DNA of 64,000 nucleotides from Eledone cirrhosa (Eukaryota). Position numbers and translations under genes: made by a program. The stretch spans positions 256,866,001 to 256,930,000 of the forward strand of contig OZ024742.1 in NCBI GenBank assembly GCA_964016885.1, read 5' to 3'. The notes beneath the pieces were generated by a model. It did not search any database. It was not told the DNA's origin and saw only the letters and a program-made list of their open reading frames with translations. Shown here in pieces: positions 1 through 64,000 of this stretch; the stretch's first letter is position 1; the number at the start of each line of letters is the position of its first letter.

Positions 1-985
1 CCTCAGTGACCACCTGAAAAGCGAGATCCCATCGTTAGGTGTGGACTATACCGCGACGATGCGTTGTTTACGCTACTCGACCACAGCAACAGCATGATAA
101 ATAGGACTAGAAATAACTTGATTACATTTTTCAAAAATATAGACCTCAGGATAGACAGAAAATAATAGAAAGGTAGTCAACTTCCTAGATGTTACACTCA
201 ATCTAGAGTCTGGCCCCTACTACCCGTACCACAATCCGAACGAGTGCCTCAAGTACGTGAATGCCAACTCCAATCATACCGGGTAAGTCAGGAGGGCCAT
301 TATTAATAGTGTATCCCGTAGGATTTCTTCTCTGTCAGCTAGCCAGGAAACCTTCCATAGCGTAGCTAGCTACTATAATGCTGCCCTTAGTAATGCTGGT
401 ACGAAGAATGAATTAAGTTTATACCTAGTCTAATGAATTACGGTAACGCTGACGGTCACACTTCAGTGGGAATGAACGACAGGATCAACACGACTAGGAC
501 TTCATTACTCGTCCCTGATACAACTCCACTGAGTAATCATGGATGAACTGCTAACCATGGCTTATCATGAAGTGACCGGACCTCGCCTATTTTGGAAAGC
601 AGTGAAGCCGACACAGTGGAGCCGTGGGGGACATATGTGGGACCGGGAGTGAGCGTAGAATGTACTAACGCCTCCCTCGCTATGAGTGGTGACCACTCAG
701 CTCGGGGTGCTCCGACCGGCGTAACCAGTCCAACAGGCAGCGACGAATTGGGGGTCATGGCTATTCCAGACGTCCACAGCGTATATATAACGCATGATCT
801 GACGGGACGGGTGCAGGTACTGTTGACTACAACAAGAAGCGAACCCGTTCCCGTAATGTCATTTGGTTTACGCACCCCCCTTTACGCCGGTTTACGCAAC
901 AACATAGCGGCCTCTTTCTTCAGGGCTTTGGATAAGCACTTACATAAGAAAAAAACCGGTACCACGCCATCTTCAATAGACTAAA
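1..985 (+). mobile_element. Decayed Naiad-type Penelope-like element (RT core, thumb, linker), cut by the window start
   Basis: Manual translation gives GLYRDDALFTLLD...RKVVNFLDVTLNLESGPYYPYHNPNECLKYVNANSNH and later ...NNIAASFFRALDKH...HAIFNR. These are collinear with the 18463-20628 protein but broken by frameshifts and stops. Confidence 0.85.
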
Positions 986-1493
986 ATAGATTAAAAATCG
1001 TCCGCAACTCCAGGGGAAACAGCAACCGTGAGAAGACGCACTGAAAGCTTTGATCATTGCTGACCAATGATATAATATATATATATACTGATATAATAGC
1101 GAAGTGAGGTTTTGCTGTTCTGCCCCAGTAATCATAGCATCAATAATCTCTTTGCTTCTGGACTGGGCTATCGGACGCGAAATGTGTACGTAGTTCCAAT
1201 TAGAATCGAATATAATATTATTTATGATGGTTATGTTCTGAGTCTTATTACTGGCTTATAATTCATGAGTTTCACTTATATTATAATTGTATGATTAGAC
1301 ATGTGTTATGATTGGTGATGGTATAAGTAGACATGCAAACATCTAGAGTAAGTTAACTCAATTATAAACCAAAATAAATGATTTCAAATCCGACTTGATA
1401 TTGAATATTTATTCCTACGTCCAACAACATGCATGCATAAATAAATAAATAAATAGATAAATACAGACACACACATCACACATAGACACACGC

Positions 1494-1595
<102 letters not shown>

Positions 1596-1603
1596 GTGTG
1601 TGT

Positions 1604-1649
<46 letters not shown>

Positions 1650-3841
1650 CTGTGTGTGTGTGTGTACATACACAATGTCTTTTGTGTCAACGGCGGAAAA
1701 CTTTTAGAGTTGAAATTCAGAAATAATTTCCACATCCATTTATTCCTTGCACGAAATTTTTAATATATTTTTATATTTGAATGCTCAATCTTGCCTTTGT
1801 TGTTTGACTTCAAGTATTTCGTGATATTTTCTTCGTGATATGTCCGTGTTTTAATGTATTTTGCCATCAGTAATTACGAATTATTTAAAACCCGCAAGGA
1901 AAATATATGTTCACTGATTATTTCTTTACTATCCTATTCCTTTATATATATATGTGTATCTCTCTTACTTCAAATACATATGCATAGAACTGTTCCAAAT
2001 AACAACACAACATACACGCATATAAACATTCGGGAATATATATACATACATCTATGTATGTGTTTATTTATATATATATATAAATTTTTTTTTTTTTACA
2101 ATTTCCCCTTTTGTCTATATATCTATATCTATCTAATTATATATATATATATACGTGTGTATATATATATATACATATAGAATAGTATATATATGTGAGT
2201 TTGTGTGTGTATCTGTGTGTGTGTGTGTGTGTGCCTGTGCGTGTGTGTGTGTACGTGTGCGTGTGTGCGTGTGTGTGTGTTCGTGCATATTTGTTGTGTA
2301 ATATTAGAATATATTGATATTTACAAATAGTCGTTTTAAGTTTTTTCATATTTAAAATTGCATTAATAATTTCAATTATCTCATGAAAAACATATGTGAA
2401 GGTAATAAAAAAAATGTAATATCAATTACTGCATAGGTACATATGTCGAAAATATTTACAATCAGAAATATGAATTTTGTATAACCTGCAGCTCAAAATA
2501 TTTAAATATGTATGTCAATCATGTTAATGCTTCTGACCATTTACAAAGATTAGATAAAATCTGCAATAGAATCGTTCACCCACATCTGGAACGGAGCTGT
2601 TGCCATCTATATATGCTAGACGTTATTCATAAAATGGCAACTCGTCTGTTAGCCTTAATATCACTGACAGTCATGCTCTGGCCTCTGGCCGAAAGTCGTT
2701 TTCTATCCACTCGTTAAATTTTCTACCGTAATTTTCGCCTCTTCTTTTTAGACATGCTGATGTGGTGTCACCATTAAATTAAAATGCCTTGGCCATATAC
2801 CAAAGTCTTGTAAGAAGCCCTAACAGTTGGTTAGAACTGTAAACAAAAAGAAGCTATTAAGAAAATTTGAACGTAAAGAAAAAAGTAAGCTACTTGGCAA
2901 ATATGAAAATGCGAACATCTGCCTACACATTTGAAAACCTACCACAATCTATGGTATGATAATATATTCGGATATGTGGGGTAACTGATCCTTATTTACT
3001 TTCTGGATTTGGTCTTATAAATATCAGCTGATATCTGTATATACTTTCCAAGCAAGGATTTTTAACTTAAATTCATTAATTAAATTTTGTAATTATTTCC
3101 ACAAACATGAAATCGTTCTTACAAAAATAATACATTCTTCAATATCAAGCGGTAGAATGTAATGTTTTTGGACATTAACGTATCAGCTGAATATCCTTAT
3201 ATGTCCTATGAAGTTTTCTTTTACATCAAATGAGCTGTATGACAATACATAGAGTAATTGTTTCAACAAACATAATTTCGTATACACACAAAGAAAAAAA
3301 ATATCGTTTTCAAGTAGGATGTGATATGATTCTTTGTTATGTTTTAGTTTCATAAATACTAGTTTATACCCGTATAGAACCATCTAATGTTTTTTACATG
3401 AAATGTATATGTGCATCATTTACCGTACGTTTTTAAATGATTACCATTCAATTTATTTCTCCTATAATGTTATAGTCTATTGATGTAGATATTCACATGA
3501 AATCAGATTCTAGCCTGTGATATAATGCATTTAAAAATGATATATATCAGATCTGTCTCTAGATAATCTACTATGTAAGATCAAAGATTGTTGGATAGAT
3601 GCACACATATATACACAATCACATACGCAGAAAATTAATAATATCATATATATGTATAGGATTATTTCAAAGAAGTTACTAATTTCCTCAGGGAAGCTCT
3701 TATTCCACAGCTACTCATTAGTTATTCTAATAAAAGCGGTCAAACTTATGAAATATATCAGTGCATTATCTTCAAAGTATAAACTCTTCAAAACATTTGG
3801 GATTATACAACAGGTTGTGTCATATCTTATATTATCATGCT

Positions 3842-4046
<205 letters not shown>

Positions 4047-4313
4047 ATATATATATATTTATACAGACAGAGAGTGAGGGGACGTTAGAAATGAATCGAT
4101 GACCAGACAGATAGATTGATAGAACTTTAGTTACAAACAATTTTGGATGAGGATATAAAATTATTATCTTACACAATAAGAACAAACATTTATGTACGTC
4201 TATGTATTATATGTATAGTCGTGACTGTGTCGTCAACTATATTTGTCAGGTTTCATTTGCACCACACTGTGATTTAGTGTATTCTGATGCAGAATGTTCA
4301 TGAACCTGTGGTG

Positions 4314-4364
<51 letters not shown>

Positions 4365-4368
<4 letters not shown>

Positions 4369-4718
4369 CAAAGGAGTTGTGGTAAGGAGCCAGATGGACC
4401 ATAACGTACCAGAGTACTCAATACTTAGGGTAGGAGAGTGGGAAATATGAAAAAGTATGACCCTGACGGCAGACTTCAAGCCGTTTCGACGCCTATTCCT
4501 GGACTACGATGTTGTGTTTTCGCATCGTATCGTGGGGGTGAAGAAACTTGAGCTGGGTGGAAAAGTCGGGATATGGCGTGGTAGAGTCGGAAAATGCTCT
4601 ACTACAGAGATAGGAGCTAAATAACAAAGGAATTGTGGTAAGTAACCCGATGGACCATACCGAGTCCAGAAAAAAGCCGTCGAAACGGGTTGAGATCTGC
4701 CGTCGAGTCATACTTTTT

Positions 4719-4720
<2 letters not shown>
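4365..4720. repeat. Small fold-back repeat between (TA)n tracts
   Basis: Inverted arms at about 4450-4491 and 4678-4718 (AAAAAGTATGAC...GTTTCGACG / CGTCGAAAC...GTCATACTTTTT). Direct repeat ATAACAAAGGA..TGTGGTAAG..GATGGACCATA at 4365 and 4621. Confidence 0.7.
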
Positions 4721-4759
<39 letters not shown>

Positions 4760-5369
4760 GGGAACACAAAGCAGGCTATGTTTAGAAAAAGCTAGCGAAT
4801 TTACAAATTAAGGTGTAACATGTGCTTACGCTGTATTTGACTGAATAGAATTAGTCTGTTAGTTCGGATTTTAGAAAACCCTCTGAATGTAAAAAAAGGA
4901 TGAGATAATTGACGTACAGGAGATACGGACCAATATATTTGGTTTGCCGGATCAATGTTTTGCTATTACACAAAAATGCCACCCATTATAATTGTGAAAA
5001 TATATATGTGTATATATATATACATGTGTATATATATATACACATATATGTGCGTACCTCTCATTATTGTCTCAAACTTCCACACGGTCGAGTAGCCAGG
5101 GAAGTATAGTAACTGCTTTTAAGCAAACACTATAACCACTATAACCACTTTCAGTCAACCTTGCCACCCCCTGTAACCTCGGTATCATGTATTAATTTCT
5201 CCCTCCGCCTTCTGAGATATTTTCCACTGCTACAAGGGATTTAGTCCCCTTTTTTGACCAGTGTATCACGAGATAATCTCTCCCTCCACCTTTTTGAAAT
5301 TTTCTCGCTTGCTACGAACGTGTCTGTAAATCGCTCTTCCCCTGAGGAGTTCCCTTGAGAAGATGGTTG

Positions 5370-6720
5370 GCCTCACAACAATGGTACACATCTATAATGT
5401 AAAATTGTTGCACACTGACCAGCGAAACTGTACAGTCGGGACATTTAGGAAAAAAAAGTATAAATATGTGTATATCATCCACATATCTAGTGAAGAAAGC
5501 GAAGTTCTCACAGGATCTTAGTACTTGGCGGTATAGTTTGTGAATGTACGAAATAGCCAATAAACAGGAGATGCTAGATCCCATGGATAATCAAGATGAC
5601 TGTCGAGAAATTTTTACCAGGAAGTTGAAAAGGCGTTGTTGACAATGATGAATACGTGTTGGTGATGTCGTTGGCGGTGAACCTACACATTCAGTGAGCA
5701 TTTCCACAGCCGGGTTGCAGGTACCGATGTGTAGATGGACATTACAACTAGGCTGAAGGCGTACCTGCTGGATTTGAGATGGTCAAGTTCAAGTTGGTTG
5801 AGTCGCTGGATGACATTATCCGATCTGTAGACGTGGCCTGGGAAGGCTGTCAACAGGAGCTTTAAAATATTGGACAGAAGCCAAGCGAGTTTATAAGATG
5901 GTCCTTCAACACTGGAGACAATGGGTCTAATTTTCAGGTCTTTCTGGGTTTTGATCAGGTGGTAGAATTTCGGCAGCTTACTATTTCTCGTTATGTAATT
6001 CTACTGGAATCTCTTCGGGAGCATTGGCCGGTCACAGATGTTGGTCCAGGCGGTCTTGATCCGTTTCTCTATCAGCGCGGGTGAAATTCCAGTGACTTGC
6101 GAATAGAGACTGTCGTCGTTGAGATGTTGGTGGGCTAGGTTGCTCTAGGCCTCTCTGTTAATAACACAAAACTCTTTTCCCTTGTCCGATGTGAGGTATA
6201 CGAGGTTCTTAGATCTGAGTTTGCTTAGGGTAGCGAGTTGTTATCTCAAGAGGGTCTGGTGAGTATGTGTGTGTTTATGTAGGATGTTAGAAATGATACG
6301 TTTAACTGCAAGTGTTTTATCTCGGAGTGGCGGTTAACGGATCGAGCGTGTAATAAGATGTCACGATAGTAATAGGTGAATGTTGAGTTCAGTGTGGAGG
6401 TCTCTGAAGTGTCGATGAAAGACAACCACTAGATGGATCTGTAGAAATTGGCCTTAATGTCCGGTTTGAACCTATCATCGAGTCGTTGAGTCAGGATGAA
6501 CTTGGGACCGAGACCGATGAGTTGCATTTCATAGTTGTAAATATACTCGGTTAGATCTGTGATGAGGTGTAGGTTGTCACCCCTCTGCTGGTTAAGGGTG
6601 GTGGTGCTCATAGTGTCGGAGGGTTTAGTGTTGTTGTCTTTGTGCCGTCCAACAGGTTGGACCTCGACTCCATTAGGATTAGAGGTGGTATAGTAGGGTG
6701 GATTTTGTGATCCCATTTAA
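5370..6720 (-). mobile_element. Decayed Penelope/Poseidon-type PLE, N-terminal region and RT
   Basis: Minus-strand motifs GLGPKF, SDKG, KLPKFYHLIKT..LKIRPIVS, MGSSIS and TRYVDDI, interrupted by stops and frameshifts. Confidence 0.85.
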
Positions 6721-6842
6721 TGCTATTCCTAGAATTAGTCTCAGTTTTAAGGGTCCAGTCGAATTGATGTTTGAGACGTTTATTCTCAAATTGGATCCGG
6801 AAATGGTTGCACTCGTCGATAGCATTACAAATCTGCCCTACC

Positions 6843-7395
6843 CAAACTCGACATTAAGGCCAATTTCTACAGAGTCATCTAGTGGTTGTCTTTTATCGAC
6901 ACTTCCGAGACCTCCACACTAAACTCAAAATTCACCTATTACTATCACGACATCTTATTGCACCCTCCATCCGTTAAAAGAGGGTACTTCTTCAATGAAA
7001 TGGGTCGCATACGCAACCGGTGCAGTGACACTGCTTATAAAGCCGCCCATATCAGACGATTTCACACGGTGTTAGAGATTAATGGCTACCCAGCTTCTTT
7101 CTCCACACCTGAGGAAAAACCCGCAGCCCCGTAGACCGGACCAATACACACAACAGATGTTTCTTCAAGATCCCACATCTTAGCGACGAAACAGCCAGCG
7201 CCATACGAAAAGCCATCAGGAGAGTGGGCCTCAATATCGAACTAGCTCACTCTAGACCTTCCCTTTTTATCGTATATATATATATATATACAATATATCC
7301 AGTTCTGCGTTTACAGATTGACTTTGTTAGTTACAGAAGATCCCCTTAAGGGTGAAAGCAGCGATTCTTTGCTTAAACTTTAATCTGTTATTTTA

Positions 7396-7466
<71 letters not shown>

Positions 7467-7513
7467 GGTATGGATATTCCAACAAGATTGTTTGATAATT
7501 GCTTGCTCCGCTC

Positions 7514-7564
<51 letters not shown>

Positions 7565-8345
7565 CACACACACGCCTTTCACTACATAAAAGTCATCAAA
7601 TATGGAAACTGGGACAACAACATTACCAGCACAGTCTTAGCTACTGAACGCCATATAGACACGCTGAGAATTAAAGAAGCCCTCTTGATCACGCAATTAT
7701 AACATAAGATCAATAATCGAATGGAAAAAAGTGCACCTGAATGGCTAATTTAAATTAACGAACACAGTTACGTCATCATTTCAACATCCCAGTTCCATGC
7801 TATAGGGAACGTTTCATTCTTACGCTCAAGTTAAATCTACGTCCTCACTAAGCATACACACTTAGACTCTCACACACACATACATATATCACACACATAT
7901 TTTTACCTTTTTATCATATACATATTCGCACACAGCTTTCACTACATAAACTTACAATCAATCACACACATACATCACTCGTATTAAATCTAGGTCATCG
8001 ACACGTACATATATGTATCATACACATATTTTCTTCCCTTATATAATACACATATTCGTACGTGCCTTTCGCTACGTAAACATACACTCACACACACACA
8101 CATACATACATCTAACACTAAGGAAGCTTACATTTATACAATTTTAACGTCCATTGATTACATCTAAATTATATCTGTCTTAACAACTCATCTGCGATCG
8201 AGCGTTTAAGACCTTCACATAGATACTCCCTTGATAATGCGTTTTTAAACCCGAAAATATTTAGGATGATTAAATTTTCTTAGGTAAGATTCTAACGTCT
8301 TCTTCACACCTTGAATTTTGTTATGCAGTGTATGTCTTTTAAAAC
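6843..8345 (+). mobile_element. Second, oppositely oriented and internally deleted arm of the same PLE family (thumb, EN C-terminus, 3' UTR)
   Basis: 6843-6960 is the reverse complement of about 6352-6468. It is followed by HPPSVKRGYFFNEMGRIRNRCS...NGYP and, after a (TA)n-bounded insert, by TLRIKEALLI (GIY-YIG C-terminus). Confidence 0.75.
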
Positions 8346-8356
8346 AAATTAAATTC

Positions 8357-8414
<58 letters not shown>

Positions 8415-8557
8415 ATATATGTATAAATAAACACAGTAAATTTCGTGTCTATAATTACGAGGGTAGAGAATACCACAAAAGTTTTAACTATTTAATCTTA
8501 AACATACAGGTTGTTTAATTGCAGGGTATCAATATGTGTTAATAACATTTTATACGT

Positions 8558-8603
<46 letters not shown>

Positions 8604-9395
8604 TCTAGCATTAACTAAACTAATCTAAACCATAGAAACAGCAATGCTCCAAAAGCTGGAACAACCATTAGAACCCAATCTACGAGATGTCCACTCAGTG
8701 AAAAACACCCTAATCAACATATGGACTTAAAAGCTCAAAGCTTTTCTTTCGCCGTGAATTCACGAAAAAATTAAAATGGAAATAGAACTGTTGCGATTAA
8801 GAGCCAACTCCAACGAAGAAAAATTCAAGTCACTCGACCAACAGATGGACCTAGAAATATCAAAGCACTCTGAAGGCCTACTCTACGAAAAAACCTTAAA
8901 ACTTTGTAAAGAAAACTGTGAGGATGAAGAACTAGCATCCCTCCAGCGATGGGAAAAAAACGCCACCTGGTTCAACAACTACGAAATCGACTTCAAAAAT
9001 AAACAACATACAGGTAACCCATTTTGAAAACAAACTAAAACTCACACACCACATGCACAAGAAATAAAAAAAAAAGTAACAAAACGTCCAACATACCCCC
9101 AGCAAATCTATAACGATAATCCCAGAGACCATAGACAAAACTATAACCCTACTAACAAAAACCGAAGATCCACGAACACAAGGCAGGACCCGATCCGCAG
9201 ATCACAACCCACCCAAAACCTATTCCCAAACCGTAGACTCCTGCCCACACAGAGCCTGTTCCCAAACCGTAGATCCCAACCCACACAAATGACAAAATCT
9301 ACAACCCGGACTATCAACAAACCGAACCTCAATACGCCTGAAACTTTTATACAAGACCACACAACAACATGGGAAATACCATTAGATATAATAAT

Positions 9396-9576
9396 TGTTT
9401 CTACTTTAGGCACAAGGCCAGCAATTACCCAGTGCATTACTGGTACTTTATGTTATCGACCCCGTAAGGATGTAAAGCAAAGTCAACCTCGGCGGGATTT
9501 GAACTCAGATCGTAAAGGGCCGTAACTATGTTGGAAAGCATGGCGTCCGACCCTCTACCGATATTGCCAAATCACC
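9396..9576 (-). mobile_element. tRNA-derived SINE (Meta-domain-like core) with 18-bp TSD
   Basis: Direct repeat ACCATTAGATATAATAAT at 9378-9395 and 9577-9594. The minus strand has the B-box GAGTTCAAATCC and the core CATCCTTACGGGGTCGATAACATAAAGTACCAG. Homologous to 44369-44548. Confidence 0.85.
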
Positions 9577-9660
9577 ACCATTAGATATAATAATACCATT
9601 AAAAAAACATTCCAGAAAAAATCATTTTTTAGACCAAGGCTACACGACCCACGACACCCG

Positions 9661-12446
9661 GTGGGACAAACCGATTTTGAAAAACCGAAAATAATCAATC
9701 TTTCAAGTACAAACCTCTCAGCCCAACAAGTAAAAATTCTCTCCAAAGGACTGAAATTCACACCAAAACCACAACACTCTAACCCCAATGAGATAAATGA
9801 CGATATCTCACACTTCTGTAGAAAATTACGTCTCACCGAGGAATTCTTTGACAAGGAGAATAACGACGAATCAATTGTACGGAATAAAAGCAGCTACAAC
9901 CCAACAAAAGGTAGAAACAAAGTTCTGGACAAATTCTGTGACCACATAGCTACTTTCCCATACCATGAACTAGCGCAACCTAAACCCAAACCCAAACCCA
10001 ACACGAGTCGAAGGGAATGGGAGATTATCCCTGAACTAAAAAACAATACGGACATTATAATTAAGGAAGCGGACAAGGGAAGTACTGTTGTCATTATGGA
10101 GCCTGAAAAATATAAAAATTCTATGTTCTCTCTCTTACAAAATACTAATTACTATGAAAGAGTAAAAAACTACCAGCAATCAAAAACAATGACCAGAATA
10201 AACATACTGATTTATCGATACCAGGAAGACCTAACTAAAAAGGAACGCGATTATTTAACACATTTTGAATACAAAACCAACAACCTTTACGGACTTCCGA
10301 AGATCCACAAGTGTAAAATAATTAACGATGCCTGTAAACAATCCACCTCAGCCTGCGTGAACACACAATACCCCACAGACCTTAAATTAAGACCAATTGT
10401 AGCGGGCCCACAATGTGAAACACACAGACTGAGCAACTTTATAGACATACTACTAAAACCAATTCTCAAACACATACCAAGCCTTGTAAGAGACGATCTG
10501 GACCTCTTAAAACACCTCCCCAAACATTTCAACAATGACACTATTATTGTGTATTTCGATGTAGTGAATCTCTACACAACGATCCCACACCAATACGGAC
10601 TAGAAGCAATAGGATTCTGGCTAGACAAATATCCCAATGAGATACCTGACAGAATAGAAAAAAAGCTTCATCATCGAGGGATTAAAATTCATCTTACAGA
10701 ACAACTTTTTTGATTTCGATGGCAGTACGTACAAGCAAATATCGGGGACTGTGATGGGTACAAAAGTAGCTCCAACTTATGCCAACATAGTCATGGCATA
10801 CTTAGAAGTCCAGATATATGAACAGTCCAAATCAAAATACGGATTGAACTTCCACACATATTTATCAGAGAATTGGAAACGCTACTTTGATGATTATCTC
10901 ATTCTTTGGGCCCACACACTCGACCAACTGAAGGATTGCAAAAACTTAATAAACGGTGTCAATAACCACATCCAATTCACAATGGAATACAGCCAAGATC
11001 AACTCCCATTTCTGGACATCTTAATCTTAAAAAAGACAAAAATATTGAAACTGACATACACTACAAACCAACAGATTCCAAACAATACTTGTTTAGCAGA
11101 GAAGAAGTATTTTGAAAGTTATAATGTTGCCACGAGACACCTCCAGTTTTGTAGAAAGATATGATAGGAATATCGACAGCGACTTTAGCTTGTTTTTACA
11201 TTATTTATTAACAAAGGTTGAGCTGGCATGCCAAGAGAATTAAAACAAACGAATTAAGATTTCAGAAAGACACGGGCTACTGGCTGTTTAAGTGTTGCCA
11301 GGCCGTGGTTAAATTGTTGTGTTACATATTGGCTAGTGAATTCACGGCGAAAGAAAATATATATATTCCTTAGCGCGGTCGAACTGCAAGAGAGAGATTC
11401 CTCAAATCTTCGCGGGCTATTTCTCCCTCAGGACGCGTAGGGATACATCCTCTTCTCCTGGCGCTGATTGGCTGAGCTGAGCCAAATCACGCACAGAGAA
11501 TATATGTGAGCCCGCGGATTGTAGGTCACTACACCTGCTATTCACCTCCAACCATCCAAATCACACGAAGACGAACATTCCTTTTAACCTAGCAAGAATA
11601 ATTTGCACAATTGTCTCCAATTATGAAACGCGAAATGAAAGACTTCAGGAATTAAAGCAAATTCTACTCGAAAGACAGTACTCACCATTACTAATAAATA
11701 ATGGAATAGAAAGGGTTAAAGCAATAGGCATTGATGAATTATGAAAACAGAAACAAATTCAAGGTACGTCCAATATTCTATCATATATCTCAACACACAA
11801 CACAATAAATGCGGAAGCTTACAACACTATTCACAAGAACATCCCACTACTAAAACAAAACCCAAGATTGAAAAAAGCCCTTGAAACACACAAAATAATC
11901 AAAAGCAAAAGACAAGCGAAATCACTGAAAACATTACACACCAATGCCAAATTACCTACCACAAACCCACAACCAAGTGTCAAAAAATGTGGTCGCTCTA
12001 ATTGTGGAACCTGCACTCACCTCATTGAAGGCAACACGTATACATTTAAATCAGGACAAAATGGTACTGTACAAAATCCCTTCACTTGCTCATCAAAAAA
12101 TCTGCTTTATGCCATTAAATGTAAAGGATGCAATGAAGATTATATAGGACAAACTAAACTCACACCCAGAAACAGAATGACAGTTCATCGCCAACAAATA
12201 CGAGATCCAACTACGAGACAGATACCACTAAGCGCACATCTAGACATATGCGCAAGTAATAAGACACCCAAATTCCAAGTCTTCCCATTTTACCTTTGCG
12301 CTAACAATACAACAGAACAAATACGAATAAATAAGGAAAATATGTTTGTTCAAAAATATAGACCAGCATTAAATATGGTTTCATATACATTATGTCAACA
12401 CCATAACATGCTAACCATCCAAACAGACACATACACACACACATAA
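9661..12446 (+). pseudogene. PLE reverse transcriptase and GIY-YIG endonuclease (Neptune-type), disrupted
   Basis: Collinear RT and EN motifs across three ORF-track frames, with a frameshift near 10660, an insertion at 11090-11533 and a stop near 11742. Confidence 0.88.
11090..11533 (-). mobile_element. Probable solo LTR inserted in the Neptune RT thumb
   Basis: A 444-bp insert splits the codons PTDSKQY|LLFTSNHP. The minus strand starts TGTAGTG and ends CTAAACA (TG...CA), with CCAAT, TATA-like and AATAAA in the expected order. No clean TSD seen. Confidence 0.6.
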
Positions 12447-13528
12447 CACCTTCTACTTTAGAAAATAAAAACGCGAACTAAATAAACCTTAGCATACGTT
12501 TGCACTGACAATACAACAGGAAAAATACGAATAAGTAAGGAAAATATGTTCATTCAAAAATATTCCTACTAAAGGAATCATTTTCCTACACACACACACA
12601 ATATATATATATTCTCTTCATCTTAACATGCTAGCCATACTCCCAACACATAACACCCATACACACACATAACAACCCCACCCCCACACACACAACTCCC
12701 TCCCCCATTTCTACTTATAGAATCACTTTCCTACACACATATATACACACACAAAATATATATATTCTCTCCATCTTAACATATTCCAACACACACACAC
12801 ATAACACCCATACACACACACAACTCCCTCCCCCATATCTACTAATAGAATCATCTTCCAATACACGCACACACACACGCACACACACACACACACACAC
12901 AAGCACACAAATAAACATACACATCTTTACTTTCTTTACTTCAATAGAAAATCTGAATTCTGACACCCCAGCGAACTAACCCTATTCACTGAACTAGAAC
13001 AATTCTCCGATCCAATTTCTCTTGACCATAATATCTTGCTTGTCAAAAAATTGTACAGAATAGATATCCAAATAAGGGCACGAAAATTTAATGAAAACTT
13101 GTTCACCTGACAGCCATAATTTCATTTATAACCAATCAAATTACGTTTATTAAAAAAAGCACTCGTGAGTCCTCTAATTTTAAAAGTAAAAAGAAATTCA
13201 AACACTCATATATGAAAAAAACAATCTGTGACACCCCCTCCTCCTTGTTTGAAGAACTTTGTAACGCGAACTGGCGCGAAATTTATTATAATTATTGACC
13301 AACAAATCAAATTACTTCTCGAAAAACCTGGCATTTCGAGCCACTTTTCCCATATAAAACAAGTAACATTCAGAGACCAACCAGATATGAGAAAAACCAC
13401 AGACCCTCCATCTCAACTCTACTTTTGAAAAACAGAAGAACTGCGAAACCGGTAAAGGAACGAAATAAATATATATATATATATTTTTTAATAAGACTCC
13501 AGTTGCATTTTCGATTTCATCTTCTTTT

Positions 13529-13617
<89 letters not shown>

Positions 13618-13629
13618 CATATATGTATG

Positions 13630-14235
13630 TGTCAGGTCACCAGTTGATGCTACTGGTAACATGCATCCTAGTACAATCTGTCTCATGGTCGGGTCGTTGG
13701 CGACTAAACTGTCAACCCCACCAAGGTTTATTGGTGAAGCGGGTGACTTTGGAGATCCTGCAGGACTAAAAACAAAACCTGTCAAAGGGCAAAGGAGCTC
13801 TTAAGGGTCAATGGCCATCCAAAATCACCGGGAGAGATGACCCCTTAGCTTTTGTCAAGGCAGAATTCTAGGAGAAGGAAAACTCTAATATAACACCTGC
13901 AACCCTGATGGTATCCAATGATGTTGATTTGTCCTTCTTTTTGGTAATGTCATCTTGGTTAAGAGAGTGGGACTGGCTTTGTGTAGTGTCTTTGCTCACT
14001 ATAAAAGCTTCACAGCACAGGCATTGCTTTATATCTGGAGATCTCTCTGCACTTGTCGTCACATGGTGCCATGGGCCCAGCACTATGTGTCAATAATTGT
14101 CACAAGTGTAGTGTTTGTACCAGAGTTTTGAAGTCGCTGGCTGGACTAAAAAGCCACACTCGTTCAGCACATCGGTAGGAGTTCTCCTACATGGATATAA
14201 AGTAGTGGCCGTACTCGAAAACGAGTTGGCAGCCA

Positions 14236-14240
<5 letters not shown>
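13630..14240 (+). mobile_element. Non-autonomous RTE-like LINE derivative ending in (TA)n
   Basis: 13830-14240 aligns with 59670-60070. The 3' part encodes a C2H2-like remnant ([22 protein letters not shown]) similar to RTE ORF ends. Confidence 0.6.
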
Positions 14241-14300
<60 letters not shown>

Positions 14301-14310
14301 TATATACATA

Positions 14311-14420
<110 letters not shown>

Positions 14421-15080
14421 TGTAATAAACAACATAAGGCAATTATTTCATTTACCAGTGGTTTCTTAAAAGCAAAAAAATGTTGCTTTCAATCATCAGA
14501 ATGAAAAAATCCTGGTATATTTATTGACGTTGGATTTTAAAAACAAAAATGCAATCTATATGAAAGTGAGGCTGGAAAAGGAAGACGGAAATGAAAAATA
14601 AAATAAAAACACACATGCAAAGACACACACACACACAATTATATACATACACATATATATATATATATATGCATACACCATACATACACACACACACACA
14701 ATCATACGTATATACACACGTATATACATACACATACATACACACATATATACACGCATACATACGCATGCACAAAAATAGAAATAAATACACACACCTC
14801 TACATACTCACACACACAAATAGATATAAGAAAAAATATATCTAATAATAAAAAATAAAAATGAATATAAAGACTATTATAATGTTGACAGCGATACAGG
14901 CAACAAATAAATGAACATACATACGTGGTAAGCAATACACACAAATGCACGTACACATACATACGTAACAATAAATACATACACACACTCTCACACATAA
15001 ACACATAAATATACATATACAAATACATAAACACATACATACACATACACAATTACATACACACACACATATACAAATAT

Positions 15081-15131
<51 letters not shown>

Positions 15132-15261
15132 CATACATAACCATACAAATATACACATACATATACATACATATCACAAACACATACATACAAATACAAA
15201 AATATACATATATATGTGTCTAAAACTCATTCTTAGATAATTCATATGAACCTTATTTAAC

Positions 15262-15341
<80 letters not shown>

Positions 15342-16800
15342 AGTTATATTTAAATTGTTGGGTTACAACTAGTAAATATTTATAACTGATATAAAAGCAC
15401 TCAACAAGTACGATATTAAATAAATGGAAACTATATTTATAAAACCATATTTATTTCATTATATATATTTCAGGGATATCATATTAACAATATGTTATGC
15501 CTTCCTCAGCCAAAATACAATATAGACAGTTTTATTGATAAATAGATTTGACATACCGTTCAACATCGACTTGTATTTGAGAAAGTTGATTTGGCAGTGA
15601 AAAAAATTGTAAACAGAAAGAAAGAAAGAGAGAAAGAAGGAAAGAAAGAAAGAAAATGAAGAAAAAGAAGAAAAAGAAGAAATGCATGTAACAAAATAGA
15701 GAGATGGAAAGATAGATAAAGAGAAGAACTTCATGTAAAGAAACAGAGAGAGATATATATAAAGAGAGGAAATAGATAGAGATAGATATATATAGAGAAA
15801 AGTAGGTAGCTGGAACGTATCAATGATACATTTATTTATTTATTTATTTAGCTCTAGTATTAATGTAAGGGAGATATATGTGGTTAGGGAAGAAACCAGC
15901 CGTTATATAGAGAGAAAAATGAAAAGTAACCAGACATAGGCGAGGCATAATTTAAAAACCCTATGTTTTAATGTAGAAGTATTAGTACGTATAAAAACCA
16001 GGCGCTATAATGTAAATATCAGTATTCCTGAATGAGACACGTATCCACTATGTGTGAAAATTAATGATCTTATGTTTAGTTTTAAAAATTCATATGTTTA
16101 TATGATAACTACAAACATCGATGTGAATTTACGTGATCAATTCTGCAAATCTCTATTTCACACGGAGAACATTCTCATTGTGCTATAAAAATTTAAGTAT
16201 ACATATATGTGTATATATATACACATATATATAGAGTCTATATTAATTTTAACAATACTATTCTTGTCTTTACTCTACATGATTATCTATCAAGCAGAAA
16301 TAGAGAACAGATTTCAATATCAGAAACAAAAACAAAAAATAATAATGATAATAATAATAATAATAAATAATAATAAAATAGAAAACTCAAAAAAAAAATA
16401 TTACAAAAAAATATTACATATTAAAAATAAAAATATTAGAAAATATTACAATAATAAAAATCAACCCTTCAAAATTAATTGACAATATATTGCCAAGTTC
16501 ATTATAAGCATCAGAGTCGAAAACAGATAAAGCTAAAAATTATTTATCAAATCGCGTCTAGCAAAAATCATTTCAAAAAGTTTAGGATGCCCATTTGGTC
16601 TACATGTGTTCTTATATTTAATATAGAAGTTTATCTCGTGTAACGTTTATTCGAAATATTTGGAGCATCAACTTTTAGGGTAGTTTAATTTTTCATGAAG
16701 AATGTTTAAATAAAAATAAAAATAAAAAGAAGAATAAAAAGAAGAAATCGAAAGATTTATCGGCTAGTTTCCCAAATAATTATAAAACAAACTAAATATA

Positions 16801-18579
16801 CTACATTTTAAATTTAAATTTATATTTAAAAGTTGAGTTTAATCTATGTTTGCAGCAACTGAATAAATTTGTCCGTAGATTAAGGGAATTTTTAGATTTT
16901 AGTATAAAGAATATCTCCTCTGCGCAGAGGTCACATGTCTCAGAGGATGAATTAAAAGGAATCCCTCTTGAGACTATATTCCAAGCCGTCGAATATCTAA
17001 CGTTATCTAGCTTAAGTTGCCAGAGTACGCCTGATAGTGCTGTTGAAGATTTTTTGCTTGGATCTGTGAAAGAATTATTGTGGTTATTATAGCGAAGTTT
17101 AAATTCCGTCGATGTGGAACCGACGTAGTTAAAAGAATTAGAGTCAGTTTTAACATTACAATTGTATATTATATTTTTAACTAAGCAGTTGTTATTTAAC
17201 GGACATTTAGATCTATCTCTACAGTTACATTTGTTAACTTGTATATTATTTATGCTATTATCACTAGGTTTTAAGTTCCTATTATTTATTCTATTAATAT
17301 TTTGTGCTAAATTTTTGGTGGATGAGTAGGTTAATTTTATAGTATGTCTATTGAAAATTGAGTGATACCTATGTGTTCTAGGGAAGCGATTATCAAGAGC
17401 TTTAAAAAATAGTTTAGCGATGTGGGTTTTAATGTTTAGTGAGAAAGGGGGGGGGGGGGGCAAACCAGATTATTTTCCTAGTTCTATTTCTTTTTTGTCT
17501 TTTGGAATTATTGTAATGCTTTCTATTATATTTGTTAAGGTTGTTGCCGTAATTAAAATAGTTGTTATTTTGTTTAGTTTGTCTATCATTATCTATGTAC
17601 ATAATCTTATCACTATATCCTGCTCTAGCTAACGCTTCATTGTAGTACTGGGCTTTTTCGTCGAAAATCTTTCTATTAGACGAGATTCTAGAGATACGTT
17701 TTTGAACAGAGTTTACTATAGTGTTTTTGACAGATCTGGGGTGGTTAGAGTTAGAGCTGACATAGTTTAAGTTTTCATTCAACTTGTGAAAAGGATAGTG
17801 AAGACATGTGTTGAGATTTAATGTTATATCTAGGAAATTGACTATTCTATGGTTGTTCTCAATTTCTATTTTAAGATTAAAGTAATTAAAAAATTGTGTA
17901 ATTTGTTTTCTTTTTCTATTTAGTTCAGAGTTATTATTATCAATAAGTAAAAGCATGCCATCTCTATATAAACCTCCGGTAGTACCAGGTATTTTCCTAT
18001 GTAGCGAATTGATTAAAAATAAGCCCACAAGGTCAGTTACCTGAGCTGAGTCGGATGATCCCATAGTAATGTCAAAATTGCTATCTCTATCTGCTCTGGT
18101 CCATAGTTGGTCATTAAATTCTATCAATGTTTTCCTAGCCGATAATATAATGTGCATTTCATTGCTAGTTAGGTCTGTATGTTTGAATGCGTAATTTAGT
18201 GCCTTATTTAGTAGATTAGGGGTAATAGAAGAATAATAGTTAGCAATATCAAGTTGAATAAATTATTATTATTGTTATATTTAATTTGCTTAAACCACTC
18301 AACAACCTCTCCAGTTCCCTTCCACAAGCTCAGGTTAGGTAAACAATCCAAGTTCTTAATTTGCTGTATCACCCTGTCAAGAATGTTTTTGCTTAATTTG
18401 CCCAGGTCCGATTTTGATGGTGCGATCAATCTAACTGGCAAATCATTTTCAAAATTCCTTTTGTGATCTTTCATATTGATCTTCGGTTTCCTGGGCACGA
18501 AAGGTTGTGTTCTGTTCTCAATTTCCAACTCGTGCATTATACAAGATGCTTCGACATTCATTTTCTCAAGCTCGGCTTT
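16801..18579 (-). pseudogene. Inactivated mirror copy of the Naiad ORF
   Basis: Split into three ORFs (18208-18561, 17429-18157, 16801-17463) by frameshifts near 18260 and at an expanded G run near 17447-17460. Catalytic YRDD reads YRDG. Confidence 0.9.
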
Positions 18580-20628
18580 CTCAAAGTTTTCAAATCTAAA
18601 AGAAATCCACCCCCTAACAAACTTTTATCTGACTTTGAAAACGATATAATTTCTATCATACAAGGGGTCAAATTCAAGAGAAACTTCAAAGGCCAGGAAT
18701 ATCTGAAAGGCATTAAGGATAATATTGAGAGCTTAGAGAAAACTGAGAAGATCTTGGTGAAATCTGACAAGACCAACAACCTCTATGGAGTGCAGAAAGA
18801 CATGTATAATGGCCTCATACTGAAGGAACTGAGGAAAAAGTACAAGGTAGCAGATAAAGCCGAGCTTGAGAAAATGAATGTCGAAGCATCTTGTATAATG
18901 CACGAGTTGGAAATTGAGAACAGAACACAACCTTTCGTGCCCAGGAAACCGAAGATCAATATGAAAAATCACAAAAGGAATTTTGAAAATGATTTGCCAG
19001 TTAGATTGATCGCACCATCAAAATCGGACCTGGGCAAATTAAGCAAAAACATTCTTGACAGGGTGATACAGCAAATTAAGAACTTGGATTGTTTACCTAA
19101 CCTGAGCTTGTGGAAGGGAACTGGAGAGGTTGTTGAGTGGTTTAAGCAAATTAAATATAACAATAATAATAAGTTTATTCAACTTGATATTGCTAACTAT
19201 TATTCTTCTATTACCCCTAATCTACTAAATAAGGCACTAAATTACGCATTCAAACATACAGACCTAACTAGCAATGAAATGCACATTATATTATCGGCTA
19301 GGAAAACATTGATAGAATTTAATGACCAACTATGGACCAGAGCAGATAGAGATAGCAATTTTGACATTACTATGGGATCATACGACTCAGCTCAGGTAAC
19401 TGACCTTGTGGGCTTATTTTTAATCAATTCGCTACATAGGAAAATACCTGGTACTACCGGAGGTTTATATAGAGATGACATGCTTTTACTTATTGATAAT
19501 AATAACTCTGAACTAAATAGAAAAAGAAAACAAATTACACAATTTTTAAATTACTTTAATCTTAAAATAGAAATTGAGAACAACCATAGAATAGTCAATT
19601 TCCTAGATATAACATTAAATCTCAACACATGTCTTCACTATCCTTTTCACAAGTTGAATGAAAACTTAAACTATGTCAGCTCTAACTCTAACCACCCCAG
19701 ATCTGTCAAAAACACTATAGTAAACTCTGTTCAAAAACGTATCTCTAGAATCTCGTCTAATAGAAAGATTTTCGACGAAAAAGCCCAGTACTACAATGAA
19801 GCGTTAGCTAGAGCAGGATATAGTGATAAGATTATGTACATAGATAATGATAGACAAACTAAACAAAATAACAACTATTTTAATTACGGCAACAACCTTA
19901 ACAAATATAATAGAAAGCATTACAATAATTCCAAAAGCCAAAAAAGAAATAATACTAGGAACATAATCTGGTTTGCCCCCCCTTTCTCACTAAACATTAA
20001 AACCCACATCGCTAAACTATTTTTTAAAGCTCTTGATAATCGCTTCCCTAGAACACATAGGTATCACTCAATTTTCAATAGACATACTATAAAATTAACC
20101 TACTCATCCACCAAAAATTTAGCACAAAATATTAATAGAATAAATAATAGGAACTTAAAACCTAGTGATAATAGCATAAATAATATACAAGTTAACAAAT
20201 GTAACTGTAGAGATAGATCTAAATGTCCGTTAAATAACAACTGCTTAGTTAAAAATATAATATACAATTGTAATGTTAAAACTGACTCTAATTCTTTTAA
20301 CTACGTCGGGTCCACATCGACGGAATTTAAACTTCGCTATAATAACCACAAGAAATCTTTCACAGATCCAAGCAAAAAATCTTCAACAGCACTATCAGGC
20401 GTACTCTGGCAACTTAAGCTAGATAACGTTAGATATTCGACGGCTTGGAATATAGTCTCAAGAGGGATTCCTTTTAATTCATCCTCTGAGACATGTGACC
20501 TCTGCGCAGAGGAGATATTCTTTATACTAAAATCTAAAAATTCCCTTAATCTACGGACAAATTTATTCAGTTGCTGCAAACATAGATTAAACTCAAATTT
20601 TAAATATAAATTTAAATTTAAAATGTAG
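18463..20628 (+). CDS. Naiad-type PLE RT-GIY-YIG polyprotein; open frame but 5'-truncated (genuine sequence starts near 18580)
   Basis: Motifs KSDKT, VRLIAPSKS, LDIANYYSSI, FDITMGS, GLYRDD, VNFLDITLNL, SNHP, IIWFAPPFS, CNCR..CPL..CL, IIY..YVG, FKLRYNNH, CDLC and CKHR. The first ~39 aa are read from the antisense left arm. Confidence 0.93.
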   Translation: MIFHIDLRFPGHERLCSVLNFQLVHYTRCFDIHFLKLGFLKVFKSKRNPPPNKLLSDFENDIISIIQGVKFKRNFKGQEYLKGIKDNIESLEKTEKILVKSDKTNNLYGVQKDMYNGLILKELRKKYKVADKAELEKMNVEASCIMHELEIENRTQPFVPRKPKINMKNHKRNFENDLPVRLIAPSKSDLGKLSKNILDRVIQQIKNLDCLPNLSLWKGTGEVVEWFKQIKYNNNNKFIQLDIANYYSSITPNLLNKALNYAFKHTDLTSNEMHIILSARKTLIEFNDQLWTRADRDSNFDITMGSYDSAQVTDLVGLFLINSLHRKIPGTTGGLYRDDMLLLIDNNNSELNRKRKQITQFLNYFNLKIEIENNHRIVNFLDITLNLNTCLHYPFHKLNENLNYVSSNSNHPRSVKNTIVNSVQKRISRISSNRKIFDEKAQYYNEALARAGYSDKIMYIDNDRQTKQNNNYFNYGNNLNKYNRKHYNNSKSQKRNNTRNIIWFAPPFSLNIKTHIAKLFFKALDNRFPRTHRYHSIFNRHTIKLTYSSTKNLAQNINRINNRNLKPSDNSINNIQVNKCNCRDRSKCPLNNNCLVKNIIYNCNVKTDSNSFNYVGSTSTEFKLRYNNHKKSFTDPSKKSSTALSGVLWQLKLDNVRYSTAWNIVSRGIPFNSSSETCDLCAEEIFFILKSKNSLNLRTNLFSCCKHRLNSNFKYKFKFKM

Positions 20629-21900
20629 TATATTTAGTTTGTTTTATAATTATTTGGGAAACTAGCCGATAAATCTTTCGATTTCTTCTTTTTATTCTTC
20701 TTTTTATTTTTATTTTTATTTAAACATTCTTCATGAAAAATTAAACTACCCTAAAAGTTGATGCTCCAAATATTTCGAATAAACGTTACACTAGATAAAC
20801 TTCTATATTAAATATAAGAACACATGTAGACCAAATGGGCATCCTAAACTTTTTGAAATGATTTTTGCTAGACGCGATTTGATAAATAATTTTTAGCTTT
20901 ATCTGTTTTCGACTCTGATGCTTATAATGAACTTGGCAATATATTGTCAATTAATTTTGAAGGGTTGATTTTTATTATTGTAATATTTTCTAATATTTTT
21001 ATTTTTAATATGTAATATTTTTTTGTAATATTTTTATTTTTTAGTTTTCTATTTTATTATTATTTATTATTATTATTATCATTATTATATTTGTTTTGTT
21101 TCTGATATTGAAATCTGTTCTCTATTTCTGCTTGATAGATAATCATGTAGAGTAAAGACAAGAATAGTATTGTTAAAATTAATATAGACTCTATATATAT
21201 GTGTATATATATATACACATATATGTATACTTAAATTTTTATAGCACAATGAGAATGTTCTCCGTGTGAAATAGAGATTTGCAGAATTGATCACGTAAAT
21301 TCACATCGATGTTTGTAGTTATCATATAAACATATGAATTTTTAAAACTAAACATAAGATCATTACTTTTCACACATAATGGATACGTGTCTCATTCAGG
21401 AATACTGATATTTACATTATAGCACCTGGTTTTTATACGTACTAATACTTCTACATTAAAACAGGGTTTTTAAATTATGGCTCGCCTATGTCTGGTTACT
21501 TTTCATTTTTCTCTCTATATAACGGCTGGTTTCTTCCCTAACCACATATATCTCCCTTACATTAATACTAGAGCTAAATAAATAAATAAATAAATGTATC
21601 ATTGATACGTTCCAACTACCTACTTTTCTCTATATATATCTATCTCTATCTATTTCCTCTCTTTATATATATCTCTCTCTGTTTCTTTACATGAAGTTCT
21701 TCTCTTTATCTATCTTTCCATCTCTCTATTTTGTTACATGCATTTCTTCTTTTTCTTCTTTTTCTTCATTTTCTTTCTTTCTTTCCTTCTTTCTCTCTTT
21801 CTTTCTTTCTGTTTACAATTTTTTTCACTGCCAAATCAACTTTCTCAAATACAAGTCGATGTTGAACGGTATGTCAAATCTATTTATCTATAAAACTGTC

Positions 21901-21975
21901 TATATTGTATTTTGTCTGAGGAAGGCATAACATATTGTTAATATGATATCCCTGAAATATATATAATGAAATAAA
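21901..21975 (+). ncRNA. Putative minimal type I hammerhead ribozyme in the PLE 3' repeat (mirror copy at about 15450-15525, minus strand)
   Basis: CTGAGGA (21916-21922), stem II AGG-C-ATA-A-CATATT/AATATG-A-TAT-C-CCT, then GAAA and palindromic ATAT(AT)-A. Stem I pairing is weak and offset. Confidence 0.6.
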
Positions 21976-22329
21976 TATGGTTTTATAAATATAGTTTCCA
22001 TTTATTTAATATCGTATATATATATATATATATATATAAACCTACACATATATACACATACATACATACTCACATACTCATATATACCTACACACACATA
22101 TATACATACACACACGTATGCATACGTACATATATACACACACACGCATATACATATATAACTAAATATATATATATATATGAGAAAGAACATAAATATT
22201 ATATATTTATAAAAAAATAAATATTGTAATATAAAAAAAATAAAAAAAATATTAAGCTCTGTTACCTACATAGAGCACTCTTCTTTCCTGGACTTTTCCG
22301 ATGGAATTACTTCACACACACACACACGG

Positions 22330-22385
<56 letters not shown>

Positions 22386-24662
22386 CACATTAATTCCTTC
22401 CTCCGGAAATAATGAGATATATATTTTTCTTTTTATAATATCTTGGATAGTGTCTTGCATCTCCATCATCTCTTTTGTCCTCTGTCCGAGTTGTGTGATC
22501 AACAGTACTGTGTGCTCGGAAAATTACCGTGTCACTGAATGGAAATTTGTCCGAGACGTGCACATCTATCTTAATTTCTGGTAGGTTTTGGCGTGAGATA
22601 ATGTATGAAATACCTAGACCCTTCAATTATATATACAAGTCTTTTTTGTTCATCAGAATTGATTTGACCACCGTAAAATAAATTAGCATGCTCGGTAACA
22701 TTGCCCATCACCAGTAATTGAATTCAAAACCATAGGATCAGCCATCGAATAATGCATCAAATAATGCATGAACTATCACACATATACTTGTAGGAATTAG
22801 AGGATACATTAATCCAGCAAAAATATATATTCTATTTTGATTATTATATGATGAATACTCAATTCACACACAAGCCACTCACACAAAACTGGTTCCCACT
22901 TTGCAACGATCAAATATTCCCTGAACTTTCCAGTAAAGAAATAAAATAGATAGGAAATGCTTGTTAGAGCATTCAATTACACAACTGTCTATCAAAGTAT
23001 AACAATTTGGACTGAGGCATTTGTGTTTAATACGGTAGCCAAGCCCTCTTCAATACACATTTACAAATCAGGCAGAAATTTTTAAAACGTTAATTGAATT
23101 GGTGATACGATGTAAAATGCTACAGTTCACGGGATTAGTAAAACACATTAAGAAAACAATCTCTACAAAAATTAGAAGCAAATCTCTTTCTTACAACCGA
23201 GAAGAAAATTCTAAATTTAGTTTGAATAAAATTACTTCTGTTTACTTTTCGTAATAAACTTCAAATTGAGCGCATTGTACATAAAATAATAGTGTTTGTG
23301 ATGAGAAAAACTAAGAAAAGGAAAACATGACTTTACAAAAGCAAATGTTAAGTGGTTTAATGCACACGCTCAACAGCAATTTAAATCCTGGAAAATTTTA
23401 AAGTGAAAGTAACAAATGCAAGAACACAGACATGTTAACACAACAGAAATCCTGCAGTTAATGCTTTAATACAATAAACAACAGTTATCGCTATATACAC
23501 TCTGACATTTCGCACCTCACACGCAACACCTTCCTCATAATCCTTGATAAAATTAACAAATGCTAATGATAACAATGGCATTTGAATGAATGCAATGACC
23601 AAATTTTAAATGACATTTTAATGGCATATTAAATAATTCAGCTATAAAATGATAACGAATGTATTGTTGAAGTATAGAATAATGAAATTAGTTAAAAACC
23701 TTAAAGCAAGTAACAAAAGAAGATAAACTAAAGAAAAATGGAAAGGAGAAATGGATTAAATAATAATAAAAAATAGGATAAAGTGGAAGGGATGGACAAA
23801 CTCCACACCTATGGGTACCCGGACAACTTAGCATCAGTCAACAAACATAATGGAAGTCATTCCTCAGGTGAGATGCAATCTTCAGAGTTTTGTGAAGAAA
23901 AATGTCATTCTGCGGACCTGGAATTTTGATATGAGCTTTCATTAAAGAAAACGAAACAACGAAAACATAATCAAGGGAATATATTTGTTTTGTACAATAC
24001 TATTTACTTGGTAGATGAGTGCCTGGTTATTATAACACCCCCTAATCCACAGATCGTGTTTTAGCTGCAATATATGATAACAGGAAGCTAATTACGCTTA
24101 GTCCGAAAAATAAGGAAGGTTGAGCATAATATGCCAAACAAATTGCTAGAAATTCTAAAGAAGATTATAGCTCATTAAAAAACCTTTCCCAGAATAAAAT
24201 AGAATGGCAAGCGGTAAGGTGAGTTAGAGCTTACGATAACAAACTGCAATAAAAACGACGCTGGTTTTATGAAAAAAACTTGAAAATGTTTATGTTTGTC
24301 AAACATTATTGCACATGATTTTAAGTAAGAACATTTATTAATTTCTGATCAAAGAAAAAGCTTATAAAGTCAATAATATCAATAAATCCCTGGAAAAGTT
24401 AAATTATTTATTGAACTATTACATAATTATTATATTGTTATTGTTTTTAATTCTTTATCTGACAATGGCACCAGCAGCAGGAAGAAAAAAGTTACATAGT
24501 AACGGGCCACTTCATTGGATTTAATAATCTATTAAAATGTGTACTCTAGCTCCAATACTCACTCATGATAATCACATATATATGGCCGGCTGTTATACAT
24601 CGAAACATTCGTAGAATAAAACCATGTTGTAAGTCTAAATTGGTTATTCACTCTCATTTTAT

Positions 24663-24756
<94 letters not shown>

Positions 24757-24856
24757 AATATATATATATATATTACATCGAGCTATTTTCATACTTGTAA
24801 CTGGGTCATATATATTATTACCCATATTATATATATATATATATACGGGGTAACAA

Positions 24857-25935
24857 ATTCGAATAACGTGAAATCAAGCGGGTAGCGATCACTAGACCTA
24901 CCAGTTCAGAGAAACAATTGTCAGCAGTGAGATTAAAAACCTTTTTTGAGAAAGATCAATCTTCTGCAGACACAGGATCTCCACTAAATTCACAAGATTT
25001 AAACCTCCGTGAATCGAACCGACGTAACTTAGCTTTCAACTTAGGATACCCACTACACTGCACGAACCACCACAGAAATATAATCATTAAGTATATTCTA
25101 GCCTTCTTAGTTCTATACCACACTAATATCTGTAAGTACCTTATGAACCCATAAATATATCTCTTCTCAGCTGCTGTCAGCACATGAACCTAAATCCAAG
25201 AACATTTCAAAATACTACTACAGCAGAACTTTACCTTCCTCCTGTTATAATTATAGTCAGCATGTTTTCTCTTTATATGTATGTATATATGTGTATGTAT
25301 ATATATGTATATGTGTGTGTATGTATGTATATACATATATTGCCTCCTTAACATCTGTATTAACTTGGCCATTATATTGCTACTCTGTTAATGTTGTCTT
25401 ATACAAGTATGTTTTTGATGATGAGAAAGCTAGACAACCCTTTCATCTAATATAGACCACACAAATATTAATATCCTCACTACAGTGATACATTCTTCAT
25501 CTGTCAGATAATAAATGATTCTTACGGCCACCAGACCTACATTCTTTAAAGCCACTGGCTTATCTTTACACTATATATAATACACCCCATGACAGCTTTT
25601 ACATGTCAACTTTATACATCTGCCTCATGTCAGCTAGTTTTACACGCTAAAATCGTAGATATACTCTACTTCCCACCTAGATTGATGTTGTGATTATTTC
25701 AAATAATTTATTGCTAACATTGTTAGTATTGTGGTTATTGTTCCGATTGAATGTCATTACTACTATATATAGTAGCCATGCCTGTATATTCTTCTCAGTC
25801 TCACAAGCTCCGATGGATTGACTGGTTACAAATTTGTATTGGTGATCGAATAACGTGAAATCAAGCGGGTAGCCATCTCTAGACCTACCAGTTCAGAGAA
25901 ACAATTGTCAGCAATGAGATTAAAAACCTTTTTTG
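24857..25935 (+). repeat. About 90-bp direct repeats bounding an unclassified 1-kb segment
   Basis: TCGAATAACGTGAAATCAAGCGGGTAGC...GAGATTAAAAACCTTTTTT at about 24858-24947 and 25846-25934. Confidence 0.75.
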
Positions 25936-25985
25936 TATAGCAAACCGTGTCACGCTTCTTTCCTGAGTTATATATAAATATATAT

Positions 25986-27232
25986 ATATTAGAATTGGAG
26001 CTCTGAAATAGCAATATATATATGGATGTATATATAATGTATTTTGCAATACACTTTATGCTTAATTAAAAGCATTTTGAAGACCGTAAGCTATTGTTTT
26101 AAAGTAGTGACAAATTCACTCACTTTGATGTCAGCAAATAGGGGAGATAAGCCGACATGACATGTTTCGCTTTGATTGAAGCTTATCAAGGCCAACTACC
26201 CCACCTGTCTACTGAGATCAATGATGTTATATTCTTATAGAAATCTAGTAAATAATCAGGAGCTGATTATGCAGAGCGGTTGTTGGTCAGGCAGAAATTA
26301 AAAATTAGAATTGGAGCTCTGAAGTAGCAATATGGATGTATATATAATGTATTTTGCAATACACTTTATGCTTAATTAAAAGCATTTTGAAGACTGTAAG
26401 CTATTGTTTTAAAGTAGTGATAAATTCACTCACTTTGATCTCAGCAAACAGGGGAGATAAGCCGACATGCCATGTTTCGCTTTGGTTGAAGCTTATCAAG
26501 GCCAACTACCCCACCTGTCTACTGAGATCAATGATGTTATATTCTTATAGAAATCTAGTAAATAATCAGGAGCTGATTATGCAGAGCGGTTGTTGGTCAG
26601 GCAGAAATTAAAAATTAGAATTGGAGCTCTGAAATAGCAATATATATATGGATGTATATATAATGTATTTTGCAATACACTTTATACTTAATTAAAAGCA
26701 TTTTGAAGACCGTAAGCTATTGTTTTAAAGTAGACAGGTGGGGTAGTTGGCCTTGATAAGCTTCAACAAAAGCGAAATATGTCATGTCGGCTTAATTCCC
26801 CTGTTTCCTGAGATCAAAGTGAGTTAATTTGTCTCTACTTTAAAACAATAGCTTACGGTCTTCAAAATGCTTTTAATTAAGCATACAGTGTATTGCAAAA
26901 TACATTATATATACATCCATATATATATTGCTATTTCAGAGCTCCAATTCTAATTTTTAATTTCTGCCTGACCAACAACCGCTCTGCATAATCAGCTCCT
27001 GATTATTTACTAGATTTCTATAAGAATATAACATCATTGATCTCAGTAGACAGGTGGGGTAGTTGGCCTTGATAAGCTTCAACCAAAGCGAAACATGTGA
27101 TGTCGGTTTATCTCCCCTGTTTGCTGAGATCAAAGTGAGTGAATTTGTCACTACTTTAAAACAATAGCTTACGGTCTTCAAAATGCTTTTAATTAAGCAT
27201 AAAGTGTATTGCAAAATACATTATATATACAT

Positions 27233-27237
<5 letters not shown>
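25986..27237. repeat. About 310-bp unit in tandem (about 2.4 copies, plus strand) that flips into about 1.6 inverted copies
   Basis: TTAGAATTGGAGCTCTGAA recurs at about 25989, 26306 and 26615. The strand switches near 26731. Mirrored 85-aa ORFs at 26354+ and 26957-. (TA)n flanks. Confidence 0.9.
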
Positions 27238-27282
<45 letters not shown>

Positions 27283-27292
27283 GTACTTATAT

Positions 27293-28081
27293 ATAAGGTG
27301 GGTAATAATAAATATTACCCAGTTACAAGTTTGAAAATAGCTCGATGTAAAATAACAAGTATACTGCAGAGCCAAAATACAATGTAAATGACAATCAAGA
27401 GTGTTTAAAACATTTAATCATTTACCATCATTTCTTCCTGCACAGGAACGGTTTCATCGGGGTAGATAACAAAGGTCAAACACAAATATAATATAAAAAC
27501 TTTGTTACAAGAACAATTAAGAGTATACATAATTTTGGAGGCTAGATAAGCATAAGCATCAATATTTATATAGGATAACACAGTAGATAAATGCAATAAA
27601 AATTAGAACGTTTAGAAACATAATTATTATTTTCATTGGATTATGTAGTCGAATCTATATTCCTACACGTATATGTAATCCTTTGCTATACTGCAAGTAT
27701 TTTTAAATTTAACTTTGAATAGCATGCTTTCTTTATTAAAATTATTAATTTGCATGACTACTTATGATATGTTTGTAACAGCATGTTTATTTTTAATTTT
27801 GTTAATTTTTATTATTTTTATTTGCTTCTAATTGATATTGCATTTTTCAACTCCTATACTTCATATTATTTTTCCGCCTCTGTAATCTTATATAAATGTC
27901 GATACATGCTTATCTAGAGTCCCATATTATGTATCATCATAATTGTTCTTGTGACAAAGTTTTGATAGTACATTTGTGTTTTACTTTTGATATCTTTCCC
28001 GATGTATCCGGCATTATGCTAGGATGAAACGATCGTAAGTGATTAAATGATTTAAACATTCTTTGATTGTCATTTATATTG

Positions 28082-28141
<60 letters not shown>

Positions 28142-28316
28142 TGGTATTTACATTGTAGTTCAGCTCTGTAGTATAGCTGTTATTTTACATCGAGCTATTT
28201 TCATACGTGTAGCTGGTTAATATTTATTATTACCCTCATTATATATATATATATATATATATTGTGGGTTATAAATATTACCCAGTTAAAAGTATGCAAA
28301 TAGGTCGATGTAAAAT
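27293..28316. repeat. Diverged fold-back element (arms about 27293-27600 and 27840-28240) with extra copies of its 60-bp terminus
   Basis: The arms align as reverse complements. The terminal motif TTACATCGAGCTATTTTCATAC..GTAACTGG also occurs at 24772-24830 (plus) and 28262-28316 (minus). Confidence 0.75.
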
Positions 28317-28428
28317 ATTTATATATATGTATATATATCTATACATATCTCTCTCTCTCTCTCACTGTGTTTCTCTGTGTGACTGTGTGACTGTGTGACT
28401 GTGTGTCTGTCTGTGGATATATATATAG

Positions 28429-28496
<68 letters not shown>

Positions 28497-29131
28497 AAAT
28501 TAAGATAAATCAAATGAATTTAATCTAAATCAAAATTATGGGCGTCATGCCAGAAAGATATGTGCCATATCACCCGCAAAATAAGCTCTAAGATTCTAAC
28601 GAGTAGGTCCGAGCATTTTATAATAACTAGAGATTGATTAACATATAAATAAACATGAATAATCAGAGGAGAGAATTTGTATAAGTGTGTAACCATGGAT
28701 ATAGATATATAAATACGGCTCCTTAATTGTAGAGCTAACTCTGTTGAAAGGACTCGACTGCTGTTTCTAGTTGTCGATAACCTTATTCACGCCACTGGGA
28801 CGAAACTAGTATGATGTGTGTATTTCTAGTAAATACAACACGTGCTGTCCAGACGCTGATTTGAACTAGTAGTGTAAACACGGATTGCTGGAACTTCTTC
28901 CTTGTTGAAAATCCAAGTCTCCACTACTGTGGTCTACCATCTGATTAATTGGTGAACTATATTTTTTTAATGGAATATATACAGGGAATATTAATCATAG
29001 TATAAGGTATCTATTTTTGAAGTTCTGCTCAACTTTATCTAGTTACCTACCTAGCTATGTGTGGTTACACACTTGTAAAAACTATCTCCTGTAATTATTC
29101 ATGTTTATTTATATGTTAATCAATCTCTAGT

Positions 29132-29220
<89 letters not shown>

Positions 29221-29233
29221 ACTATATATATAT

Positions 29234-29407
<174 letters not shown>

Positions 29408-29833
29408 GGATGTGGGTACAGTGGATTTGTTGAACATATATGACTAACGTTGGTGAATTTCTGAAGACACGTGTAAACGCCTTATATAAAAAATGCGTTA
29501 AATCGTGAAATGCCATTATTGTAAATGACACCTTTACTGGAACAAATACAACTTTCCACTGAAGTATTACAGCTTAAACAATTTAACTATCGCATTCTAA
29601 TATCTGGACATGGATGAAGAGACATCAGGAAAACATTTCAATAAGTTGATCTGTTTTATGCGACACGTTGTATCATACATTTAGAATATGACATTACATA
29701 TTTTTGTGCATGTGTATGTGTTAAAATTAGATAGGTTTACGTTGAGTGTGTAATATAAACATCATATTCATGCACCCACCCCCCACACACACATACAAAC
29801 ACACACATTCACACATACACACACACCTATATG

Positions 29834-29874
<41 letters not shown>

Positions 29875-29882
29875 GTGTGTTT

Positions 29883-30148
29883 GTGAAGGCGCATGGCTTA
29901 GAGGTTAGAGCATTGGTCTTGCAATCGAAAGGTTGTGAGTTCATTTCTCAGACCGGGAAATGTGTTGTTTCCTTCAGCAAGACACTTTATTCCACGTTGC
30001 TCCAGTTTACTCAGCTGTAGAAATGAGAACTGGCCTGCCCGCCCAGCCAGTGGGATGGCGTTATCTTATGTCTAAAACAGCACGATGTGCTGTGACCAAC
30101 AGCGCCAATTGGCGCCCGACAGACTGGTCGTCAAGGCGATCAAGGTGA
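29883..30148 (+). mobile_element. tRNA-derived SINE (second family)
   Basis: A-box-like TGGCTTAGAGGTTAGAGC and B-box-like GAGTTCATTTC, then AGCAAGACACTTTATTCCACGTTGCTCCAGTTTACTCAGCTG. A degenerate relative lies at about 46524-46700. Confidence 0.7.
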
Positions 30149-30185
30149 TATATATAAATATATGTATTTATATATATAGGAATAT

Positions 30186-30226
<41 letters not shown>

Positions 30227-30270
30227 TATAAATGTATATATACTTAAATATATACATATTTCAATAAATA

Positions 30271-30302
<32 letters not shown>

Positions 30303-30309
<7 letters not shown>

Positions 30310-31212
30310 GACGTAAAATAAGAACATATTAAAAATTAACTTACTTACTAAAATGTTCACTCCAACTAATTAGTTTGTGTAATGGGATAAAGATAGTTAC
30401 GCAATGTAACTGTCGAGAATTCATTACGTCATCAGGGAGTCTATTCTCAGCTAAGTCTCCAGGCAATGCGCGGACACTAGGGACTCATATAAAAATAATA
30501 ATAATTCGGTGGATGGAACAGCTTGCGGGGACTGAATTCCAAAGCACTGAAAAAGTTCACTGTCTCTGGTCAAATGGCAGATTCTATTGAACCACCTAGG
30601 TACTATGACATAACTTATGTATTTGCTAGCATTAGCGTACATCTGTACGCATATGTCGGTAAATATACTAATTCTCTATATTTATCTCCAAATTATTTAT
30701 TCGTTGATCAAACCTGCCAAATCCACTACTAACTTATTGTAGTGGTAGTAGGCTTTTGTCATTTTACCACCCCACTTCTTCCGACTAGCCTCAGTGTCAC
30801 GTGATTGATTCTTTAACATTTGCCATTTGACCAGAGACAGTGAACTTTTTCAGTGCTTTGAAATTCAGTCCCCGCTAGCTGTTCCATCCACCGAATTATT
30901 ATTATTTTTATATGAGTCCCTAGTGACCGCGCATTGCCTGGAGACTTAGCTGAGAATAGACTCCCTGATGACGTAATGAATTATCGACAGTTACATTGCG
31001 TAACTATCTTTATCCCATTACAGAAACTCATTAGTTGGAGTGAACATTTTAGTAAGTAAGTTAATTTTTAATTTTTAAAATTTTCTTATTTTACGTCTTT
31101 CATATAATTGTTCGGCATCCTCCTGCTTTGAACCACCTAGGTACTATGACATAACTTATGTATTTGCTAGCATTAGTGTACATCTGTACGCATATGTCGG
31201 TAAATATACTAA

Positions 31213-31217
<5 letters not shown>
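30303..31217. repeat. Fold-back element with 277-bp arms and a tail duplicating the spacer
   Basis: Arms 30303-30579 and 30821-31104. Segment 30587-30677 is repeated directly at 31128-31217. Hammerhead-like CTGATGA-stem-GTAAC in both arms. Confidence 0.9.
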
Positions 31218-31307
<90 letters not shown>

Positions 31308-31319
31308 TATATATATAAG

Positions 31320-32083
31320 CCTATTTATTGAAATATGTATATATTTCAGTATGCTTCCATAGGCGGTATGCCGGTTGTGCACTCTATGCTCTTACAGAGC
31401 AGAGTATGATAGAATAGAAAACGAAAAATCAGTGATGCTTCTGAACTCAATGAATTGTGTGTTACAATTGTTTCGCTGGCGGACAGCTCGAGACGCGATC
31501 ATTGTGTGGATCTATGTGATTCTGGACCCGCAAGCTCGACGGACACGTCTAATGATATCAGAGCATATTCTCTCACTGGGATATCTGACCTGCATGGAGC
31601 AGTACCGTCAACAACTTTACTCTCTTAGCGCGTCCTGTGACTGGAAGCTGGTTGGCTACGTCATCATAATTCTGACCACAAGTACCAGACCGCTGACCAT
31701 CAGGACTTTAGCTGTCCCATGTCTGCTACACTTCAATAAATTACTGCTGTATTTGGTAGTTCACACATCAACGCGCTCGCACACACATATACACAACCAC
31801 ACACACACAATCACACAGAAAACAACACTCGCACGCATAGTCGCCCACTATACACACACATTTAAGGAGAACATACAACCATATACACATAAGCATACAT
31901 GCTTCCATAGAGGCACGTACACACACAGACACATGGCCACATGCCTATATACATCAACATACACACACACACATGTCCATACACATGCATACGCGTATAT
32001 ATACCCGTACACACAAACAAATATAGACATATACATAGCTCCTCCCCCTTCACCCACGCACACACATATATATACACACCTAC

Positions 32084-32119
<36 letters not shown>

Positions 32120-32522
32120 TCACACACAAATACACACTCGCTCGCAAACACACATATATACACACAAACAAGCCATTTCCGTACCTAGGTGCTTGTACAC
32201 ACACACACAATGGTTCATATACACTCTTACAAATATGCGCATATTCATATACACTCATTGTCAGTGTTGAACAAATGAGCAACGATGGTTGCTAGACACT
32301 GTACGGCTTAATTCGGGATGTTTGTTTACAAACACACCGATCATTATAATAAATGTTTGGTGAATCCATACGTACATATATATGTGTATGCATGTATGTA
32401 TATATATATATATACATACTACTGTACGTCTGTATACATATATGTATGTACGTATACATTCTTATATTTAAGTAACAGCCGTACCAAGAGTGAGAAATGA
32501 AATTTCGTTTCATTTTTTCGTT

Positions 32523-32572
<50 letters not shown>

Positions 32573-35500
32573 ATATTAAAAAAATATACATATAACGGCA
32601 CATAAAGATACACAGTGGGCTATACATGAAAGGGTATATGTGCCTACAGAGTTGTTGTTACGTTGTGAACATGGATCAATCCACGTATGGAATGTTCGCG
32701 CAAGGCCACACAATGTGCGTTCATGGCATTACAGTAAATAGTATGCGCATACCGTACATAGAAAATGCGTGCAGAATATATATAAAAGAGAAGGAACGTG
32801 TATGCATATGCGATAGTGCACAAGAGAAGCATGAAGTAAACACGTGGGTTTGTATACGGAAAATATATTAGGTGTTACAAAATGGAATGGGTGGAGATTA
32901 TTATGCTCCTCTATAAGTAGAGCGCTTACAGAGATTCGCCATGACAAAATTCCATTACTCTTCCCCATTAAAGGACATCCCGATGTCTTCTGACAGCATT
33001 TACATGAGCCTACTGATACACCACACCAACTATTTCGTTAGACGCCTGAGATGGCGCGCATTTCACCACGACAGAAGGACACATCAACCCGCACCCGATA
33101 ATCCTCAGGACCGCATAAAACGGATCTTTAGATCAAGGCGACACCCACCCCATAACGGACAGCTGGAAGAATTTGAAAAGCGTATCATCAGCATCGTCGA
33201 ATCATCAAATTCCGAAGAAATAATACACGACATACTGATTATCTCCGGAGATTGAGCTCCACAATCAAAAGCATGGAAGAATACCCGCATTTTTCTTGTG
33301 CTCTCGGGAAAAACTGGTAATGTATACATGCTCGACCGATTTACATACAACGACTGCATCGGGAAAGATGTTAGGAAAAACTACAGGACCACAGGACAGG
33401 ACAACTTAGAAAACATTAACGCCACGACCCAAAAAATAATGACTGGACTAGGACAGAACAATATGTACCCAGAAAACTTCGGATATTCATTAAAGAATCA
33501 TAAATTAGACTTTAGAACTAATCTACCTGTTAGGCTAATAGCACCCTCCAAATCGGACATAGGTACGACCAGCAAGAAAATCATAGACAGAAAACCTACC
33601 GGTAGTTTGGAAAAAAACTAGGCTTAGCTTATGGACATCAACAAGGAGGTAATTGACTGGTTCTCGCTAATAGATAGCAAACAGCAGGTACATTTTATTC
33701 AATTAGACATAGCTAATTACTACGCTTCAGTATCACCAGTAATCGTGTAGAAGGCCCTCATGAGCGCCATGGCCAAGTCCACCCTCACTAGGAAGGAGGC
33801 AAGCCTCTTAATAGCAACGAGAAAGACGCTAATTAGCTTCGAAGATAAATTATGGGAGAGGTGGGACAGATCCGACAGTTTTGACATTACCATGGGGTCG
33901 AGCGACTCTGCGCAAGTGACGGAACTGGTGGGAATCTATCTCCTCCAACGATTAGCGGAGGAGATTCCAGGGATCGGTGGGGGAATATACCGAGACGATG
34001 CACTGTTTACCTTCCGTTACCTAAACCCCAGCCAGCTGGAGCGTATGAGGAATCGCATATCGAACTTTTTAAAGCAACACAGCTTATCCTTGATGATAGA
34101 TCCTAACACTAAGACGGTGAATTTCCTGGACGTTATCCTGGAAATGAATACGAGCATACACCGACCTTATCACAAGCCCAATGAGATCCTGCAATATGTG
34201 ATAAGACAATCGGACCACCCCATGTCAGTCATAGGAGCAATAGTTAAATGAGTATCCAAACGCGTATCCACCCTGTCGGCCAACGCAGACGTGTTCAACC
34301 AGCACGCCAACTATTATAATGAGGCACTGCACAGGGCCGGTTACACAGAAACCATAGTGTACTCCACGGACAGGGAAGTGCCTTGCGTCGAGGCATGCGG
34401 ATACGACAATAGCAGTAGTACATCCATAGGTAGAGGGAACGACCCGGAATTAGTTTCCAGGTATACGAGTAGCAGCATAGATCACCTCAAGGACACACGA
34501 CCGACAATAAGACAGACGAAGACACACACGGGCTCCAGACCGCCCAGTACACGGGTCCTTACCCTGTCCCTAGAAATAGGGACAGGGTAAAGACATGTAC
34601 GGCCGTGGAACCCTGTAGTGGGAACACCCGGCCCCGTAGCAATGATATAGCCCCGACAACAGCACCACATAGCATTAACGAGACTAATAGTAGAGCCGAC
34701 AATACAAAACGGAATACCTCAGTAAGCGAACGGCGTAACCCCGACGCACACGGTAGACATATAGATAACGGCAACATATAGGACGAAATAACGGGCGGGA
34801 AAAACCCGAGACGGACACCTGACCCAACACAGATTCACGCTACTACACACACACGAAGGAACAAGACAAGGTCGAAGACCTTTACATGGTTTAACGCGCC
34901 GTATTCTAAGCATTACGAGGCCTCTTCTTCCGAGCGTTGGACGAGTGCTTCCCGCCGTCGACCAGATACCAGAAGATTTTCAACCGCCACACGGTGAAAT
35001 TCTCCTCCTCCAGCGCACCTAACATGGAAAACTACATCGCCAAAACCAGCGGCGAAGATAGGGAACCGTCAACCGTTAACCGCGGCGGCCGAATGACCGT
35101 CCATCGTAGCCCAGATGGCCCCTTGCAAACTGGTATTCCAAAAACGACCCGGCCCATGCGGCGGCAGCCACACCCGCGGAAGACGAAACAATCCAACGCC
35201 GAGTGGAATGAGTAGCGGAGGGGAGACCACTGTGTCGGCAGAACAACACCCGGAGAATCGGGAGAGCGCCGTGGCAGATCACGGGCCAGGCGTCCAAAAT
35301 AAATAACAGAACGTGCAACTGCAGCGCGGAAACACAGTGCCCTCTGCAGGGAAGATGCCTAACGAAGGGCCTGCTATATAAATGTGTGGTTAGCACGCAC
35401 AATAAAAAGCGCACCTACATCGGCGCAACATCCACGACCTTTAAATCGCGCATGTATAACCACACAAACTCTTCAAGGACCGGAGCGAGAGGCACTCTAC

Positions 35501-36333
35501 TAGGCTGGCGGAGCTGGTGTGGGACTTGAAAGAAAAAGTCACCCCGATGCCCTCAACTGGAGTATCGTTCGGCACGCGAATGCATATTCGGCTGGAAATA
35601 GAAAGTGTAGGCGATGCCTATCCGAGGCTATTGAGATAGTCAGACTGAAGGATGATGCGGTCAACCTGAAATCGGAAATAATCATGACGTGCAGACACCA
35701 AAGAAGGTGCACACTCTCCGCATGGAATCCACCGGGCAGCCCAACCTAAAGGCATGCGGCGGAGCGCACGCCGACCAGAGCGGCGAAACTGATTTGAAGG
35801 CTCAGACACCATACACTGTTAACTATATATGCCCCGTGGGGTAAGCCGAAATAACCCAGGATGCCTACCCGACTCTACACGTCACCCTAGGCAAAAACAT
35901 CACTTGAGCCGGGACAGGCTGACCCGGATGCCATTGATATTCAGTCAAGTGCCTCACACCAATAAGAGACTATACCTCAACCATAGTGACATATTCCAGT
36001 ATAGCCCCCCCCCCCCCCCCCGCCCTGTATGTGTATCTTTTCTGTGGAGAGTGCATAATCTCCACGCATTCCATTTTGTAATACCTAATGTATTTTCCGT
36101 ATACAGACGCACGTGTGTATTTCATGCTTCTCTTGTGCACTATCTCATATGCATACACATTCCTACTTTTTATTTTATATATACACGCATTTTCTATATA
36201 CGCATTTTCTATGCACGCATCTTCTATCTACGATCTGCGCATACTATTTACTCTAATACCATGAACTCACATTATGTGGCTTTCGTGAACATTCCATACG
36301 TGGATTGATCCATGCTCGCAACGTAACAACATA

Positions 36334-36403
<70 letters not shown>

Positions 36404-37323
36404 CGTGTCTTTTATGTAAAATATATATTTATAACGAGATGCATCCTTTCATGTATGACCCATTATGTATCTTTATATGACTTTGTGTGTATATTGTTTA
36501 TATGTATATATATATATATAATTTGTCTATGCGTGCGCGAGTGTGTATATGAATATGTACGTATGGATTCACCAAACATTTAATATAATGCTCGGTGTGT
36601 TTGTAAACAAACATCCCGAATTAAGCCGTACAGTGTCTAGCAACCATCGTTGCTCATTTGTTCAACACTGACAATGAGTGTATATGAATATGCGCATATT
36701 TGTAAGAGTGTATATGAACCATTGTGTGTGTGTGTGTGTGTGTGTGTACAAGCACCCATGTCGGGAAAGGGCTTGTTTGTGTGTGTATATATGTCATTGT
36801 GCGAGCGAGTGTGTATTTGTGCGTGTATATATGTATATGGGTACGTGTGTATATATGTGTGTGCGTGGGTGGAGGGGTGTGGTCTATGTATATGTCTGTA
36901 CTTGTTTTTATGTACGGGTATATATACGCGTATGTAGAGTACGAACATGTGTGTCTGTGTGGGTACGTGCCTCTCTGGATGCATGTAAGCGTATGTTTAT
37001 ATGTTTATCTGTTCTCCTTAAATGTGTGTGTATAGCGGGCGTCTATGCGTACGACTGTCGTTATCTATGTGATTGTGTGTGTGTGGGTGTGTATGTGTTC
37101 GCGGGTGGATATGTGAACTACCAAACACAGCAGTAATTTATTGGAGTGTAGCATACATGGGACAGCGAATGCCCTGATGGTCAGCGGTCTGGTACCTGTC
37201 GTCAGAGTTATGATGACGTAGACAACAAGCGGCCGATCACGAGACACGCCAATAGGATGAAGTTTTTGACGGTACTGGCCCATGCAGGTCAGATGCATCA
37301 TTGATTTTTCGTTTTCTATTCTA
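31320..37323 (+). mobile_element. Full-length but decayed Naiad-type PLE with about 1.4-kb inverted terminal repeats
   Basis: Coding region 32941-35749. Segment 31410-32915 is a diverged reverse complement of 36045-37323 (shared ...NGSYTLLQICAYSYTLIVSVEQMSNDGC in ORFs 31375+ and 36637-). (TA)n flanks. Confidence 0.9.
32941..35749 (+). pseudogene. Naiad-type RT-GIY-YIG ORF with native N-terminus, multiple stops and frameshifts
   Basis: Motifs LKDIP, FVRRLRWRAF, VRLIAPSKSDIG, FDITMGSSDSAQV, GIYRDD, VNFLD, SDHP, IFNRHTVK, CNC..CPLQGRCL, YIGAT, CRRCLSE and CRHQ. Confidence 0.92.
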
Positions 37324-37350
37324 TATATATATATATATATATAAATATAT

Positions 37351-40324
37351 ATATAGTAGAATAATCGAGTATCGAAAAATCGGCGCACGAGTTCACGATA
37401 AACAAAATTCGAGATGAGCGGCAGAGGGCTCTATAATTCAAATAAATTAGAGCTATAACTATCGTTAAAATACCGTCACACGTAGAATATGTCTACAATC
37501 AACCAAATAACCGAAAAGTTCGATATGGAAGATTCGGGACACTCAGATAAATTATCAATAAATCAATAAATGAAATGAATGTAAAATGCATACCCGGACC
37601 CACTAGAGAGATGGAATATCTAGCTTCTTGGGTTTCTGTAAATCCTTAAACCGTCATCTATCAGCTCATATAAAAATATAAGCCTTACAGATAATCGGGG
37701 GACTGGAGTTACTTCATCAACGAGCTTCGTCCGAATGGATAAAAAGATAAGACCCAGGCTAAAAATACGCACATGGATTTCAGCAAGGGAGATAACCTTT
37801 ATATCCGCAAAAATATTCGGAAAAATGTGGCAAAAACACATATCGAATAAGAGTGCTCAATAGACATGTTAAAATAAACAGGGGCTATTCATCATTTAAT
37901 AGAATCGACAAAAAATGAACAATAAAATTAACAGGTCAATAGCTAAGTCTAGAGCTAAATATAGTAGAATAATCGAGTATCGAAAAATCGGCGCACGAGT
38001 TCACGATAAACAAAATTCGAGATGAGCGGCAGAGGGCTCTATAATTCAAATAAATTAGAGCTATAACTATCGTTAAAATACCGTCACACGTAGAATATGT
38101 CTACAATCAACCAAATAACCGAAAAGTTCGATATGGAAGATTCGGGACACTCAGATAAATTATCAATAAATCAATAAATGAAATGAATGTAAAATGCATA
38201 CCCGGACCCACTAGAGAGATGGAATATCTAGCTTCTTGGGTTTCTGTAAATCCTTAAACCGTCATCTATCAGCTCATATAAAAATATAAGCCTTACAGAT
38301 AATCGGGGGACTGGAGTTACTTCATCAACGAGCTTCGTCCGAATGGATAAAAAGATAAGACCCAGGCTAAAAATACGCACATGGATTTCAGCAAGGGAGA
38401 TAACCTTTATATCCGCAAAAATATTCGGAAAAATGTGGCAAAAACACATATCGAATAAGAGTGCTCAATAGACATGTTAAAATAAACAGGGGCTATTCAT
38501 CATTTAATAGAATCGACAAAAAATGAACAATAAAATTAACAGGTCAATAGCTAAGTCTAGAGCTAAATATAGTAGAATAATCGAGTATCGAAAAATCGGC
38601 GCACGAGTTCACGATAAACAAAATTCGAGATGAGCGGCAGAGGGCTCTATAATTCAAATAAATTAGAGCTATAACTATCGTTAAAATACCGTCACACGTA
38701 GAATATGTCTACAATCAACCAAATAACCGAAAAGTTCGATATGGAAGATTCGGGACACTCAGATAAATTATCAATAAATCAATAAATGAAATGAATGTAA
38801 AATGCATACCCGGACCCACTAGAGAGATGGAATATCTAGCTTCTTGGGTTTCTGTAAATCCTTAAACCGTCATCTATCAGCTCATATAAAAATATAAGCC
38901 TTACAGATAATCGGGGGACTGGAGTTACTTCATCAACGAGCTTCGTCCGAATGGATAAAAAGATAAGACCCAGGCTAAAAATACGCACATGGATTTCAGC
39001 AAGGGAGATAACCTTTATATCCGCAAAAATATTCGGAAAAATGTGGCAAAAACACATATCGAATAAGAGTGCTCAATAGACATGTTAAAATAAACAGGGG
39101 CTATTCATCATTTAATAGAATCGACAAAAAATGAACAATAAAATTAACGGGTCAATAGCTAAGTCTAGAGCTAAATATAGTAGAATAATCGAGTATCGAA
39201 AAATCGGCGCACGAGTTCACGATAAACAAAATTCGAGATGAGCGGCAGAGGGCTCTATAATTCAAATAAATTAGAGCTATAACTATCGTTAAAATACCGT
39301 CACACGTAGAATATGTCTACAATCAACCAAATAACCGAAAAGTTCGATATGGAAGATTCGGGACACTCAGATAAATTATCAATAAATCAATAAATGAAAT
39401 GAATGTAAAATGCATACCCGGACCCACTAGAGAGATGGAATATCTAGCTTCTTGGGTTTCTGTAAATCCTTAAACCGTCATCTATCAGCTCATATAAAAA
39501 TATAAGCCTTACAGATAATCGGGGGACTGGAGTTACTTCATCAACGAGCTTCGTCCGAATGGATAAAAAGATAAGACCCAGGCTAAAAATACGCACATGG
39601 ATTTCAGCAAGGGAGATAACCTTTATATCCGCAAAAATATTCGGAAAAATTTGGCAAAAACACATATCGAATAAGAGTGCTCAATAGACATGTTAAAATA
39701 AACAGGGGCTATTCATCATTTAATAGAATCGACAAAAAATGAACAATAAAATTAACGGGTCAATAGCTAAGTCTAGAGCTAAATATAGTAGAATAATCGA
39801 GTATCGAAAAATCGGCGCACGAGTTCACGATAAACAAAATTCGAGATGAGCGGCAGAGGGCTCTATAATTCAAATAAATTAGAGCTATAACTATCGTTAA
39901 AATACCGTCACACGTAGAATATGTCTACAATCAACCAAATAACCGAAAAGTTCGATATGGAAGATTCGGGACACTCAGATAAATTATCAATAAATCAATA
40001 AATGAAATGAATGTAAAATGCATACCCGGACCCACTAGAGAGATGGAATATCTAGCTTCTTGGGTTTCTGTAAATCCTTAAACCGTCATCTATCAGCTCA
40101 TATAAAAATATAAGCCTTACAGATAATCGGGGGACTGGAGTTACTTCATCAACGAGCTTCGTCCGAATGGATAAAAAGATAAGACCCAGGCTAAAAATAC
40201 GCACATGGATTTCAGCAAGGGAGATAACCTTTATATCCGCAAAAATATTCGGAAAAATGTGGCAAAAACACATATCGAATAAGAGTGCTCAATAGACATG
40301 TTAAAATAAACAGGGGCTATTCAT
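37351..40324. repeat. Tandem array of a 608-bp unit, about 4.9 near-identical copies, embedded in (TA)n
   Basis: The same 73-aa ORF recurs at 37620, 38228, 38836, 39444 and 40052 (period 608). Only two variant sites were noticed (AACAGGTC/AACGGGTC and AATGTGGC/AATTTGGC). Confidence 0.97.
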
Positions 40325-40326
40325 AC

Positions 40327-40373
<47 letters not shown>

Positions 40374-40380
40374 TATATAC

Positions 40381-40509
<129 letters not shown>

Positions 40510-40516
40510 TATATAC

Positions 40517-40584
<68 letters not shown>

Positions 40585-40629
40585 CAAAATATTAATAGAT
40601 GGATACATTCACATATTCAAAATATATGT

Positions 40630-40700
40630 TTCATTATATATATTTCTGGGGTACTCTGTTGTTTTTTCAGTACGACCTCATCAGATAACATACATAAATT
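40630..40700 (-). ncRNA. Putative minimal hammerhead ribozyme (3' repeat copy)
   Basis: The minus strand reads CTGATGA-GGTCGTACT..AGTACCCCA-GAAA-TATA. Stem II is partly degraded relative to the copy at 44675. Confidence 0.5.
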
Positions 40701-41624
40701 GATGTATGGCATACCTCAACTGTGCTGATTGTTCAATTCCAGTCTTGGCAGTGATTTATTACAACAAAACTCAATATTTATATACCACAAGTTAAAGCGT
40801 GACAAACTAAATATGATAGAGAGGGATAATTTGCGAGATATAAGTATTAGGAGTGGGTGAGTAGGAGAAAGTATAGAATAAGTAAATAAATAAATTTTAA
40901 AAAAAACAAAAAAACACATAAGTTTATATAAATATTAAATATATAAATATGTAAATAACCGTGTTATAGAAAATGACAAAAGAGAGAGAGACTGTTAAAT
41001 AGAAGAGAAAAGGGAAAAAGATACAAAGATGAAGATAAAAAGAAGGGAGAAGCAGATAGAGATGATAGAATATATAACTGCATAAGGAAAATAGATAAAA
41101 AAGAAAGAAATAAAGAAAAGAGGGATATGATGCGTGACCGTTTTATTTTTTCAAATATTAAGTCAGGTAGAAGCGATCAATTAAATACCATGAAATTTTA
41201 ATGTATTGTATTTGATAAATTATACTATTATATTACATCAAAATTGAACAATATTAAATATTTTCAATGATAATCAGGAGCATAGTTAAATTAATAAATA
41301 TATTCAATATTTAGTTACAAAATTCCAAGTCTGAAATATTATTAAGTACCAATGTTGTTTATAAGTATAGTAAATAAGTATGAGAATAGTTATCGTAACT
41401 TAATTGCATATCAGCATCTGTATATGCATTTTATATAATGTTTAGAATTATAAATATTATAAACAATATTATTTAAATCAATAATTGTCAATTACATATA
41501 GGATTAATTATTAGTTATATTTACTCTTAAAGTATGATTATTTCTATTCATCTAAATCTTATTGTATTCAATACTATAGGTCAAGTTAAATACAAATTAT
41601 TAATCAATTTGGATAAAACACGAT

Positions 41625-41756
41625 AAATGTAAACAAAAGCTCCGTACAATATATCTAAACGTTTAAATTAACTAAAAGGTTTGAAAGCCTAAATGTAAAC
41701 AAAAGTTCCGTACAACATATCTCAACGTTTAAATTAACTAAAAGGTTTGAAAGCCT
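41625..41756. repeat. 66-bp tandem duplication in the PLE 3' UTR
   Basis: AAATGTAAACAAAAG.TCCGTACAA...GGTTTGAAAGCCT occurs twice in tandem. Confidence 0.85.
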
Positions 41757-42829
41757 GAAAGTATTTCAGATCTCAAATTTAGAAAATTTAAGACATAAAA
41801 TGAGGATTCAAAATCCAAACTAAAGGTATTTAGTCAATCAAAGGATTATCTTACTATATAAAAGAATCAATATTTATTTCCTAAGGTGAGGTAAAACATT
41901 TTACATAATACTAATAAAAACAATAATTATTAATAAAAGTCAATATCTTTTCTCACTCAGTCAATGTTTTTCCTAAATTTATATGATGCTTGAAATATAT
42001 TTGTAACTTTATGGAGGCAATTTGAAAATAATTCACTGTTTTTATTAATTAAATTACCATGATTAGCAATTATTAATAGAGTCTCAACATTGCAAAAATT
42101 GCAGTTAGGTGAAATGGAATGCTTCCAATGGGATTCTGAGTTTCTAACCTTAATCCAAGAAATTGAGTATTTCATATTTTTCTCTTTTAAAGACCATATT
42201 AATTGTGATAATGAGGTGGAAAATGTTTTATCTGAATTAGAAAAAGAATGTTTATGATTGGAAAATCTAAGTTTATAGTTCGATGAAGTTGCACCTATGT
42301 AGTTATATTATTATTTGTTTTAATGGTGCATTTATATACTAAATTCTTATCAAGGCAGTTATTTTGTAAAGGGCATTCAGATTTCCTTCAACAGTTACAG
42401 TTAAATTTCATGCTATTTCTATAATCCAAACTGATCATATTATCATTGTTAATATTTGTAGGAGTTCTACAATGTGTTTAAATTATTGTTATTGTTATTC
42501 TCAATAACTATTGTATTATTATTATTACTATTGATGTTGTTTTGAATTAAGAATTTTGCTATTAATTTTAGCAATATTTTGAGCCATATTCATGGTTGTT
42601 GAGTACGAAAGTTTAACTGTGTCTATTGAAGATAGATTAATACTTATGTGATTTAGGGAAACATTTATCTAAGGCTTAAAAAGAATAAATGTGCTAAAGG
42701 GGTTTTAATACCTAAAGATGCTGGTGGAGCATACCAAATAATAGATCTAGTTCTAATTTATTTCACCGATTTATTCTCCAAGTTGTTATTTTTATTTATA
42801 TTTATATTTTTATTCTTACAGTCATCTTT

Positions 42830-44015
42830 GGAGAGGCAGGTTAAATTGCCAGGGGTCTGGTTCGGTCCGGACCTCCAGACGGACAAAAACTGGGACGAGG
42901 TGACGAGCAGGGTGGCTTCTCTCACCCAGAAATGGGCCGAGAGGAAGCTATCCCTGAAAGGTCGAGCGGAGGTGGCTAACGCGTACATCGCGTCCGTCAT
43001 CTGCTACCGCCTGACCGTCGTACCTTGTCCTAAGCCTCGCCTGACTGCGCTGGAGCGTTTGCTCTTTCGCTTTTTGTGGAAGGGACGCGCTCCGATGGTC
43101 AGGCGGTCCATCTGTTGTCAACACCCGCTACGTGGAGGGCTGGGCATGCCGTGGCTGATGATGCGCAGGCACGCGCTCAGGCTACGACATCTCCACCTCT
43201 TCCTCGACGGTGATCAGGTGTGGTCGCCGTTTGCTAGACACGTATTTCCCCAGCTCGTTTCCTTGACGGAGCTGCAGTCCTGGGTCAAGCGAAGACCGAG
43301 AGGGAGCGCCTGGAGACTGGAATGTCTTCAGGCGCTCACAGCCCTCGACCAATCGGGCAATGTGATCGGTGGAAACTCCACCTCGGCGTTCTATAGAGGA
43401 TTAGTGGAGGGGAAGAGCGACGACGTACTTGGGGAAACTCTAGTCGTCAACGAAAATCAACTAGCCAATCTCTTCGGAAGAACTTTCGGGCCAGGGCCTA
43501 TGGACAACTTCCAGAAATCTCTGGCCTGGCAGTGCTACCGAGGAGCCTTGCCAGTTCGGGATAAACTCTACAGGCATGGAGGTGCCGTCAGCCGGGCATG
43601 TCTGAGATGCGCGCAGGGCGACGAAACCGTCCTGCACGCACTCTTCCAGTGTCCGAAAATTGCTGACTTGTGGGTTTATGTCGAACACCTGCTGTCGCGT
43701 TTAGGACGGATCCGGCTATCATCTGAGTCCATCGTGAGGATTGCCCCGCTTTCCTCCTTTAGCCGGGAAGGGCAGGCAGTTTTTATCTGTCTGGTGGCCA
43801 TGGCGAAAGAGATAGTATGGTGGACACGTTTGAAAGGGCTGAAGACGAGCACTTACCTCTTCGGTGATGCTCTGATTGCCTTTTTCAAATTTCATTTGAA
43901 AAGGAAAATCAGAGTAGAGAGGGAAGTGCTCTCTTCCCAGCATTTTGTTGAAAGATGGGTGAGAGAAGCAAGAATGGCCCGAGTGAATGGGCCTACTCTG
44001 AGTATATATCTGTAA
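42830..44015 (+). CDS. C-terminal part of LINE ORF2 (RT thumb and CCHC zinc finger), open frame, lacking EN and RT core
   Basis: Motifs W..RKLSLKGR, FLWKG, GGLGMP and CLRC...ETVLHALFQC, typical of the L1/Tx1 ORF2 C-terminus. The first ~16 aa of the listed ORF come from the flank. Confidence 0.85.
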
Positions 44016-44265
44016 ATTAAAGGTGGAAAATTGGGAGAGGGCACTTGCCTTGGTGGTCAGGGTCATTGTGGCTTTTTACTGGGCTTTCTCCACAAATGTC
44101 CCTCCGAAGTCTCCCCCTTATTGGGGAATTTTTCATTGTTATTTTTTGTTACATCCTCTGTTTTTGTTTTTTACGCGCAGAAATTCCCATTTGTACTGTC
44201 CTGCATTGTCCTGCACTGTCCTTAATGTCTACTTTATGTAAACCCTTGTGGTTAATAAAGAAATC
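42830..44265 (+). mobile_element. 5'-truncated Tx1/L1-clade LINE with 18-bp TSD
   Basis: TSD ATTCTTACAGTCATCTTT at 42812-42829 and 44266-44283. GC-rich relative to its flanks. The 3' end is AATAAAGAAATC. Confidence 0.92.
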
Positions 44266-44368
44266 ATTCTTACAGTCATCTTTATTTATATTATTCCTAT
44301 TATTATGAATATTTTGTTTATAGTTACTATTATTATTTTCTACATATTCAATATTATTATTATATCCT

Positions 44369-44548
44369 AATTGACAGTATCAGTGGAGGGGCGGATGCCA
44401 TGCTTTCCAGCATAGTTACGTCCCTTTACGATCTGAGTTCAAATCCTGCCGAGGTTAACTTTGCCTTTCATCCTTACGGGGTCGATAACATAAAGTACCA
44501 GTAATGTACTGAGTAATTGCTGGCCTTGTGCCTAAAGTAGAAACAATG
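44369..44548 (+). mobile_element. tRNA-derived SINE (same family as 9396-9576) with 10-bp TSD
   Basis: ATTATATCCT at 44359-44368 and 44549-44558. Contains GAGTTCAAATCC and GCCTTTCATCCTTACGGGGTCGATAA. Confidence 0.85.
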
Positions 44549-44674
44549 ATTATATCCTGGTTTATGTAACGCTTCATTATAATATCCTGCTTTACTATTA
44601 AAAATGGATTTGTTAGCAGAAAATCTGGTTATACGTTGTTGGCACACTATTGACTATTGCATTTTTAACACATT

Positions 44675-44745
44675 TATGTATTTTATCTGATGAGGACGTA
44701 CTGAAAAATCAACACAGTACCTCCGAAATATATAAAATAAAACAT
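44675..44745 (+). ncRNA. Putative minimal type I hammerhead ribozyme
   Basis: TATTTTA-T-CTGATGA, stem II GGACGTACTG/CAGTACCTCC (9 of 10 paired), then GAA-ATAT-A-TAAAATA. Confidence 0.7.
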
Positions 44746-44879
44746 ATATTTTGATTATGTGAATGTATCCATTTATTAATATTTTCAATAATATTAATAT
44801 CTCCAGAAAACTTCTTTATTGAGTGCATTTATTCTATGGTATAATTATATTCATTGAATAATCAAGAACCTTGTATAAC

Positions 44880-45016
<137 letters not shown>

Positions 45017-45637
45017 TAGTAATAACAATAAATTTGAAGACTAAAATCCAAAGAGGGCTCGATAAGGATAAATATATAAGAGCTGTAGAGCAAATATTTA
45101 TTAAAATAACGGATTAAAGTTTTTTAGTTTCAAAAGATCCCGTTAAGGGAGAAAGCAGTGATTCTTTGCTTAAACTTTAATCTGTTATTTTAATAAATAT
45201 ATATATGTGTATGTGTGTGTTTGTTTTTGTGTGTATAACCCACAGACTGTATATCCGCACTCAAATTCTATCTGCAGAACTCGCTTGCTCTGAAACTTTC
45301 CGAAATAAATTTTTCTTGACAATGGAATGATAACTTTATCTGATATAGCTGTGTCACTCAAACTTTTTTTTATTGCTCTACACTTACTGTCACACAGACA
45401 TGAAGACTCAGCGGTTAACATACACATACACTTTCGCGCAAATATATATATAATTTGATGAGGATTTTAAAATTTCGAAAATAATTCCTTTTACAAATTA
45501 AACACTAACTAGAATCACATTCAGAGAAATTAATATTTAAAACATCATAATTCAATATTAATATGTTTCGATATATATATATTAACAAAAAGGGCTGTGG
45601 ATTAGAGCTCGGATAGAGCTGTATCAGTAGAGCTCGG

Positions 45638-45735
45638 ATACCATGCTTCATAGATTAGAGTTACGGTCCTTTATATTCAGTGTTTAAACCCCATCATCCT
45701 TATGGGGTCGATAATATAAATTACCAGTAAGCATT
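45638..45735 (+). mobile_element. Degenerate copy of the Meta-like SINE
   Basis: CCATGCTT..GTTACGGTCCTTTA..CATCCTTATGGGGTCGATAATATAAATTACCAGTAA aligns with 44398-44505. Confidence 0.6.
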
Positions 45736-47792
45736 GTCTATATATGTGCGTGTGAGTGTATGCATAATTCGCGAATGAATGCATATAGCAAATTAATATC
45801 TGTATATGTAGATTGTATAATATATGATATTTATCACATTGCCTACGTGTAGATTAAATGTGGAATGGTGATATAATTACATGGTCAACATTGCCGCAGC
45901 TGATATTTTGAACTCTATTTAAATTAATAAAGTTGATCAGAGTTAGAGTACAAAATCATATTCCTCATAAAGTATTTGAGTAGGGGAAGATAGAATTGTT
46001 TATGTAATTAGATGTGAACTGTTTGGTAACAGTATTTATTTCATATTATAATAGGTTTCACAATTTTATCTTAAGTAGATAATGGTGGTTAGAAGAATTA
46101 TAGTAATTGCTGAATGAATTATCAATGTTCTGTTCACGACTGAGTTGAGTAGTTATTATAAAATGTGGAAGTGTTCGATTATTTATGTAAAGAAGTGCAC
46201 TTTAAACTTTATTGTGCTGATTTATTTGGCTTCGTAGGTTTAGGCGGATCTTAGAATTTTAACCAAACTTATAGAAGTGATGGTACAGTGAGATTTTATA
46301 CACAGACATGGTTCGATGCATGACTAGGTTTAATAACCATTGTTATGAAGGCGTGACCTGATGATTGCGAAGCGAAATTGTTAAGCATTCGGTCACCCTA
46401 TATCCATATCCAGCATATAGACCTGCATGATATTCTTAACTACAGTTTATCCATTTTCTCTTGAGGCAGTACTGTATATTAGGTAATCTCGATTGTTTCA
46501 ACTATCATTCATGTGTATTATTGTGAAGGTACGCTACAATGTAATTAAGGTATTCGACTCATGATTATAAGTTCATTAGTTCGTATCTTGTCGCCGCGTC
46601 TTTTTCGTAATCAAGAAACTATATTGCACCTTTCTCCAGTCAACTCAGTATGAGCTGTACTTGTAATACGAGTAACCAGCATTGCTACATACTGGATTGG
46701 ATCACACTGAATCTGCCTGAAAGCTTCATTAAGTGAACGCTTTTATATGGAAGACATGTCAGTCTATCTAAGCGTCATATTCACTTTCATCTAAAATCAA
46801 ATTCAAGTATTAATTCCTTTACCTGAAAAGTATTTCAATATATGAAAAACTATCTTCATAATGTGGAATTTATTCAATACGAATTCAATTTTTCCAGGTT
46901 TCCACTAGTTAGATTTTGCATATAAAGTATCCTACAAATATGAGTGCACGTTGAATTCATATATGCAATATGACATGTAGGTGATGATAACCATGACAAG
47001 GCAAAGGCCGATAAGGTTTAGCACCAGTGATGTAAACTATATATACATTACAAAAAGTGCATACATCATATATGAAGTTATACAAAGTAAAGGCAAGAAC
47101 AGATACAACTTGTAACCAGTGATGTCGCATTTCATTATTTTCCAGATGAGTGAATAGTGGGAAGATGAAATAAAATATAATGCTCAAGAACACAACTTGC
47201 CGTTTTTGGCATGGATAGAAATCATGATCTTACGATCGTTAGCGAAACAACATATCAAGAATCTTAGACTACGTCACAAGGTTTGTCTTATTAGCAAAAC
47301 CCTATAAGTCATACGCTCATCGTTGCGTAGTGTGTAGTGCGAAAAATTAGCTTAATCTGCTTCCTTGCGGCTTTAAATTATTTCCAATGTTTAAACTGTA
47401 ATTATGATGTCACTCCAGTATTATTATATGGCAATTCGTCAATGTATATACCACAACGTAGTTATAGTCAGAGCCATGTGTAGTCCTACATGCATCACGA
47501 AATAAGTATATTTCTCGAAAATCTCAAATATTTCAGACAATTTCAAATGTATAAAATACAATCATTTCTATTCCCCAACCCCTTTTTATCTCGGTTTCCT
47601 TCTCCTCCACTATCTTATCCTATCGATTAAGTATCACTTTATATATAAATACATAGGCATATACAAATATACATACATTTACACAGACCCAGGGAAAGAC
47701 GCACATACAAAAGTACGCCCACACACATGCACACGCACATACCTGTATATATGTATATATCTAACTGTATATATGTATTTATGCCCATATGA

Positions 47793-47859
<67 letters not shown>

Positions 47860-47954
47860 TATACATGTGCGTGTGCATGTGTGTTTATATATGTATATGT
47901 TATATATATATACATGCGTGTATGTTTATATATGTGTATATCATATTATGTATG

Positions 47955-50330
<2,376 letters not shown>

Positions 50331-50390
50331 TGTTATATATATATATATATATATACATGTGTGTGTTTGTGTCTGTTTATATGTGAGTAT

Positions 50391-50438
<48 letters not shown>

Positions 50439-50639
50439 ATGGTTGTCCCCTCGTTATTGAGTATGGCCATTGCACGATAAAAATAAATATATATTAATAA
50501 TTAACGGTACTGTAATCGAATGTGGATTTTAGCCGAGACAATGATATAAAATGTCTTGCACACAGTTGGAAACCAAGATAAAATAATTTCACTGGCAATA
50601 GCAGTCTGTGGTTGGAAATCATGATTTACACACTCTTCT

Positions 50640-52120
50640 ATATGCCTGAGGATTATGATGAGTAGCATCTCTGTCAGCAGCCTGGTTGTCAACCATTGAA
50701 CTCTCTTTATGACTGCGATGATGAATTTGTGTCCAGACGCTGCATGTCAGCGCCATAAGAAGACCTGTGCTGTCTGGATATGGAACAGCAATGCTTTTCT
50801 TGATATTCCTTTTTACTTTCTCGCATGCGATTCGAGATGCTTCAAAAGCAAATTTCCCCTCATTTACAGTCTTTCTACATTTAATACGATCAGCAGAGAT
50901 GTTAACATTTTTCAAGGAGGCTTCAACGAATCCCTATACGTCTTGTATTTGGAGGTCGTTTTCCTTTATTTAAATATCCATAAAAAAAGGTTGTTTTGGT
51001 ATCCTAGAATCCTTTATCCTGGCAAGCTAACCACACCATCGGAGTCATTGCTGAAGCACAAGAGCATCTATGCCTTCACACAGAGTGTTTTCCAAAATCT
51101 CTACATCATTGATGTGCTCCCTCCAGTGAACGCCATGGATCCATCTGAGACACATCTGATGGAGAAGTTCCAACTGTTTCAGGTGGTATCAATATGTGAC
51201 CCAAGTCTTACAGGCATAAAGAAGAAAAGAAAGCACGCATGACTTTAACAGCTTTACCTTTGTCTTCTCGCACATGTCTCAACGACGCCAGAGGCACCTT
51301 TCTAGCCTTCCGCCGAATGCATCACTTAGTTTCCTAATCCTGTGTGGAACTTGATTACAAGATTGCTGTATCGATTGACAGTGCTTCCCAGGTACACACA
51401 CGGATCACAACTCCAAGTAGTTTTCCATACACATATATATTTGGTTCTTTGTACTATTTACCAGGGGCATGTTGGGACATGATAAAGGTTTACTTGAGAC
51501 AGACAATCAATTCTTGGGCAGTGCAAGCATCAGAAAATGCATGAGAAATGTGCTGCATATCAATCTGTTTCCGCTACAATATCGCAATCATGTGCATACA
51601 AATGTCTCTTATGATAGAGGTAAATACGTTTGTTTTTTCAGCAAAGCGCCTGATGTTAAATATGCTGCCAGAGGTTGAATAGTAGATGTAAACACCATGC
51701 TTGCAATTCCTAAATGCAATATAGAAAGCCATCTCAAAGTATATGGCAAATAGGTTCAGTTCTGGAATATCCATCTATTTCACTCCATGTTTCACTGAGA
51801 TAGGCTCTGATGTGTTACTGCTCAAATTAACACAAGCCTTTCAGATCTAACCAAAGGAAGGTACATATCAGGGCAACCAACTCTCTTGGAAACCTTCCAA
51901 AATGTTTGTTAACAGTATCGAAAGATTTTGTCAGATTGAAAAAAGCCTGATACAGATAGAATCACTGTTCCACAATTTCTTTTGAAGCTGTCTAGCTGAG
52001 AAAAACATATCAGATTGACTTTCAGGAAGAACACCTTGTACAAGACTACCATTACTGCATCTCTCCTGCCCTCAGGTATGGATTCACTAGCCCATATCCT
52101 GCCAAACAAAGAGTGAAGAT
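50640..52120 (-). mobile_element. Decayed RTE-clade LINE RT region and C-terminus
   Basis: Minus-strand remnants IW.SESIPEGRRDAVMVVLYK and ISADRIKCRKTVNEG..FE..R resemble RTE ORF ends. Many stops and deletions. Confidence 0.7.
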
Positions 52121-52494
52121 GTATATATATATATATGTATGAGTATTTTGAGCTGCACGCTGTTGTATGTGTGGCTGGTTCTAATGCGACTTTTTCGTGT
52201 ACGTATTTCATTCCATTGTTTGGATAAGGAAACTATCCAGACACCCTGAAATCATTTCTGTCACTGATGCAACGGGTAAAGTACTTTTTATCCAATTTGT
52301 CTTATCAAACTGAATAATACTGTCATGTGCTGTGTTTTAAATATTATGCAAAGAAAGACAAACAATCACAAATTAACACTACCCGAATGTCTAATACGCG
52401 CTTTCCCACAATTTTGAATTTTGAAAGGAAGAGGACAAAAATATCTATATAAACTGACCCTGGTGTTTAGCGACCGGATCAGATACGAACACCA

Positions 52495-52805
52495 ACATCT
52501 AAAATAAGAACAACAAGAACAACAACAACAACAACAACAGCAGCAGCAGCAGAAGCAGCAGCAGCATCTATACGATAAAAGGTCGAACAACATGAACTGC
52601 CTTCACCACCACTCAGACAAAACTATCAACAACCACCAACACCAATATTTAAAACAACAACAGCATCAAAACGAGCAACAACACCAATAACTACAACAAC
52701 AGCGTCAAAAGGAACAACACGAAGATCTACAACAACAGCAGCATAAACATGATAAAAAGCCAAACAACATCAACTGCCTTCACCGACACCACCACCACCA
52801 CCATT
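52495..52805. repeat. Degenerate (CAA/CAG/CAC)n low-complexity tract with internal duplication
   Basis: Triplet runs. GATAAAA..C.AACAACAT.AACTGCCTTCACC occurs at about 52574 and 52751. Confidence 0.8.
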
Positions 52806-53295
52806 CAGTCAAAGATCTAACTTTATATATATATATAGTACCAACATTATATTAAGTATGTCATGCCTGAGAATATCAGAATCCATGTGCCATATATATA
52901 TGACCGCCCTCAGCTTTAAAAAAAAAGAAGTTGTGAGAGCCGTCGTTAAATTTTCCGTGGCAAACATTTGCACCGAAGATATGTGTCGTCAGTACTAAAA
53001 AGTGTGGTTGGTCCTATACAAGCCTTCACCACTTAAAACATAACTTTGTGCGGATAGTTCAACATCAGTACATTTTCATAACAAAGGTGATGGGTAGACA
53101 GTGACGGGAACAAGTAGAGGATATAAGTGGAAGTCTCTAGCTGGAGCTCTGTATTATGGTGACTACTGTGTGATGGCCGTTCTAGCACAAGCTGTCACCG
53201 GCGGTATTGAAATGTCACATGAATCATCCACTATCCAGAGAGCTAAGCTTTTGTTGGACATTTATACGTCGCATATCGACGGGAGAATCCATCAT

Positions 53296-53380
<85 letters not shown>

Positions 53381-54182
53381 GTTTATGAATTTTCAAAGAG
53401 CTGATAAATCTGAAAAAAGATGTGTGAAAAACACGTTTTCCGCGTTTGGGAAATACAAATATACTTACATACATATAAAATATTCAATTAAGAATGGAAT
53501 ATATTGAATAACAAACATGCTTATTGAGCATATATAGCTTTAGAAATTTACAAGTTTCAAAGCGACATCTTCAAAACGACAGACTCCTATCTATATTTGA
53601 AAATGAGCTCTTGTCATCCAAATCATACAATAACTTATACAATATTTAATAAGGTAAGATGAGTCTACACACCTTGAATATTATTCAAAGAATAGAAGGT
53701 GAAAAGCAATAGAATTTAAGGAATGACGAAGAACAATACACACTTCCGTGACTCAAAGATTCTAAGCAATAGCGAAAGTGACATGTTCTTGATTCAGTCC
53801 TTCTGTGTGTAAACTTCCAGCCTTGTCACATTCGTGTGATACACTGAATCACCATGGGAATTACTTTAATTCTCTGGAATATCCACCAAATAAGTTACGT
53901 TGATAGCATTCCAGATTCTAGAAACAATGCTCCAGGTATGCAATAGGTATTTCTGAAGTTATTGCTGTATCTTACTCGACACATTTGAATTTCTAAGTAC
54001 GCCATATTTATTGTTGACCTGGGACCTATTTATTTCCATCTTTCTGGCAGGAATGTCTCTGTAATAGTTGCCATTGAAACACTATTATATTGTGAGAGTT
54101 ACTTTATCCCTTCACTTTGCATTTTTCTCTTAAACGCGCGCACATATACTCACTCTTTTTCTCAATTCTCTTTTCTCTGCCA

Positions 54183-54275
<93 letters not shown>

Positions 54276-54290
54276 TATACATACACATAT

Positions 54291-54400
<110 letters not shown>

Positions 54401-54415
54401 TTGTGTGAATATGTG

Positions 54416-54458
<43 letters not shown>

Positions 54459-55132
54459 ACCAACCATATGCTAAACTGAGTTTCATAGAATTAATCGATT
54501 AATTTTGATCGATATACACAAATAAAATTCATTGTTACAAAGGAAAAATTACTTGATGCACTATATATTAAGTTATTTTTTTCGTTCGGTCTACAAGATT
54601 CTTTAATTATACTTCCGGGCATTCCCATTCTTAATTTTACTTAAAATATTTAGCTTGTATGGGATTTTACACCTATCTTATATTCCACACGATCTCATAA
54701 AATCATGCACTCAGGCAAACACACATGCAACTACTCAGACATAAACACATAAACACATAAACAATCAGACACGCACACACATACAAACATTCCTACCCAC
54801 AAACAAACAAACATATACATGTATATATATATATATATGTATAAATATTATATTCATATACGTAAATGTGAGCACATTTATGTTCACAAACTTCTGCCGT
54901 GTCATTGGAAATTGAAGGAAGCCAAGCCAAGAAATCTTATATTAAATTTATACAGAGGCAAAATGTCATTTGCTGACAGCTGGACAATACTGAACTCTAG
55001 TTTAGAAAGAGAATTATTGAATTATCTGCTATCAACAAACAATTACTGCTTATGAAATAACCCATCAAAACCAGGATGTCGATCGCATCAAGTTATAGAG
55101 AGCATACGTATAATGCATATTTGTTCATATAT

Positions 55133-55213
<81 letters not shown>

Positions 55214-55216
<3 letters not shown>

Positions 55217-55771
55217 AATAGAGGTGTAACACACACGTTAGGATATATTGGTAAACGGAAAAGAAAATGCTGACAAATTGTTCACAGTGAAAAATAGTTT
55301 AATTAGGAATAAGTGAGAATTAGTAATAGCATTGTTTAGTATTCAGTTTTTGGTTTTAAGATTTAACGGTTGCGCATTTCTAATGCTTTTCAAAAATAAT
55401 TTTGAGATAGAGCGTCCGTGCTGTTTGCTCTAATCTGATTAGTTTTGGAAATTCTACCTGTTTTTATGTTAAAAAAGTGGCTCCAGCGGTATTAAAATAA
55501 GTTTTGCGCCAATTCGTGTTGCAAAAATTCTTGTGGTGAAAACAATTTTGATTGGTCGGTAGAGGTCATGTGAATGTTAAAAATTAATTTTGCGCCAAAT
55601 GTATGGTTTGTGTCGGCTGATTGAGAAGTCAGTGAACAATAAGTCTTTCAAAACAAATATGTGTGTGTGTGTGTGTAGTAGTAGTAAAGAGGTTCGTTGT
55701 TGTGATAATGGTCAGCAGGCATGTGTGTGCGAACCGCAGCCTGTCGATAGTTCAAATGCCTATTAAGACAA

Positions 55772-55861
<90 letters not shown>

Positions 55862-56915
55862 CAGAGTAATTCGTGGTAGAGGGATGGTGAGTAGGAATGT
55901 GTCTGTAAGTGTGTGGGGGATATTTTAACATGCTAAAAGATGTTTTTCAGCTCTTGTCTTATACGGAGAAGTGTGTGTGTGTGTGCGTGTGTGTGTGTTT
56001 GTATGTCTCTTTGTATGTTAATGTACGCGTGTGTATGTGTGTGTGTATATATGTGCGTGTGTGCGCATACACGTGTGTGTGTGAGAATGTGTGTGTGTGG
56101 GTGGACCAGTAATTATGTTTGTGATACTGGTGAAATGGTGTACATTATTCGATATTTTCAGTAAAATCAATTCTCTCAATAGAACATCAAAACCTTAATA
56201 ATAAAAGGTGTGAAATGATATATAGTATTGGCATAATACCAAGGTGTGTGTGAGTGTTTCTAGATTGTACGTACTGCAAGGGGAATCCATTAGGCCTTGC
56301 CGTTTTGGAATACCTGTGTACAAATATGTATCTGGAGTGTGTCCAGAAATTGTATACTTGTGTACAAATATGTATCTGGAGTGTGTCCAGATTGTACGTA
56401 CTGCAAGGGGAATCCATTAGGCCTTGCCGTATTAGAATACTTGTGTACAAATCTGTATGTGCCCATCAGTGTGCAATGCATGTGTGCGTTTATGTATGTG
56501 TGTGTGTCGGCACATTTATATCTATAGACATCAAAAGGTATGCAAATTTGTGTATATTTCTCAATCAGCGGACACAAACCTACATTTGGCGCAAAATAAA
56601 TGTTTAACATTCACATGACCTCTACCGACCAATCAAACTTGTTTTGACCACAAGAATTTTTGCAACACGAACTGTCGCAAAACTTAATTTAATACCGCTG
56701 GAGCCACTTTTTTAACATAAAAACAGGTAGAATTTCCAAAACTAATCAGATTAGAGCAAACATCACGGACGCTCTATCTCAAAATTATTTTTGAAAAGCA
56801 TTAGAAATGCGCACCCGGTAAAACCAATACTATTACTAATTCTCACTTATTCCTAATTAAACTATTTTTCACTGTGAACAATTTGTCAGCATTTTCGTTT
56901 CCGTTTACCAATATA
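55214..56915. repeat. Fold-back element with about 350-bp terminal inverted repeats in (TA)n
   Basis: 55243-55605 is the reverse complement of about 56578-56915. A 29-bp tail lies on the left only. Internal (GT)n tracts and a duplicated CAGATTGTACGTACTGCAAGGGGAATCCATTAGGCC segment. Confidence 0.9.
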
Positions 56916-56921
56916 TATATA

Positions 56922-56990
<69 letters not shown>

Positions 56991-57075
56991 GGAGGTGAGT
57001 TTTATTGTAGTACAATAAAGCAATGCAGATATCGGATAAGAAGCACTCTACAGTTTGTGGGACTGGAGTATGCAT

Positions 57076-57117
<42 letters not shown>

Positions 57118-57253
57118 TATACATATTTGTAGTAAGGTTGCCTGGATGTGTCCATTGGTGGTATGCTAGTTGAGCACTTTATGTTCCTACAGAGCAGAGT
57201 ATAATACTATGGAAAACGAAGAATCAGTGATGCATCGGAACACACTTTATTAG

Positions 57254-57344
57254 CGTATTACAATTGTTTCCCCGGCGAACTGCTCGCGGTGCGATCTATT
57301 TGTGGATCGAACCTGACTCTGGATTCGCAAGTTCCTCAGATACG
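57254..57344 (-). ncRNA. Type I hammerhead ribozyme with extended stem II
   Basis: Minus strand: CGTAT-CTGAGGA-[about 62 nt closed by CTT.GCGAAT/GTTCGC.GGG]-GAA-ACAATTGT-A-ATACG. Complete core, 5-bp stem I and a perfect 8-nt palindromic stem III. Confidence 0.75.
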
Positions 57345-57402
57345 TCTAGTGACTTCGAAACAAATCCTCTGTCTATCTGTTCGCTTTGCTTCGAAGTCAC
57401 TA

Positions 57403-57497
57403 GACGTATCTGAGGAACTTACGAATCCAGAGTCAGGTTCGACCCACAAAGAGCTCGCACCTGGAGCTATTTGCCGGAGAAACAATCGTAATACGTT
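57403..57497 (+). ncRNA. Type I hammerhead ribozyme with extended stem II (mirror copy)
   Basis: GACGTAT-CTGAGGA (57410-57416)...GAA-ACAATCGT-A (57490)-ATACGTT. Stem II closure and the palindrome carry mismatches. Confidence 0.65.
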
Positions 57498-57559
57498 AAT
57501 AAAGTGTGTTCCGATGCATCACTGATTCTTCGTTTTCCATATTATATATATATTCTTTT

Positions 57560-59460
57560 TTCCATTAACATTACAAGGAGTCTGACGAGTCACGGATTAC
57601 AGAGTAGGGTCACATAAATATAGATCGAACATTGAGCAGATCAGTGGCAAAATGCGTGTCACCAACCAATAAACGTAACGAAGGAGTAACCAATCGTCCC
57701 TGATATCTTATTTCACCATAATACACTCTGCCCAGCTCTACATCTCGACTCTGAAGTGAACCTAAACATCGAGTGATCACCTACTCTTTACTAAGATATA
57801 TCTCTATGAAAAGTCCACTCTGATATAAAATCTGCTACTTCGTTGTAGAACATTTCTTCATTTACGGCCAAGACATTCTATGTTCCGAGAGTGGGATTGG
57901 TCCTGTGCAAATCCTTTCCTCACTTAAAAAAAGATTCAAGTCCAGACATCTCTTGATATGTAACATTTTTTGCGATGCTTGGTATTGCTATCCATAAGCA
58001 AATATTTAGCAGGACTAAACAGCCAAGTCCGCGATGCCCATCCTTAAATATCAAGCGACAGTATTACTCGAAATCGAATTGTATATATATGTATGAATAT
58101 ATGTATGAATTTATGTATGAATGAATGCATACATGCATGTATATATGTATGAATGAATGTATTTATGTACGTGTTTATGTATATATGTTTGTATGTTTGC
58201 ATATTTCTATAGAAAACCAACCTTGTTACATATAGTGCGTTGCTGAATCTCTATGTTTATGGGTTCACATACATGTGACATGCTGCCCAGTGACTTACAC
58301 TTCTTGAACAGGTTCTTCCGTTTATCCAACAGCTGGAACATACATCGTCAAAACCAACGGCGCACCATTTCCATTCACTATATATGATGTTTTCTCTTTA
58401 AATATACAGATTTAACTTTAAACTTTAAATGTGTTTATTGGAAATTTGTCCATTCATCGATCAATATTTCGCATCATAAATGACCTTGTTACAACTTTAT
58501 TCTTCCATGTTGCTTGAAACGTTTAACTAAGCTTTTCTCCATATTTGGCACAATGATGAATTAGGCAATAACTGTATACTTGATAGACATTCATACAATT
58601 ACTTACACACCAATAGGTTTCGAAAAAATGTCATATATTATATATAAAACATATCATACGTGATTAATCAAGAAGTGACATGTGCTATGTATAAAGTCTT
58701 GTTAATACTGTTGTTTATTATTATTATTCATAGCAAAGTTGTTATTGCTCTCTCAGTTATTATTATCGGTACCGTTATTGCAGGTATTACTACACATGAT
58801 AACACCCAGGCACTTATCGGGCAAATATTATAAAACCGACGAAGATATTTTCCATTTTATTTCGTTTCATCATGTTTTAATTTGCTTATATATTTTATTA
58901 TGAATATGTAGAAATAATCAGGCAGTGTACAGCCTATGAGATTATGAATGGTATAATACGTTCAGGTGTATCACTTACAAGGAAACGATGACCTACGAAA
59001 GTATTCTCTTGTCAGTCGGTCAAAATGTGGACAACTATAAAACATGCTACCCTTTGTAATGGGAAAAAATCTCAAGGTCCGGCGGTCCCATGACAAATAA
59101 ATGGTGGTTAGACCTTCTGGCAATAAGTAATTCAGGAGAAAAGAAGGCAAAAAATTGGTGGATAAAATAAGGAAAGGAGACGGGAAAGATTTCACGACAA
59201 CACAAGATCTGACTTGCACCTAAGATTAATGAACTGAGATGGGACATTCCTCCAATCAACAATAGCCTCATGACTAAAAGAATACTAAGTGAAGTGAATA
59301 AACTACTCTCGATTTAGCCTTTCAGAAATGCTACTCTTTCTTACTACAATTCCACTACGTATATTTGAAAGAAACAACACTGTGATGATCCAGAATGTTA
59401 TATATTGGTTTATCACACAATTAAAAATGTTCCTCAACATTGGAGGATAGCATAACTTTG
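57560..59460 (+). mobile_element. Possible very old CR1/Jockey-like LINE remnant
   Basis: Only faint motifs (VP.G..IGP-like near 57880, LMN.DGTFLQ near 59225). No continuous frame. Confidence 0.25.
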
Positions 59461-59543
59461 AAGAGATGTTATTCATCTGTATAGAAGAGGCAGTTATATA
59501 TATGAGTGCGTGTATGTGTATGTGTATCTTGTGTTTGATATAT

Positions 59544-60830
<1,287 letters not shown>

Positions 60831-60859
60831 ATATATATATATATAATTGGTGTTAGATG

Positions 60860-61133
60860 CTTAAAGCGTCCGTATGCGGTAGGCCGTATGAGCACTCGAT
60901 GCCCTCGTGGAGCAGAGTATGTTGTCCCAGAAAAAAGAGAATCAGTGTTGCGACGAAAGGAATTTATTGGACATAGGAAAATCTGCTTCGTAGAATCGAG
61001 ACGTATCCGACGACCGAGAGATTTCAGAGTCAGGTATGATCAACATATCGATCGTGCCTCGAGCTGGTCGCCTGAGAAACATTTGTAATATGTCCAATAA
61101 ATTCCTTTCGTCGCAACAATGATTCTCTTTTTT
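60860..61133. mobile_element. Short fold-back relative of the 57146-57541 element
   Basis: Inverted 45-bp ends at 60931-60975 and 61089-61133. Same GAGCAC...GAGCAGAGTAT tail. GACGTAT-CCGACGA...GAA-ACATTTGT-A-ATATGTC. Confidence 0.75.
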
Positions 61134-61159
61134 ATGTGATATATATATATATATATAGT

Positions 61160-61615
61160 AGTTTGCCAACAGATGGCAACCTGAAAGGAAATGTTATTTT
61201 TCTCTAAATATTTTTTCCTGTTTCCGCCCCGCCTGTCTCCCTCCCCAATCTTTCTATTTCTTCTTTAACTTCTCATTCTGGTGAAGGAATAGTGTCCGAA
61301 ATATTGAGACTCTTTTCCTATTGTATCAAGCATAAAACTAATTATATATATTTTCATAGGAATCTGTCGTTTGCTTTGTATTTCTGTAAAAGCTAAACAG
61401 AAATAACAACACAATCGTTAAAGCATATGGAAGGATTATATTAGTTTAACGCTTGAAATAGCAGCAAGAGTGTCTTAACGTTTTGAACGATAGTCCTTCT
61501 TCAGAAGAAAGAATGAGATATCAAAATGATTGAAGAGACGGGGTGGATGGAATCGGAAAACAATGTTTTTAGAGAAAGATAACAGGTGTATTCATGTTGC
61601 CACCTATTGGAAAAC
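61160..61615. repeat. Two diverged hammerhead-bearing repeats arranged tail-to-tail
   Basis: Plus copy: CCAACAGATGGCAAC...CTGGTGA-AGGA..TCC-GAAATAT...CAAGCATAAAACTAAT. Minus copy: CCAATAGGTGGCAAC...CTGAAGA-AGGAC..GTTC-AAAACGT...CAAGCGTTAAACTAAT. Confidence 0.6.
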
Positions 61616-62679
61616 GGTTGATGCTTGCGTTGTATCTTTCCAATTCCAATGAGGTACCCAATGCGGAGCGTACGAACTATAATGATAAAAATTCGAAGGT
61701 TAGATATTCACAAATAACTTTATCCTGCAATCCATTGTGATACATATTTATGTGTTGTTAATAACTACATGATGCAGTTACAAACACGACTACTTCAGAT
61801 AGCACAGCACATATTTTTTTAATATTATATAGGCTATTGATACCGAGTCGGGCTAGCATCAGATATTTACAACTCTCAATACTTGAAACGAGGTAGTAAT
61901 TTCATTATCCCTAACCATCGGTGAGATTTGAATTTTTAGGCGAAATTTGAACTCATATGAATAGCTGAACAATTATTTGTACAAAAGTATGTATGATGAA
62001 GTTGGTTTAATATTTTCCCAGTAACAATCCTTAAAATTATGAAAATATGTGCTTCTTAGAAAGCTATATTAAATTCATTAAGATAGACTCATTTATATGC
62101 CGGCGATCATGTTATACGCAATGGATCCAGGTAGTATTATATTTCGGTTATATTTAAAAACACATTAACCATAAATGCGCAAATTCATTTATGTATGCAA
62201 TCTCAAATCCTAACCTAACCACATTAATGTGTTTACGATATAAATGCATCATACATTCCATCATTGCACTAAATTGAAAGATGAGGCAGCTAACATAGAA
62301 CCACTTTTCTCCCCCTTAAATTATTAGATATTAACTTCAATATTTCTAGTCTATAATTGACCATAAACTCCTGTTACTGATCAAAGAAGGGGAGACGCTT
62401 AGAAATGTTGTATGTCGATATATTAGCCTTCAAGTCCTAGATTATTTATGTGCACCCAGTTATTAATGTTTGAAGTTCGTTATCAGCTCTCACATACAAA
62501 CAAATAAAGTGTCAGCCATTTCTTCACTTTATAGACTAGCTAATATGCAAAGACACTCAGACGAAAAAGGAAAAGTTATTGAGAATTAAAATATAACCAC
62601 AAACATCTTCTGCTTCTGTTGACTTTTAAGAGGGAGTATGTTTACTTATTGCGTTACAGAAGTACCACCATTTTCTATC

Positions 62680-62741
<62 letters not shown>

Positions 62742-63207
62742 GGGGGGGGGCGAGGAAGAGAAACAGAGGGAAACGGATAGGTAGAGGGAGAGATAGAGGG
62801 TGAGGAATGTAAGAGATGACGCATATCGAATCAAATTGAATGTTCCTAACCTTGTTATTATTAATAGTATTACTTTTATTATTAAACAGACATATACACA
62901 ACACAGGGAAAGGTAAGGTGACTGTGAATTATTTCAAGCTAGATTCTCTCCCTCCTAAAAACATCACTACGCCATTAACCCCGATTGACGCAAATATCGC
63001 TACAAACGCAGCAAGATAATCAATGAACACTACGTAATGGGCATTACAGTCGTTATAAGATGTGAGAAGTTTATCGCCATGTTATGAATGTTATCACCGC
63101 TATATCTCATTACTTGTTTTCACATGAGAGAAGAAAGATGAATAGAAGGAAAAGCGATATTGTATATGTATGTGCGTATGTATATATGTATACGTATGTA
63201 TATATGT

Positions 63208-63300
<93 letters not shown>

Positions 63301-63374
63301 GAGATGAGAGAGAGAAATAGATATATATACGCAATCATAGACTTACACAGACTTATAAAGATATATGTGTTTAC

Positions 63375-63410
<36 letters not shown>

Positions 63411-64000
63411 GTGTGTGTCTGTGTCTGTGTTTACGTGTATGTACAAATATATATATACGATGGGCTCTATCATTGTATTCGAGGCATGAGGGCTAACACA
63501 TTTTACTTACGCTCTACTCCAAACTTCTGTGCTTGTGTCGTCTGTGATAAACTAAATCTGATTCGTGTTCGTGTTTGCAAACTAGACCGGAACATGCACA
63601 CATGCATTTGCCGTTGTCCTAGTTCAGCAATATGCTCAATCCTGTTTTGACATAGTTCTTGTCTATTACGGTCAGATGCACGTTCTTCAGATTATCATAC
63701 TTGTATTCTACTATGCGTGATAGTATTATTTTGCATATCATTGTATCTAAGCAGCTATCTTCCTACGTCCCGTACTCCATCCCAGAGTTGGCTATAAATG
63801 AGAATTGTTGGTAGTTTCTTGTCTTCATCTTAGCAGGAATACCAGGTTGTTTTAATTAATAATGTATCAAGAATGCCTCTATTCTTGTGTATCACATTTA
63901 TGAAACAACTGTGAATTATTCATTCCATGTTAAACCACAGATATTACTAGGACATCTCTTGTGGGAATGTCTTGCTGTGTGATATGACAATGATCCAGAT

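Follow-up and report, generated by a model that had tools for sequence, protein, structure and literature searches.

A 608-bp tandem array with a predicted hammerhead in each unit: a probable non-LTR retrozyme inserted into (TA)n in Eledone cirrhosa

Background

Metazoan non-LTR retrozymes, described from coral, Mytilus and axolotl, are non-coding repeats arranged head to tail, in which every unit contains one type I hammerhead. They have a GC content below 50 %, no LTR organisation, a stable predicted circle and Penelope-like elements alongside (Cervera and de la Pena 2020; PMC7229834). Their units measure 150–450 bp in that account and 51–972 bp in a vertebrate survey of 2026 (bioRxiv 10.64898/2026.07.22.740005). 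In these two sources the mover of animal retrozymes, and the choice between a circle and a linear multimer, are argued from co-occurrence and terminal similarity. Tandem DNA with a type I hammerhead per unit is also known from newt satellite 2, whose units of about 330 bp have a weak helix III and must fold as dimers, and from Schistosoma repeats; both are transcribed (PMC7229834, PMC4209133). Penelope elements of the Hydra clade, with a family listed for Octopus bimaculoides, are characterised by the motifs DKT, CxCX5C, CxxC and CxH and by (TA)n targeting. Their type I hammerhead, close to the 3' end, has C3, a helix II no longer than 26 nt and a short helix III, and the basal pair of helix II is frequently mismatched (Craig et al. 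2021; PMC8557442). Type I hammerheads of fungi, protists and mycoviruses have a long stable helix III, with which one copy should be able to fold by itself. They show no obvious canonical contact between loop 1 and loop 2, and their helix II is called long at 6–8 bp (PMC4209133, PMC13725137).

Here we analyse a tandem array in a window of 64,000 bp of the genome of Eledone cirrhosa (assembly GCA_964016885.1, contig OZ024742.1, positions 256,866,001 to 256,930,000 of the forward strand). By its sequence the array agrees with a non-LTR retrozyme, with a variant core that has no Watson-Crick pair at positions 3-8. It is a non-coding tandem repeat with a GC content below 50 %, shows no LTR organisation, has Penelope-like elements alongside, carries a type I hammerhead with variant core in five of five units according to the predicted fold, and would form a stable self-paired monomer circle. 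The unit of 608 bp exceeds the range of 150–450 bp and lies inside that of 51–972 bp. In comparison with the described retrozymes the array differs in unit size and above all in the size of the predicted hammerhead, which comprises 134 nt with a helix II of 77 nt, a helix III of 36 nt, U3 and an A.A mismatch. With the Hydra-clade Penelope hammerheads it shares type I, a mismatch at the helix II base and the (TA)n target; unlike them, its motif is separated from the end by about 245 nt and belongs to a repeat without ORF and without detectable similarity to the neighbouring termini. The long helix III and the lack of an obvious canonical loop 1-loop 2 contact recall the fungal, protist and mycoviral hammerheads, but the helix II is a multi-segment arm and the carrier an animal tandem repeat. 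Unlike newt satellite 2 and the Schistosoma repeats, the array lies within a microsatellite, is short and arose recently. Our search of open-access literature listings yielded no description of retrozymes in octopus or other cephalopods. We consider it fairly probable that the array is a non-LTR retrozyme that was inserted as a multimer from RNA into (TA)n by the reverse transcriptase and endonuclease of a Hydra-clade Penelope element.

Results and discussion

Architecture and age of the array

The period of 608 bp was sharply defined: 2363 of 2366 positions matched at this spacing, against 592–747 at the other periods tried between 600 and 615. The units start at 37351, 37959, 38567, 39175 and 39783 and the last one ends at 40324, thus four full units are followed by 542 nt (4.89 copies; Table 1). 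The array is absent from the TRF listing because the longest period in that search was 500. All pairwise comparisons together gave eight differences in 5816 aligned bases, an identity of 99.86 % among the units, and two variant sites were present in 2974 bp. At unit position 583 the four full units have A, A, G and G in this order (37933, 38541, 39149 and 39757), the partial unit ending before this position; unit position 477 is T in unit 4 only (39651). An earlier note on this DNA had described about 4.9 copies of 608 bp with two variant sites, one of them separating units 1-2 from units 3-4, and a terminal partial unit, and the analysis agreed with it in each respect. It had also reported CpG enrichment in relation to the surroundings. 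The observed/expected ratio was indeed 1.33 in the array, which has a GC content of 35 %, against 0.83 in the rest of the window, and 3 of 307 GC-matched windows reached the value of the array, though the left flank itself had a ratio of about 1.1. The description of the array as young also held: the arms of the two flanking Penelope elements are 89 % and 91 % identical, and the array, with its 99.86 %, is much younger than these neighbours.

A copy number that arose in the assembly, as a collapsed or expanded repeat or as a haplotype mosaic, is hardly to be expected. Units that are nearly identical and lie between microsatellites pose difficulties for assembly, and the A/G switch in the middle of the array could be a switch of haplotypes. 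Against this stand the absence of N in the window, the clean junctions and the private variant in unit 4, and the nature of the unit is independent of the copy number.

Searches with blastn and nhmmer found no further copy of the unit in the rest of the 64-kb window. The phage collection gave just AT-rich matches of 34–39 nt (E 0.05–0.6, 19 records), the plasmid collection no match, and the GTDB genomes no exact match to a 26-mer of the unit. The longest stop-to-stop frame of the unit encodes 78 aa, the two longest frames had no Pfam match, and none of 240 Penelope-like proteins matched a dimer of the unit at E < 1e-3. A reading as coding relic was ruled out by these results. Polymerase III A and B boxes were absent from the sequence searched, and tRNA genes were absent from the window.

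Table 1 Features of the array and its surroundings (positions in the window; hammerhead features are predicted)
Feature	Position	Strand	Remarks
Decayed Hydra-like Penelope element, left neighbour	32905..37321	+	RT-EN remnants 33121-35472; 3' end abuts left (TA)n
Left (TA)n target and junction	37322..37355	.	array start within ATATA microhomology
Tandem array of 608-bp units	37351..40324	-	4 full units + 542 nt; orientation taken from the hammerhead
Type I hammerhead, unit 1 (predicted)	37592..37725	-	helix I arms 37725-37721 and 37596-37592, 5 bp including two G.U
Unit 1 hammerhead, core UUGAUGA (predicted fold)	37720-37714	-	
Unit 1 hammerhead, helix II (predicted fold)	37713-37637	-	77 nt
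Unit 1 hammerhead, GAAA (predicted fold)	37636-37633	-	
Unit 1 hammerhead, helix III (predicted fold)	37633-37598	-	36 nt
Unit 1 hammerhead, C17 of the GUC triplet (predicted fold)	37597	-	
Candidate 4-bp pseudoknot	37700..37732	-	GGAC 37732-37729 with GUCC 37703-37700
Type I hammerhead, unit 2 (predicted)	38200..38333	-	predicted cleavage after 38205
Type I hammerhead, unit 3 (predicted)	38808..38941	-	predicted cleavage after 38813
Type I hammerhead, unit 4 (predicted)	39416..39549	-	predicted cleavage after 39421
Type I hammerhead, partial unit 5 (predicted)	40024..40157	-	predicted cleavage after 40029
Right junction	40325..40579	.	ACAAT (5 nt) not continuing the unit, then 250-bp (TA)n block
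Decayed Hydra-like Penelope element, right neighbour	40580..44650	-	ORF remnants 42772-41972 and 44644-44552, nested insertions

A predicted hammerhead on the minus strand

The earlier note had recognised no canonical ribozyme or known ncRNA in the array. This has to be revised: motif scan and unconstrained folding revealed that each of the five units carries, on its minus strand, a non-canonical type I hammerhead motif with a predicted length of 134 nt. The scan used wide gaps because the hammerheads at the Penelope ends of this window have helix II arms of 27–62 nt. When the unit was scanned for the three topologies, the motif was the top match and the one strong type I candidate; its helix III begins with five Watson-Crick pairs, and cleavage is predicted after GUC at unit position 247. 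The RNA sense of the array is likely the minus strand, with the 5' end in the truncated unit at 40324 and the 3' end at 37351.

Unconstrained folding of the 134-nt segment gave a three-way junction with unpaired core at a junction probability of 0.69, and 16 of 17 tested hammerhead pairs had probabilities of 0.72–0.96. The stability of the segment corresponded to a z of -2.4 (4 of 200 shuffles equally stable). With a descriptor that accepted C-G, U-G or U-A at 3-8, none of 2000 shuffles reached a junction probability of 0.1. This descriptor had been chosen after the match was known, therefore the comparison was repeated with a neutral one that allowed any one core mismatch and types I-III: 246 of 3000 shuffles contained any candidate, two had stems of at least 5/4/5 bp, and none reached a probability of 0.05. 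With a looser descriptor that allowed two mismatches, 1 of 50 shuffled sequences equalled or exceeded the score of the unit by stem length alone. Of 16 sliding windows per strand, none on the minus strand lay below the one with the hammerhead (z -3.1), which had -0.1 on the plus strand. The folding score heavily penalises short natural hammerheads, with 0.000–0.19 for the controls from the window, and the strict descriptor missed the Penelope-end motifs at 40684 and 44687. In the folding model, the shuffles show that the hammerhead fold of the unit is not due to chance, a score that speaks of the fold and says nothing on activity. All four hairpin pairs named earlier were found again in the array. 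Two of them fall within the hammerhead of the minus strand, where one forms the apical hairpin of helix II and the other is a competing pairing by which the core would be disrupted.

An Rfam scan, as proposed earlier, was run and gave no match at gathering score in the window. On 37300-38700, six matches were obtained up to E 10, all of them to weak hairpin or AT-rich families and none to a hammerhead. In the E-value scan of the whole window, nearly all of the 150 of 209 matches listed were microsatellite look-alikes of microRNA models, and none of those 150 lay inside the array. At curated thresholds, none of the other hammerhead-like motifs of the window was reported. Since Rfam at these thresholds is silent on the array and on these motifs, surveys may undercount such elements in molluscs.

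As a circle, the minus-strand unit had a minimum free energy of -141.2 kcal/mol (z -3.7, 0 of 60 shuffles as good), the plus strand a z of -2.0. The predicted minus-strand fold is branched with 62 % of the bases paired and not rod-like. Helices II and III are kept and helix I is sequestered, forming the hammerhead would cost 3.2 kcal/mol; in contrast, most animal circles are described as free to form the ribozyme (PMC7229834). Within a linear flank of 25–60 nt the active fold was not the one of lowest energy, with a cost of 4.0–6.2 kcal/mol and a helix I probability of 0.0.

Unit size, stable circular fold, a helix III competent in the monomer and the absence of kin in the window would also suit a viroid-like or satellite RNA circle with replication from RNA to RNA, which became endogenised through a single capture by the Penelope machinery. 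Viroid-like RNA circles have a ribozyme in both polarities or a rod-like fold. The unit has a branched fold, no ORF and no ribozyme on the opposite strand: the plus strand yielded no hammerhead candidate, and the array no HDV-like pattern (no positive control). We regard such an origin as very improbable.

Departures from the canonical core

Of the hammerhead core, U4 G5 A6, G8 A9, G12 A13 A14, the A15.1-U16.1 pair and the NUH triplet are all present, the triplet being GUC with a C15.2-G16.2 pair. Position 3 is U, not C. Opposite G8 it gives a wobble and no Watson-Crick 3-8 pair, which weakens the claim of a canonical, fast ribozyme. U3-A8 is the natural covariant of the 3-8 pair (PMC3088659, PMC4209133). 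A natural U3/G8 core is reported in PMC7151607 just alongside a 2-nt insertion, in a halophile variant, and our literature search found no rate measurement for U3.G8. Among the Hydra-clade hammerheads in File S2 of PMC8557442, C3 is given in 26 of 26 rows, and no helix II is longer than 26 nt. In the array hammerhead an A.A mismatch, followed by G-C, takes the place of the basal pair of helix II (10.1-11.1, usually G-C). By our own count, 15 of the 26 Hydra rows in that file have a mismatch at this place, U.U or U.C and mostly U.U; C.A occurs in one other family of the file and A.A in no row. Other hammerheads of this window have C.A and G.A. Both departures, U3 and A.A, likely make the ribozyme slow.

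A candidate pseudoknot may brace the flank of helix I to helix II, with GGAC located 3 nt upstream of helix I and GUCC in the internal loop of helix II. Contacts of this kind between helices I and II have been described (PMC3088659). The pairing is a post hoc observation, and among 30228 random flank pairs 638 (2 %) match as well, so we take it as no more than suggestive.

The C3U change and the lost pair at the helix II base could mark a dead relic, a passive repeat that was carried or amplified without self-cleavage. Besides the two core departures, the disfavoured active fold in longer context agrees with this reading, as does the inactivity of most Xenopus candidates assayed, where one of nine predicted retrozymes cleaved in vitro (bioRxiv 10.64898/2026.07.22.740005). 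Still we hold it for improbable: three helices and the possible pseudoknot are intact around the core, Hydra elements frequently have mismatches at this base of helix II (PMC8557442), and the same core in all five copies indicates that the source molecule had this core when it moved. The ribozyme of the array is probably real in origin, and any cleavage by it would likely be slow.

Neighbouring Penelope elements and a second hammerhead array

A tblastn search found decayed Penelope relatives on both sides of the array, at 33121-35472 (+) and 42772-41972 (-). The 3' ends of both neighbours face the array, and its placement between Penelope-like 3' ends that abut (TA)n, as noted before, was confirmed on either flank. 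The left element has lost its hammerhead by a deletion of 144 nt in comparison with its inverted copy at approximately 31400-32901, which keeps the motif. In the right element a type I hammerhead core lies at 40684, about 55 nt before the 3' end (40580); a short inverted copy begins at approximately 44670. The youngest Penelope element of the window has arms of 98.7 % identity and an intact frame of 736 aa (18418-20628) with the Hydra motifs DKT, CxCX5C, CxxC and CxH; RWK is not in the frame. For one Penelope-like protein of the window, Argonauta hians had 39–44 % among the matches listed, and the named relatives were molluscs only. The named relatives of the other among the matches listed were Argonauta, Octopus, Mytilus and other bivalves, again molluscs only, and the best near-full-length identities among these matches were 56 % to Argonauta and 52–54 % to Octopus sinensis. 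These relatives would by themselves suggest a mollusc host, probably a cephalopod. The window consists almost entirely of retroelements and (TA)n.

Comparison of the unit with 11 Penelope ends in the window gave no significant similarity; the best two comparisons were equalled by 3 and 10 of 200 shuffles and concerned T-rich sequence. As the unit is without clear similarity to any of these ends, the helper element is proposed from the context. A common 3'-end motif with the left Penelope family (GATTTTTCG, ATTCTA) was considered and rejected, since 31, 38 and 107 of 1000 shuffles reached the score in three comparisons. ATTCTA is present at 4 of 138 (TA)n flanks.

A second tandem array, with units of 310 bp, is located at 25988-27240 and has a U3-A8 hammerhead in each of four copies. 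Rfam Hammerhead_HH9 matched it below threshold (E 0.003 and 0.021). Its layout, tandem and inverted, is typical of Penelope insertions (PMC8557442), and its two 3' ends are at different unit positions.

Junctions and origin of the multimer

In RNA sense, the 608-bp array has a truncated unit and five unrelated bases at its 5' end, whereas its 3' end falls within an ATATA patch; five alternating T/A begin at no more than 4 of the 608 unit positions. The 3' end is about 245 nt past the predicted cut site, compared with 36–58 nt at five Penelope-type ends, though two inverted Penelope copies also end 149–152 nt from their own cut site. Permuted priming would lead one to expect a 3' end this far from the cut site, together with the two end positions of the 310-bp array. 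Target-primed reverse transcription that proceeded from the left junction rightwards agrees with the local anatomy. A target-site duplication is unreadable within (TA)n.

Helitron-type elements have a 5' TC and end in a 3' hairpin-CTRR. Among the origins suggested earlier was a Helitron-type concatemer; this gained no support, as the array ends at neither the TC start nor the hairpin-CTRR end. More generally, a non-autonomous rolling-circle DNA element of the Helitron, Helentron or Replitron type would explain head-to-tail copies, an AT-rich insertion site and several hairpins. Its terminal motifs are missing at the array ends on both strands, and a nonamer of the type in circular DNA viruses was not found (searched without positive control); furthermore the array begins and ends at different unit positions, and the hammerhead in every unit is left unexplained. 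A concatemer of this kind is thus improbable in the extreme.

For a retrozyme multimer inserted from RNA, the following route is proposed. The minus strand would be transcribed, as in known retrozymes, possibly by read-through from the right-hand Penelope element that points into the array. The transcript would cut itself into monomers of 608 nt, a host ligase of the RtcB type would circularise them, and the Penelope enzyme would copy the circle, all by analogy with known retrozymes (PMC7229834). The endonuclease would nick (TA)n and the 3' end anneal to a UA-rich patch of the unit RNA; the reverse transcriptase would then copy about 4.9 units rightwards from the left junction and stop early, part-way in unit 5. 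Because of the order A, A, G, G, one pass round one circle is insufficient, and a template switch, a linear multimer or a later local doubling is needed. RNA editing or deamination in reverse transcription was rejected as source, because on neither strand would it give this order. A circle with a single switch between two variants, or else a linear multimer left uncut, is the likely template. For a slow ribozyme, an uncut multimer from a donor array is a plausible template, and multimers have been seen in axolotl retrozymes (PMC7229834). The earlier proposal of a single multimer insertion is therefore upheld in part: its retrozyme-like branch gains from the hammerhead in each unit, the non-coding sequence and the stable circle, whereas a single pass round one circle is weakened by the variant of units 3-4.

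The same order at unit position 583 would result from the doubling of an A,G dimer. This leads to the alternative that the same hammerhead-bearing element inserted with one or two units and reached 4.9 copies later by unequal crossover or gene conversion, so that a Penelope-type terminus would have given rise to a minisatellite. Amplification of Penelope termini in place has been discussed as a model (bioRxiv 10.64898/2026.07.22.740005). However, the unit is unlike either flanking terminus, the permuted ends, both in (TA)n, require that more than a unit was inserted first, and with only two variant sites in 2974 bp there can have been little time for repeated rounds. We see local amplification as a possible but unlikely origin and prefer the insertion of a retrozyme multimer.

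A very young insertion with readable junctions in a Hydra target site, a near-intact Hydra element and a second hammerhead array occur together here, which makes both questions, the mover and the choice between circle and linear multimer, testable in one genome. With its predicted fold, the array hammerhead would widen the natural design range to a 77-nt helix II, a 36-nt helix III and U3.G8. Going further is speculative, and we offer with considerable doubt that the array may be the first-seen member of a group of large retrozymes in molluscs, likely cephalopods. Oversized, pseudoknot-braced hammerheads of this group would be missed by Rfam and probably by standard descriptors, Hydra-clade Penelope enzymes would copy the circles from (TA)n nicks, and stutter of the reverse transcriptase on the UA patch would add TA units. 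If such a stuttering class existed, parasite and helper would also lengthen the microsatellites they target.

AA interruptions are rare in (TA)n, with just three in 3636 bases, and two of these three sit 10–11 nt from a 3' junction of the 608-bp or the 310-bp array. The one at 37344 matches the unit's own AAATATAG register, plus three extra TA units. Near the array junctions the interruptions are in register with AAAT of the unit and accompanied by extra TA units, in two cases that were noticed after the fact; the other end of the 310-bp array bears no AA mark. The marks could stem from stutter of the reverse transcriptase at priming, from a target preference or from later slippage.

The 310-bp array and its (TA)n junctions

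The window contains a second retrozyme-like array (25988-27240) with a unit of 310 bp. About 2.4 minus-strand copies run to a junction at approximately 26730 and are followed by an inverted plus-strand run. Four copies each contain a type I hammerhead that is compact and shows the U3-A8 covariation in its core, and sub-threshold Rfam HH9 matches were obtained with E-values of 0.003 and 0.021. Only three AA interruptions occur in the (TA)n tracts of the window, two of them (25977 and 37344) near hammerhead arrays, where they lie 10-11 nt from the 3' junctions of the 310-bp array and of the 608-bp array, the likely retrozyme. Both are in register with the unit sequence, plus additional TA units. 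Within the right-hand (TA)n block of the 608-bp array (40330-40579), two occurrences of a short, interrupted motif are separated by about 136 bp, which suggests an internal duplication of the microsatellite.

Penelope-like elements

The helper enzyme, the Penelope reverse transcriptase/endonuclease proposed to have inserted the 608-bp array into (TA)n, has its best local candidate in a young Hydra-like element with an intact reading frame (table), of which an inverted copy is 98.7 % identical. Ten more hammerhead-like motifs were located at Penelope-type ends. Their helix II spans 27-62 nt, whereas the lengths listed for Hydra elements do not exceed 26 nt; none of the ten motifs in the window reached the Rfam gathering score, and several are decayed. 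A decayed Penelope-like element of a different type has mollusc relatives. The zf-RVT-bearing frame is likely an L1-type fragment nested within the right-hand Penelope element, the decayed Hydra-like neighbour of the 608-bp array, and a Hydra-like endonuclease remnant was present at 48727-48924, inside the 48075-50184 repeats listed in the table.

Features in the window
Feature	Position	Details
Young Hydra-like Penelope element	15409-22016	intact 736-aa frame, 18418-20628
Hammerhead-like motifs, Penelope-type ends	14499, 15509, 21916, 30435, 30965, 31542, 40684, 44687, 57339, 57410	
Decayed Penelope-like element, different type	9526-12446	remnant of a DKG-type RT; PF01541 (GIY-YIG) matched with E 3.8e-6
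452-aa frame	42657-44015	zf-RVT match PF13966, E 8e-9
Hammerhead cores, 310-bp array	26189, 26499, 26753, 27069	type I, U3-A8
Short related sequences, inverted pairs flanked by (TA)n	24770-24850, 27265-27355, 28180-28320	identity 76-91 %
Further dispersed/inverted repeat pairs, (TA)n ends	13828-14344 and 59670-60172; 48075-50184; 55153-56990	identity 87-92 %

Other repeats

The three short related sequences are possibly the ends of a further small element. Scanned stretches of the further dispersed or inverted repeat pairs yielded no convincing hammerhead. A CAG/AAC-rich low-complexity tract (52500-52790) translates as poly-Q; it may be part of a coding exon, or it may be a simple repeat.

Follow-up and report, generated by a model that had tools for sequence, protein, structure and literature searches.

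The window that we analyzed, a stretch of 64,000 nucleotides of Eledone cirrhosa DNA (contig OZ024742.1), is microsatellite-rich animal DNA with many Penelope-like elements (PLEs) and inverted repeats. At 57140..57553 it holds an insertion made of two 5′-truncated retroelement 3′ ends, placed head to head and flanked by (TA)n tracts. The arms of this inverted repeat (57200-57550) are 87% alike and meet at a central junction at ~57381-57386, and the left arm alone continues into a "tail" of ~60 nt (57140..57199, minus strand) that closes with a small covarying hairpin. Reads end at 57553, where 448 and 522 reads, and 66 and 57 contigs, enter (TA)n.

Each arm carries the layout of a type I hammerhead ribozyme (57252..57346 on the minus strand, 57403..57497 on the plus strand), with its parts in the order stem I, CUGAGGA, 62 nt, GAA, 8-nt stem III, A, stem I. 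The initial annotation had read both arms as CUGAGGA ... GAAA ... UA with a CGUAU/AUACG stem I, and all core nucleotides proved to be exact. Its stem II of about 60 nt measured 62 nt between the core halves on both arms, and the cut that it predicted after A57490 on the plus arm falls where the layout would place it; the corresponding predicted cleavage nucleotide of the minus arm is A57259. The minus-strand copy is the better of the pair, with an intact core, ACAAUUGU as stem III, and A.G at the first stem II position (10.1-11.1). The plus-strand copy also has an intact core and is otherwise decayed, with several broken stem II pairs and A.A at 10.1-11.1, and this position is thus unpaired on both arms. 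A palindromic stem III had been claimed for each strand; it was present on the minus arm but not on the plus arm, where stem III is ACAAUCGU, the palindrome is broken at 57487, and no self-duplex is predicted.

We compared the arms with DNA reads from four runs belonging to two studies, matched at 80% likeness, in which 0.21-0.24 of the sampled words were present. Read majorities were taken per column, unphased, from 40 of 213 variant rows, a set to which U4 and 10.1-11.1 do not belong. Against these majorities, the minus arm differs at 57281 and 57287 and the plus arm at 57463, 57469, 57472, and 57487. At the last of these positions the reads were nearly all T (5068/5122 of the depth, with 28 contigs, in X1; 159/159 minus-mate reads in X5), and the stem III change of the plus arm is therefore private to this locus. 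The minus-arm hammerhead was represented in more than 100 distinct contigs (107-108 at 57281-57287).

The type I core (CUGANGA, GAAA, and UH, in that order) was present on both 57-kb arms, and a three-helix arrangement with an open helix I was accompanied by covariation, as judged from sequences that are few and related. A strict pattern, requiring a stem I of at least 4 bp, an exact core, a spacer of 40-80 nt, and a perfect 8- or 10-nt palindrome, occurred twice in the window (57252-57346 and 5335-5444) and in none of 300 Markov simulations, so the hammerhead layout is not a product of chance. Helix I can be extended beyond an asymmetric loop that lies 7 bp out from the core, with 81% of cells paired, weakly so in the copy at 61 kb; no stem II partner for a tertiary contact with helix I was identified in the family copies. 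The word AAUAAA follows stem I (57496-57502 and equivalent positions) in four of the five copies, the fifth having AAUUCA, and it could act as a poly(A) signal or form the internal loop of helix I. Judged from these sequence features, the motif is likely to be a self-cutting RNA.

Five copies of the family, 49-87% identical to each other, lie within the window. Relatives had previously been noted near 31.5 and 61 kb, with covarying pairs and mutated cores, and both were present as described. The 31.5-kb copy (31456..31549, minus) combines G10.1-C11.1, a 61-nt stem II, and a perfect stem III palindrome with the mutated core CCGUCGA, and the 61-kb copy (61000..61094, plus) has a 62-nt stem II and the core CCGACGA. 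The latter lies inside a second inverted insertion (60860-61139), the other arm of which is without a hammerhead and which inverts at another point than the 57-kb pair. The fifth and most distant relative (57575..57667, plus), missed by the initial annotation, begins 22 nt past the 57-kb element, is 51-56% identical to both arms, and has a CUGACGA core, G10.1-C11.1, an unbranched 60-nt stem II, and a GUC triplet. Stem II thus spans 60-62 nt in all five copies, down to 49% identity. The 10.1-11.1 position is G-C in two of the five and unpaired in both 57-kb arms and the 61-kb copy; cores are altered in two (31.5 and 61 kb), with U4C, a substitution that lowers activity, in two copies; and none of the five window copies has the core, the first stem II pair, and the palindrome all intact. 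A search of the window with a model built from the five copies returned no sixth member, its lower-scoring hits being other hammerheads or microsatellites.

The reads present a more complete picture of the fifth copy's family. One contig was identical to 57560-57679 throughout. The window copy is without G12, and the read majority at 57649 is G (26236/28574 of the depth, or 92%, and 95 contigs), which restores GAAA. Majority C at 57653 and 57657 (38708/40526 and 52710/54506) makes stem III ACGCGCGU, which is perfect and is therefore a second 8-nt palindrome, different in sequence from the 57-kb one. Majority C at 57590 (937/971) gives a 5-bp GCCAC/GUGGC helix, and G at 57579 supplies the third pair of stem I; each of these five majorities accounts for 91-97% of X1 depth. 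Taken from unphased read majorities, the 57.6-kb family is by sequence a textbook hammerhead with CUGACGA, G10.1-C11.1, a GUC triplet, and a 60-nt arm, and these majorities are the strongest apparent sign of selection in the data.

Stem II has a consistent form in the five-copy consensus. From the core outward, a mismatch or G-C pair is followed by 2 bp, a mismatch, and a helix of 5 bp; beyond a bulge of 2 nt come CAG/CUG, a partly pairable internal loop (AGUC versus YGAG), ~9 bp, and a loop of 8 nt. Over the five copies, 83% of 142 cells are paired, compared with 21-37% when one side is slid by 1-3 columns. Six pairs have changed on both sides, and none of 500 shuffles of the five copies reached the observed covariation score, although this control leaves relatedness in and the same four to five related sequences also supplied the structure. 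The long stem II proposed by the initial annotation is thus backed by covariation near the core, within five related copies, and the distal helix covaries as well, with 86% of its cells paired. Identity over the four subfamilies is 79% in the core, 81% in the mid-arm, 44% in core-proximal stem II, 49-53% in the flanks, and 56% in the apical loop. The conserved mid-arm structure comprises the 2-nt bulge, the 3 bp, and the internal loop; on the minus arm, where the middle and tip of stem II occupy 57280..57323, it corresponds to 57315-57323 opposite 57280-57286. Of the 16 mid-arm columns, 11 are invariant, compared with 19 of the 66 remaining columns (P = 0.001 before and 0.049 after correction for the choice of window). 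Whole copies folded no better than shuffled ones (z of −0.74 to +0.63, 4/4), and isolated arms gave z of −1.4 to −2.9 (four copies, excluding the 31.5-kb one), with −2.87 for stem II of the 57.6-kb copy. We rejected a K-turn for the mid-arm loop, because the flanking helix is unpaired in the register that the K-turn consensus requires. Loop 2 of the Schistosoma hammerhead is CAAAUA; the 57-kb apical loop resembles it, but the resemblance was set aside because the other three subfamilies do not retain it.

The 31.5-kb copy connects the family to a coding element. It lies in an inverted, 5′-truncated terminal repeat with a tail (31340..32901, minus) that gives 79-81% inverted matches to 36055-37294. 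Next to it is a decayed Hydra-clade PLE open reading frame (32917..~35750, plus), encoding reverse transcriptase (RT) followed by GIY-YIG and interrupted by stops and frame changes, and then the 3′ terminal repeat of the element (36055..37332, plus), which ends in (TA)n without a tail. From this repeat, a hammerhead segment of ~144 nt has been deleted between two TCAGA words (~37289-37293), both flanks being kept. Because the 31.5-kb copy sits in the inverted repeat and its partner retains both flanks, the motif is placed in the same sense as the ORF and near the 3′ end of the element. In general, 50-110 nt separate the motif from the element 3′ end, and the sense relationship to a Hydra-type ORF is seen at one locus. 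The Hydra clade is defined by RW(K/R), (D/G)KT, a CxCX5C linker, a C-terminal GIY-YIG domain, and CxxC and CxH near the end. Assigned by motifs, the 32917-35750 ORF conforms to this definition: it has RLRWRA, GKT, YRDD, CNCSAETQC, YIG, CRRCLSE, and CRH, together with a GIY-YIG match (E = 0.0013), and is 50% identical over 165 amino acids (aa) to the ORF at 18418-20628. The 57-kb subfamily is therefore, through its 74% identical 31.5-kb sister and as far as sequence can indicate, likely to belong to the Hydra clade.

The insertions themselves behave as Hydra-clade insertions do: (TA)n, an inverted truncated copy, a tail at one end, and a 3′ sense hammerhead were found, with three of three inverted pairs of the hammerhead family having the tail on the left arm alone. 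PLE tails are described in the available text of PMC8557442 and PMC11167929, and a one-end tail is a known PLE signature. The three tails (57140-57199, 31345-31405, and 60860-60925, all minus) each have two small terminal hairpins, the last of which reads CCG/UGG, CCA/UGG, and CCG/CGG around a 4-nt loop; by analogy with the stem-loop reported in PMC11167929, it may possibly be a reverse-transcription start.

The apparently intact ORF at 18418-20628 (plus; 736 aa) is also of Hydra type, with DKT and CxCX5C, and lies inside a 3.2-kb inverted repeat whose copies are 99% identical, so this insertion is young. It resembles animal protein clusters in the Atlas (score 0.98) and had no Pfam match. The hammerheads of this young element (21909-21972, plus, and 15453-15516, minus) have a 31-nt stem II and AUAUAUAU as stem III. 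Elsewhere in the window are a decayed PLE (9526-12446, plus) with a C-terminal GIY-YIG domain (E = 3.8e-06) and a CxxxxCxxC linker, which under the definition in PMC8557442, as far as its text was available, make it Neptune-like, and a 452-aa C-terminal fragment of a non-LTR retrotransposon (42657-44015, plus; zf-RVT, E = 8e-09). Five 608-nt tandem repeats, 99.7-99.8% identical, occupy 37331-40324 and begin where the 3′ repeat of the Hydra element ends; the repeat unit contains no convincing hammerhead.

Other hammerhead layouts are scattered through the window. An unrelated long-armed hammerhead at 5335-5444 (plus), with a GUC triplet and a stem III that is a perfect palindrome of 10 nt, lies next to a minus-strand PLE RT fragment (5683-6000). 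A 13-nt tandem duplication gives it two alternative 5′ halves, one with a C3/G8 core and a 75-nt span and the other with a U3/A8 core, a 62-nt unbranched arm, and G10.1-C11.1. A second inverted pair (30357-30442, minus, and 30958-31043, plus) has a hammerhead layout on each strand, with an unbranched stem II of 51 nt; the 10-nt palindrome of stem III is perfect on the minus arm, where CAAA stands in place of GAAA. Type I layouts at 40628-40691 (minus), 44680-44743 (plus), and 14446-14506 (minus) have stems II of 31, 31, and 27 nt. Nested inverted and direct repeats at 25988-27244 contain several short hammerheads, with a palindrome of 6 nt as stem III and a core of the U3/A8 type, and weak Rfam HH9 matches fall at 26133-26203 (minus) and 26746-26801 (plus). 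Short-armed layouts at ~48120-48180 (minus) and ~50080-50135 (plus; stem III ACGUACGU) lie in an 88% inverted repeat that encloses a fragment of a PLE endonuclease. Stem II spans of unrelated hammerheads in the window are thus 27, 31, 51, and 62-75 nt; three sequence-unrelated families with arms of 51-62 nt or longer occur in 64 kb, and 8-nt stem III palindromes are found in other hammerhead families of the window too.

Searches beyond the window recovered no relatives. None of the four Rfam matches on 57130-57760 (E up to 10) was to a hammerhead family (clan CL00010), the microRNA matches corresponding to microsatellites and the inverted repeat. A family-specific pattern had no match in metagenome contigs and none in viral contigs. 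A looser mid-arm pattern matched at least 119 metagenome loci and 27 viral loci, and among the 146 loci listed the five-copy model scored none below E = 0.13; 2 of these 146 had loose core words nearby, with the stems absent, and were dismissed as chance. The family motifs were not found in the available supplement text of Craig 2021 (PMC8557442), in which line breaks can hide matches.

What would a transcript of the 57-kb insertion do? Because the truncated ends meet head to head, transcription entering from either side would produce the antisense arm before the ribozyme. In the predicted fold of the insert transcript, the antisense arm takes up 84 or 87 of the ribozyme's 95 nucleotides in pairs, and no pairs form within the hammerhead itself, so the head-to-head layout would silence the ribozyme. 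The initial annotation was right that transcription in either direction would yield one ribozyme plus its antisense, but the predicted outcome is a long hairpin that buries the ribozyme. We infer that 5′ truncation together with inversion produced the insertion and that it would be dead, with a transcript from either side folding a hairpin of ~165 bp over the ribozyme; most likely it is a dead by-product. The joints at which the strand switches vary between contigs, each occurring in at most one contig per run and at differing places (15 of the 21 joint rows listed).

Any activity would thus be expected of the parent element. The 8-nt stem III forms no hairpin and is predicted to form an 8-bp self-duplex (−6.4 kcal/mol), and the predicted monomer hammerhead fold lies 4-11 kcal/mol above the free minimum in four of four copies. 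Dimer cleavage, low rates, and protein help have been reported for PLE hammerheads in the available text of PMC11167929 and PMC6765202. A monomer would close its 8-nt stem III poorly, and two copies would form an 8-bp helix; two copies in a tandem transcript might then pair through stem III and cut slowly, with assistance from protein, after the GUA or GUC triplet. We consider it probable, from the sequence features described, that the 57-kb feature represents inverted, truncated 3′ ends of a PLE, likely of the Hydra clade, whose parent cleaved tandem RNA as a palindrome dimer with an unbranched arm of 60-62 nt. As a weaker suggestion, the mid-arm loop might serve as a docking site for an element protein or for stem I, aiding a slow fold. 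A larger joint reading is tentative, and we think it rather unlikely to hold: that the mid-arm loop binds the RT of the element or docks helix I, gating cleavage; that long-armed PLE hammerheads are common and overlooked here; and that this class, missed by Rfam and by spacer-capped descriptors, could explain some "half core" elements.

Several other explanations compete with the proposal of a cleaving parent with a long, unbranched arm. The long arm may be a tolerated expansion without function, only the first few stem II pairs being of consequence, and this is a substantial possibility, if one that we would not favor. Stem II length is free among the unrelated hammerheads of the window (27, 31, 51, and 62-75 nt), mid-arm conservation is marginal after correction, and the apical loop is only 56% identical; on the other hand, the 60- to 62-nt span is held in five of five copies, the mid-arm is as conserved as the core, and the distal helix covaries. 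Alternatively, the 57-kb subfamily may no longer cleave, its relic core accompanying a structure kept, for example, for recognition by the RT. The unpaired 10.1-11.1 position in both arms and the 61-kb copy, the altered cores of two copies, and the complete loss of the motif from the repeat ending at 37.3 kb would suit such a history, as would the finding, given in the available text of PMC11167929, that cleavage is dispensable for in vitro insertion in another clade. However, the 57-kb arms keep every core nucleotide, the core of the 57.6-kb family is, by read majority, a textbook one, and mismatches at 10.1-11.1 are common in the Hydra clade (PMC8557442, from the available rows), and we therefore judge loss of cleavage to be unlikely.

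Two further readings concern the architecture of the locus. One takes the 410-nt palindrome as a mobile unit, with a ribozyme on each strand that processes transcripts of both polarities. A hammerhead layout is indeed present on each strand, and the arms are of high copy number (107-108 contigs at 57281-57287), but the strand-switch joints differ between contigs, the 61-kb pair inverts elsewhere and has one hammerhead, and the hairpin would prevent the ribozyme from folding whichever strand is transcribed; this we regard as very improbable. The other, proposed in the initial annotation, makes stem II a branched domain, and we give it almost no credence. The decayed plus arm, taken alone, does fold as two side-by-side hairpins, but no helix encloses them, four of the five copies fold as a single hairpin, and the five-copy consensus is one irregular, unbranched hairpin, with a multiloop in only 0-1% of 1000 sampled folds for each of the five copies.

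The family bears on the job that hammerheads do in PLEs: their cleavage is slow, that of one is protein dependent, and insertion in vitro proceeds without it (PMC11167929, as far as its text was available). With its large arm, separable and conserved in part, this natural family would offer a direct handle on protein assistance. The published Naiad core search allows a spacer of 7-17 nt (PMC8557442, available text); given this limit and the lack of an Rfam match, ribozymes in such genomes may be undercounted. Were the arm neutral, the family would be a modest addition to known variety.

Many PLE hammerhead variants were reportedly described by Lunse et al. in 2016. The initial annotation had called the present family a distinct structural variant, which holds for the length of the arm and its conserved middle but not for the palindromic stem III or the opposite-strand pair, both of which were already known. 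No description of the long-armed form was found in the available texts of the PLE hammerhead literature (including PMC6765202, PMC6155905, and PMC7229834), and variant surveys may contain it. The possibility of a non-LTR retrozyme was rejected, as the copies here are inverted or single rather than the head-to-tail tandem repeats of the definition in PMC7229834, as available.

The closest likeness is to Hydra-clade hammerheads as represented in the available portions of PMC8557442, with which the family shares a type I layout, a 3′ position, (TA)n, inverted 5′-truncated copies, and a one-end tail. All 26 Hydra rows in File S2 of Craig 2021 have a self-complementary stem III of 9-10 nt (hand count), stem II begins with U.U or U.C in 15 of them, and their core halves are 12-26 nt apart. 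Here, in contrast, the span is 60-62 nt, over double the norm, stem III is 8 nt without a central nucleotide, 10.1-11.1 is A.G or A.A in the 57-kb arms, and there is a mid-arm loop that those rows do not list; U.U or U.C is the best-tolerated mismatch at 10.1-11.1 according to the part of PMC3088659 available. The same source (Perreault 2011) describes palindromic stems III, with a dimer helix of up to 10 bp. The metazoan minimal PLE hammerheads of Cervera and de la Peña 2014 (PMC4209133, available text) share a palindromic helix III, a proposed dimer, and an enlarged helix II; opposite-strand pairs 100-700 bp apart are reported there, as found here, and the D. virilis hammerhead has a bulge in helix II, as this family does. 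Their helix II is 6-8 bp and their helix III 0-4, versus ~20 bp and 8 nt here. Poseidon of Anolis (Frangieh 2024, PMC11167929) has a hammerhead upstream of a tail, two reverse-transcription starts in a stem-loop, and cleavage that needs protein, but it belongs to another clade and has a minimal ribozyme overlapping the ORF start, and the available text describes no long arm. The spike-moss element PLE-X1 (PMC8557442 File S2) comes from a plant, is endonuclease-less and rDNA targeted, has a short or different stem III, and shows no likeness to the arm by eye. Nevertheless, its stem II spans of 54 and 48 nt (hand count), flagged as deviating in that file, mean that long arms have a precedent.
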